A stretch of 64,000 bases of DNA from Gnetum montanum (lineage: Eukaryota; Plantae; Gnetophyta). Positions 1-64,000 of this stretch are shown here, piece after piece. The notes beneath the pieces were generated by a model. It did no database searches. It was not told where the DNA came from and saw nothing but the letters and a program-made list of their open reading frames with translations. The translations under genes and the position numbers were made by a program. The stretch covers positions 32,020 to 96,019 of the forward strand of contig MNCI01003262.1 in the NCBI GenBank assembly GCA_015680685.1, given 5' to 3'. The number at the start of each line of letters is the position of its first letter. Positions within the stretch are counted from its first letter, which is position 1.

Positions 1-583
1 TGAGCACATACTTGCGTGCGGTAATAAAGACGAACTTTCTGATAAACCTTGCAGCATGTGGATTAAGCTAAATAGGATTTAATTACTATTGAGTGTTTAA
101 TTGCTTTCCTAGATAATTAATCTCTCTGCACCCTTATCTCCTAGTAATGCGGAATGAGTACGATTTAATCACGAGCATTTAAGTGTGACTACTTGGTAAC
201 CCAGTAGTGTACCTAGGATCTGCACTTGGTGATTCCAGTGGCAGTCGTACATGAAGTTCAGGATGTGTACGGATGATTAAGGTCAGATACTCATCGCACT
301 TAGGCTATATTAGACTCTCTTACCCTTTCCCTCTTAGCTTAGCTTAGTTAACCTTATTTTCCATTGCATCAGGAGTAGCATAGAGTTAGAACACATCATA
401 CACCTCATCTGGACTAAACCATACGTGACATATGCAATACTAGTCCAGGTGGGAAGACAGCGAACTGCGACCTAAGGCTAACTGTCTAGGTGCTACAACT
501 AGTCCATCTGCGGAGTTCGACCGGATCGCGCGTACACGCTTGTATTCATATGGTTGAGTGTAGGGGTACCTCGCCACTCATCA
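1..583 (+). mobile_element. Right part of a fold-back (long terminal inverted repeat) LTR/MITE-like element, copy 1
   Basis: Ends ...GGGGTACCTCGCCACTCATCA at 583. Bases 305-583 are the degenerate reverse complement of 2822-3068, while 1-330 is directly similar to about 3300-3530. Confidence 0.6.
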
Positions 584-2821
584 ATCACTAATAGTAAAGG
601 GTGAAGTTTTGGATCAAAAATTCAAAATTTTAACACCACTCACAACAAAGCTAAGGAACAAGTGTGAGCAAAAACTAGTTTATGTAGTTACCACTAAACC
701 AAAAGACACCTAGTGGCTTGAAAATGAGAATATAAAACTATTTCAAAGATGCATGAAAGTAACTGATTTCCTTATTAGTTCTAGACTTAAAAAATGAACC
801 AAATAGAGGACTTAGACACATATATCTTACACTCTGATTATACACTGGAAAATGCTATTAAACATGAAGACTCAAGAATTAAAACAAAAAATAAAGAAGA
901 AGAAGCAAACACATTTGAACCGCTTAAAATGGAAATACCTTCAACCCCAGATGAAGATATGTCTCCAAATGATCTAAATGAGACTATCACCAATGTTAAA
1001 TGTGCTACCATATGATTAATTAAATCAATAATGATGATAGATGGAAAACCAGTGGTGTATAACTAGGGGATTGTGCAGTCCATCTCCAGAATGCGCAGTC
1101 ATAAGATTAGTCATGGGGGAGATGCTCCATCCTGGTTCAAGAACTAATAAGTGTTTTTCACCCTTTTTTCTTTTACAATTTTTTATCATTTTCCTATTTC
1201 TTCTAAAATTTTTAGATTTTTCATATGTTTTCCATTTCTTTATATTTTTCTCTTTTCTTAAGTCATTTTCTTTATGTTTATGCATGTCTTTTATGTTTCT
1301 ATTAATAATATTGCCAAGTCATGATGCAAAAGTCAACACTATGTTTTGGCTTTTTGTGTTGGATTATCAAGATGATTGGGTAAGTCATTGTGTAAAGTAG
1401 TGAGACCACCTCATCCATCCCTACAGTTCTCTAAATAAAGGTCTTTGTCATGAAAGAAATTTGGTTCTTCTTTTATGAAACTAAAATTCATCAATGATCA
1501 TTGTACCTTGAAGAAACAGGAAATGTCCAAGTGGGAATGGCAAAGGGTGTCATCTTAAGGGAACTTGTTGGGTTCTCTTCTTAACTTCCTTCATGTGGTT
1601 TATGACTCTTCATGGAATGTATCATCACTCCTCCATTGACCAATATAAAGGAAGTTATGTCTTTGCACTTTATGGTTCCCATTTCAAAAAATATTTAAAA
1701 TTCAAAAAAAAAAGAAAAAGAAGGAAAAGACAAAAAATGAGAAGCAAAAAAACACAAAAAATAAAAAAAAACAAGAATGGGAATTCAAGGCACATCCTTT
1801 AGACACAATAATAGGCTACAAGCACTAGTTATGGGGTTGGAAACACATGTTACCCATGCTTGAAGGCTCCACTATAACTAAGGCCCTTCCTTTCTTCTTC
1901 TCTTTTTTTCTCTTTTTGGAGTGATGATTGTTCCTTGTGGTGGTTGTGGACTCATGTTGGTCGACAGGAAGGAACACATCAATGTGAGGTCACTGTAAAT
2001 GGTATGGAATTGGTTTGCAACTTGGACAGATAGGTATACTGGTCATTTTAATTACATTCTTCACAAGAACCTATTGTGGTCATGGTTAAGTACCTTACAT
2101 CCCAATCTTTGCAATCCCTTCTCATCCCATTATTCACCTCATTGCTACATGTGATTAATGGGATGAGAAGGATCATCTTCAACAAATTTTTGAATACCTC
2201 TACAAATTTTGTAATCTTCAATGTCGATCTAGTCTTTTTGTCACTTTGTCATTTTGTATGCATCTACTCGAATAAAATTTTGTAATGTGGCACTTAGAGT
2301 TAATCAATAATTAATGTCAGTCAACAATCCCATCATTGCCAATTTTTTGTAAAAAAAACTTGGTCCTATCTTGTTAACTTGAGGACTAGTTTTTATTCAG
2401 TCATGAGGGTATGATAAAACATCAATTGGCTATGCTGACGAGATCACGTCAGTGCAACCACTTCAACATAGCTACTTCAACATAACTACCTTGACGTAGT
2501 TGCATCGATGCAACCACTTTGATGTAGTTGCCTTAACATAGTTGCTTCGATGCAGTTGCTTTGATTGAATTATGATTATGTGGGTCATGGATTATTTAAC
2601 GGTATAACATAGGTATTATGGCATGGGCATGATAGTGGAGATGCATGGGATGTGCTGTAATGAATATATGATAGATTATGTCAGATTATGGATTTATCTA
2701 TGATTGTGTGATAGATCTTTGTCCTCTTCAATAATAATTTTGCAAGTGTTATGTGCATATGTATGTGTTCATGAGTTGCTCTTAGCATGCATAAGATGAA
2801 CAAGTAATGCAAGTTGCCCTA
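584..2821 (+). mobile_element. Degenerate 3' portion of an Athila-like Ty3/gypsy element (integrase tail, long 3' UTR, PPT, start of LTR)
   Basis: Integrase C-terminus-like remnant at about 590-780. TCATGGGGGAGATG at about 1111 is shared with the post-integrase region of the minus-strand element (about 6000-6013). A TTGAGGAC...ATGAGGGTA PPT-like motif at about 2380-2411 is followed by TGATAAAA. A degenerate 14-bp tandem array lies at 2450-2565. Confidence 0.45.
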
Positions 2822-3535
2822 TGATGAGTGGCGAGGTACCCCTACACTCAACCATACGAATATGAGCGTAGCACACGTGATTCGGTCAAACTTCGCAGAC
2901 TAAGTGCCTACATGCCTCATGGAACACTTAAGGTTAATTATTCATTGTCTTCCCAAACTTACTTGTAGTTGTCACGGTTGTATGGTTAAGTAAGTCTGAC
3001 GTAGATGATTTTTATGTGTTTTCAGTTTATCTCCTATGCTAATAAGGTGAAGGGTTGAAGAGACTAATTAACTAACTTTAACTAACTAACTAAGTCTGAA
3101 TTAACTTTATCTCATCTGCCCGTGATATCGCGTACGCGATATCACAGTCAGCCGCAATTTCTATAAATAAGAGGCGGCTCTCCCTCATTTGGATCCCAGT
3201 TTTAGAGTAGCAAAGCTCTGGCAGTTTGATCCCTCCAGAGTTAGATTTTTTTCCCGTGTCTGCCCGTAGTGTGGTCAATGTAATTGTACGGTGTCTTTAT
3301 TCGAGTGTGCCGTACTTGGACACGCACATGACCAGCAATAAAGATCGAGATTACTTCATCATTGCAGCATTCACTTAGTTTATTTATTTGTTTGTTTATT
3401 TAATGTTATTTATTTCTTTCATACTGCAGTGTGAGTACGACTTGATTACGAGCATCTACGGATGTGTGCGGCTAGTCAAGGAATCGGTTACTCATCGCGA
3501 TTATTCTCTCACCCTTAAACTCCTAGAAGCGAAAC
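2822..3535 (+). mobile_element. Fold-back LTR/MITE-like element, copy 2 (right end lost in N gap)
   Basis: Starts TGATGAGTGGCGAGGTACCCCTACACTCAACCAT. Contains a perfect 24-bp palindrome (3122-3145), a TATA box CTATAAATA at 3161 and AATAAA at about 3337. Confidence 0.6.
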
Positions 3536-4145
3536 NNNNNNNNNNNNNNNNNNNNNNNNNNNNNNNNNNNNNNNNNNNNNNNNNNNNNNNNNNNNNNNNN
3601 NNNNNNNNNNNNNNNNNNNNNNNNNNNNNNNNNNNNNNNNNNNNNNNNNNNNNNNNNNNNNNNNNNNNNNNNNNNNNNNNNNNNNNNNNNNNNNNNNNNN
3701 NNNNNNNNNNNNNNNNNNNNNNNNNNNNNNNNNNNNNNNNNNNNNNNNNNNNNNNNNNNNNNNNNNNNNNNNNNNNNNNNNNNNNNNNNNNNNNNNNNNN
3801 NNNNNNNNNNNNNNNNNNNNNNNNNNNNNNNNNNNNNNNNNNNNNNNNNNNNNNNNNNNNNNNNNNNNNNNNNNNNNNNNNNNNNNNNNNNNNNNNNNNN
3901 NNNNNNNNNNNNNNNNNNNNNNNNNNNNNNNNNNNNNNNNNNNNNNNNNNNNNNNNNNNNNNNNNNNNNNNNNNNNNNNNNNNNNNNNNNNNNNNNNNNN
4001 NNNNNNNNNNNNNNNNNNNNNNNNNNNNNNNNNNNNNNNNNNNNNNNNNNNNNNNNNNNNNNNNNNNNNNNNNNNNNNNNNNNNNNNNNNNNNNNNNNNN
4101 NNNNNNNNNNNNNNNNNNNNNNNNNNNNNNNNNNNNNNNNNNNNN

Positions 4146-7100
4146 NGAGTTCCTTACAAAATATTGGGAAGGTATGGGATTATTGACTCAAATGGAACTA
4201 ATGGGATGACATGTGAACGGATCATCATTACAAGACATGACAAAACTAGTGTTCATGACAACAAGAGTGAACACCTTATTCCATTGACATCAGGCCTTAT
4301 TTGGCAGCTGAGAAAGAGAGAGAGAAAGAAGTTTTGCTACTGCCAATGCCAAGATTGCGCCTTTTGTTGTCTATCCATAAGTGCGCCATTCGATCTTGCT
4401 TCTTGCATAGCTATTTTAGCACTGCTCCATTCCAAGTGTTCTATCTAGATCCAATCCATTGTTGCATGATTGCCATCTACACACACAACACAGTCTTAAT
4501 ATTAGCAAGGGTGAATGAATCATAATGCAGTTGATACCTTGCTTTGGTAAAAGGTCCATTGGCTGGGTTGTGGTATGGCTAATACAAGTCTAGAGATATC
4601 ATAATGGTGACTACCGAAGATGTAGGGGTTAGGAGAAAATTGAAAAAATTTGGGTATGGACCCCCATGACTAAGAGCGAACCTTCGGTAGCAAGAGAATG
4701 GAGAAAGAGAAAGAAAAAGAACAAGAAAGATGGAGAAAAAGAGACAACTATGACATTGATGAAATGGATGTCAAGATGGAAATGAACAAAATAAAATGGA
4801 TTGCAAAAATGTTAGGGAAAAGAATTTAACTGGTGCACCAAATAGGAATGCCAGTGGATCCTCCCCAAAGTAGGCTCATGCCCTTAATGCCCTGACAAGC
4901 CCACATTCAAAGAGTCTGTAGGCTCTGGGAATGTCATTTGGAACAAGAGTTAAAAAGTCTTAACCGCAAGAATTTACCAAAAAGAAAACAATGCATCAAC
5001 CAAAATATACACTAATGATACAATTGGTAATGAGGTGAACAATGGAGAGAAGGAGGGAGAGGAGAGAATGGAATGAATTCTCAAGAACAAGGTTGTGTAC
5101 AGCCCCTTGTGTATTTCATGATTAATGTGACTTAGTAGATCCCATTCCAAGTCTGGCCTCAACAAACCACTTCCAGTGACTTCGCATGAATACATTCGGC
5201 CAATCCATCTCGTTGAAGTAACAAGAATGCCTTCACCTAAGAGCCACCACCATTCCAACAAAACGAAGGAGGAGAGAATGGGAAGCGAGAAGGGCCTTAG
5301 TTAGAGGGAACAGTTTTATTTTAGTTCCATAACCAGTGCTTGTAGCCCAAATGATTATTCCGTCTAAGGGGTGTGCTTTGAATTCTCACTGTTTTTTTTT
5401 TTTTTTGCTTTTTATGTTTTATATGTTTATGCGTGAGAACCACACCATGCAAAGGCTTTGTTATTTTTATTTGCTCAGCTTTCCGATAATTGGGTAACGT
5501 TGAAGCAGTAGGAAAACTCAAGAAGAAAACATCCAAGCACCCAAGAGAATGACCAACACAATAGATCAAGTTCCCTTGAAGTTGCACCCTTTTCAATCCT
5601 GGAGTCCTTCCTTAGTTTGAGAAATGCCAAGTCACTAATTCATTATAGTTCTTATGAGAAAGGGACTATACATTTCCAAGCCGAGAGAAACCATAAAACT
5701 TGGTGGATGAATGGATGAAGTGGACTCATTGCCTACCATATCAAAAGAACCATACCTTAGTATCAACATCATCACTTAAAGGTAAAAACCAAACATTAGC
5801 AATCAATATAAAACAATTCATACCATCATAAAGAACACTTATTAAATGACAAACTTACAAGGTGGATAACACACACACACACAAAAGAAATGAAAAAGGT
5901 ATAAACGATGTTGTAAAACAAAAACAAGAAAATTTAAAGACATCTGTAAAACAAAAATTTAAAAGAAACTGAGGGCCTCGATGTATTAGCACAGGTGGCC
6001 ATCTCCCCCATGATTGAATGGAAAGGGAGAGATCTGAAATAAGGAGCATGGTTGTTTGCTATCAGAGGTGTGAGTTGCACTGGTTGTTCTGGGTTCATGG
6101 AAAGGTTTGGTTTGTTGCACATTGACCAGTAATCTCTTATCAGGGGTCTCAGGCTTGTATATTTTCATGCCTCCTAAGGGAAAGGTCGTATGGATAATGT
6201 AGGGTCCTTCCCACAATGTTTGAAATTTAGTACGTTGTGGTACATGCGCGGGGTTCTAGTAAAGGACCTTGTCTCCTCATTGGTACTTAACCTTTCGAAT
6301 TTTCAAGTCATGACATTGTTTGGTATGTGCCTTGTGTATCTCGTTTGATGACAGGGCAACCAATCGATTCTCTTCTAGCACATTTAGAGATGCCAATCTT
6401 TGTTTTTGTGCTAGATCGAGGTCAAGGTGGAGGTTACATTCCATGGATAGTGTACGGAGCTCAGTTTGAATTGGAAGTTTTGGAAGTCTTCCATACACTA
6501 ACTCATAGGGAGAGTAGCCTATAGGAAGTTTCCAAGTGGAGCGGTATGCCCAGAGAGCATCATTTAGTTTCATGCTCCAATCTCACCTAAATTTGCTAAT
6601 TGTTCTCGTTAATATTCTCGTAATCTCCCGATTGGTGACCTCGGCTTGGCCATTAGCTTGGGGGTGATAAGGTGTGGTCAATTTATGCTCAACCCCTAAG
6701 TGTTGCATCAACTTGTGAAAGGTTGCACCCGTAAAATGTGTTCCATTATCAGAGATGAGTGCATGTGGCATACCAAACCTATTTACGATTTGTTGTTGTA
6801 CAAATCATGTAGCTTTAGACGATGTGCAATCTATTACAGTAGTTGCTTCAGCCCATTTGGTTAAATAGTCAACAGCAACAATGATATAAGCTTTCCCATT
6901 GGACATCGGTGTAATAGGCCCCATAAAATCTATTCCCCAAGTGTCAAAGGATTCGAAGGGTTGAATCCATTATTGCGGACCCTCCATTCTAGTAGTCATT
7001 CCACCATCCCGTTGACAGTGCTCACAGGATTCGACAAATTGATGGGCATCCCGAAATAGCGTTGGCCAGTAATATCTTGCAAGCAGGATCTTAATGGCCA

Positions 7101-10100
7101 TGCGTCTCCCTGCATAGTAGCCCCCATAGGGACCTTCATGAGCATCCTGGAGAACTCTTAATTGATCCTCATCAGGCACACACCATCGAACCAAGCCATC
7201 AGGACAAACTTTATAAAGTTGTCCCTTGATTTCCATAAAGTACTTGGTTTTATGAAGAAACCGTTGCTTCTTCCTAAAGTCCAACCCCTATGGTATTTGT
7301 TGGGAAAGAAGATAAGTAAGAATGCTACTATACCAATTTGTTCCCGTGGGTTGGTTATTTATTACACCGGCAAAGAGGGTTTCATCAGGAAAATGATCAG
7401 ATACAGCATACTCGTCCTCTTTGCTGTCCCAGTGCAACCGAGATAAGTGATCTACGACTGCATTCTCGATGCCTTTGCGGTCTACTAATGTTAAATTGAA
7501 CTCTTGAAGGATTACCAACCAATGTATGATACGTGGGTTAACCGTTGGTTTGTTCATGAGGAACCTAATTGCACTATGATCCGTATGGATGTATACTTTG
7601 TAGCCCAATACATAGTGCCTAAATTTGTCCAGTGCAAACACTGCAGCCATTAATTCCTTTTCCATACTTGTGTAGTTGAGTTGTGCACCGGTGATACTTT
7701 TACTCGCACAATGGATGTAATAAGGGTGTTTGTGTTCATCTAACTGTGTTAGTATGGGTCCTAAGGTAGAATTAGATGCATTGGTCATTATATGAAATGG
7801 TCTGGACCAATCGAGGGCTTGTAGAATAAGGGTTTCCACAAGCCTTTATTTTAGGGTTTGGAATGCTCATTCACATTCCCTGGTCCATTCAAAGGGTGCA
7901 TATTTTTTTGTTAATTCTACCAACGGTTTGGCAATCTTGGAGAAGTTCTCAATGAATCTCCTGTAGTAGCCAGTGTGTCCAAGGAATGATCAGATGTCTT
8001 TGACCATTTCCGGTTGTCGAGTAATTCCTTGGATGACCTTAACTTTTCCAGGTCCACCTCTATTCCTTATTGTGAAATTTTATGCCCCAGTACTACGCCT
8101 TCTTGAAACATCAACTGGATTTTTTGCCAGTTGAGCTTTAGGTTGGTTTCAATGCACAGTTTCAGTACTTGCTCTAACTGGTCCAGGGCTTGATCAAAGC
8201 TTGTCCCATAAGTGGAGAAGTCATCCATAAAGACTTCTACTCCGTTACCTATTTGCTGTTGAAATATGCTTAGAACTAATCGTTGGAACGTGGTAGGGGC
8301 ATTACACAAGCCAAATGGCATTTGTTTATATGCAAACGTTCCCCAAGGACTGGTGAATGTTGTTTCAGCTTGGTCTTCTGGTGCGATTCGTATTTGGTTG
8401 TACCCACTATAACCATCCAGAAAACTGTAGTAGCGATGCCCCGCTATAGTGTCTAAGACTTGGTCAAAAAATGGCAATGGAAAGTGATCCTTGAATGTTG
8501 CCATATTTAATAGCCTAAAATCTATACATACCCTCCATTTGCCTCCTTTTTTTGAGATGATTACTAGAGGACTAACTCATTCGCTATCAGCAATGGGATA
8601 AATGAACTCAGCCCTGAGAAGTTGCTCTATTTCTTCTTTCACTATTTGTTTCCACTTCAGGTTCAATCGCCTCTGCGGTTGTTTTCGAGGCTTCATGGAG
8701 GGGTCTATGTAAATCCTATGCTGGCATATCCTAGGATCTTTTTCGGTTAATTCAGGGTATGACCAAGTAAAGGTGGTTGACCATTTATTTACCACCTTCA
8801 GAAAACACTCTTTTTGCTTGGGAGAAAGCTTTGCATTGATAATTACCGATCTTTCATTTTTAAGGGTCATGTATTCTAGACCGGTAGGCAACGATTTTAA
8901 ATCTAGGGGCTCTTGTTTAAATTCCTCAAGAATCTCCAACTTCCCCTAGTTAATGTTTTCAGAGTTAAGGGTTGGAAGTTGGCAACGAACTTGCTCAAGT
9001 GCGTCTGTGCTTTCAACGTAAGCACTAGTTATCCCCTCAGCTAGGTCCATGCATGTTATCGAGTTGCTCTCTTAAGTAGCCATCAACCACTAGGTGTTTT
9101 CTTATTGTGTGGTTGCTGCATATAGGCACTTTTGTATGTCAATATCTTGTGCACACCGATTTCATGCAGGTAATGTTAAACTTCGCATCATCCATGATTT
9201 CTGCACGTAATGGCACCCTGTGTCACTATATGCGATGCATGGAACTCTCTTCCTCTCAATCTTCCCAAAAGTATTTTTCTTGGATATTTCTAGAGAAAGA
9301 TTGCAGATTCCTAGGCATGCATCTATTGTACTCAGCCATGCCCTTCCCATTATTATCGGAAAATCCTCTTTGTCATTGTTTATTTGGATCACCAGGAAAT
9401 CAGCTGGGTATGACCAACCACCCACGGTGGTAAGAATGTCCTCAACCTATCCCAAAGGAATAGTGATGGACTGGTCAGCCAGCTCTAAGCGAATATTTCT
9501 CTTCTTGAGTGGAGGCAGGTTCCAGGTTTTATACATTTCTTGTGAAATTAAGTTGACTCCGGAGCCTGAGTCAAGAAGAGCCTTATGAGGTTCATTCCCA
9601 GTGACCTGAAGATAAATTAGGGGGCTCCCAGGATTAGATAATTTCTTGGGAATGTGGCATACCTTAATCTAGTCTGTTACGGTATGTGTTAACATAACCG
9701 TGTGCATTGGGCACGATTTTTTGTTTGAAGGGGGTCCCAAAACTTTATTTGGTATGGCAATGTTTTGATGTTCAACCGCTTGTGAGGTTGAGGGCTTAGT
9801 TGGATTGTTGGTCCTAAAGAAAAATCTTTTTGCCATAAAATTGTCAGGACCAATTAAGAATTGAGGATTGGAAGCCCTCGTGACATTGCGTTGTTGCGGT
9901 TGAGTGGGAAATACCCTTGGCATTGTTGGAGCGGTTGGTGGTGGAGCTATCAACGTGAGAGGTGCGGATGGATTTGGAGGATGGTATATATGTGGAGTGT
10001 CCCTTACGGGAGGGGAATTCTGATAATATTCCTGAACTAGGTAGTGATGTTGTGGAGTTGTGTAACCAATGGAGTCACTTGGAGAAATTGGCTGTTGCGC

Positions 10101-12210
10101 GTAGTAGCCATAAGGATTAGGTTAACGGTAAGGGTGTTGATGTTCAGGCGGTGGCATCCCCCATGACTATGGGTGTTGCCACTGCTAATGTTGTCCGATG
10201 GGTTGTGGTGGAGTTCCACTTGGATAGTACATCCACGGTTGGTGGAACTATCTTGGGTTACCTTGAGGATAAGGTAACCTTCAGGGTGTCTGCTGTCTGT
10301 TGAGTTTCAGGTTGAGTGCATACACCCCAGACTCTTGTAGATGTGAGATGATTGAACAACATCCCTTAGGATGGTCATATTGGCATATCTCACATCCACC
10401 GCCATTATCTGTGTTCGAATCCACAACCTCATCAGAGATAGTTATTTTCCCCTTACCCTTGTCACGTGCAGGGCCTAAATCTCTCCGCTTTTTCTTGTCC
10501 TTGTCACTACTTCGTTCCTCCTTAGACTCCTCTACGATTTTCAGAATAATTTCAATTTTACTGTCTAAGGAGCTCCATACTTCATCTACCTTAGCCGATA
10601 CTTCTGTTGTTAGCTTTTAAAGCGGCAAGGTTTTTCTGTTCACCAACTCTTCGAGTGATGACTCATCCTCTTCATCGCAAAATCTCACTCCCTTATTTCA
10701 AAGAGAGGGATCATAGTTATATTCCTCCGCGCTCTCTCTTTTTCGTAGCTCCCCTTCTTCTTTGGCTACTTGTTCCAACAATCGATGAATCTCATGGGAT
10801 CTAAGTTCTGATAGTCTCCCTTGGGCATAACTCCCAAGGGTTCTCCTAGTTTCATACCTTAGCCCATCTACAATGTGGTAGAGTTGATCTCGTTGTGCAT
10901 AACCATGGCCCGAGCAACGATGTAACAATGAATAGTAGCAGCCCATGGCAGCATCCAAGGGTTCATGAGTACCTTGCTTCCATCCTTGGATCTACTTACG
11001 CAAGTTAGACACTCTGGAGTACATATGATATTTATCGTTGAAGAGTTCTAACATCATACTCCATCTCCTAATGGTTTCCAGTTCTAAGGACCGGTACCAA
11101 CTCTCTGCTTCCTTGATGAGTGTCTTAGGAAATAACTTTAGTTTCTGCCACTTGTTTTCTATGTTTTGCAAGGCACAGGCATCATGAAATGCCTATAAAT
11201 GATTTTGTGGATCAGTGTTATATCCCCCTTCGAAGAGTGGGATGTTATTCATGTCTAAGCGCTTGATCCGGCTAACTTTTTGATGCCTTGTTGGGATTCT
11301 CACTGCCTCTGTGATATCTAGCATACTTCAGGTGGCAAGTAGGGGTTCATCATGATCATCTCTTTCATGATGTCTATGATGTCTACGTTGTTCCCTACTT
11401 TTCCTTCGTTCATGTCCTTGTCCTCGCTCTCGACTCTCTCGTCGAGGTCTCTCATTTTTTCTACCTCTATCCTCACCGTTATGCTCTCTATGACTACGCC
11501 CAGAGGTGGAAGGAGGGGGTGAATGATGTGATGAAGGGGAAGAAGAAGGAGAACCATCGCTATGACGATTTTTCCTACCTTCTCTTGCGTGGCTTCGGCC
11601 CCAATCGTGAAGACGATCTGAGTGCCCGTCCTTGTCATGTGTTGTTGTTCCCTCAGTGAACAGTTGGCATTCACAGGGATCAGAACCAGGGTTGTGTATT
11701 ATGGAGTGAAGGTTCTGATACCCCACCTCCTCACTATCATTAGGAGGGGAAACATCATTTGATGGAGAACCCATTATAAGTGGTTCACCATCTCCAATTT
11801 CACTTAGGACATGCGGGACCCCTTTGCCCTTCAACAGTGTATGGTGGCTCTCCTGCCTTGAGTCCCTTAGACATTGTGCAGCTGTGGGATGGTAATCCCT
11901 CATGTCAAAATCTGCCGCAACGTATTCAATGTATAATTCCATCATGCCTATCTATGCCAAAGCACGGAGAAGCATGTTGGGGACTACATGATCTGGAGGT
12001 AACACTATGTTACCTTGCAAGTCTCTCCAGCGCATTTGTTCATCCTGATGGAGAATAAAAGTAAAATTGGGTATATACTCATCAGGATGAGTATATACCA
12101 CCCTATATTGTTGAGGAACTGGCTGATTTTGGTTGTGTTTTAGATTGCCGAATATTTCTTGTATTATCCCTAGGTGGTGTAATGCTCTTATGAGAAGAAG
12201 AAGAAGACAT
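4146..12210 (-). mobile_element. Ty3/gypsy LTR retrotransposon (Athila-like, non-chromovirus), internal region with degenerate gag-pol
   Basis: Retrotrans_gag at about 10700-11300; protease ALLDSGSGVNLI at about 9550-9590; RT DHFPLPFFDQ..FLDGYSGYNQI..MPFGLCNAP..VFMDDFS (8067-8760); RNase H (7288-7839); integrase H2C2 and core (ISDNGTHF, YHPQANGQAE, WEGPY; 6060-7284). Domain order PR-RT-RH-INT, with many stops and frameshifts. LTRs were not identified. Confidence 0.93.
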
Positions 12211-14377
12211 TGTGTCTTATCGGTGTGCTATTTAACCGTTATATACTTTGTAGGGTAGACAATTCCATGATACATTTGCCTTAGAATTGAATTGAGTCCA
12301 TCAAAAGAGGGAACAAGATTAAAAAGTATCACCACATTGAGCCTCAACCTCAATGCTTATCTAACCAAAAGGAGTTTGGAAAAGTCAATGGAGCTTGATT
12401 GCTTATCCTACCAAGCATAAGGTTAAAAAGGATTACCAAAGTTTCAATGCTCTTCTAATTATAATGATTTGACTAGGATTATTAATTTTTGTAGGAGAGG
12501 AAGATCCAATAGAAAATGAAAGTAGAAATTAGTGTTGTGTTAGTCCACTTCTTAATATAAGGTTTAATATTTAAGTTAACAATACAATTTCTTTATTGGA
12601 CTTAATTGATACTTCCTCTAGAAAAAATATTCACAAAAATTTGTGACTAGCATCTTTTTTTACTGAGTAGGAAATGACAAGCATTAAACAAAAGTTGCAA
12701 AAATTAAACAAATGTTCTTTACAATAACAAAAGTTTCAAGAATTATGAAGATTGTAATATGTGATTGATTAAATATAAGTCTTCTTGCCTATTTATAATG
12801 TCAATTTCTTTTTATGGTTAAAAAGATTGAGTGTTATACTGTTGCTCTTGAAAGCATTGTATGGCACTATCCTTAAAGTCCCAAGTTAGCAAGGTAAGGA
12901 GGGTAAATTCAAGATGGATTACACCTTAAAGATCACAATACCTGCGAGTGTATACTCATGTTCATGTTAGTCTACATGTTAGGAGTGTAGCATGTATACC
13001 TTTGGTAATTATATAAATGACAAGACCAACGAGACAGATGCACACATAATCATATAAAGTACTCACATGTACATATAGATATCATTCTCCTGAAGAGAGT
13101 TAAGACACATTCCTATAATAACATATCTAGCCTTAAGCCCTTATTTTGTAGAAAAGGGGTGGCATCCAAGTTAAAGAAGCTAAAGACTTTAAAACAAGCC
13201 TATAACTTTATGAAAAAATAGCAAAAGATTTAATTAACTCAACAAAACATGAAACTTTAAAATATTTTTCAAATTCAATATCAAAATTTGGAGTCTATTT
13301 ATAGATTATCAACATTACATGTGTATATATAAATGACCCTATAAAGCATGGTGCACCATTTAAGCATTGCCTAACTTAATAAGTAGAAAACAATGAAAAT
13401 AATACTTGACATAAATGATTTGAATGTTATGTTTTTGCATCACATTGTTTAATTTTGAATTGAAACTTTGATTACAAGAAAGTCATCCAAAATTTGAATG
13501 AACGTGTATTCTGATATGAAATTAGCTACATGGGACTTATGTTCATCATCGAGGAGAAAAAAATCAAGTGTCTTAGTTATATCAAGTTAGTAGAAGAAGG
13601 CATTTTATATTTTTGCTCACGAGCTTGTAAATATGCCTTCTCAAAATTAATAGAAATTTTTGCATCAATAGAAGAATAAGAGATTTTGTCATTAATTGAA
13701 GAAATTGGAGATAATATAGAATTCCCATAGGGGAATTCTATAAAGATTAAATTTTTTAGAGAAAAATTAGATCCACTAGAAAAAAACTCAAATTTGTGAG
13801 ACAAACATCAAATTTGTTTGACATTGTTTTTAAGTGGTTTGTCATTCAATGTAACAACATTACCCTTCCCCTCTTCTCCCACAAATTTGCATCACCACAA
13901 ATGAAGGAACTAATTATCCTTATATTATGTTGGAATCATGACATGTATTTGTAAATGGTCCATATGGTTTATCTATCTTATATATCATATAAACCTTATA
14001 CATAAATGATTTGTGTTTGAGGTCTTGGTGTAACATTCCATAGATATTGTAAGCTGCTTATTGCCAGGGTAGGAAGGTGGTGTTTTTATAATTTTTATGT
14101 ATTTTATAAATAAATAATAAAATAGAAAAAAAAAGAGAAATAAAACACACCCTTGTGTTGCGATCCATTTCAAGATAGGTGTAATGCAGAAATCTAACAC
14201 ACATGCAAACTGTGTTGCAATTCCTTATGAGGTAGGTGTACACTGACACATGAAAATGATAAAATATCCTTAATCACATCCTTGATGGCCTAATATCATT
14301 GTAGACAAGTATGACCTCATTGGACAAAGTCAAATCATCACAAGTTCCACATAACTATGTTAATCTATCTAAAAGAT

Positions 14378-17300
14378 TTTTTATTTTTTATTTTTTGGAA
14401 AAAAATTCAAGATGTATTAGTCTAAAAAACATTAAGGAGTTGTACAAGGGCATATACCCTAGGCAAAGTCATTTGGCCCCATTCAAAATCAATCAACAAG
14501 AGTATCTCCCATAACCACTGTGTTCCCTAACATCCCCCAAAACCTAACCTCCAAAACCCAGCAACCCTATAGACCCTACCTTATCCAATCACCATTCCCA
14601 AGGATGCCTCATGGTTGCTCAACCATAGAATGCCTGCCCATCCCAACCAGCTCCCTAGCACCCCCCATGTTGCTACTTGAACATTGGCCTTTTGACACTC
14701 TCTCGTCATCCAAACTCTAAGAGACTTCCACCTCCTCCGTTAACTATGGAATTCCAACCAGCAATAGCCACCAACCCTCCTACATCCAACTTGTCTCCAT
14801 CCTTTTTTTGTTCTCTTCCTTTAGATATGTCAACTCTGCACGGTGGCCCTTCACCATATCCTCCATCCACTATAAGTCTCGGATCCTTTGGCTATCTGCC
14901 TGCCTCTGTGCCTCCTCCTGCATTCCTGCCAACACAATCGCCATGTCATCCTCTCCTCTTATAGAGTGTGTTTTATCGTGATGCGACATGCCTTCGCAAC
15001 ATTTGGAAAATCCAGCCACCATTTTGACCCTGCCTCCCATGATGACCCTATCTATTCTTTCCATCTTGGCTCTGAAGAGGCCCCACCTCGCTCTTCCTTC
15101 TCTAATCCTTCCGCCATCTACAACTACAATTTGTGAGCCCTCCTACTCTGTCTCTAGTAGACCAGTGAAGGCTCTAGCCACAAAACCGCTCTCCTCAACC
15201 TCTAAAGTGTCAAAATCACCCCCGGGTGCTACCTTGGCTATCACCTTTGTAGTAACTCTCGAAAAAACCGATGTAAGTCAATCTACATGTCATGTCTCAT
15301 GCATTGCAAAAAGCAAAATGGACACCCGCAAGCTTGTGAGGGTACCTAGATTACATGAAGTATCACTCCACAAAAACCACCGCATCTTATCCCTTCTAGC
15401 ATTGACTTACGGATGTGTTTGCTGCTCATCTAGTTAACTGTGTTCTTGAAGAATTCAATGACATCAGTCTAGGTGTAGACCATTGGTATGATAATCTCCC
15501 CCTCTACCAGAACCCCCAGCACCTTTGCCAGTGCCCCCTTGGTGAGCTTAATTTGCCTTCCTCAAAATTGCATTTCTTCCCTCATCCAATTGTTAAAAAA
15601 ACTTGTCATGGACAACCCTAGCTTCCCCTTGATGTTTTTCAACATGTTGACCTAGCCCATTCTCTCAATTAATGCCCAGAGGTCCCTGTTTCCAACATAT
15701 TTTGTCCACATTGACTCAAATAGCTACCCCTGCCCCATAGTTGTAATTGCGTCAACCCACAGCTAATGCCCAACCCTAGCCACAATCAATCATGTGGGTA
15801 GCCTTTTCCCATAGAAAATGAAGTGGTTCCTACCCTTCCATGTTGCCCATAAGATTACAAGCGCTTTAGAATCTCTGTTGATAGTTGTTATGGGCACTAG
15901 TTTGGCCTTCCTCCAAACTTCCTACATAAATTGACATCCATATATAAAGTGGTTAAGCATCTCAAGCTCCGCAACATAGAGAAGGTAGGTGGCAATCACA
16001 TTCATCCCCTGCTCCTACAAGACAATCCTAAGAGGTAGCACCCTATGTTTTATAAGCCATTTAAAAGCTTTGATCTTCTGGGGTAGCCTACCCCTCCAGA
16101 CCTTGTTCCATCCCTCAATTGGTAGTTGCATTGTCTTAATCACCTCATTCAGAGGCTTCCCCAATAGGTCCTTGGCCTCCATTGCTCTGATATGATTGCA
16201 TATGTTCTTCCACAATTGTGAGCTCCTTGTATCAACTTCCCAATAGCGGTATTTTTGCCTTAGTAGTCTCATCCATAGTGTCGACCCATCCACCTAGCCC
16301 ATAAACCTATCAACCAGCCTTTGCATTTCTAGTGTAATCTCATCTTGGAAGGACAATAGCCCAATTCCCGCCATCGATTTTGGGCATGCTATCTGGGCCT
16401 TTCCACCAAACCACATAAATCATCAGATAATTTAGTCAATCTTTTGCATGACCCTAACTAGCAGTACCACCATCAAAGTCATGAACCTAGTAGTAGCCAT
16501 AAGCACTGTCAACGCCAAACATCATCTTCCCTTTTCAGGATAATAATTGAGTGGTCCAATGTGTGGTTTTTATCTATAATTGCTTCACCAACCTCAACCA
16601 TGTTCTTTGCTTTTGCCATTCAAAAATTGACATCCCCAAGTAAGTGTCTTGTATCCTACTCAACAAGATCCCCAGTAGCTAGACAATCCTTTCCCCCATA
16701 GCTCCCTATGTGTTGATCAAGTGGATAGTCGATTTCCCCTTATTAATCTTGACCCCCAACTTGCATTGCATTCTTTCGAGCATCCTCTTCAATGCCACTG
16801 CTTACGACATAGCCACCCTAGCAAACAAGATCATATCATCGACAAATGTGCCGTCAGACATTGGACCCCTATGACATTAAGCCCCTACATACCCTTGATA
16901 GGATAATAACTCTAAAGCATATCTGTCACCAAGATAAATAATAGTGGTGACAGGGGGTCTCCTTGTCTCAGCCCTCTCTCTGATGCCTGGAACCCCCAAA
17001 GCCTCCTATCAATATCAAACAAATACCGACTATCACTTTGCATCTAAATACACAAAATTACGAACCTATGGTTAAAGCCCTTTAGCAGCATTATCTCTCT
17101 TAATGCTGCCCAACTCACTGTATCATATGCCCTAGTTATGTCCAATTTAATACACATTCCAAGAAACTTGGCCTACTTAAGAGAGTGCAGAATCTCTTGC
17201 AATAGCAAGACCTAATCTTGCAAAAAACGACCTTTAACAAACCTAGCCTAGTGTTCTTCCATTAATTTTCATTAGAGGTCTCAGACAATCGACAAGCATT

Positions 17301-17875
17301 TTAGAAAATAGTCACAACAGAGTATTACAAACATCGATAGGTTTGAAATGAGTCGACAAGGTTGAATGGGGCACCTTAGGCAACAACACTATGCACAAAC
17401 AATTGATCTCTCTTCTAACCTATTGCCAATTGAGCATATAATTAAAGACATCCAATAGATTTGCCCCCATAACATCTTCAAATGCCCAAAAGAATTCTAT
17501 AGGCCACCCATCCAGTCCTGGCGCCTTGTTGGTCTACATTGAGCTCATTATAGCAAGTAGTTCTGATCTAGAGAACGATCGCAGCAAGTGCTGATATTTG
17601 ACACTAATAGGACCTGTGGCACCGAAATGGAGATTTTCTCTGATTCACGCCTCTGCCAGATATCCTCCCAATATTTGCACATCGCCTCCAACCTATACGG
17701 ACCTCGATTCAGCCCTTCCTTAACAACACCCTCAAGCAAACTCTGAAACTTCATCTTCATTGCCCTTCTTTCTTTGGACATGGAAAAGAAGAAACACGTG
17801 TGCCTATCTCCTTCCCATAGCCAAGTAATCTGCAACCACTGCTGTCAATACCCTTCCTCCTCCTTGTCCAACTCC
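14378..17875 (-). mobile_element. 5'-truncated L1-type LINE with ORF2 C-terminal extension (copy A)
   Basis: RT (GLRQGDPLSPLLFIL; HLSMI..) and zf-RVT (WRGRLPQKIKAFKWLIKHRVLP), then ILWATWKGRNHFIF continuing in frame into DLWALIERMG*VNML..FFNNWMREEMQF*GRQIKLT. A-rich tail at about 14378-14397. Confidence 0.88.
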
Positions 17876-18339
17876 TATATAAAAGAATTAATTTAATTAT
17901 AATATATAAATTTAATAAATAATTTCATTAATAAGATACTATCAAGGTTCAATAAAATAAAATTAGAAAATTAAATGAAATCAAATTGAGCTTTATTCAT
18001 TATGCAAACACTTCACTTTACATCAACCAAATGATTTTGGGTTGTGAAAGTATGATAACACTCCAACAAAGTCTCACTATATGATGAAGCAACAGATTAG
18101 AAAATACAACAAAAATAAATTTCATACTTACCCATGTGAGGAGGTGAAGCTTAGAAATAAAAAATAATTATAGGCTTTCCCCTTTAATATTTATAGTTTT
18201 TAAACTTGTAACATAAGTGGTTTGTTGACACCATGGTGTTGACACACTAGGTGTAGTAACACCAAGGTGTTGATATACTAGGTGTTGTGATGCACCAACA
18301 ATGACAACACTAGGATGATGCCACTAGACATGTGTCACC

Positions 18340-19698
18340 AATGATGTGCAAATAAACTTTGAAATGAGCTTAAACAATAAGTTTAAGTGCACAAGAAGAG
18401 TTCAATGCATCTTGGCTTATGAAGAGATACAAAATTGTCCTCGGATGCCTCATCAACCATGTAGGTAAGATTCAATGTGATGATTGAAACAAGCTCCAAG
18501 AACATAGTATTGATGAATAGAAGCATTCTTGAAGAATCATTAATTCTAGAAGTTAATCAAGGATGAGAACTTGCTCTATTGGAAAACTAGTAAAACATTG
18601 TAGATACTACTAGCATTCCATGTGGATGATATACTACTTACTGGAAGAGATCAATAGACACTAAATAATTTTAAATTAACCTTGAAACAAAACTTTAAGA
18701 TTTTTGACCTAGGATTGCCACATTACTACCTAGGTTTAAAAATCAACTAGGACAAGGAAAGACAATTATGGCTCAAAAAAAGCATGTGATGGAGTTACTA
18801 GAAGACTATAACTAAAATTGAAATTGAAATGTTTACTTACATCCACTAGATCCCTTGGATTTATTAGCTAAGTTTCAAAATTCCTTTTACGGAATTATTT
18901 TTAAAAACTTATAACACAATGCTATCCAATAGTATTGAACCTATGACCTAAAGTTACTAGGCTAAGACCCTTACCACTAAGCTAACACCTCATTATTACA
19001 TTATATAATATTCATAATACCAATATCCTTAGAATTTAAATTTAACACAAGAGAATTAGAAATAGATCCAACCTAATATCAATAACTAATTGGATCATCA
19101 ATGTACCTTACTAATACACGATTAGACATCCTATATGTAGTAAATATGTTAGTAATACAGATGCAACAATGCCATGGAAGCATATATGAAGGCTTGTATG
19201 AACATTTTGAAGTACATAAAATGTATGATAAATATTGGATTCTTGTACATAGATGATAAACAACTTTAGATGATTGCATACTGAAATTTTGACTAGGCAA
19301 AATATCCAACTAGCAAATAATCACACATTAGAGTTATGATACAATTTGAATCATGAACATTAAATTGGATTAGTGTTAAATACAAGAGAGTATCAATATC
19401 CTTTCTGGAAGTTGAATATCATGCAATGCAATAGACATTGAAAGATTTAATGTTGTTTGACTAACTATTTAAAGAAATTGGAATCCAATTGCCAAACCAA
19501 TCATATTGCATTATATAATTTACCATGAATGGAGCAAACATATTAAAGTTGAGATGCATTTCTTATGACAATTAGTATGTGCACACCAAATTTCATAACA
19601 TAGATAGATTGACCAAAACATTTTCAAAAGAAGATTTCTTATGATTTTGAGAATCCCTAGTGTTAGGGAAATCCTCTAACTAAGGAGTGAGGAGGAGT
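18340..19698 (+). mobile_element. Ty1/copia RT-RNase H remnant
   Basis: ILLAFHVDDILLTG...FKIFDLGLPHYYLGLKI (18604-18745); YQ*LIGSSMYLTNTRLDILYVVN (about 19077-19150); EVEYHAM; HEWSKHIKVEMHFL; purine tract GAGTGAGGAGGAG at about 19685-19697. Confidence 0.8.
18926..18991 (-). mobile_element. tRNA-derived SINE head (pol III A/B boxes) inserted in the copia remnant
   Basis: The minus strand reads GAGGTGTTAGCTTAGTGGTAAGGG...GGTCATAGGTTCAATAC. This has an A-box TAGCTTAGTGG and a B-box-like GGTTCAATAC at tRNA spacing, but no good cloverleaf. Confidence 0.5.
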
Positions 19699-20149
19699 AN
19701 CAATTTTTGCACCCTTTCAATAGCTTGTTAATTTTTTATACTAAGACCTGGCCCCCATATCGTACATCAATACAATACTATAGGATAAATAACAACTTTA
19801 AAAAATTGTTTTCTAACCTTCCAAGCCCACAATCCTAATGATTTGCATTTGTTTTTAATGGCATGTAGAGCCTTAATTCCTTCTGCTANCAAATAGTGAT
19901 GAAAGAATAAGTATAGGAGAAAAGTGAGCAACAATAATTGATAAATGTTAGTCAAGAAGAGTCATGTGACCAAAAATGGAAATGATGCAATGTTACGAGA
20001 GTGCAAAATAGCCCAAAAACTCCAAAAGAAGACCATGAGAGTGAATTGTAACACAAAGAAATGCACAAAGATGTTGCAAAAGATGAAGTAGAATTGAAGA
20101 CTTCTATTGTAGATATATGGGAAGCAAGTTGCCTTGGTTCACAAACATG

Positions 20150-21200
20150 TGGATCAAGATTCATATTATATAAATACAAATAATATTTTTAATTTTGGAG
20201 CTACAAATATAGAAATAGTGAACTCTTTTAGGTATCTAGCTCTCCATTATGTAAGCAATTACAAATGGAATAATTATGTCAAGGAGTCAAGGAGAGAATA
20301 GCAGAAGGAATTAAGGCTCTACATGCCATTAAAAACAAATGCAAATCATTAGGATTGTGGGCTTGGAAGGTTAGAAAACAATTTTTTAAAGTTGTTATTT
20401 ATCCTATAGTATTGTATTGATGTACGATATGGGGGCCAGGTCTTAGTATAAAAAATTAACAAGCTATTGAAAGGGTGCAAAAATTGTTTTTATTAGAGGA
20501 ATTGAAGGTGAAGGTACAAACACCTTATCATGTGTTACTTTTGGAATGTGTTTTACTCCCATTAAAAGCTAAAGCTCTTTGTTTATTGAGCAAGCTAAGT
20601 TTTCCATAGTAGTTCTTGAAGACACAAAAGAACAAGGATGGTATTGTTAAGAAATATAATGGTTAAAAACATGGAATCTCTCATTGAAAGTAGTGCAACA
20701 TAAACCTAACACATATGCAAGTCAGTTAAATCAAAATTTTCCTATCTTATAGCTATAATTTCAATTAGACCTCATAGCTTAACCAACAAGCTTTGTTTGA
20801 GTCCATATGACTTAGGATAGAAAGTGGGGGATGGATTTATATTCCTAGAGAAAAATGCACATGAAGACTTTGTAGATCAATAGCTATTGAGGATGAGTAC
20901 TTTATGGATCATCTCCACCAAAAATATAATTGTACATAAAAAAGCTTGTATGGCTTATTTTTTTGGTTACATCTAATGGTGCTTTTTACTATTTTGTTGA
21001 ACTATTTTTATTTTCAATGAGGTGAATGTACTTTTTGTCCAATCTATCATTTTGTTCTACAGAAATAATAAAATCTTGAGTTTCAGTTTTAGTTTCCTAT
21101 TATTTGAAATATTTATAGTTTCATATAACAGTTGTATATATATTTCAATGTTTACAAAAGAAATTTGTTATTTTGATTTTCTCATTTACCATGTTAAAGA
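20150..21200 (+). mobile_element. Degenerate non-L1 LINE 3' part (RT C-terminal region, RTE/RTEX/CR1-like)
   Basis: IEIVNSFRYL...AEGIKALHAIKNKC..KQFFKVVIYPIVLY*CTIWG matches the FKYLG...PxLLYGxExWG pattern of such LINEs. Confidence 0.55.
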
Positions 21201-21819
21201 TCTTGGTATAAACATATGTTAAGTTATAATCCTCAAGATGTCTTGGACCCCATAGCCTACATGTGTGTTCTTTTCTAGAAATTTACATCCATCTTGGTAA
21301 ACTTTTGAGTTTAACTTATTACCTCTTGAAAGTTTAACCCATTGTTGAGCCAACTTATGGAAATACTTTAGATTACTTTGTATCATCTCCGATGACATCT
21401 CAAGTCTTCAACCATTTTATCCTTGTATAATGCCATCCCTATTCCTTTATATCTTCAATAATTACTCATAAAATTTTAATTTTTACCATTGTTTGAATGC
21501 AAGCAATGAACTAAAAGCATGAAATAGCGTACAATTCATCAAGGAATTCAATGATCATCAAATTTCTGGATAAAAAAGTAGTGAATTTCATTTCCATTCT
21601 TGTAAATTTTGCTTCGAATTTGATTTATGCGTTCTATTCTTGCTGTGATATTTTTGTTTTGTGCACGTTCATGTGATTTCAGCCTGCAACTTAACAACAT
21701 TTCCGTGAAAACTGTTGCTTTTGATGACCTAGGTTCCACGGCAGGTAGACGCAGAGTATAGAAGGTAAAGCGGCCGATTGCGAAGAGTAAAGCAGAGGAG
21801 GGACTTGAACTTCAACTTG

Positions 21820-24800
21820 ATGGAGCTGAGGCGTCGTGTGCGAGGCGAGGCAGATGGAGATGAGCATGAACATGATTTGCACTTTGTTGTTCCTGAGCAG
21901 GAGCAGGAAACAGCAACATCAGGAGGAATAAGAAGAAGCAGTGGCAGCGGCATTATTGACAATGACGTTGGCTGGATTTTGCCTTTGATGTTTCTTTTGG
22001 TCGTCCGCATCTTGGGCGCATTTGCCAACATCATTCATGACTGCGACGAGGTCTTCAATTACTGGGAGCCTCTCCATTATCTTCTCTACAACTCCGGCTT
22101 CCAGACATGGGAATACAGGTAGCTTACCTTTCCATCTGGCCTTTCACATCATCTTTAAAACACTTTCGTTTTTCGTAGCAAATTGTCTTGCCATGACTGT
22201 CCCCTTAGTCGAATCTATGACGATAATGACAACAGCACTGCCATTTTCGTTTTCTGCATTTCAGTGCTCAGTTTGCTCTACGTTCGTATCTATATCTTTT
22301 ATTTCATGCACTGTTCGCTGCACCAGCTTCCTGGTTACTTGGCGCGGAAAAGAGGGTAATTCTACCAGGCGCCATCATCGATGTTTCGAGATCACAAAAC
22401 GATGATTCTTGATTTTGACCAGGCATGTCTTTGATCATGCTTTGCAGATTTCGGTATTTTACTTTATGAGGCTTATTCTAGGTGCTTTATCTGCAATATC
22501 GGAGACAATTTTGGTAGTAGCTGTTTCTCGAAAATATGGTAAGAGGCTGTCATGGACGACCTTGGTGCTTCTTGCCTTCACAACAGGTTGCTTCGCTGCT
22601 AGTACCAGTGAGTTACATTCTCTTTAGCTTCATTCTTTGGAGCGTACTATTTTTTAGTTAATACTACAATCGTATAAATACATTGCATTTTCGACAAAAT
22701 TACTGAATGTATGACCTTATCATACATACTTATTCCTTCTTTTCTCCAGGTTTCTTGCCCAGCACCTTTTCGATGTATACTTTGACCCTTGCATCCGCCA
22801 CGCTGTTGTTTGATAGGCCTGCACTTGCTGTGGCAGTCGCTGCATTTGGGGTACTTGTTGGCTGGCCATTCTCATTTTTATGCTCCGTGCCCCTGGTCAT
22901 TTATTCTTTGACACATGGAAATTTCAGTAGAGTGTTTCTTAGTGGTGCTGCAACTACAGTTATTGTGATGGTTGGTAACGCCCCACTTCAGTAGTTTACA
23001 TAGACTTTCCTTTACAGTGTGCTGCTCTTTGACATCTTTTATATATGGTGTTGCAGGCCCTGTCAATTTTAACTGATTATTATTTCTATGGGAAATGGAC
23101 ATCATCTGTGATTAATCTTCTAACATATAATGTTCTTTCTGGAGGAGGGAAAAGCCATTTATATGGAGTGGAAGGCCCATTATTTTATTTCAAAAATTGC
23201 TTCAACAATTTCAATTTTGCATTTTTGATAGCCCTTTTATTCTTTCCAGTGATGCAGCTGACCAAGAAAAGAGACTCTACTCCACTAATGGTTGTGGTAT
23301 CCCCTGTTTACATATGGCTGCTATTTATGTCCTTACAGGCTCACAAAGAAGAAAGGTAGAACTTGTTCAAGCGTTTTTGTATTTTCCTGGGAATTCAATT
23401 TATCATTTTTGAGCAACTATACTTTATTTCATTATGCAATGACTTAACTGGTAACTTCTAATTTCTGATTTATACAGAAAAAGCTATTTCTAATTGGAAA
23501 TTATCATGCTATTTATTAAGTTTGGATAGTGAGATTAACAATAACGTGTCAAACAGAATTGAAGCATGATGGATGAAATAGTGAGAAGCTGTTAGCTAGT
23601 AGCGTGCTTTGTGACAGGAGAATCCCTGCAAGGCTGAAGGGAATGTTCTATAGAATTCCTATTAGACTGACAATTCTTTATAATGCAGAATGCTGGTGTA
23701 CACATAACATAGATGCAGATTCTAAGGTGGATGTTAGATGTGACTAGGAAAGATAAAATCAATAGCTTTTCTATTAAGGGAAGTTTGGTAGTAGCAGCCA
23801 TTAATGAGAAGGTTAAGGAAAGTTGTCTTAGATGGGTTGGTCATGTGCTAAGAAGGCTAGAGAATGCACCTACTAGAAGAGGTCACTTTATTGAAGTCAA
23901 AGGAAAACATGAAATGGTTAGACTTAAACATGCATGGTTTGCAAACATAAAGAAAGATGCCCAAGATTTGAGTGTTAATGCTTATTTAGCTCTTAGTAAT
24001 AGTAATGATAGAAAAGAATCCATATAGCTAACCCCTTGTAGTTGGGATAAGGCTAGGATGATGATAATGATAAATGCTATTTATTAAGTTGCCAATAATT
24101 GACATTCTTATATTTGTGGAACTAGCATAAAAGCAAATAACTTGTGAGGGATCCATTTTTAAACAATAATTTTATATTAAAACTGAAACTATGTTCATAA
24201 ACCCATAGGATCTCTTAGATAGATGAAATATACATAGTATAGGTAGTAAACACTTCATTAGTAAAGTTACCAAGTTGGTGCTATTTCAAAAAGGTCAATG
24301 AAACTATTATTTGTAATTTGCAATTTGTTGTGAATTTGCTCTAGAATGGACATTCCAGGAATATGTGATGCTCATTTGCAATTGCTCTTTGATTGCATAA
24401 AAGATAGGTTCTCTCTTCTCTTGGAATCTTAACCCTTTTACTTGTTTCAATTCTAAAATAATGCCTTGCTTGGCTAATATGACATTATAGGTGATAGGAT
24501 GTAGGGGCAGACAAATAAGTTGCGTTCTTGTTGATGCCTCCTCTAATGCTACCTAAATAGAATTGTTTCTTTCCTAGTGGGTTATCTGAGATGTGGAAAA
24601 GTCCCTTGTTTTTTATACTCTTACGGAGTTGCTTTATATCACAATGTAAAATCTCCACCTCAATGTTTCATTTTTGAGCCAATTTTTCCCTCATGGAGCC
24701 ACAACTATGCCGATGATACCATGTTCCTTTCTAGGGCAGTAGTTCCCTAGGCATGGAGGATTGATTGGGCTCTTTTACGTTTGGCCTTGGAAATTGGACT

Positions 24801-27800
24801 GGAGATAAATTGAGGAAAGTCTTCAATTTATTTTGTTAACGTCAATCCTAGGATGGGGAGTCATATCTCGTAGGTTTTGTGGATTTTCTCGGGTATCCCG
24901 CAGGGTTCATATAAGGGTATCTCTTTGTTTGAGTGGGGGAGGAAACAAACGTGGTATAAACTTATCCAGAAAATGGAGGCTTGGGTGGGGCACTGGATCA
25001 ATTGATTCCTTATGAGGAAAGGCAGAATTATGCTGGCCTTGGGGGTTCTTTCTACTATCGTGAGATTTGTGGCTTTAGTGGTTGTCCTTCCACAAGCTAT
25101 TGTTTAGTAGCTTAATCAATTAATACGTAATTTTGTGTGGTTTGGGAGGAGAGGGGGTAGCTGGATGCATTTAATCAGTTGGGGAACCATTGCCTGGCCT
25201 TAGGAAGTAGGGGGATTAGGAATTTTTAAATTTGAAGACAAACTTATGATGGGGTGCTAACATTTATTTATACGAATTCTTCAAAATTAGGCGGGGGCCG
25301 CTCAATGGATTAGGATAATGACAAGTATTGGTGTTGGGATGTGGGGCCCCATGACTTGATGATATGGAAGACACTTTGCAAACATGCATGGTTCACGTTG
25401 GCGCGGGGTTTGATGGGGGAGCGTCTACGGTGGGTTATTTGGGAACCCTTTGGTGGATGGTTGGAAGAACATTTGGTGGGGCCAACTATTGGAGAAAATT
25501 AATGTCTTCATTTGGCTAATCGAGCATAGTGCACTTCCTGTTCATGTGTTGTTAAGATGACAGGGGCTACACATTAATGATGAGTGCCCATTATGCTCTG
25601 GTCGCCCTGAGATGGTGCTACATTTTGTTTTCAGTGCCCATACATGTGGGACATTTGGCAAGATGTGGGTTTGCATGGTTGTGCCAAGTTAATGGGGGAT
25701 TCCAAAGCGATGCTTATTGTTATGGGAGATCTGGAAGATACGCAATCATGCTATCTTCTGACTATAGCATGTTCTGCTACTTGCGCAAGTCCTGCTTAAC
25801 GCAACTTGTGCGTGGCAGGAAGTGAATGCCACAATGGGAGTAACAGCTGCATACGAGCTAGCTTGTGTGACATATCATGCGAATTAGGAGTTTTGGAGTC
25901 TTGTGGAGTGGATTGGGTGGGATGAGATCCTGCCTCGACTGGAAGGGGACTTGGCGTTGGCTAACGATTTCTTTTTTACGAACTAGAGTGGGGATGCCAT
26001 AGTTTTTCGTGGGACTAGAATTGTGTTGATTGAGGTGGCGTTGGCCCTATACCTAGGGATCTTGGCGAATGGGGAAATGGTGTTGTCGATGGTGTGTGGG
26101 TTACATGACATAGAAATGTTCTTCACTGCCGTTGTGCCACATTCCAGTAGTGGTCAAGTGCCAAAATCGGCGTTGCCACTGATCTAGAGATAGGCGGCTG
26201 AGTTGGTGGACAAGTTTTTTGTCCACTTTGGAAATGCTTCTAAACTCTAGAGTGCACATTTTGCACTCTTAAGTGCATGCGTCTTGAACGTCAGGTCAAT
26301 CTCCCTAAATTTTTTTTGGAGGCGTTGGGCAAATAGCGCAGAGGTTGACATTTAGGGTTAATCCTTGTGCTTTGGTGGGCTACGTCATTGGGATGGTCAT
26401 AGGGGCAGCCGCTTGGGCTTATGTCGCCATGTGCTATGGTTCACTCTTGTTGGTCAACGCTGTGGAGGAGACAAGGGTTTCATGTGCTTGATATGGTGGT
26501 AAAGGTTGTTGAGGACCCTAAGGGTTCCGACTTGCTGGTAGGGCAGGATACCTTGGCTATGTCGTTGTGTATGGCAGAGGAGGCGACGGAGAAGGCTAGG
26601 TTTGAGGAGCATAAGATTTGGGAGGCCAAGTGGGGTGCTTGGGAAGTGGTGTTCCAGTAGGTGCAGGCTCAAATGGTGGCCCATTTTAGAGAGAGAGAAA
26701 AGGAGCTGTTGAGGCAATAGGCACTTTGTGAAGAGATCTCCCGAGTGGTGTTGATTGATGAGTTGAGGCCTTAGATCAGTGAGGAGTTGCAACAAGAGGA
26801 GTGACAAGATTATGAGAGGCTACAATAGGTGGTCTAGGAGCAGGAGTGCGAGGAAGCAGCACAGTTGCACCGATAGGTGGACAAAGTTCATGTTTAGAAT
26901 GCCCATATGTGGCTTATGACAAGGTGCTACCCTTATTTGGCACTAGATATTCACCAAGATACTATGTGGTTGGCCCTTTGTTGGCACATCTGTAGAACGT
27001 CTTTTTGGCTCCATCTTGATGGGAGAGGGTCTGTTGATGATTGTGCTAAGAAGGAAGTTGCTTTCAAGGACTTTTAGGAGGTGATGGTCTTTGTTGATTA
27101 TGAGTACCATCGAGAGGTGTTCAATGATCTTCATAATTAGGAAATTCTTGATTGTTCTTGTCAAAATCTGTCTAAGCATCTATAGTGAGCCTAGCCACTG
27201 GAGGTCCAGGGACCCACAGTTTTAGCTTTTTTAGTTAGTTTGTCTTGTCTCTTGATCTTTAGTTTGGGGGGAGGGGGTGGTCCATAAAACCCTAAATTTT
27301 GAGGGCTTGGTTGCTAGGAGGAGAGATTGTCTATGAATGTCTTTTGTGGGGGTAGGGAGCTAGATTGTGTTTTGGGGCTTTTGAGGAGGGGGGTAGTTAC
27401 CCCCTTTTCTCTGGGGGAGGGCCCGTCCCTCCTCCACCATGGTGTAAATCATCTTGATTGTACAGTTTTTCTCTTTTTGTAATATAATTCTGAACATTCT
27501 CTCTCTCAAAAAGAAAAAGAAAAAGAAAAAGAAAAAGAAAAAAAGACTTCCTTTGAAAATTTAGCTCTTGTTCTACAAGAGAGACCATGAACATATGTGA
27601 CAAATTGATAAAGGCCTTCTATTTCTAAGAGCATCATATCTGCATCAAGAAGCAACCAATCATATTGTATATGCCTTTTCACTTGAAATTCTTCTATCAA
27701 AAAAATGTTTCTAAACTTATTCTATTTTTTTTTTCCAATATTTGTTAGCAAGTCTAGGATTCACACTACACACCCATACAAAAGAGTTGGTTACACAATA

Positions 27801-30800
27801 AAGCAAAACAATTGTTTTTTAATTTGCCGAGCTAAGATAGCTTCCTTTTGATTTTTCTTTTTAAATCAAACAAAGCTTTTAATTTGCATGTAATCCTCTA
27901 TTTAATGCACACCTCCTACTTGTAATTTTGGGAAAGATCTAGACCAAGGTAGCTATAAGTTGGTATTACATTCACCTAATCCTTTTCAATAGCAAAAAAG
28001 GAATTATTATTCCTAGTGTCGTACACCATAATTTTGGTTTTTGACATATTAACTTTCATACCTGATTTTGTTCAAAGGAATAAGCATTTGTTGCAACCCT
28101 TCGTTAGAATTGAAGATGAGCATACAACAAAAGGTTGATAGAATGATCATTAATTTTAATAGAGTATTTAATTTTAAAAGAGTATCTACCTAGAATTTTA
28201 TGCATCCACTTCTTGAGTTCATCAATAAAAATATAAAAAAGTGTAGGCAAAAGAGGGCAACCTTGTTTCATCCCAATATCACTATGTAATAAAACAATTT
28301 CATGAGAGGTGATATGTGATATGTATATATACCTCTTGGTAAAACCTTTAAATAGCAGATAACAAAGATGGAGGAGTGACTATGTCTTGTAATTGTTTCC
28401 ACAACTTGTTTTGAATAACTTAATCATATGCTTCAAAGAAATCTATGAAGCAAACAAAAGTTATTTTATTTTTCCCTTTTATACAATCAATATGATATTT
28501 CAATCTGATTAGGTAATTAATAGTAAAATGGTGATGTCTAAAACCATTTTGTTAAATTACTTGTAAATTGTTTTCTTCTGTCTATCTACCCATCTTTATC
28601 TTAAGAATATTTTCCAAAACCATGGCAAAAATATTACCAATTACAATCGGTCTGTAGTTTTTTAAATTGTATCAATTGCCTTTTTTAAAAAGCAAAATAG
28701 CTTTGTTAATGCACCCTTCTTTATCTAAACCAGTTTGGAGAGCATGGTTTAAGTATTTCCATACTGTCTTCCATACTAAAGATCTTTCTCAAGTAGGTAT
28801 TTCTCCATATAGTCCTACTACATCAGCTGCTTTACTTGAGGTTAGTCTTTTGATGCCTTGCATAGTGTCTTCAAAGGAGATGAAAAGATTGTCATTGTTT
28901 TTTCTATGTTTTACTAGCTCTCCCTTGCCCTAAAACAATTTTTGATAAAACTACTGGATATTAGAAAAGGGAAATTTTGGTTCCATTCTTTCTCTTTTAT
29001 GAAGCAACTTTCAGAAATTTCTTGTTTCTTTCTCGATCATGTGAAGAAGAGTAGTTTGTCTCTCTTTAATGAATTGCCTCTTTTTGTTGCAAATCAAATT
29101 CTTATAAAGCATGGTAGTTGGATATTTCTACGTTTTTAATTTAATTCAAGCTGTCACACATTCAAAATCAAACCAAGGTTGACACTATGTTGTTGCTTTT
29201 CTGGATTTTTTGTGTTATTGCCATTAAAAGTTTTGCAAGTTTTACATAAGGATTCCAATGTTTTTGGGCTTATTGAAAATATAACTTGACTTTGTTTGTT
29301 ATCCTACAAGAAATTGGATTTCTTTGTTGTGTAACATGTTGTAAATTTATCAAAAGGCTAAAATAAAGTGCGCAGTAGTTAGATTCAATCATGTCATCGC
29401 ATAGCTCAAAGTGTTTAATACATGTTAAAACCTCTATATTGGTGAACAAAAGATCTATACATGAGAAACCTTGTGGTTTTGTGAATGTGTAGCAACTAGA
29501 ATTGGAAAAATTATTAAACCTATTAAGCATTACCAAAATTAAACCTTGACCCCAATCCAACAAATGCTTGTCTTTATGGTTGACTTGTGTGTCTTGAGAA
29601 AACCTTTTTTACTTTGCATTATTCTCATAGTGTAAATAGCCTTGCTGATTCCAAAGGCTTATTGGGATTTGTTTAAGTCTAATCTTAGCATTAAAATCCC
29701 TACAAATGCAAAATTTTCCCCTCTAAGCAGAAGCAGCAATATCCATCACAAAAAATTGAAAAGGAAAGCCCCTTGAGAGGTTTTCTTAATCATAAAAAAG
29801 GGGCTTCTCAAGGAGCAAATAAACAAAAAGCTAAGAAGAATTTAACCTTTTCATGAACAACTTCAATACATACACATTGCTTATATTTGTCTACTTTTTC
29901 AATTGTTATATGATGTTGCATGGTATTGCGAATCAACACAACCAAGCCACCAAAAGGTCTTTCATGTTCACCCTTTGTAAGGAAAGGAAAAACTTTAAAA
30001 ACCTAGACATAAAAGATCATTAGAGTTGTCCCCATGTCATGTTTCAGTAATCCTAGAAATATCAAAATTATTGAAGAAAGAAATAGTGTTTAAACTACAA
30101 TAAAAGCAAGATGGCTCAACAATATAAGAGAAATTGTATTAATAATATGGTTAATAAATAAGGTAACAAATGGAAAGATGAAGCTAATATTGTTGAAGAT
30201 GATATGACATCAATGATTAAAGGCATTACGAATTAAGATATTGGTAAAGTCGAACATCAGACTTGGTACATACATAAACTTTGGTTGTTCAAGACATGTA
30301 TTTAGAAATCGTATCATATACGAGAATCTTTGTACATTCTAATTATCAGATATAGAAGGTCTTGGTTGTTCTTTGTTAACAACATGCACAAGTATCCATC
30401 ATTGCAGTTTGACTTCTGCCTAGTCTCCTCTACTTGATGTGCTTGGTGCTTGACCTTTCTTCTTAATCTACTTATGCAGAGTTTTTCATTCCACTACATG
30501 GTGGCCCTTTTTGCTGCATCTTTTATAGGTCATGTTTTTCTTCTTCTTCTTCTTATCAAAACTTTGCTTTTCTACTTGACTCATTCCTTTAGCCAATCTA
30601 GGTTTGCTTTTGCTTATCCTTGCACTTCAAATCTCACTGCTTGCTACTACCACTATAGTTTCCCTCATCATATGAATGACTTGTTAGAATGCTTCTTCAA
30701 GTGTGTGCATTATATTGTTTGTTAGGATAGATTAGACCATCTGTGATGTTTGCAAAGTCTTATCTTTTACCTCACATTTGTTGATAATGTCATGACCTAA

Positions 30801-33800
30801 TCGTAAGTAGGAACTACTTGAACATAGACTTTCAATGAGAAAGGATGAAGCAATACAATGCTGCATTTAGTCTATGTCAAGAATTTCTTTGATTTCTTGA
30901 AGCGCAATAATGATTTTTAAACTTTCACTTCTTTCCATACGAAGTCTTGTTTAGAAGGTAAATGAAGTCCATATCAAACTTTTGCTAAAAGCTCTAATAA
31001 AGGTATCCACTATGTCTCGTACGGTATTACAACTCTACATCATTTTCTAATGATATTCAATTGTTACTAGAAGAATCAAAAAGAAACCAGCTTGTCCACA
31101 ACTTCCCACTTTTCCACTTTCTTTTAGTTGGATCCATTTGCCAATGTGGATGCATTGTGGTTGTCTTCTTGAAAATGGCTTTAAACATTTAATGTGTTTT
31201 GGCTGCTACAATGAACTGATTGTGCCATTTTCCTCCATTTGACTTTCCTTCTAGGACTATTCTGATGTCGTTCTTGAAGTTGATTAACATGGTGTGTAAT
31301 TTTGTCCCTTGTATAAAATCAAAAGTGAAAAAGAGTAATGTACTCTCAAATACACATCCTTATCAAAAGTAAGAAGGGAAAACCAATGTAGTCCGCTCTT
31401 ACCACTGAGACTTCTACTCATAGTGTTTTCATTACCTTGGATACCTCAAATCCATTGAAGTCCACCTTTTTAGGTTTTTGAAGTTGGTGGCCATAATTGA
31501 AAAAGCTATCCTTTGGGTAGGAAAAGCAGTATGGGGTCTATAATGCTTCAATTGCATCCTTGGTGGTTGTCATAACCTACATAGACACCAAGAAGCAATT
31601 GTTAATGTGTTGGATGGTTTTTGTTGCAAAACAAGCTTTAGTTCCTATGTTGTCTATGCTACTTTTGGCCATGAGTATGCACTTGTAATCCATGTACGTA
31701 CTACTTCTTGTTGTGGATCTATGATTGTGCATGTGCAATCCTTATGTATGCAACCTGTGTAGTGTAGATTTGTGTGCACATTGCCTACGTGGTGCAGATT
31801 TGTGTACACATTGTCTATGTTATGCAAATTTGTGTGGACACTGCTTGTGTGTCTTCACCCGTAGCTATGTACCTACCTTTCCATGTTGTTGCATGCCTAA
31901 ATTCCTGCGTTGCCTTTGGGCATTGTTGTGCACCTTTGATCCTCATGGTGAATCTAGAGTCCTCTATTGCCTAGCAGTTCCTTGCTCATTTTTGCAAATA
32001 GACAAATACCTCCCTTTGAACATTTTGTCTACACATATCTCATTGTACTATCTACGCATCTCTTCATGCACTTCAAGCTTCAATTACAGGTAACCTACAT
32101 TGATACCATACGCATCTCTTCATGCACTTCAAGCTTCAATTACAGGTAACCTACATTGATACCATGCTAGCCTTGAGAAGTGAATGCTTCAAGCTATCAC
32201 AAGAAAAACAAGAAAGAAGTATGTGTATTTAGCATGTAATAGAAATACCTCAAAAGAAATGCATTCAATTAAATCATCCAGTACATTGTACATTATAAAC
32301 ATGTAGAGAGGAAGTGCCTCTTTATACAATGTGTTAGGATTAGGGTTTGTATTGTAATTGCAAAGTGAATACAATCTTGAATAGTCAAATTGGATGTCTG
32401 AGATTTGGGTGTTAATGCTTACTTGGCTCTTAGTGGAAATGAATGGCAGAAAAGAATTCATATAGCCAACTCTATGTAGTTCCGATAAGGCTAGGATGAT
32501 GATGATGATGAAAGTGGACCCATTCTCTAGAACTGCCAAACTGAAACTGAAGCTTTATTGTGTCTAAAAACCGACAGGATCTGTTGGTTAGATATTACAT
32601 TTTCATAAAAAATAAAGACAGACTCTGCAAATTGACCAAGCACCAATGGGGGCAACAGAAACAAATTATAAAAGTTTTTTTGCTGTAACATTATAATGCA
32701 GTCTATAAGTAGTTATAGCACAAAAAAGGAACTTGGGCAACTCATCCTAGCCTTATCCCAACAAAATGGAGTCAGCTTTAAAATGCCAAACATAGTGATG
32801 CACTTCATATAGACCGACACATTTTTGTACTTTTTTTCTTTGATTTCTTTTGGAAACAATGTTGTAATCTTTCCTTTTGTTTCTTATATGGATTAGGAAC
32901 ATAACAAGTTTGGTAGTTTCTTATAGAGTAGATGGTGGTACAGCTAGAACATTCCGTTCTTAATAATTCAAATGAACGAGCCATATTTGCTCCTGATGGC
33001 TTGTAACATAACTCATTGGTTATAAATGGGGTTCATGATGTTTCATGATTAGAAAGCTTTCACTGTGAGTGATGTACAATTACTTAGACGTTTTACATGG
33101 TTTGCATGTGTATGAATGATGCTGATTTCACGGAGTGACGTGGGAATGCATGCAGAGCGTGATTTGACAAAAAAATTAAGAAAATATATTGTCTAAACAT
33201 AGTTTTTATCATCTATTTAAATTAAGAAAAAGCTAAAACTAATTTTTGAGATTGCTACAATAAATTAGCAAGTTGATAAGAGAACATTTGAACAATGATT
33301 TAAAATTTCAACTGAATGTCAAGCATTTATGATTGGGGCCATGACAGTAGTTGTCTGGTGTGTAGGCGCACAAGAGTTTTTGTAGGAGTGAACTCTTGCG
33401 TAATATTGTTTGTTTTCTCGATAAGCTGTTTCCTTAATTGATTCTCGTATTTGATGTACTTGAAAGTAAAGGCATCATTGTTAATCGTTCCATGTTTTCA
33501 TGCTTGTGTGATGTTTCCTTTTGGTACCCAGCAAATTTTGTATGCATAAATACAAACTTCCTTTTTGGCATTTACTGGTTTATATTAAGTTTATAATCTC
33601 TTGTTAACTATGATTTGTAAACAGGTTTCTCTATCCTATATATCCTCTCATCTGTCTAGCAGCAGCAGCAGTGATAGAGAGGATTCCTGATCTAATAAGA
33701 AGGCTTCACATTGTTGAGGCAGGCTCAGTAGGTTTCATGGTATTATTATTATTATTTGCGTGTACACGAGCAAGTCTTTAAAAAAACATATGTTTTTATA

Positions 33801-34917
33801 CATTATATACTAATTCATTCTCTAGAACATGGAATCCATGGTACTTAATACGATCTTGATGTTAAGAATCTCGAATCCACAGGGTGTAAAGCTGTTTCGG
33901 CCTCTTTTTCTTGGACTTATATTAGTTCTTTCTCACAGTAGAACCACTGCATTGTTGAGAGGATATTCCGCCCCTATGACAGTTTATAAAACCCTGGCAG
34001 AGTTAAAAGACGTTAAAAATGGTAAAGACCCTTTCAGAAGCTTTTCCAATATTTGTTTCCTTATTAATATTTTATTAGATCTTTTTACGGAAAGTGCATA
34101 GGACTGCTTAAGCTTGGTATCGAAATGCCCAAGTTCTGTATGGGCAATAGCTCTCATGCTTTTATCTTAAATATTTACAAGGTTCAGTGCTTTGTGTGGG
34201 GAATGAATGGCATCGTTATCCTTCATCTTTCTTCCTACCTGCAAATATATCTGAGGTTCAATGGGTTGATCAGGGATTCAGAGGGCTTCTTCCATTGCCT
34301 TTCAATGCATCTCTCGGTGGCACTGCTTCTTCTCCGTCATATTTTAACGATATGAACAAGGCATCAAATAAACAATTTGTAACGTTCTTTCCACTAAAAA
34401 TTTATCGGTTTTAAAATAAATGATTTTCAAATCCATTGGTAGTTCTTTTTAATTGACTTGTAAAAGCGTTAACATGATTTTTATATAAATAAAATTCAAA
34501 TGCAACATGTGAACTAATTTCTTCTTTGATCCACATGTTTTCTTTAGCTGACAGATTTTGGAACTTGCAATGTGTTTGTTGAGCTTGATTTAGAGAAGGC
34601 TTCCGTTTCCCTTGCATCTGATTCATCAACATGGGAGGTAATAGTTAATTAAAAGGGCACCTTTTTTAAGTTTTGAAAGAGCAACATGGTTAATTATTAT
34701 ATGATAGAAATTTTTTTCTTATAAAAATCAAGGACTGTCGAGCTGAAATGTTTGATAACATGGCATTTAAATGCAGACGGTTGTGGATTTGCCTTTTCTT
34801 GATAAGCAGCAGTCTCCTGCGTTATATCGTGGGTTCATGATTCCTGGTTCCTGGACAAATAGGAATACCTTTGGCAGATACAGATTGCTTAGGAGGAAGC
34901 TACCGGTGTTCCAATAA
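21820..34917 (+). CDS. ALG9: Dol-P-Man-dependent alpha-1,2-mannosyltransferase (GT22 family), 10 exons, about 583 aa
   Basis: Exons 21820-22118, 22265-22355, 22448-22607, 22750-22970, 23057-23355, 33625-33739 (alternative donor after 33727), 33883-34021, 34182-34378, 34548-34637, 34777-34917. All introns are GT-AG and phase-consistent; total 1752 nt. Motifs IHDCDEVFNYWEPLHY, FQTWEYS..FALRSY, GWPF, HKEERFLYPIYP, LCVGNEWHRYPSSFF, FRGLLP. Confidence 0.96.
23523..24073 (+). mobile_element. 5'-truncated RTE-clade LINE in ALG9 intron 5
   Basis: MQILRWMLDVTRKDKI..EKVKESCLRWVGHVLRR, then 3' motif TGGGATAAGGCT and a (GAT)n tail. 17-bp TSD ATGCTATTTATTAAGTT at 23506-23522 and 24074-24090. Confidence 0.9.
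24700..27544 (+). mobile_element. 5'-truncated L1-type LINE with full ORF2 C-terminal extension (copy B) in ALG9 intron 5
   Basis: Begins at the RT YADD motif, then zf-RVT and LWEIWKIRNHAIF. The extension runs to a stop at 27185. 3' end TTGTAC...TAATATAATTCTGAACATT followed by a (GAAAAA)n tail. Confidence 0.9.
27780..32165 (-). mobile_element. Degenerate non-L1 LINE (RTEX/CR1-like endonuclease and RT, upstream ORF with CCHC knuckle) in ALG9 intron 5
   Basis: Endonuclease RFSQDTQVN..HLLDW..VMLNRF..YTF..GFSCIDL (about 29270-29610); RT region with GMKQGCPL at about 28250-28275; knuckle YKRCSKKGHHVVE at about 30490-30530. Boundaries are approximate. Confidence 0.7.
32053..32164. repeat. Perfect 56-bp tandem duplication
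   Basis: TACGCATCTCTTCATGCACTTCAAGCTTCAATTACAGGTAACCTACATTGATACCA occurs twice (32053-32108, 32109-32164). Confidence 0.9.
32200..32511 (+). mobile_element. Short RTE LINE 3' fragment
   Basis: Ends GAATTCATATAGCCAAC..GATAAGGCTAGGATGATGATGATG, the same terminus as the 23523-24073 element. A further terminus in the opposite orientation lies at 32741-32777. Confidence 0.7.
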
Positions 34918-35399
34918 ATTTAGATCAAGAATCAGAGAGTTATAATTCATTGCAAACGTTCAAGCAATCATTTGAAGAGTGACAAATTTTGTTTATTTAC
35001 TTTGACCCAAATCTGTACCATATGATCCTTGAACAATTGGGGCACCAGGCAGGGCATCCAGCATCATATTCTTTGACTTTTTTGACTAAAGTCAAAGGAG
35101 ATGAGAGGGGGTTTAGACAGCTCTGCAGCTTCGTATATTCTTTGCATAGTCAAACTCGAATATAATCAGCTACTGTATGTAGATATTTCTCTGTATGAAT
35201 TTAAGATTGCTTGTTTTAGCATGGCTAATGACAAAGCTCCTGTTTTTGATGATTTTCTTAATCAATTTTTAAAATGTCACGGGGAGTTGGTTGGTACTAA
35301 TCTTTATTATGTCATTATGAAAGGCCTTTCAAAGGGTAGTTTGCGAAGTTATCTAAATAAGACTTATTTGAAAATAAGGAGGCTTCTCATATATTACCA

Positions 35400-36500
35400 A
35401 TTGGTGACCTATTGCTCTGAACACTATTTATAAAATTTTATCCTAGTGTTTGGTTAAGCACTTACAAGTTATTCTTTCAAATATTGTTTGTCTGAAATAA
35501 ATTGGATATATTTTTGATAATATTGTTGCTTTAGAATTTATGTAATTTTGGCTTGAGAGGCCAACTACGAGCTAGGCTTCATTATGGAAAATAAACAATT
35601 ATTGTCATAATGCATGCTAGAGCAATAGATGAACTGGTTTTGATTTTTTTAAAAAATATAAAAATCAAATCTCAATTAATCAATTTTGAGATTTTTTTAA
35701 TTTGAAAAAGAAAAAGATTCTTTAGGCTGATAGATATATATCAAAATATATAGTTAAACTAGTGGGTAGAAGATATCAATAAGTATGTTGTTTTTATTAA
35801 AATTTACTATGCCAAAGCCTATGATAAAATTGAGTGGGGATTTATCCATGTTTGGCTCCTTAAACTTGTTTTTGGTTGTAAATTTATAAACATGATTCAT
35901 TGTCTTTTTTCTAATGTTAATGCTTGTATTTCAACATTAGTAGGTATGAGTGATTTATTTTTTATTAATAAATATGTCAAGCAAGGTTACCCTATATGAC
36001 TCATTTTCTATTAACAAATTTGTCAACCAAGGTTGCTCTTTAGCTTCTTATTTGTTTATACTTGCTACTAATTTTCTTTGTCTAGTCCTTCATTATGACA
36101 AACAAAATGGTTTGATTAATGACATTATTATTTATAGGCATTAGAAATAGCTCCTAAATATGTACTTTGTTGATGATTTTTTTTATGGTAAAGAATGAAC
36201 AATTTTTTCTTATACATTTATTTAATGGAATTGATGAATAATGTATGTTCTTTGGGTCAAAAATAGATTGGTGAAAGTTTTCTTTTTTTAGCAACCAAGA
36301 TGACATTTTATTTTTTAAAAATGATATTTTAAGGTGTTGGCCATTTTTTTTGTTGTTTTTTGAAAGGTACTTAAAGTCTTTAGTTTTTTACTTTGCAAAA
36401 AGGTAAAAAATAAAATTAGCAAGTGAAAAAAAGGCTTTATTCATAACCATTACTATGTCAAAAAAGGTATAAAGACTTCTTAACATAAAGTCTCTTATAA
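35400..36500 (+). mobile_element. Highly decayed LINE RT remnant (intergenic)
   Basis: YAKAYDKIEWGFI at about 35808-35846 and VNQGCSLASYLFIL at about 36022-36063. Confidence 0.6.
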
Positions 36501-37272
36501 GGCACCTATATTCATAACTAGGATTTATGTCTTGCTTTTGTTTTAACATAAGGTTTGATTGTCCTTGAACAAATTTGAAAAGCTTAGCAACATAGTAACT
36601 TTTGTTACATCAACATAATCATAATTCCCTTCAATATTATGGATGATATCTCTAATTAGTAGTTGGAACCTCAAAATAATTGCAATGTAAATACTGTAAA
36701 ATATGTACTTAGTAAGGATTACTAGAATAAAACCTAACCTTTCAAATAAAAAATCTTACTACTAAATTAATAAATCAAAGTCTTACGGCTAACTTCAAAA
36801 AATTTACCGTATGGGCTGTATTGCCTGTATTACAGGCTTTGATATCTACCGTTTAAAGATTCTGAAATCCAGGCTGAAGTGCCATTCATCCTTTCTGTAC
36901 CCTTTCTATTAGTCCGCTTGCAAATTAACGATTGTGGATTCACTTTTCGGTTATTAAATCGATACTTGAAATGACTTGGTGTGCACTACAAAGCGGGAAC
37001 GAACAGCTTCACTTAAAAACTGGCATCGCAGCCGTGGCGTTGTGTATGTATAACTGCGTTGCTATTGCATATAGCAAAGGAGTTGTTCACGTTGCTATTC
37101 TGGAAGTGAGCAAAAATTCGCTTTCAGTTTTCTATCATCATCCTGGTAACAATTGTTAAAGAAAATGCCTGTACAGTTACTAATCAATTTATGTATTTTT
37201 CGTATATTCAACACAATTCTGAATATCTTGCCCAGAGGGTGCTGCAGTTTATACTTTATAAGAAGCTGAACT

Positions 37273-40200
37273 ATGGGGTCGGCCAATCGCGCGTGTTCAA
37301 TGCCACTGCCAGAGGAGAACATTCTTGCGATGCTGGATGTTATTGGCGTTGGAGAGAAGGGTGATATTAAAGATGACAGTATGGTCCTTATTCTCCATGA
37401 TTTTTTTAAGGACAATTGTTTCTTTCGTTTCATTATCCTCTGAGTTGTTAGTTTGCTAGCGAATTAAGGGAGATTTAAGGACAGCATGTGTTTTTTGAAT
37501 CAGTGATTTCTTTCCTCAATGCGGTTCGAGGTCTCTGTGTTACTCCGCAAACGCCACAAGCTCCTACGCGGTAAATTACTACTTTATACCTTAATCATGT
37601 TGGATTTCGCTGGTACTGAACCGTTGGTTTCTTATGCTTTTCCATCCACCGTGTTTTGGGTCATGACGAACTTCTTTTTACAAAGTTCAGGTAGTGTTTT
37701 TACCTGCTTGAATGTTGATGATTTCGAGGATACTGGACAGTGAATAAACAGGATGTCGTTAGTCTTTTTACAGCAATAATACGCTTTTAGATGTATTGTT
37801 GGTCCATATGTTAACGGAGATGATAATAAATTGATATGCTTGTGTTTCTAACGGTTTTTGTCTGACTTAAACGAAGGAAAATGCATGCAGCTGTATTCCG
37901 AATTTTCAGAGATAGTGAATACCTGGATCTCACAATCTTGAGCTTTCAATTATTGACTGACCTTGCAAAGGTACGCAGGAATTGATCTTAACATGGAACC
38001 TATTTTTTCAATGGGGATTCCAGTTTTTGTCTTACAGGTATTGTTGAATGCAGAGTTTTCCGTTAGTTACTGTTTCGAAAGATAAGTCCGGAAAACGGCT
38101 TCTCATTAACCGTGATGTAAGTCGTTGTCTGGTTGGTAATTTGGTGCAAATTCTACGTCCCTTATTGGTTTAAGCATAATCTGAATCGACATAATTGACA
38201 GGTGTGGTCTCCTTTTATTCTTAACTTGCCTAATAGTTCCAACAGAATGAATGGTCTTCCTAATGGAAGCTGTGAAGCATTGGATAGCCCTGTAAGTTGG
38301 TTGCTCTTTCATGCGGATATGTTTGTTCTTGGAGAAAGAATATAGTTTGGAGTTATTAGATTTTATTTTTGGCTGCATTTAATTCCATTGACAAAATAAT
38401 TCTGCTCTTTTAACAAAAATGTTGAATCTTCTTGGTTACGTTCTCAATTTTTGAACAATCCTTAAAGAAAGGAATTTAAAGCTTCTGGCCAACCATTGTT
38501 TTGGTATGGTTGGTAAAGCATACTTCAACAATACAATGTAAATATCTCATCTATGATAGTATCACATTTGTTGATGTGCCTCTGTTGTTGGCAAGTATTC
38601 ATTGGCAACTAATTCCCTTAAAAAAAGTAAAAATACATACTTCTTTGGTTCGCTACAAAAAATTTGGATTCAGCCTAACCTTTGTAAGAGCATTGGGTTA
38701 AAGAAGCAGCAAAAATTAATGGCTATCATGTTTACAATGAAAAGTTTTCTAAAAGTGGTTTGGGCATGTTAAGTTACTGTCAAGTGCAAGATTGCTGGGT
38801 TAATGCAATGATGATCTGACTTCACGTGCAGAGAAATCGATCTATTTGTTAATGATTTATATAGACATTGAATTTAATTACTTTTTTGTGTCTAACGGTC
38901 CAGTTTTGAAGTCCAGAGTTTCATTATCTGTAGCAATGTACATATTTAGCGACATTAAATCATATGTACTGTTTACCGAGTGAATGAACAATGAACAACA
39001 CAAATGAAAAATTGATTTCTGTTTTACATGCAAACCGGGGGTGAATAATGAGAATGATGACAGTACAAAAGAGGTTGTCTGATTATGATTTGGTACCTTC
39101 TTACAGTTACTGTAATGCCCATGATTTAAAAGATAGTTATTAAGTAGCAATAGTAATCCTGAAAAAACACATGGGGCAGTTTGAAAATGTGGTGCCAATA
39201 TGATATCCATTGGGATGAATTAACCAGATCTCAAGGGCCATGCAAGTGCTAAATTGGTAAGCTGTTTGAGAAAATAGAAAATCTACTGTACAGTAGGATA
39301 ACATTGAATCTCTAGACGAGAAAGGATTGCTTCCATGCATTACAAGGTTGGTTCGCTTTATAAGGGAGATGGTGAAGACGATAACCAAAATCCAAATTTC
39401 CAAATCAAGTCCAAGCCAAATGCACAATTAAACAATTACAAAAGCATTTTTATTACTTGGAATGAAAATTGAAACATGAAACAAGCTTACAGAATGATTT
39501 GGACCAAGTTTAGTATCCTAATGAACAACAAAAGTCTCTTCAACCCATGATGGTCTTCATGGATTGAGATAAGACATTCACACTTATACATTCAAAGCTT
39601 CACAACCCAATGACAATTTTTCCTTGGAAATGGGCTGGGTTATACTAATCTCAATCCAACGAGTTACAAGATACGAAAAAACGGACAAAGCTTGAGAACG
39701 AGAAATAGCAACCAATGCAATAGGCAAGCCTGGCTTAACCAGCACAAAAACAATGAACAAAAATAGACTGGCAGAGTGCAGCTCAACCTATGAGAATAAA
39801 AGTGTAGAATTCTATAGACAACCATTGTGGAGATGACGTCTCCCAAACACTAGGCCACACTCTAAAATGCCCAAACCTTTCTGAAGACATCTCCTCCATA
39901 AGCAGATGTCTTTTCTTGAGTAACAAACACGACACCAAATATTGAACAGGTTGATTTGAAAATCAGAAGAATAACCAAACACTATTGTGTTAGACTTAGC
40001 TAGGAACATATCAACAACATTGGTGAAAACAAGCATCATGCATAAAGTTGATGTAGTCCCTATCATCTTCATTATTTATAATGTAGTATATATCTTGGAT
40101 GTGTTGGAATGTAGAAGTCTCTTTTCCCACTTTGTTTGGATGGCACTGCATGGATGTTTTCCTGAAAGCTGAATGAATCTACATTCTTGAAATGTATGTG

Positions 40201-43200
40201 CTGGCATCCAACTCTTGGAAAGGGAAAACAACCAAGGTGAGAATCCTATCATAGGCATCCTTTTTCATTTGGTTTTTGTTCTTTGCATATACCTAGGCAA
40301 CCTGCTCTTTTGATTTCTGTAATGCCCTATCCTCAACACTGTTATTGTCAGACCCCTTCTTCGCTACATCTTCTTGACCCTTTGAAGTTTCATCTTGTTG
40401 CTGGGATGAGTTAGACATTGCGTCTCAGCCTATTTCTATATTGCTTGCTTGTCATCTCTCATCATGAGTCCCTCTTCCCTGATGTTGTAAGCTCTTGACC
40501 CATAAGGTTCAAAACAGTTAGAGTTGGGTTGGTAGTGGATCGCAGTTGGATCTAAAATAGCTAGGATCCATTTGGTTGCTGTCCATAGTGCTAAGATCAG
40601 ATCATAGTGTTTGGAATAATCCCTTTTCTACAAACATTGCAGAAGTGGTGGGATGGTTGATAGACCTTTTGTACTTCATGGCTTTTGGGAAGCTGAAATG
40701 CAACCTTTTGAGCTTTGACGCATTGCTAGATTAAATAAAGTATCTTTCTACTGCTTTATCGTGTATTGTCATACAGAGGGGAGTTTGGAGCATGGTATTT
40801 GCCCACTTGAAGTGTCTTGATGAGGGTTTTCTAGGAAGTCTACAACATCATGCTTACCCTAGTAGTAAATATTGAGTTTTTTTGCCTAGTTAGGGATTTG
40901 CAATATCTTTGTGATGGTTGCTTTATATAACGGGATGGAGTCATTCCTATATATAGTTTTCTTTCTCCTCCAGTTCCTATGAAACTTTGTTGGGTTAAGG
41001 TTCCTATCACCTTTTAATTTTAGAAGAAGGCCATCCCATTGTACATGCCATCCTACTGTACACATTGCACTAAATCCCAAAGCTTTGGAATGGTACTGAA
41101 TCGATTGGCTTTTGGCTCCACTGTTGGAGTAACCTCCATGGTTGCTTGCAGGAACTTGTAATCAATCCTGGCTGCTGCAGCTACAGGGAATGGGTTTGGA
41201 AGTGGAGCATCCGTAATGAACAATAGGATTCTTGGTTTTAAAATGTGCCAAAAGATAAGAGCATGGTGGCCTTTGTAGTTGATGAGTGACGACATAGGGA
41301 ACCGAGCTTCATGCCACATGTTAGAAGTCGTAGGGTAGTTCATGGAAAAATGATATGCTATCTCTGCCAGCCCCTTGCACATGGGGTAGATGTTGTTAGT
41401 GATAAGATGTCTCCCCTTCAAAGTGGCTCATGTGAGGATCCTCTCCCCTTGTGCCAACCAAAGTATTATTTTGATTTTCTTCGGGAAACTCCCTACCACT
41501 TTGACTTCCAATTTCACAATGCTCTGTTCTTGGCCTTGAGAATCTAAGCTATTATTGGGGGAGAGGATGGTCCCAAAACATTAAACCCCATTTCATTAAG
41601 GTGTTGTTGTTGAGTGCAAAGCCTTTTTTAAAGAGTAGAGTTTCTTGGATTGGAAGTCCACATTTGGTACTGGTGTTGTATCATGCTGATCCAAGGAGAT
41701 TTTGATACTAGATTTGATGAATGAGTTTGGCAGTAGTAACAAGGGTAGTATCTTTGATGGTCTATATTCTGCATCCTCTGTATTGTGTTGGCTTGGCTAT
41801 ATCATTCCATTTAGCAAGGTGGATTCATTTATTGCCTTTCCGTCCAAACCAAATAATGTCCTTGATAGTTTTATTGAGTTCCTTAATAACAGGAGCAAGA
41901 GGAGATGATGGACACTTTGCATCTTATCATCACAATAATGATGGAAGTGGTTAGGATACATTTACCTTTATTAGATAGAAACTTATTGGTCCAATTATTG
42001 TGTTTGCTTTGTGTGCTTTGGATTAATGATTTTCAATTATTACTTCTGTGCCATTTGAATACTAGGAATCCCATGGAAACATCCTCCTCTAAACCTGCAA
42101 TCATCTCTAGTTCCTGCAGGATGTTGGCCTTCAAAGAAGGGGCAATGTGGAAGAAATAGGCCTTGGATTTAACAAATGGCCATCCCAAGCATTCAACAAA
42201 TTATTCTATTTATGGATTCACGTGAACTAGAAGATATTTCCATCAAAGGTTCCAATTATACTTGCTGTAACATGCAACCACTTCAACATCAGGTGCTCAA
42301 CAAGATTGATTGCTTTTGGTTGCCTTGGATCACAGACTTTGTTACTATTCCTCTTTATGGTCACACCAAAAAGGGCACCTTTCAAATTTGAGCCTTTTTT
42401 TTTTGGCTCTCTAAGGATATCATTTACAACTAGGTAGCTAGCATTTGGGCCTCCCATAATAACACTCAACCCACAGGAATTTTTTACAAATGGACTATAG
42501 AAACTTAAAAGCTTCATTAACAATTGTAAATTTTAGGATATGTCATCTTGAAGCGATCAAGGAGGATTCAACAAATTAGAGAAATAGACCAAGTATTTAA
42601 CAAAGAAGGAAGTCATCTAGAAGTGATAAATCTTGGTGAGCACCTGATGTTGGAGTGATTGCTTGTTAGAGAAAGTATGATTGGAACCTTTGATGGGAAA
42701 ATCTTCTAGTTCACGTGAAGCCATGAATTGAATAATTTGTTGAATGCTTGGGATGGCCATTTGTTTCCTTCCTTCTTTTTCCCATTGATATAATTAAAAT
42801 CTTCCCCCACCAGTCAATTGATGTTCTTAGGAACATATGCTACCATCTTTGCAAGGAACATGTATCTCTGTTTTGGAGATTATGGATCGTAGAAGTCTGA
42901 TGTACAAAATAATGTATTTGGCAAGTAACAATGGATAAAATAATCAAATTTAGAGATAATGTGTAAGGGTCACTTATTAATGATCACAAAGTCCTCCCAC
43001 CATGTTTTTAGAAGGAATGGTGAGGGTTTACCAATCTTGCCATTGTAGATAAGATTGCTCATGTGGTAGAAGTTTTGTTTTTTGAGGAACAATAAACTAA
43101 GCATCCTAGTCTCAAGCTAAGGAAAGAAGGAAATGTCTAAGAGGTTTCTAAGCCCATGAGTTCCATGAGATGAACTTCATCACTTCACTACATTCCACTT

Positions 43201-46200
43201 GTTGCATGCAAAATGTTTTAGAGTTATTTGTGTCCCAATTGCAATTCTTCTAGGGATTCTATAAAATGAGTTTGTATAGTGATGGTCTACCTAGCTTCTT
43301 GGATGTATCAACCTTGTGTGGATCAAAGGGGGAGATGTCTACCACTTCCATGTCTATATCTTCCATTATGGAACTCGTGGTTTCAACTAGTGTGGTAGGG
43401 AATCTATTACCAAGAGAGATGTTGGCATTGTTTAGCTCCTCAACCCCATTTTTGACTAGTATTGAGACCATTGTTTGTCGAAGTTGTTGTGCTTACATTG
43501 ATGTCTAAGGTGATACTGGGTCTAAGGCATTATTTTCTTGTGCTTCATGGCCCTTTGTGTCTTGAATTGATTGTAGGCTTCAATAGCACTGGGGCGGTTG
43601 TTGCTTTCTTGGTCTCCTCATTGTGTTTCCTGTTATGATACTCTTTGCTCAAGTGCCCTCCATTTCTATAGAAACCACATTTATTTGTTCTAGGTTTTCC
43701 TATTTGACATTTATCCTCTTGGGTTTGTAACTCCCCTAGCTCCTTTTTCCTGTTTTTGGAATCTAGTACTTGGTGACTAGGCTTTCCATAGTGGTTGTGG
43801 GTTAATGATCTCTTTAGGCAGTATTGCATGATATGGGCCTTGCTAATGCATGGCTTGCATCATGGTGGAATGTTTTTGTATTCCACCTTGAGCACATTAG
43901 TTTCTCACTTACTAGTTAGTTTAATATTTGATACATTTTTGGTGTTTTCAAAACCCATCCAAATTTAGAAATGGGCAATAACAAAGTAGGGTTGTTATGA
44001 TGATCCCTTGTCGAAAAAGATCAGTTCCCCAAACTTCTAGGCGATTGTTTCTAGCAATCCCCTAACCTAGTATTTTATTGTAAAGCTTGGGATGTGAATC
44101 CAAATTGGGGCTCGTTCAAAGATGGAGCTATCAAATTGTGTTCTTAGCCTTCATTGTGCCAACATGATCACTTGTGAGGACATTGTCTCAATCCTTAGCC
44201 AAAGAGAAGTAGGAGAGTAGCATGTCATTAGGCAGTGCCAAAATTTGAAATTGTTGAATGTTTGTTCATCTAGTGGTGGCCCAATTGTGACTTTGCTTGA
44301 TCTGAGGTCTAAGGCCTATTCAAACAAATTTTGTGATTAGTGTAAACTCTAGTCTCTTGTTTGCACTGTCACAATAGGAATTTAGCATTTGAAGCTTGAG
44401 GTGGCAAACCTACAAGGAAGGTCCCATCATCAAGACTCAAAGGAGGAAAATACTAGCCACTCAAGGTCACTACAACCCACAAATGCAACACACGCACTTG
44501 TGGTTGCTATGATGCTCCCTAGGACCCATCTTATCTCATTCAATCATTACCACTTATATTTTCTCTTGATGTAGGTAGTTCTCGCTTACATATGTGCGTG
44601 CGACACACAATGTGCCACGGCACTTCTGCACTCCCATTCTCTTGCCTGCCTAGCGAATTTGAAACCTTCCAACCAATGACAATTTTAAACCTTAAAAATA
44701 AAATTTTTAATTTTTCATAATATTACATTAAAAATGTTTTAGATAATTATGGTGTTTACAAAATCTTTTGCTTATATGGAAAATATTACATTGGTCAACC
44801 TAGCTAAACTTTTCAGTTAGACTGAAAGAACTTCTGAAAGATATACTACACAATGAAAGATAATAGTGGAATTATTTGCATTATGGATAACCATATAAAT
44901 AGAAATATTACATAAACTTTTAAAATTAGAAGCCATTCCATTGGGTTGTTTTACCAACTTTGCTTAGAGGCTTCTTTTAACAAATGGGGCCTGTTTATAA
45001 AACTTGATTAAATAAAGTTTATTTGAATACTTATTTCTTGTTTTTAGCTTTTTATAAAAATGTAATTTATCAACAATTCTTGGTCTTTAGTACATTTTAT
45101 TTACTTTTGTTTTATTGGTACTTCAATTTATATAGGTTATTTTTTTCCTGTCTGTAGTTCATATTTTTTTTTTCAAAAAAGTTCAGGAAATATATTAATA
45201 TAAACATGATTGTACAAAAAAAATGGCCTGAAGGCCCTACACACCCGATTTCAGCCAACCACCCGCACAAGCAAAGTCGGGTGAAGTCAACCCCCACCAG
45301 CAGCATCATGCTGGTGTGAAAAAGATGACAAAACCTCAAAAGGACAAAATAGGCAACAAAAGCTAGAATTGGCACAACCAAAGGCGAAGTCAAAACATAG
45401 CAAATTGGCCCCACAACCAAAAAGCATCACCCTTATAAACGGGTGGGAAGGCCAGAGTACTCACAGTACGCCCTCTCCTCCTCATGGGTTCTATCCAGTG
45501 TATTCCTATGATGTTCTAAATCCACAAAATGAGCTACCTCTTGGAAGTTTTTGAACTCCTTTGCTTTCCCATACATTCCTCCTTCATGCCCTTACCATCC
45601 GGATGCAAGTCTTTGCCACTGCACCTAACGTGGCACCGAAGCGCATGCCACGAAGTGGTACGCCCTATGTTCATAATAACGTAAGGGCATTGTCCCTACC
45701 TTTGCCAAGCCTTGGCCCTTTGCGCATGAGCCCGATCCAACTGTTGGTGGATCATGGCTACCTCCTGTTCCTTGTGTGCACATCTATCTTGATCTTCCTT
45801 TTCCCGAAGCTCCTGCAGGTGCACCTCCTCCTGGATTTGCACCTGTAGACCCTTCTGTAGCTCCCTCTCTAGGGCTTCCCTAACAGCTGCCTCCACCAAA
45901 TCCTTCTTTGCTGCTCCTCTAGGTCTTGTTCTTGTTGCAGGTGCTTGACCTCATCTAGTTGGCATTGAATTGCAGCCTCACACTTATCCCATCTCTTTTG
46001 CCAAAGAGCCCTTTCCTCTTGGCATGCCCTCAACGCCATTGCCTCAATTTGCCCTGCTATCCTAGTATCTTGGCACGGAATGGCAATAGAGCCCAAACCT
46101 CTTGACACACCATTAGTACCACCTTTCCCAGCTGAAACCTCCAACACCACTCCCCTAGACCCCCTAGGGGGGGTGGGGGGTAGCCCAATAGCTGGTCCAC

Positions 46201-49200
46201 CCCCAACCAACCCCCCTAGAGCCTTCACTCTCTAACCCATTGGAGACCTCCACCATAGTCGGCACCACACATTGTGAACGCCTTCTCGCGAAGACCATGC
46301 ACATTGGAGCCCCACCCCTTGAAGGAGGTACCCCCATGGCTGCCACCTGCCACAACGCTAAAATAAGACTAGAATGTCGGCCCTATCGCTGTCTTCGCAA
46401 TGTGTCAAGGAAAAACGTGGTAAGTTAACCGGCACACCCTACTGCAAGCAACACATAAAGGCAAAGTGAAGTCCCATTAATTTGGATACATTACCTGAAT
46501 GAACAAAAAATTGCTTTGCCAACTTCTTGGCATCTTGCCATAGTGTCAATAGAGTTGACTTCAAAACCTGCCCACTTCCAATCTTGGGGATGGGCCTGGT
46601 GAAAAAATCCGCAGTATCTTGCAAACCCTGCCCATGTAAGGGAATTACCTCCCCCTCCATGAGCAGCCCCAACAACGCCACCACAGACTCCACAATCAAG
46701 GTAATGCACAACCCCCTAAACAAAGTAACATTGCCCATGCAATTCATGAAAAAAGGCCTCATCAGCCAAGTCCACCTCCCCTTGCACCTGGGGAAGAAGA
46801 TCCACCCACCCAGCTCATTGAACCAACTCCCAAAGTGCCGGGTTGGCTTGGAAAGCATCACAATTTGGTTCCACTATCAGTGTTACCCCCATGGCCACCC
46901 GCGCTTCCACCCACAGTTGAAGACCTTGAGCCACAATTTGTGTTAGTGGAGGCAGTGCCACACCCTGAAACACTCAGCAATTATGCGCTTTCCACAGTGC
47001 CCAGAGAACCGTTGTTGCCTGAGAATCCCTAGAAATTTTCAAATTTGAAAGTCCTTTACTAGCTATTATTTTTGTCATAAAATCAACCATTAGATCTTAA
47101 GAGCTAGTTCTTAGTTATATTTATATTTGCACCTTTGTTAGTTTTTTAAAGTTTATTTTGCATTTAGGAAATTGGACTGGATTCTATAGTCAGAATGTTT
47201 TGGCTTGTATTTCCTTGTTTCTGCTTCTATATGCTTTCTCAAAATAGAAAAAGCAGAATTTCAAATGCATGAAAATGTTTTATATTTTAGTATTTTAACT
47301 GGATGTGTTTCTTATTAAATTATCTGAATCTTCTTCTATAAGCACATTTCTTATCAATTAATTTAATAGCATGGAACATTAAGTGTCAGTCCCAATGGAA
47401 AAATTATCTGTAGAATTCTTTTTTTTTTGAGTAAAGTTTGGGGTTTATTAACTAAAAAAAAGATTTATGTACAAGCAGAAATATCATGTTCGTCTGGCCC
47501 CTCTCCACAGCAGAGAGTGCACCTAGGACTAGGCCTCATCCACCAAAACCCCATCCCCCAAAATCTACCCTCACGACATGTTCTCCCCCTTGGCCTGAAA
47601 CTGGTCATCAACATCTACAATCCGACTTGCAATTTCCAGGTCACAACATACCAATACAAACCCTTGATCCTCACCCTAAAATAAATTGTCTAGATGCAAC
47701 TCTGTAGAGCAAAAATATTCCTACCCTTAGACCACAAATGGACCAAACCCTAGAACGACATCCCCATAACAACCTACTCTTTAGTACTCCCACTTTCTTG
47801 AGCTGGCCCTTGTCATGCCACGTCTTTTTGGGCCGCACTAGCTCTTCCAAAGCTAGCTTTGCCCAAAGTTGAACCTGTAACTCTTCCCTCAGCTCATCTC
47901 GTAGCTCCCTCAAAAAGGCCGCCTCATGCCTTTGCTTGTTCCGCTCCACCTCCTATTGTAGCTCCACCTGCTATATCTCTGCTAGATCTGCAACACACCT
48001 AGTAACTGACCTAGTTGCAACCCTGGTCCTCTGCGTCGTTCTTGAAGTACCCTCCATCCCCAAGCCCTTGCCCTTTTGTTTCTCCTTCGTTGCCGTCGGC
48101 TCTTTTTCCCTCAGGGTATACTATGCTTGCCTCCTCACATAAACCAATAGTTCCAATCTTGGCAAACCCAACACAATTGGCGCCCCAGATGTCCAAGGTA
48201 CTGGAATTAGACTGGGATGCCAACCTGGCCATTTGTGCTGTAAATAATCCAAAAGGAAATGTGGCACATTTACCTGCAATCTATGTTTCAGACACTGCAC
48301 TTACGTGAAATGCATCCCCAACAACTTGTGCTGGCAACCTAATTGAACTGGAAAACGATCTATTAGCATTGTTGTGGCCTGCCAAAATGAGGGTAGCATC
48401 AAATTTCGTACATGACCACTAGCAATCCTAGGTATCGTGCCCCTAAAAAACTCTTTGGTGTACCTTTGGCTGTCCCCCTCCGACGACATCTTAATCACCT
48501 CCACTAAGACTGACTCCGTTAGACGAATTCTCTTGCCCCGAAACAACATCTCATCACTTTCCCAATTGGAAAAGAAGGTTTGATCCGCTAGCCCTGGTTC
48601 TCCTTCAATCCTTTGCAACATTCTTGCCCACCCAGCCCTCTCAATGAACCCCCAAAGGTCAATGCTCTTCCTGAATTCTGTGACTGCAAGTTCATACAAA
48701 TGTGCCTGTCCCATATTGCTCAATGCTTTCTCCCATAAATTCAGCACCGCCTTGGCAGTAACAGTTAGCAACAGTAGCCCAATTCCATGAAAAATCAGGT
48801 TATTATGGCACTTCCACCTTTTGCCCACAGCATTGCCAGCTCCTTGGAATCACCGCTCAGTTTTAGTGGTGGCACCAACCTAGCTACCCTCCAAATGGCT
48901 TGAATATAGGGACAATGGTAAACAAAATGATCTAATGTTTCTTTGTTTGTTGTAGATAGCAGGCAATTTGAGGTAACATTTATGCCTTGATCTCTCAACA
49001 ACCGCCTCATTGGCAACACGTTATGAGCAATAAGCCACGTGAAGGCCTTTATCTTTTCGGGAGGCCTCCCTCTCCAAATATCTGTCCATCTAGCAAATGG
49101 TGGATGTATGGCCTTGGTCAAATCCTTAGGCACATTGCCCAAAAGGCCTCTCTCTAGCATCTTGTGAGCATGCTTGTAGATGTTTTGCCAAAGCCATGAT

Positions 49201-52200
49201 CCCCTCCGTATTCACTTCCCATCTCCGGTACTTCTGCCTCAACATCCTGATCCATTGTGCTTGCTTGACCTCTCGCCCTATTAGTCGATTCACCAGCCAT
49301 TGTAGTACCAACTTAATCTTGTCTTTGAAGGGTAAAATACCAATCCCACTAGCATTCCTTGGTCTCGTTGTATTCTCCTAGCAAACCAAATGAAGCTTAT
49401 GGCCATCCTTCCTCCTAGACCAAATGAAACATCGAATGACTTGGTCAATGTTTTGGATTGCCCTTGCAAGTGGTGCAGCCATGGAGGCTGTGAACCGTGC
49501 CACTGCTGTAAGGACTTTAGATGCTAACAACATCTTACCCTTTCTAGACAAAAGCTGATTAACCCAATGTTCAGTCTTCTTTTGCAGTTTCTAGATCAGC
49601 ATTGCCTAGGTCTTTTGATGGTGCCATTCGAAAATAGGCATCCCTAAATAAGAATCATGAGAAAGTCCTGGTAGGATTCCCAGCACCTGAGAAATCCTCC
49701 CTCTGACCTGCACTGTTGTGTTAACCATATGGATAGCAGACTTTGCTTTGTTGACCACCAACCCAACTTTTTGCTCCAACTGCTCTAGGGCCTGCTAGAG
49801 CACCGTTGCTTGGGGGACAACAGCCTACGAGAAAAGAATAGTGTCATCAGTGTAGTGTGTAGCAAGACAGTGCATACCAACAATCTCCAAACCTCGCATT
49901 CCCTCATCAGCACAATATTGTTGCAGTAAATCCATCACTAATATGAATAGCAGTGGGGATAGTGGATCCCCTTGCCGTAAACCCCTTCTTGGCACATGAA
50001 AACCCCATAATCTACCATCAATATCAAAGGAGTATCTGTAGAATTCTTAGATTAGTATTCTTTTTCCCGTTTTCTTTTTTTCTTTTTGTCCTTTTTTTTT
50101 TGACCAAGGTAAGAAAGAATAATATTAATTCTGTAATGTTAAAATTTACAAAAGTCAGGCTGTCCACATGGCCATTAGAAGGTTAGCAGTATCCCAATGT
50201 TAATCCAAAAACAAACTAAAGGCCTGGTTGCTAAACAATAATGTACATACAAAAGATCATATTTTCACAAGAAAGACAATATAAACAATTTTTATTTTTG
50301 TGCAAGAAGATTTGTAATTTAGTTTGCATAACATAACATCACATACATATTACATACAAACTAGCCTGGATGCGCATCTGTTGTATTGAGCGCTGCAATG
50401 GAAGGTGTGAGCTTGTTTGCACTAGCAATGTTGTATCAGATAGGGTTTTTTAGTATAATGATAGTTCAGCACTATGGAAATTTTAATAACAATTCTAAAA
50501 TTTGTTATTTATTTTGAGACAATGTTCGGGATTATATTACTAAGGAAAAAAGGAGAAACTGTACAATCAAATTTGTTATTTTTGATTAGGAATCCTTTAT
50601 AAGTTTTTGAAAGTTTCTTTTAATGCTGAATTGTGAATATGCATTGGCATTGCCATATAAAAATGTTAATTGATAGGGTTCTTTTAATGATTGACAAATT
50701 TCGTCTGTATTTATCCAGTTTAGACATAATAAAATCCCCTGGATGGAATTAAGGGATTGTCAGAAGCTAATAAGCGAACTGTATGCATGCTATTTGTTTT
50801 GGGATATCATCCAAAACAAGTAGCATTAAGGTCATTTCTTGTTTTCATTGCAGAACCTGTTTTCGTTGATTGAAAAACTTGAGTTAGATATTTGTGCTGA
50901 TTCGCCAAGGTCTTCAGCAGCAAAGCCTAATCCATTTAAGATGCCTGTGACACCTGGAGGACATGTAAGTGTTTGTGTTCATACCAAGTTCTTGATATTC
51001 TGCTTTATTTTACACTCTTACTCTTTGACACAGCTGGTTTAAGCATGTTTTTTATGAACTAGTATTATCATATGATAAATATACATTTCACGTAGTCATG
51101 CACTTGACTTGGATGTGCCATTCTAATCATGAAAATATGATAATTGTTTCTAAACGTTTTGACTGGTTGCTGGGAAAGAGGAGCATTGTTCATGTTTAGT
51201 GGTTAACATTAGTTATTGCAATTGNCGTCGTGATCTGTGGGCCCCAGGGGAACCTTACTTGCTCCATGGTGGGCTNAAAAGCTAAATGCTTGTCCCACCA
51301 AGTGGGGTTTTGGGATGGTTAGCGGATGAATGAACACCTAACCTCTTTTTCGAGTGGTTGCACCATTGTTTAAACCTAGGCCTCACAACTTTAGAAATGA
51401 GGCCCTAGAAAAACTTATTACAAGAAATAGACTAATTAAGAAATATGTTTGTCAATGAGTGCATTTAAGTTTGTTGATGTGCGTAATAGGTTGCGAGTGT
51501 AAGTTGTGCATAAGACACCATTATGTTACACCTATGTTCTACCAAAGATTTATGTTGGCTATATGGTAAGGGTGTACATATAGTGATATGTTCAAGTAAA
51601 TTTTTGGTATTTATTTTATTTTTATTTATGTATCAAGGCATGTGATGACTTGATTCAAGTATATGGCTTGAATTCTATAAGCTATAGGTTTGATTTTAAT
51701 AGTTCTCCTCTCCTTAATTCCTTACCCCTCAACCTAGCATAGTTTCTCCTTCCTTGGCCAAGTTAAAAATGAAGGGCAAACACCCCTCTATTTATAGGAT
51801 GGAGGAGACCATAAGCATAGAAAAGGACTTGTGCACAAAAGTTTACACAATTGGCATAGACTAAACAACCCATTCTCCAAAAGTTCATTTGTTATTAATG
51901 ACATCATTGCTACTTGACTTAGACAAGCAAGCTATCATGAGGGAGTGGACATGTGACAGTGACAACACTCAAGAGAGCCACATGATCCCTATTAAATGAG
52001 TCCTTTGTCCCTTTTCCAGCCATTAATATGAAGTAGACAATTAACATATAAATAAAATATATGTTATCATAACCATGTCATAAGCATACATCACCATCCT
52101 ACAATGACTTTTCTTATGGCCCCACCTTTTTGTGTTGTTTTAAGTCATTTTTTACTTTATAAGTTATAAGGGTTTCTAATTTATTTTTTGGCCTTTTATC

Positions 52201-55200
52201 TATTTTGCACATTTCCCACAATTTATCTAATAGAAATCATTGATACGAAACTTTTTGTACATCTAACATTCTATACATTGTTAGTTGTAACGAGCACAAA
52301 CATGGCATAGCTACTATGCTAAAAATTGATATTTTGATTGAAACAAGAAAAATATGGTCTCACAAGGTATCTTTTTAATTGTTTAACATTAAAATTTCAA
52401 AAAGCTAGGATTGGAATTAAAAAACTAATTGTAGATCTATAGTGTAGCTATAAAATGAGTTAGTCCACTAAATTTGAATGCAATTTGACAACTTTGAATT
52501 TTTGATGTATCTTTAAATCATTAAATATTCAATAAATTAAAAATTCTAACTAAACATGAAAATAAACCATGTATCCNNNNNNNNNNNNNNNNNNNNNNNN
52601 NNNNNNNNNNNNNNNNNNNNNNGTGGGTGGGTTGGGGGAGTGATGGGTAGTGGGGTAGGTGTTGATGCAAACGTGGGTATGGCTGCTGGTTCTAGTGAGG
52701 GGGTCGGTGTCGATGATTGTGGGAAGGTTGGTCTCAGAGGAGGTGATGTCAGGGGTGATGGTTCAACGGTGGGTTTGGGCTTGTTGGGCATGGGTTGGCG
52801 ATCGGGGGATGGGGCCATTGAAGCTCGCTCCCAGAACGAAGGGGCAATGTGGCATCAGGTGCATGGGCCACTAGGGGACAGGGTTCGTACTATGGAGTGT
52901 AGCTTGATAGGGCAGTTTGTGTCATCTAGGGTCTGACCTAAATTGTATTTGATTTGGCAGTGGGCCTTTGACGCTTGGGGGTTAAAAGAGGTGGAGGTTT
53001 GTAGCCTTTCTGAGGACCTTCGGTTATTCATTTTTAAAACATTGGAGGATTGTGATAAGGTGCTTCTAGGGGGTTGTAGTTTTACGGTGCCAAAGGGCTT
53101 GCGCTTACGTCGTGGAGATCGGGGGCTCATCGGGAGGTGGACCTCTTCTCTAAGGCGTTGGTTTCGATATGCATTTCTGGGATTCCCTGGGAGATGTGGT
53201 GTTTGGATTTTCCAAGAACTCTTGCTGGTTTATTTGGGGAGTTCATCTCATTTGATAGATTCATGGCCTCCATGGAGAGGATGGGGTTTGCTTGTTTTTG
53301 TGTGTGGAGGTCCTTATCTTCTAAGGACGTGGTTAAGGAAATTGTTTTGGAGTTCCTAATGGGTGAGGAGATAATCCGAGTCAAGTATGAGAACTTGGTT
53401 GCAGAATAGACGAACTCTATTCCATTAGGGAGTAGTTGTCCAATATGTGGTCAGAGCAGACATGGAGCAGGTACTTGTCGGGCAAAAGCAAGGCCCCTCC
53501 AAAGGTACTGATGCCTAAGGATGGAGAATGGATATGGGTGGGGTGTTGGGGGCATCTGACATTGACCCAGGTAGTTGATGATCACGGGGTGCATGTGCTG
53601 CATGGTGTTGGGGTTGGTATGGGCAGGGACAATCTTTGCGAGGGGTTTGTTGTCTCCCTTGTTGCATCTCCAATCCCATTGGGGTATTGGGTTTTGGTTG
53701 TTTGAGGGGGTCCTATGCCCCTTATGTTTGAAGCTACCCCACATGATCTAGGGGGGGTTGGTTGTTTTCTTGTTTTGTTGGGGTCAGGCAGGACTGGATG
53801 ACTCTTTGGTCCACTTCCCTATGGAAAGAAGACGTAGCTGGATATTGACGTAGGAATCCAACCGACATTGAAACAGGTCTATAAGAAGTGCTCTACGGGT
53901 CACGCATGAAGATTCTGTCCTGGAATTGTAGGGGTCAAGGTACACCCTATAAAAGAAATACCCTGAAAGAGATTGTGCAAAGTGAGGCGTGTGATGTGCT
54001 TTGCATGTAGGAAATGAAGTTGCAGGCTTTAGAGGCTTATCATCTGTGGTGGGAGGGGTGGAATCTGTAGATGGTGCCATGTTAGGGGCATGCATGGGGC
54101 TTGGTGGTCCTAGCTAATTCAATGATGAACTTGATGGATTCTTTCGATTGGAGAATTACAGTGAGTCTCCCTTCAATTAGGGTTTGGTTGACTAATTTCT
54201 ATGGGGCCCAAATGTGGGAGCTTAGGTTAGAAGCTTGATTGGGTGGCGGCTTTGGTTCCTGACAAATGATGTTGGGTCATGTCGGGGATTTCAACCAGCG
54301 CCTGCACCCTTGGGAGAAGTCTGAGATAGACAACTTTGTTTCTTTGAGGGCCTAGAAATTCCAGAATTTCTTGGAGATGCACACCCATGTGGATATGGAA
54401 ATTGCAAATTGTTGTTCACATGGAGCAACATGAGACACGGCAAGAATTGGGTACTTTCTACGATCAACTGGGTTTGGGTTAGTTTTGAATTTTTATTGCA
54501 GTATGATGTCCATGTTTCTGGGAAGGAATGGCAAGCATTGGATCATTGGTCCATTGTTTGCAGTCTTGGGGGGCACCGCCAAGGGCTTCCTCCTCCGTTT
54601 CGATCTGAATGCTCTTGATTGCTTAAGCCTTGGTTATGTCCTGTTGTGGAAGAGATTTGGGCCGGGGGNNNNNNNNNNNNNNNNNNNNNNNNNNNNNNNN
54701 NNNNNTCTTTGGGATGGACTGCTCAAGTTGAAATGGGCCATCAGGTCATAAACCTTTGGAGATAAGTTTTCATTTTGGACTTGTCGAAGAGATCTGCAGG
54801 CTAGACTATAGGTGATCCAAGTGCAGCAGGAATTGGGTGCCTACTATCACAATGAGGAGGAGGACCTCTTGAAATAGCTTTAAGCTTTGGACTTGGAGGA
54901 GGAGAATTATTGGCGACAATGGTCTAGAGTCCATTGGCTTAGGGAGGGGGACTAGCAGATGTAGTTTTTTCTCATTGTTGCCAAGTCTAAAGGCTAGGTT
55001 AAGAAAGCTCCTCATCTTTTGTAGGATGGGCTTTCTATTGAGGATCCTTGAGATGTTGCACAAATTCTGGGGAAATACTAGGGGGTATTTGGACAAAGAG
55101 GCAAACAAATCTAATCTTTGTAGCGATTTTGAGGGTGCTGGATGCAGAGGAAAATATGTTATTATTGGCTCCTTTTACCATGTAGGAGCTAAAGGCAGCT

Positions 55201-58200
55201 ATGGCTTCTATGAAAGGTGGTAAGGCTCATGGGCCATATGGGTGGCATATCAAATTCTTTTGGGAGTCTTCAGCCAAATATCTTGGAAGCTTTTAATTTG
55301 ATGTTGACTAGAAGACAAGTGAGATGGGAGATTAACTACTCCAAAATTGTTTTCATTCCTAAGCTGTCGGTTTCATTGGAGCCTGCTCATTTTAGACCTA
55401 TTGGGGTTTGTAATGTGCTAATTTGGGTTTTTTCGAAGTTGCTAGTATGATGTTTAGTCCCTATAGTGCCAAAGGTTGTTGGGGAACATCAGCAAGATTC
55501 GTAATGGGTCGATTTGTACAAGATCAAGTAATTTTGATGCAAGAGGTTATTCATACTTTGTGAGACACAAAATTCCCATGGATGTGCTTGAAACTCAATA
55601 TCACAAAGGCACATGATATAGTTAGTTGGGAGGTGCTTTGCACCTTTGAAGATGAAAGGGTTTGATCCAGACTTCATTTGCCTGTGCATCCACATCCAGG
55701 AGTCTAGGGCTTTTTCTTTTGATGTTTTCTTTTGTGTGGGGGGGGGGGGGGGGGGGGGAGGTTGGAAGATTGTGGGGGTTATCATCCCTTGGTCGAGGGT
55801 TGAGGCAAGCGGACCCACTCTCTCCTTTGCTTTTCATCATCGTGATGGGTCTTCTTCAGTATTATTGTAAGGTTGAGCGGGTGCGTGGGCTTGAGATTGC
55901 AAGGGTTGAGTGTCTGACTGAGCACTATGCTGATGATACCATGTTTGTTTCCAGGGCAGCGGTTCCTGAGGCATGGAGGATTGATTAGGCTCTTTAGCAT
56001 TTGGCCTTGGAACTTGGATTGGAAATAACTCGGGGGAAGTCTTCGCTTCATCTTGTTAGTGTCAATCCTAGAGTGGGGAGTAGTATTTCATAGGTCATGG
56101 GAATTTTACCGAGCACTGCGCAGGACTCGTATTTGAGCATCCCTTTGTTTGAATGGGGGAGGAAACAAATGTGGCAGAAGTTGATTTAGAAAATGGAAGC
56201 TTGGATGGGACACTGGATCAACCGCTTCTTTACTAGGAAGGTAAGGATTTTGCTGGCTTTGGGGGTTCTATCTGCTATCATGAGATTTGTGGTTTTTGTG
56301 GCAGTCCCTCCGCAGGCCATTATTTAGAAGCTCAATCAATTAATATGTAACTTTGTTTGGTCTGGGGGGAGAAGGGGCAGTCAAATGCATTTAGTTAGTT
56401 GGGAGATTGTCACATGGCCTTGGGAAGCAGGGAAGTTGGGAATTTTCAAATTTGAAGATGAGCTTTTGATGAGGTGTCAACGGTTACTAACATGAGTTGT
56501 CCAAAATTAGGTGGGGGCCACCCAATGGATTAAAATAATGACACGTAAGTATTGGTGTTGGGAAGTGGGGCAACGTGACTCGTTGCTATGGAAGACACTT
56601 TGTGAATATGCACAATTTTCTTTGGTGCAGGGTTTGATGGGGGTGCCTCCATGGCAGTTTCTCCAGGAGTTGTATCCATCGGTGGATGGCTAGAAGGGCA
56701 TTTGGCAGGGCCAGTTACTGGAGAAAATCAAAACCTTCCTTTGGCTAATTGTGCATAATGCGCTCCTTGTGCATGTGGTTTTAAGACAGCGGGGGCTACA
56801 GATTAATGATGAATGTCCATTATGCTTTGGTAGCCCTGAGACGGTCATACATTTTTCTTATAAATGCTTGTACATGCGGGACATTTGGCAGGCTATAGCT
56901 TTGCATGGCCATGTAAAGTTAACGGGGGATTCTCAAGTGGCGTATATTTTATGGGAGATTTGGAAGATTCGAAATCGTGTTATCTTTAGGCTTCAACATG
57001 TGCCACTACTTGCGCAAGTCTTGCTTCATGCCATTGTGCGTGGCAGGAAGTGAATGCTGCTATGGGTGTGATGCCTACATATGAGCTGGCTTGTGTGGTG
57101 TATTGGGCGAATCGGGAACTTTGGAGACTTGTGGAGCAGGTTGGGTGGGCTGAGGTCCTACCTCATTTGGAAGGGGACCCGACATTAGCTAATGATTCCT
57201 TATTTATGAAATGAAGTGGGGATGCCACGGTGTTTTGTGGGACTTAGATTGTGTTGATTGAGGCGGTGTTGGCTTTATACCTGGGGACCTTAGCCATGGG
57301 GAAAATGGTGCTGTCAACGGCATGTGGATTACATGATGTGGAAATGTTCTTCATTGGTGCTGTGTCATGTACTAGTAGTGGCCAAGTGCTAAAATTGGTG
57401 TTGCCGCTGATCTAGAGATAGGCAGCTAAGTTGGTGGACCGGTTTTTTTCTAGTTTGGAAATGCTTCTAAACTCCAGAGTGTGCATTTCGCACTTTTAAA
57501 GTGCATGTGCCTCGGATGTTGTGTAAACCTTCCTAAGTTTTTTTTGGAGGCACTGTGCAAGTAACGTAGAAGTCACCACTTGAGGTTACTCTGCACACTT
57601 TGGTGGGCTGCATTGTTGAGGTAGCCGCAGGGGCCACGACCTAGACCTGCGCTGCTGTGTAAAGTCATTCACTCTTGTTGGTTGACGTTGCAGAGGGGAG
57701 CTAGTTACATGCCTGCTATGGTGGTTCTGGTTGTCAATGATCTCAAGGGTTCCAACTTGTTTGTGGGTCTCTCCTCCCCCACTGCGATGTAAATTATCCT
57801 CACTTTTATTTTGTAATATAATCCTGAACATTCTCTCAAATTTTTTTTTCTAGCTAGACTTTGCCATGCTATTATATGTATGTATGTATGTGTATATATA
57901 TATATATATCTTAAAGTAATAAATAATTAGATAAAAATTAGAAATAAATAGTAATCTTTACTATGTTACCTAAACAAAAGTCTTCATATTACTTAGAAAC
58001 ATTAGGCACATTTATAAATATATATATGAGCATTAAAACAAGTAAAAGTATTTAATAGAGTACTAAGGTCACATTTTCATATATGGGGCACTACAACGGG
58101 TTTCTTTGGGAGCAAGCTTATAGGTAGAATAGGGGATGTTGTTTTCTCTATTATTCTGGTATACTATGTACTAGATACTGAACTGATGTATCTTGGGGTG

Positions 58201-60777
58201 GACTTCAACCCTCTGTTGGGGTGGGCTTCAACCCCCAATTTTGGTCCGGTTTTTATGTGGGTTTTCTGCTCACACTGGTTCGAATTTTATTTCTTTGTTA
58301 ATGTAACCTGAACTTTCTTAAATTTTTTTTTTCTGATTCAAACATCATTATCATCAAGAGCATTAAAATCTAAGAGTAGAAACATGAGGACATGAATATC
58401 AACCATAAACTAGGAGTGAAGCCATACCACAATTTGAAAGTCGAACTGGGCTTTAAAGAAGACGACAGTAGGGTTTAATGCTAAGGAAACAGAACAAAAT
58501 ACTTATGAATTACATTGAGAGTACAAAGACTAATGCCCTTTTTTTAATTTACATGAACAATAACACAGAGACGCTAGGTGTGCAGGGAAATTTATTGAAT
58601 TCGAACCCTGATTTTTGTTTTAATATAACAGAGGACAGATTTTAAATGCGACTGTTTATATTTTTTTCAGTGGAATCACAGACTAAAAACAGAGAATAAG
58701 AACCATAAAAAGAAATAGTCTCTAGGATTGAGTTGATCAATTTGGGGAAGACCATATTTCAGGTTTGGATTGTTGTTCATCTAGAAACTTTAAAATTATT
58801 GTCCTGCCAACAGTCTCAAATCTCAGGTTACAACAAGTCGAAGGTGTTGTCAAAAGCCTCCAAGAAGGTTAGAGAAAGATAGTCCTTAGAATTATTTCCA
58901 GTAGTTTTTAAAATCAGCTGGAAATAGCTTCCAACAATAGCAGCAAGGGCAGCCTTCCATGCCTCCTTCACGAAGCTGCAATGACCACTCAAGACATCCG
59001 AATATGCAGCCCAAAGGACAAGCTATGAAGAAGAAAAGTACAGCCACATTCATTCTCCTCTCTCTTCATCACTCCTCAAACTAGCATAGTCGTACCTCAC
59101 TTAGCAAAAGGTAAAAACAAGAGCATTCCCCTCTATTTATAGGATGATGGAGATCCCAAGGCTTGGGCAAGGACTTGTGGATAGAAATTTACACAATAGG
59201 CAACATCTAGACAATCCATTTTCCAAGAATCTTTTTTTATTCATGATTTGATGATTGCTTAACTTAGGCAAGAAAGCTTTTGCATGGATAGTGAGAGTGA
59301 CAGCACCTAGGAGAGCCACATGTCCCTATTAAATGAGTTCTTTATCCTTTTATAGCCATTAATATGAAGTAGACAATATACAAATTAAAAATAAATGTCA
59401 TCATAAGCATATAAAAAAAGTAACTTTAAGTACACATCTCCATTCTATTTACTTTTTCTCATTGACTTTTCACTTGTAGCCCCCTTTTTCAGCTTGTTTT
59501 AAGTCACTTTATAAGACTAAGAGGGTTTATAATTTAGTTTCGGCCTTTAACTTATTTTTCATGATTACTATATTTTGGCTACGCCATGCACTCTCCCCCT
59601 CTCCAACCAAATAGTAGAGAAACCAAAATCCGAGCCAAGGGGGAGAAACCACAAACCTAGGCAACCCAAAACCTGTCCACTCCAGTGGACCCCAAAAACA
59701 ATAGGGAAGCATCCCTACAATGCAAGAAAGGGGAAAAAAAACTGTCAGAAAGGCCCAAGCCCAACTGACGACAAACCCTAACCCAAAGACACAAGAAGGA
59801 GGACTCCACTAGTGGGCCCTACAGCTACCTAGGCAACCTAGTGCATGGGCATATAGCCCATTCTTGAGAATGGATCACATCTAATACCGCCTGATGCCTC
59901 TCAGTGTCCATAAATGCCGCAACTTGTTGGAATTCCATAATTTTATTGTTTCCCAGTACATAATAGATTACATGATATAATTGGCATTGATTTAAGCTCT
60001 CCACTGCCCTTAACTATATTCATTTAATAATACTTCTTTTCATAACTTTTATTGTTATATGCAGATTGTTACAAGGGCACTCATGGTTGTCTATCTTCTG
60101 AACCTTCTTGAAAATGATTTTTGTTGCCGCTATGAGGTTTTCAAGTGTGAGATCTATAATTGAACTGTGTACCATTAGTACGTTCTATAAAATTGAATAC
60201 ATTCATGCTTTTTCATTTAAAAAACTGACCATAAATAATTTTTTTGTATTCACAGCCAATGAGCAGTGGTCACTATTAAGAGACTCCCATCTCAACCAAA
60301 TATTGGTAGTTTCGTAAAATCGACAGCAGTGGTTTCCTTAATTGGTTCTAATGGAAAACAACAGCTGAAATAAGTTATTTTTGTTGGAAATTTTTGTTGT
60401 TTTGAAGGGTTCACAGAGAACAAGCTTCGTACATCTTGTCAAGTCATCTTTACGTATAATTGCCACAGAAATAAGGTTTTACGACATTGATATGTACAAT
60501 GGGTTGAATGATTTATCAACTCCCAACAAATTTGGTGAGGCTGATGATCACACAATGTTTCTGGCCAATGAAGAAATCAAACATATGCTCTATTTTTCAT
60601 TTCAGAGATTCTTGATCCTGGTAAAAACTTAATTTTTTCCTCATACATTAGTTATATACTATTGTATTTTTTGTATATTGATCTAAACTATAGTCTTATG
60701 TTGCAGATGATCAAACTAGACATGGTTAAGAGGTTATCAGATGAAAAGGGGCAGACAACACGAGCAGATGGTTCAAG
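37273..60777 (+). CDS. SNI1: SNI1-like protein (Suppressor of NPR1-1 inducible 1; NSE5/NSE6-type subunit associated with SMC5/6), 3'-incomplete
   Basis: Exons 37273-37378, 37504-37570, 37877-37970, 38054-38116, 38202-38291, 50854-50964, 60065-60146, 60256-60305, 60408-60620, 60707-60777, all GT-AG and phase-consistent. Segments EENILAMLD, FLNAVRG, KMHAAVFRIF..SFQLLTDL, VWSPF, YLLNLLENDF..WSLLRDSHLNQILGS and LMIKLDMVKRLSDEKGQTTRADG are collinear with Arabidopsis SNI1 as recalled (EANTLAMID, KMYQAIFRIL, AWSPF, WSLLKESFLNLLLAS, TSRGDG). Confidence 0.85.
39440..44630 (-). mobile_element. Rearranged, diverged L1-type LINE (copy C) in SNI1 intron 5
   Basis: ORF1 with DUF4283/CCHC-like APIWIHIP...VEYKNIPP*CKPC..H...C (43800-44300) and endonuclease (42600-43200). 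The RT core is missing and 42171-42600 is inverted. The zf-RVT region is followed by KLWDLVQ..GW..DGLLLKLKGD..FHRNW..IYRNDSIPL. Confidence 0.75.
45164..47030 (-). mobile_element. 5'-truncated L1-type LINE consisting almost entirely of the ORF2 extension (copy D)
   Basis: Starts GDSQATTVLWALWKAHN, then the extension domain (46439-46900), coiled coil (45700-46050), His/Cys module (45450-45700) and poly(A) at about 45164-45173. Confidence 0.85.
47421..50032 (-). mobile_element. 5'-truncated L1-type LINE with ORF2 extension (copy E), TSD-flanked
   Basis: RT (GLRQGDPLSPLLFIL, HYTDD), zf-RVT (WRGRPPEKIKAFTWLIAHNVLP), extension ORF 48301-48828 and poly(A). 16-bp TSD TATCTGTAGAATTCTT at 47405-47420 and 50033-50048. 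Confidence 0.92.
51715..52200. repeat. Dispersed repeat, copy 1 (LTR/MITE-like, minus-strand CCTATAAATAGAGGGG)
   Basis: Direct, diverged copy at about 59060-59545 with shared blocks CCCCTCTATTTATAGGATG and GAGAGCCACATG..CCCTATTAAATGAG..GCCATTAATATGAAGTAGACAAT. Confidence 0.65.
52623..57840 (+). mobile_element. Near full-length L1-type LINE (copy F): ORF1, APE-RT-zf ORF2, internally deleted extension
   Basis: ORF1 DUF4283-like (52900-53400); endonuclease MKILSWNCRG at 53906; RT FRPIGVCNV, QADPLSPLLF, HYADD; zf-RVT; LWEIWKIRN; extension closely similar to copy B; same 3' terminus TAATATAATCCTGAACATTCTCTC. Confidence 0.92.
58083..58332 (+). mobile_element. Short 3'-UTR fragment of the L1 family
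   Basis: GGGGTGGACTTCAACCC and TTAATGTAACCTGAACTTT resemble the 3' UTR and terminus of copy D. Confidence 0.45.
59060..59545. repeat. Dispersed repeat, copy 2
   Basis: Direct similarity to 51715-52200. Confidence 0.65.
59550..59937 (-). mobile_element. 3' fragment of the extended L1 family (His/Cys module plus 3' UTR)
   Basis: The minus strand encodes EFQQVAAFMDTERHQAVLDVIHSQEWAICPCTRLPR, homologous to the ends of copies B and D. Confidence 0.7.
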
Positions 60778-61599
60778 GTAATTTTTTGTATAGGTCAAAA
60801 TAATTTTCTTAATGAAAAATAAGATTTGAAGTATAACCAAAATTGTCTTGCGATCTTAGAGATCTGGCAAGTGACACAATTCATGTGCCTTTGCATCTGG
60901 TTTCAAAACTAATATTATTTGTAATACATCATCATCATGATAGTTATAATACATAAAATAAAATAATCTTTTCAGTGAATGGATCCATTCCTTACTTTGG
61001 AAATGCAAATTTTAATGATTTAAGCTTTAAAGGCCTGGCCAGTGAATCTTATTTTGTATCTCACTTTCACTTTTCAACTTCTTATTGGTAGGTACCGTAC
61101 TTCCTTTAAATTTCTTTCTATGCCTTCAAAACATTGAAGATTTCTTTCCTTCCAAAGTTCAAGGATCCCATTTGCTAGCAAAGAAATGCAAATTTTGTTA
61201 GTACACTATTTTTAAGTCCATGCCTAAGTCGTTGCTAGATTTTGGTATTATGAAATACGGATTTGTAGTTGTCCAAACTTTATTCCAAATATGAACAATT
61301 GCACCAAGGCATAAAGACATGGTTATCATCATCATACATTCTTATAAAAATATTGTCGACCAACCATCATCCTCTTTTGTTTCATTAATTTATATGTTAA
61401 AATCCTTCATTTTCTTGCCATCTAAAATAAACACACTACCTTTTGAAACAAGGCTTACTTTCTTTCAACAATTTGCTTCCATTTCTATTTAACCTATGTG
61501 CAATGTACCATGTACCGCTGTAACTTAGTTTTTCAAAATAGTCTTACCATCATGAGATTTCATAAATGATTTTTAATCAATATATCTGTTTACCTATAT

Positions 61600-63130
61600 A
61601 AAGTGCATTACTAAGATGGATAATTTTAGTGGTTGGTTCTTGTTTTATTATATTGAAAAACCATAAATCTAAACAGCTTTTAAATATGTGCTTATTCTCT
61701 TTTTGCATGATGTACTGGATGAATCGGTTAAATGCAATTTCATACCAAAAGAAGGCTCTAGTAAGAAGTTTGATACAGAGTTTGTGTTCCTTTTGAATAA
61801 GATGAATAAACTTCATATGGAAGGGAGAAAAACCCTGGAAGTTATTAATGAGCTTGAAGAAATAAAAGAAATCTTTGTCAAAGATTAGAAGTAGCATTAC
61901 ATTATTTGGGCCTTTCTTATAAAATATGCTCAACTGGTTCTTGCTTACAATCATGTTCTTAGAACACTATTAATAGATAGTAGGTAGAAGGTATGGATAT
62001 TCACCGAAACTCCAATAGATCTTGACAAGCAATAGGCAATGAGATTCAAAGAGCAAGGGCAAGCCAATAAAGCAATCCCAGATTGACCGAAAGAATGAAA
62101 GTCAAGAAGTAAAATAGAGCTTTGACTAGAAAAAGAACATGACTTGCAAAAGATGTCATAAAAGGGCCTTTATGTAGCGGAGTGAAAAACTCCATGTGAT
62201 TAGATTAAGAAAAAAAGGTCGGGCACGTTAGGTTGAGGAGACTAGGTAGGAGTTGGGCTTCAATAATAATGACCATGGCTTTGCAACATTTGCGAGTCTT
62301 GTTGGACAGAGAACAACTAAGATGTTCTAGACTTGAAAATTGGTCAGTGACCAAGATGATGTTATTAATTGTGCAGATTCTACAACATGTGAATTTGACT
62401 ATTGGATTATGAATATGCAAACAGTTTAGCATAGGATACCTAGAAAAGTCTTGTTTTACAAATTTAACAGAGGTTATTATGGATCAGTGAAGATGTTCAA
62501 TATAAACTGGCAACCACTTAAAGGCATAGGAACCATGCTAATCAAATCTTACAATAAAGCAAAAGGATTGTAGGTGACAAATGTCCCATACAACCCTAGT
62601 TTGAAACAAAATCTTCTCATGGAAGTAGGTTGGTCAGAAAAGTTTTTGACATAAGCATGATAATAATGGATGGGAATGAAGATGTGGCAAAGAGTAACAT
62701 TAAGTATTCCACAAGTTAGCTAGAAGGTGAGCTTATGTTCTTGAACAATAGAGCACTAATAAATTGGGAATGATAAGCTATTTTGCTACATACACGACAT
62801 ATAATTCAGATGCCAAATCAAATGAACTCTTTTAGGAAATACTTTGGCATGCTAGACTACAACATGTTCCTTTGAAAAGGATTTCTAGTCTCAATGATGT
62901 TCCAAAGGATTTGCAAGTGAAGAATATATAGTGTGAGGATTGCATAATGAGCAAAGCAGAGTAGTAAGGGTCTATGTGAAGGTTGAAATTGGTATACTCT
63001 AATATGTAACTCAATGTTGATAAAGATGCTTTGAGGCAATCATTAGTTGATTACCTTCACTGATGACTACACCAAAAAATTATAAATTTAATACTATGTT
63101 TTCTTGTAGTCTTGAATGATTTGTATCTCT
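61600..63130 (+). mobile_element. Ty1/copia gag-protease-integrase remnant
   Basis: UBN2-like LLNKMNKLHMEG..EVINELEEI; protease-like WIMNM; GAG-pre-integrase CEDCIMSK at about 62932; integrase TFTDDYTKK at about 63053. Confidence 0.65.
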
Positions 63131-63294
63131 CAATAGGTAGATGGATTCCTACTTATAGGATTTTACAGGGGCCAAGTTGTACATCATGGGACCAAATTAA
63201 TTTCACGTAGGAAATTGGAAAATACAATATTTTTAATAAGTATTGGGACCATTATTCATTATAACCACCCATCAAATACTTAAAGATTCATTTT

Positions 63295-63576
63295 TTTTGT
63301 TTTTTGGAAAAAAAAGTTGAGCTATATTCATCCAAAAAATAAAAAAATAAAAAAAACTGTACAAATGGACAGCATGGGTCAGTGACCCCATGCCCCCGAG
63401 CAATACAAAACATTTGGATCAGAATTCTTCTGCCACCATATTCCCTGCCAGGGACCTGGGCCAGAAACCCTCCCCCCGCGGCAAGAACCCTGCACCCCCA
63501 CAGCCCAGCCTAAGCCACTGCGTTGCCCCTAGAATTACATGCAAAAATAGGGCCAAACCCCATGGGGAATACATAC
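63295..63576 (-). mobile_element. Very short 5'-truncated L1-family insertion
   Basis: GC-rich 3' UTR, TTGTAC motif and A-rich tail on the minus strand. Candidate 11-bp TSD AGATTCATTTT at 63284 and 63577. Confidence 0.6.
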
Positions 63577-64000
63577 AGATTCATTTTGGAAGGGCATGTC
63601 CTTTCATTTTTCTTCATCAAATTTTATTTTATTTTTAAATTAAAATGCTACAACATATGAAGCATAAAAAACATGGTATAGGGTTCATGAGGACCTTATT
63701 AATTAATTTATTTTTATCGTCTTCCTTAATGCAACCTAATTTTCCATCACTTGCAGGGATTTCAAAATACAATTCTTGGAATTTGCAAGTAGGTGGTTAT
63801 CCTAGTTGCCAAAGCAACAACAAATTGCACTTTGAAGACAACAGTGTTAACAAGAACCACCATTTGTACAATTTCAACAGCTAAAACAACATGGGGTGTA
63901 GGACTTATATTCTGATTTCAATGAAGAGGGTCATGGACTGGGAGCATCATAAAGCCCGTTAGCTTCTTAAGGATCTTAAGTTAAATGAAGTTGACAAGTT

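Follow-up and report, generated by a model that had tools for sequence, protein, structure and literature searches.

An L1-type LINE family in Gnetum montanum appears to encode, at the end of ORF2 and in the place taken by RNase H in other plant L1 elements, a selected module of ~450 amino acids that is fused to the reverse transcriptase in frame. The evidence supporting this arrangement comes from six LINE copies (A–F), each with the same ORF2 tail, in the 64,000-nt stretch of contig MNCI01003262.1 that we analysed (the window). Together they point to an old, diversified lineage of plant L1-type LINEs in which ORF2 ran past zf-RVT, without a change of frame, into a conserved domain (TD1), a charged stretch and, in some subfamilies (copies B, C and D), a J-domain, followed by a stop codon, a 3′ UTR and an A-rich tail. 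We put the probability of this reading at about 80%. All six copies are decayed and none is intact; the single ORF is a composite of overlapping parts of different copies, and compensating indels are possible in the poorly conserved linker.

The identification of the family as a plant L1-type LINE, made in a previous sequence-only reading of this DNA, is supported by a DUF4283 ORF1, the start of an APE domain, RVT_1 and zf-RVT. Copy F (52500–57800, plus strand) is the most complete and has matches to all four of these features as well as TD1, based on Pfam and on comparison with copy B. In this copy the matches to a decayed ORF1 piece (DUF4283, E = 7.6e-5, 22.9 bits) and to the start of the APE domain (a 41-residue piece at 53885–54007; Exo_endo_phos, E = 0.0047, 17.2 bits) are below the respective cut-offs of 27.2 and 24.5 bits. 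RVT_1 is matched in copies E (E = 3.7e-7) and F (E = 0.004), as is zf-RVT (PF13966; E = 5.2e-15 and 8e-15). With copy B as the query, blastn finds only copy F (55924–57767) to be similar, at 76%. In tblastx, copies A, C, D and E are colinear with copy B from the RT through the tail, at 28–47% amino-acid identity. Copies B and D are 5′-truncated, and copy A occupies 14400–17880 of the minus strand.

In all six copies the frame continues after zf-RVT and the WxIWKxRN motif, as had been proposed, and leads into TD1, a domain of ~170 amino acids that is conserved throughout the set. The peptide strings quoted in the sequence-only reading are located in the plus-strand frame that also encodes zf-RVT. 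Copy A can be read from the RT to the end of TD1 in a single frame (16545 to 15205) that is free of shifts and has 19 stops scattered along it. In copy B the WK motif and the tail are in frame, with stops at positions where copy F reads R and Q, and in copy C a stop-free stretch (41056–41427) spans the end of zf-RVT and the start of the tail. One frame of copy E (48816 to 47674; 381 codons, four stops) covers the WK motif, TD1 and the charged stretch. The junction had been described as in frame in copies A–E and shifted in F. This is correct for the tail frame of A, B, C and E and for F, where a shift interrupts the frame, but copy E also has a 1-nt shift just upstream of the frame given above, within the WxIWK motif, and copy D begins at that motif by 5′ truncation.

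The distal part of the tail is connected to TD1 by two overlapping frames, one in copy B (26268 to 27185) that includes the end of TD1, the charged stretch, the J-domain and the stop, and one in copy C (40757 to 40014) that includes the end of TD1, the linker and the J-domain. Copy B has about 450 codons between the conserved Met (25834) and the stop (27183–27185), which is the length originally suggested for the extension. The copy B stop is aligned with the stop of copy D (45433–45435).

A different organization can be envisioned, in which a conserved Met-Gly opens a downstream cistron of its own (an ‘ORF3’). The tail would then be made through reinitiation or by way of a subgenomic RNA, as a protein not joined to ORF2p. 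TD1 begins with Met-Gly in every copy except C, which has Met-Glu; this leaves room for separate initiation, and a Welwitschia ORF related to TD1 (described below) begins at that Met, with an ORF type label in the source that begins ‘comp’. The junction itself argues against this organization. No conserved stop divides ORF2 from the tail in these decayed copies: copies C and E have no stop between zf-RVT and the Met, copy A is in the same frame, and the stops of A, B and D fall at non-matching positions. In addition, the 30 codons from the WK motif to the Met are themselves conserved as protein. We regard a separate cistron as unlikely, and an in-frame extension of ORF2 as much the more probable reading.

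The distant copies have no detectable DNA similarity and can be aligned as protein in the proposed frame only. In that frame z is 5.5–21 relative to shuffles, versus −1.3 to 1.9 when the same DNA is read in either of the remaining frames. The distant copies are saturated at third codon positions; identities at the first, second and third positions are about 0.55, 0.63 and 0.33 for TD1 and 0.52, 0.64 and 0.28 for the J-domain (B versus D). The similarity in one frame and the identities by codon position are both in agreement with the earlier proposal that a protein pattern was retained by selection while the DNA diverged, and at the level of sequence they indicate that both TD1 and the J-domain have been under purifying selection.

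The tail module is part of the retrotransposed unit. Copy E (47419–50032, minus strand; defined by frames, Pfam, target-site duplication and a J-domain scan) is a 5′-truncated L1 insertion that retains part of the RT, zf-RVT, TD1 and the charged stretch. It is bounded by a 14-nt target-site duplication (50033–50046 and 47405–47418) and has an A10 tail at its 3′ end, placing the module within the duplication-bounded insertion. In copy B the module is followed by a 3′ UTR and an (AAAAAG)n tail (together 27186–27546, plus strand; the repeat at 27505–27546), which form the 3′ end of the LINE; a search for a target-site duplication of copy B found none. Copy D contains little beyond the tail module.

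These observations also bear on whether the tail could be foreign DNA with no function in the LINE, a passive passenger originating from a 3′ transduction, from the nesting of an unrelated element or from part of a host gene. TD1 is unmatched by any known LINE domain and some copies have no J-domain, both of which would fit passive carriage. However, all six copies, which represent at least four subfamilies without alignable DNA, have the tail in frame at an identical position. Its similarity is confined to one frame with saturated third positions, and it lies upstream of the 3′ UTR and A-rich end, inside the target-site duplication. Passive carriage is very improbable on this evidence, and we continue to treat the tail as a coding part of the LINE.

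The layout of the tail can be followed along the plus strand of copy B. The canonical L1 ORF2 ends with zf-RVT and the WxIWKxRN helix (25453–25800), assigned by homology to the zf-RVT of copies E and F (44% over 57 amino acids in tblastx for E). TD1 follows from its Met-Gly start (25834–26333; tblastx, frame checks and copy comparison), with one decay frameshift near 26266 where copy F is continuous (57454–57561). A linker (26334–26570) shares its frame with the downstream part and connects TD1 to the charged stretch; 26301–26393 of copy B matches 46424–46332 of copy D in tblastx. The charged stretch (26571–26897, identified by composition) contains 45% E/K/R/Q, one Pro, one Gly and eight decay stops. 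The final segment (26922–27185; BLASTP to copies D and C) is a decayed J-domain with HLD at 27012–27020, which leads through a short C-terminal tail to the stop of ORF2. RNA reads cover copy B at most about 1×, a depth that is uninformative on the activity of the family.

The other copies vary in how much of this layout they contain. Copy C has the end of zf-RVT and TD1 (40605–41427, minus strand; tblastx and frame check), and the end of its TD1, from 40757, shares the frame of the J-domain. In copy D the WxIWK motif at the truncation point is followed by TD1 (46361–47040, minus strand; tblastx) and then by a charged, coiled-coil-like stretch (45699–46231, minus strand; composition and tblastx) that has 48–49% E/K/R/Q in two frames. 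In copy A, the region after TD1 has 31% E/K/R/Q, with no demonstrated homology to the charged stretch of the other copies. Relative to copy B, copy F has lost its charged stretch and J-domain and the greater part of its 3′ UTR to an internal deletion. Where present, the charged stretch is 60–110 residues long and almost free of Pro and Gly, and is probably a coiled coil as judged from composition only.

TD1 had been linked to Transposase_32 (PF20167), ATHILA ORF-1 (PF03078) or plant-mobile-domain (PMD, PF10536) proteins. Membership in these families is not borne out by Pfam, which at E ≤ 10 returns nothing, whether the query is a TD1 piece, the Welwitschia relative, a charged-stretch piece or a J-domain piece of copy B or D. 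A Pfam scan of the 143 stop-free window stretches of at least 75 amino acids contains no Transposase_32 and no ATHILA match. A profile search of 1.84 billion representative proteins gives a single match, the Welwitschia transcriptome ORF (91 amino acids, E = 4.5e-7), and no further TD1 relative was retrieved from 5.8 billion proteins by word-indexed search (E ≤ 10). The TD1 profile has no match among PDB sequences, and a metagenome scan found no relatives. TD1 is abundant and selected yet nearly absent from protein databases, probably as a result of repeat masking before annotation.

A more distant relationship may nevertheless exist. The protein-language-model neighbours of two TD1 queries with a mutual identity of 28% include PF20167 and PF03078 as the only named families (0.88–0.91), and we take this as a lead only that TD1 may be a remote member of the Transposase_32, ATHILA ORF-1 and plant-mobile-domain group. 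Transposase_32 and ATHILA ORF-1 are accessory ORFs of plant Ty3/gypsy elements (PMC11728184). As with TD1, these are functionally uncharacterized accessory proteins from plant retroelements, but in LTR elements they form separate ORFs whereas TD1 is joined to the ORF2 of a LINE, and no HMM or alignment connects them. If the relationship is real, it would connect LINEs with LTR elements and DNA transposons through their accessory proteins.

The position of TD1 directly behind zf-RVT raises the question of whether it could be a strongly diverged RNase H, in which case only the J-domain would set the family apart from plant L1 elements that carry RNase H. Neither RVT_3 nor RNase_H matches TD1 in Pfam at E ≤ 10, and the predicted secondary structure consists of helices and one hairpin with no five-stranded sheet. 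Two AlphaFold runs on shallow alignments gave pLDDT values of 52 and 58. The resulting low-confidence model has a best Foldseek match to the PDB at E = 3.2 and matches only helix hairpins in VIA-align wide (Z up to 5.2), results that are uninformative in both cases. RNase H structures are absent among these fold matches, with the exclusion a moderate one given the confidence of the models. A fold of the RNase H type, which the sequence-only reading had specified as contradicting it, is therefore not indicated by Pfam, secondary structure or fold comparison. We consider it highly improbable, and regard TD1 as a distinct domain in the RNase H position.

The segment downstream of the charged stretch had been described as a coiled coil followed by a His/Cys module. 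The coiled coil is consistent with composition as noted above, but the His/Cys module of copies B, C and D is a J-domain by sequence comparison, which had been missed. The clearest case is copy C (40014–40292, minus strand; Pfam, PDB and HMM matches), with HPN at 40134–40142 and one internal stop. Its piece at 40014–40178 matches Pfam DnaJ (PF00226) over profile positions 17–60 of 63 with E = 2.2e-6 and 28.1 bits, above the cut-off of 27.8. Its best 16 PDB matches are all J-domain proteins, it scores 17.8 bits with a J-domain HMM built from four E. coli sequences, a value reached by none of 1000 shuffles, and it is the top J-domain match in a six-frame scan of the window. The J-domain of copy D (45433–45695, minus strand; HMM and alignment) has an intact HPD (45597–45605), one frameshift near 45571 and the stop at its end. 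With an X placed at the shift it scores 9.0 bits with the E. coli HMM, where the best of 1000 shuffles reaches 6.2, and its significance is defined against shuffles with this small HMM only.

Copy B is assigned by its relationship to the other two. Its J-domain alone is undetected by Pfam, phmmer against the PDB, BLASTP against E. coli DnaJ and the small HMM, but BLASTP aligns it with copy D without gaps (40% over 68 amino acids, E = 3e-17) and it aligns in register with copy C (E = 0.018). The copy D piece gives no BLASTP alignment with E. coli DnaJ; its one phmmer match in the PDB, a nitrite oxidoreductase subunit (E = 0.87), is spurious. All three copies are dead, and in the HPD-loop column they read HPD (D), HPN (C) and HLD (B). 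HPD is needed for a working J-domain, and the only copy that has it, D, is frameshifted. The six-frame scan of the window detects no J-domain in copies A and E. Because A and E have none and F lost its copy by deletion, the J-domain is not required in every subfamily.

Recognition of the J-domain changes the likely function of the module. Judging from domain identity alone, the HPD loop would recruit host Hsp70 and stimulate its ATPase directly on ORF2p, so that the element would supply its own Hsp40 function, either in folding the large RT protein or at the level of its RNA complex, which would be loaded or remodelled. Hepadnaviral reverse transcriptase depends on Hsc70/Hsp40 for such a step. 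The charged stretch could multimerize or space the protein, and TD1 may bind nucleic acid, chromatin or a host factor; the anti-silencing and chromatin-targeting roles suggested earlier are guesses. Tentatively, and with more doubt than confidence, we propose that in a seed-plant L1 lineage represented at least in Welwitschia and the genome analysed here, the RT protein ends in a working J-domain that loads Hsp70 onto the RNA–protein complex of the LINE, and that the intervening domain is common to accessory ORFs of LTR elements and perhaps to plant-mobile-domain proteins. If so, domains would have been exchanged between two classes of retrotransposon, and a LINE would have a new way to use or evade the host.

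To our knowledge, LINE ORF2 is usually described as an endonuclease, an RT and a Cys-rich end, with RNase H the sole known addition in plants. A full-text literature search found no published description of the layout reported here. Going by that search, the selected 450-residue extension and its J-domain would represent the first case of an Hsp70 co-chaperone module joined to the RT of a retrotransposon, and would open to test the idea that assembly of the reverse-transcriptase ribonucleoprotein is limited by chaperone loading. Polyomavirus T antigens also carry a J-domain and are likewise products of a selfish genetic element with a J-domain of its own. The closest plant parallel is the group of L1 LINEs with an archaeal-type RNase H added after zf-RVT (Smyshlyaev et al. 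2013, as summarized in PMC5203782). They share with the present family RT, zf-RVT and the fusion point at the ORF2 C-terminus, and probably also the DUF4283-type ORF1 and APE, whereas the addition here, of about 450 amino acids in total, consists of an orphan domain followed by a charged helix and a J-domain. In insect R1 LINEs, too, ORF2 has acquired a foreign C-terminal domain, in this case a viral-type SF1 helicase (PMC4686597), but these elements differ in clade, host and domain and lack a chaperone-recruiting module. Orchid Ty3/gypsy elements acquired an m6A demethylase domain (PMC9289625), and are a further case of a plant retrotransposon fixing a functional domain of host type, although they are LTR elements and the domain is a different one.

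Compared with J-domain proteins in general (Hsp40, DnaJ), the domain described here is conventional in that copy C passes the Pfam cut-off and the HPD loop is in register in copies B, C and D, but it is located at the extreme C-terminus of a reverse transcriptase. We also note two variants of the domain within the window, the loop between HPD and helix III being six residues longer in the B/D type than in copy C.

Six decayed copies of one plant L1-type LINE family lie in the window. The feature under study (25720–27185, + strand) belongs to the 3′ part of copy B and holds its tail, an ORF2 extension of ~450 aa that follows the zf-RVT domain and the WxIWKxRN (WK) motif and comprises a first tail domain (TD1), a linker, a charged stretch and a J-domain. 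By blastn the only DNA relative of copy B (~24450–27546, +; 5′-truncated) is copy F (~52500–57800, +), at 76%, and tblastx aligns copies A (~17880 to 14400, −), C (~42170 to 39950, −), D (~47040 to 45350, −) and E (50032 to 47419, −) colinearly with B from the RT through the tail at 28–47% amino-acid identity. Copy F is the most complete, with DUF4283 in ORF1 (7.6e-5), an APE N-terminus (Exo_endo_phos, 0.0047), RVT_1 and zf-RVT (8e-15); copy E retains RVT_1 (3.7e-7) and zf-RVT (5e-15). Together they show the layout that PMC5203782 gives for plant L1 elements. Runs of N, representing assembly gaps, occur at ~3540–4150, 52577–52624 and ~54670–54710; one of them falls in the ORF1 region of copy F and another in its endonuclease/RT region.

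Two questions are central to the tail: (i) is it fused to ORF2 and (ii) did it move as part of the element. For the first, the peptides quoted in the sequence-only reading were recovered from the copy B translation, in one frame with zf-RVT and the WK motif, and the in-frame junction claimed there is borne out by other copies. Copy C is stop-free from zf-RVT into the tail (41056–41427), and copy A, in which RT, zf-RVT and TD1 share a frame, runs without a shift from the end of the RT to the end of TD1, its 19 stops scattered along the way. In copy E, the WK motif, TD1 and the charged stretch lie in a single frame of 381 codons that is interrupted by four stops. The stops near the junction differ in position among A, B and D, and the two in copy B correspond to Arg and Gln in copy F. 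Farther downstream, 306 codons of copy B, from 26268 at the end of TD1 to the ORF2 stop, stay in one frame across the charged stretch and the J-domain, with 14 decay stops; the sole shift in B lies within TD1 at a site where copy F is continuous. Copy C likewise has a common frame for the end of TD1, the linker and the J-domain. Broken frames were read with X at the breaks. The simplest reading is a single ORF2 that would encode APE, RT, zf-RVT, TD1, the charged stretch and the J-domain, a composite assembled from several dead copies (the upstream junction from A, C and E) and present whole in no single one.

For the second question, the tail of copy B is followed by a stop codon (27183–27185), a 3′UTR of ~320 nt and (AAAAAG)n at 27505–27546, and therefore lies inside the LINE rather than beside it. 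B and D remain similar right up to a stop codon that they have in common, and no further. Copy D starts at the WK motif, which is what 5′ truncation would produce in a LINE with the tail as its 3′ part. A 14-nt target-site duplication (50033–50046 and 47405–47418) brackets copy E, which ends in A10; its tail therefore belonged to the reverse-transcribed RNA. The 3′ ends vary by subfamily, from the (AAAAAG)n microsatellite of B to the plain A10 of E (47419–47428).

The module after the charged stretch, which had been described as a His/Cys module, is indeed located there, but its identity is that of a J-domain. Copy C (40014–40178) matches Pfam DnaJ with an E-value of 2.2e-6 and 28.1 bits (curated cut-off 27.8), and every one of its best 16 PDB matches is a J-domain protein (Sis1, DNAJA1, DNAJC12 and DnaJ among them). 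A small HMM made from four E. coli J-domains scores 17.8 bits for C and 9.0 bits for D (X at the frameshift), values reached by 0 of 1000 shuffles. The same HMM gives −1.3 bits for copy B, whose module is unrecognisable alone. The B module is 40% identical to that of D over 68 ungapped residues (E 3e-17) and stands in register with C; it is clearly the same module as in D. At the diagnostic loop, D has HPD, C has HPN and B has HLD. When all six frames of the window were scanned, J-like matches came up in C and D only, with none in A or E. Relative to B, copy F lacks ~0.9 kb after 57767 (B 26543–27480) that includes the linker, charged stretch, J-domain and most of the 3′UTR; since the final portion of the 3′UTR is again present in F, this is an internal deletion.

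TD1 (~170 aa) opens with Met in each of the six copies; the next residue is Gly except in C, which has Met-Glu. This Met (25834 in B, 48723 in E, and the equivalent alignment position in the other four) is also the first residue of an ORF from Welwitschia, and may represent the start codon of a captured gene or an internal initiation site. The recurring pattern is LW-x-LV..GW..L..L.G...L....FF.NW......FRG..I.L, continuing as ...SG.V....LP, then ...G.ASKL...HF and ...VNLP.F. Beyond TD1 are a variable linker of ~80 aa and a charged stretch of 60–110 aa, which is probably a coiled coil judging from composition (45–49% E/K/R/Q, Pro and Gly nearly absent). A TD1 profile built from the copies found a single match among 1.84 billion representative proteins, a 91-aa ORF in the transcriptome of Welwitschia mirabilis, a gnetophyte (E 4.5e-7). 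Profile and ORF together found nothing further among 5.8 billion proteins at E ≤ 10, and a PDB sequence search was empty. AlphaFold models of TD1 are poor (pLDDT 52 and 58), with helices, one hairpin and then a helix, and fold searches with them gave nothing usable. There is no sign of an RNase H, given that Pfam is empty at E ≤ 10 for every TD1 piece and the models are helical with one hairpin.

The resemblance to Transposase_32 (PF20167) and ATHILA ORF-1 (PF03078) suggested in the sequence-only reading is echoed by language-model neighbours but not by that Pfam search. For the copy E piece and, separately, the 28% identical Welwitschia ORF, these are the only named families among the neighbours (scores 0.88–0.91). 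According to PMC11728184, they are relatives of each other and are found in accessory ORFs of Athila elements. Members of either were not detected in the window, including the decayed Ty3/gypsy pol at ~5000–12200 (−; RVT_1 2.3e-26, RT_RNaseH 4.8e-30, RT_RNaseH_2 and Integrase_H2C2), and we regard the kinship as a lead.

The proposal of protein-level selection on the tail is upheld by comparison of distant copies, where only the proposed frame aligns significantly: stop-free pieces give z-values of 5.5–21 against shuffles, and a shift of one or two bases in that DNA brings them to −1.3 to 1.9. Identity at codon positions 1, 2 and 3 is ~0.55, 0.63 and 0.33 for TD1 and 0.52, 0.64 and 0.28 for the C-terminal module (B versus D), position 3 being the least identical. 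The tail evolved as a protein during subfamily divergence. The recent pair B and F differs more evenly (0.84, 0.78 and 0.74), a pattern of mostly neutral decay.

J-domains have one established activity, the recruitment of Hsp70 and stimulation of its ATPase through the HPD loop, and we therefore propose that ORF2p recruits Hsp70. In active members, host Hsp70 would be recruited in cis and could act in folding, or in assembly or remodelling of the RT–RNA complex. The charged stretch may multimerise ORF2p, and possible binding partners of TD1 are nucleic acid, chromatin or a host factor. Dependence on Hsc70/Hsp40 is a property of the hepadnaviral RT, and a J-domain occurs in polyomavirus T antigens. 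As the subfamilies of E and probably A are without it, the J-domain of the LINE is either dispensable or was lost.

Searches of the full-text literature turned up neither a retrotransposon (LINE or other) carrying a J-domain nor a plant L1 that ends in such a tail. An L1 survey across 500 species gives RNase H as the plant ORF2 variant. The nearest precedents carry other domains, a helicase in R1 LINEs (PMC4686597) and a demethylase in orchid gypsy elements (PMC9289625).

The surrounding DNA is eukaryotic and plant-like, containing the Ty3/gypsy pol, several LINE remnants with strong GC skew and an intron-containing ALG9-like mannosyltransferase gene (exons in 21769–23409, +; Glyco_transf_22 in four pieces, best E 5.4e-29). 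Copy B follows shortly after these exons in the same orientation and may sit in an intron or in the 3′ region of the gene; RNA coverage over copy B is negligible. Directly upstream of B is the C-terminal end of another LINE/RT family (23604–24027, +; ORFs of 47 and 104 aa), unrelated to the tail-bearing one. Between them, ~35 nt at 24037–24071 show a DNA-contig depth of ~2900 versus ~6 in the surroundings and form the sole well-covered spot in RNA reads. From this spot, reads continue into many different flanks. The sequence resembles a short dispersed repeat of very high abundance, or a piece of a MITE or SINE; related DNA occurs at 32393–32512, with an inverted 39-nt match at 32742–32780.
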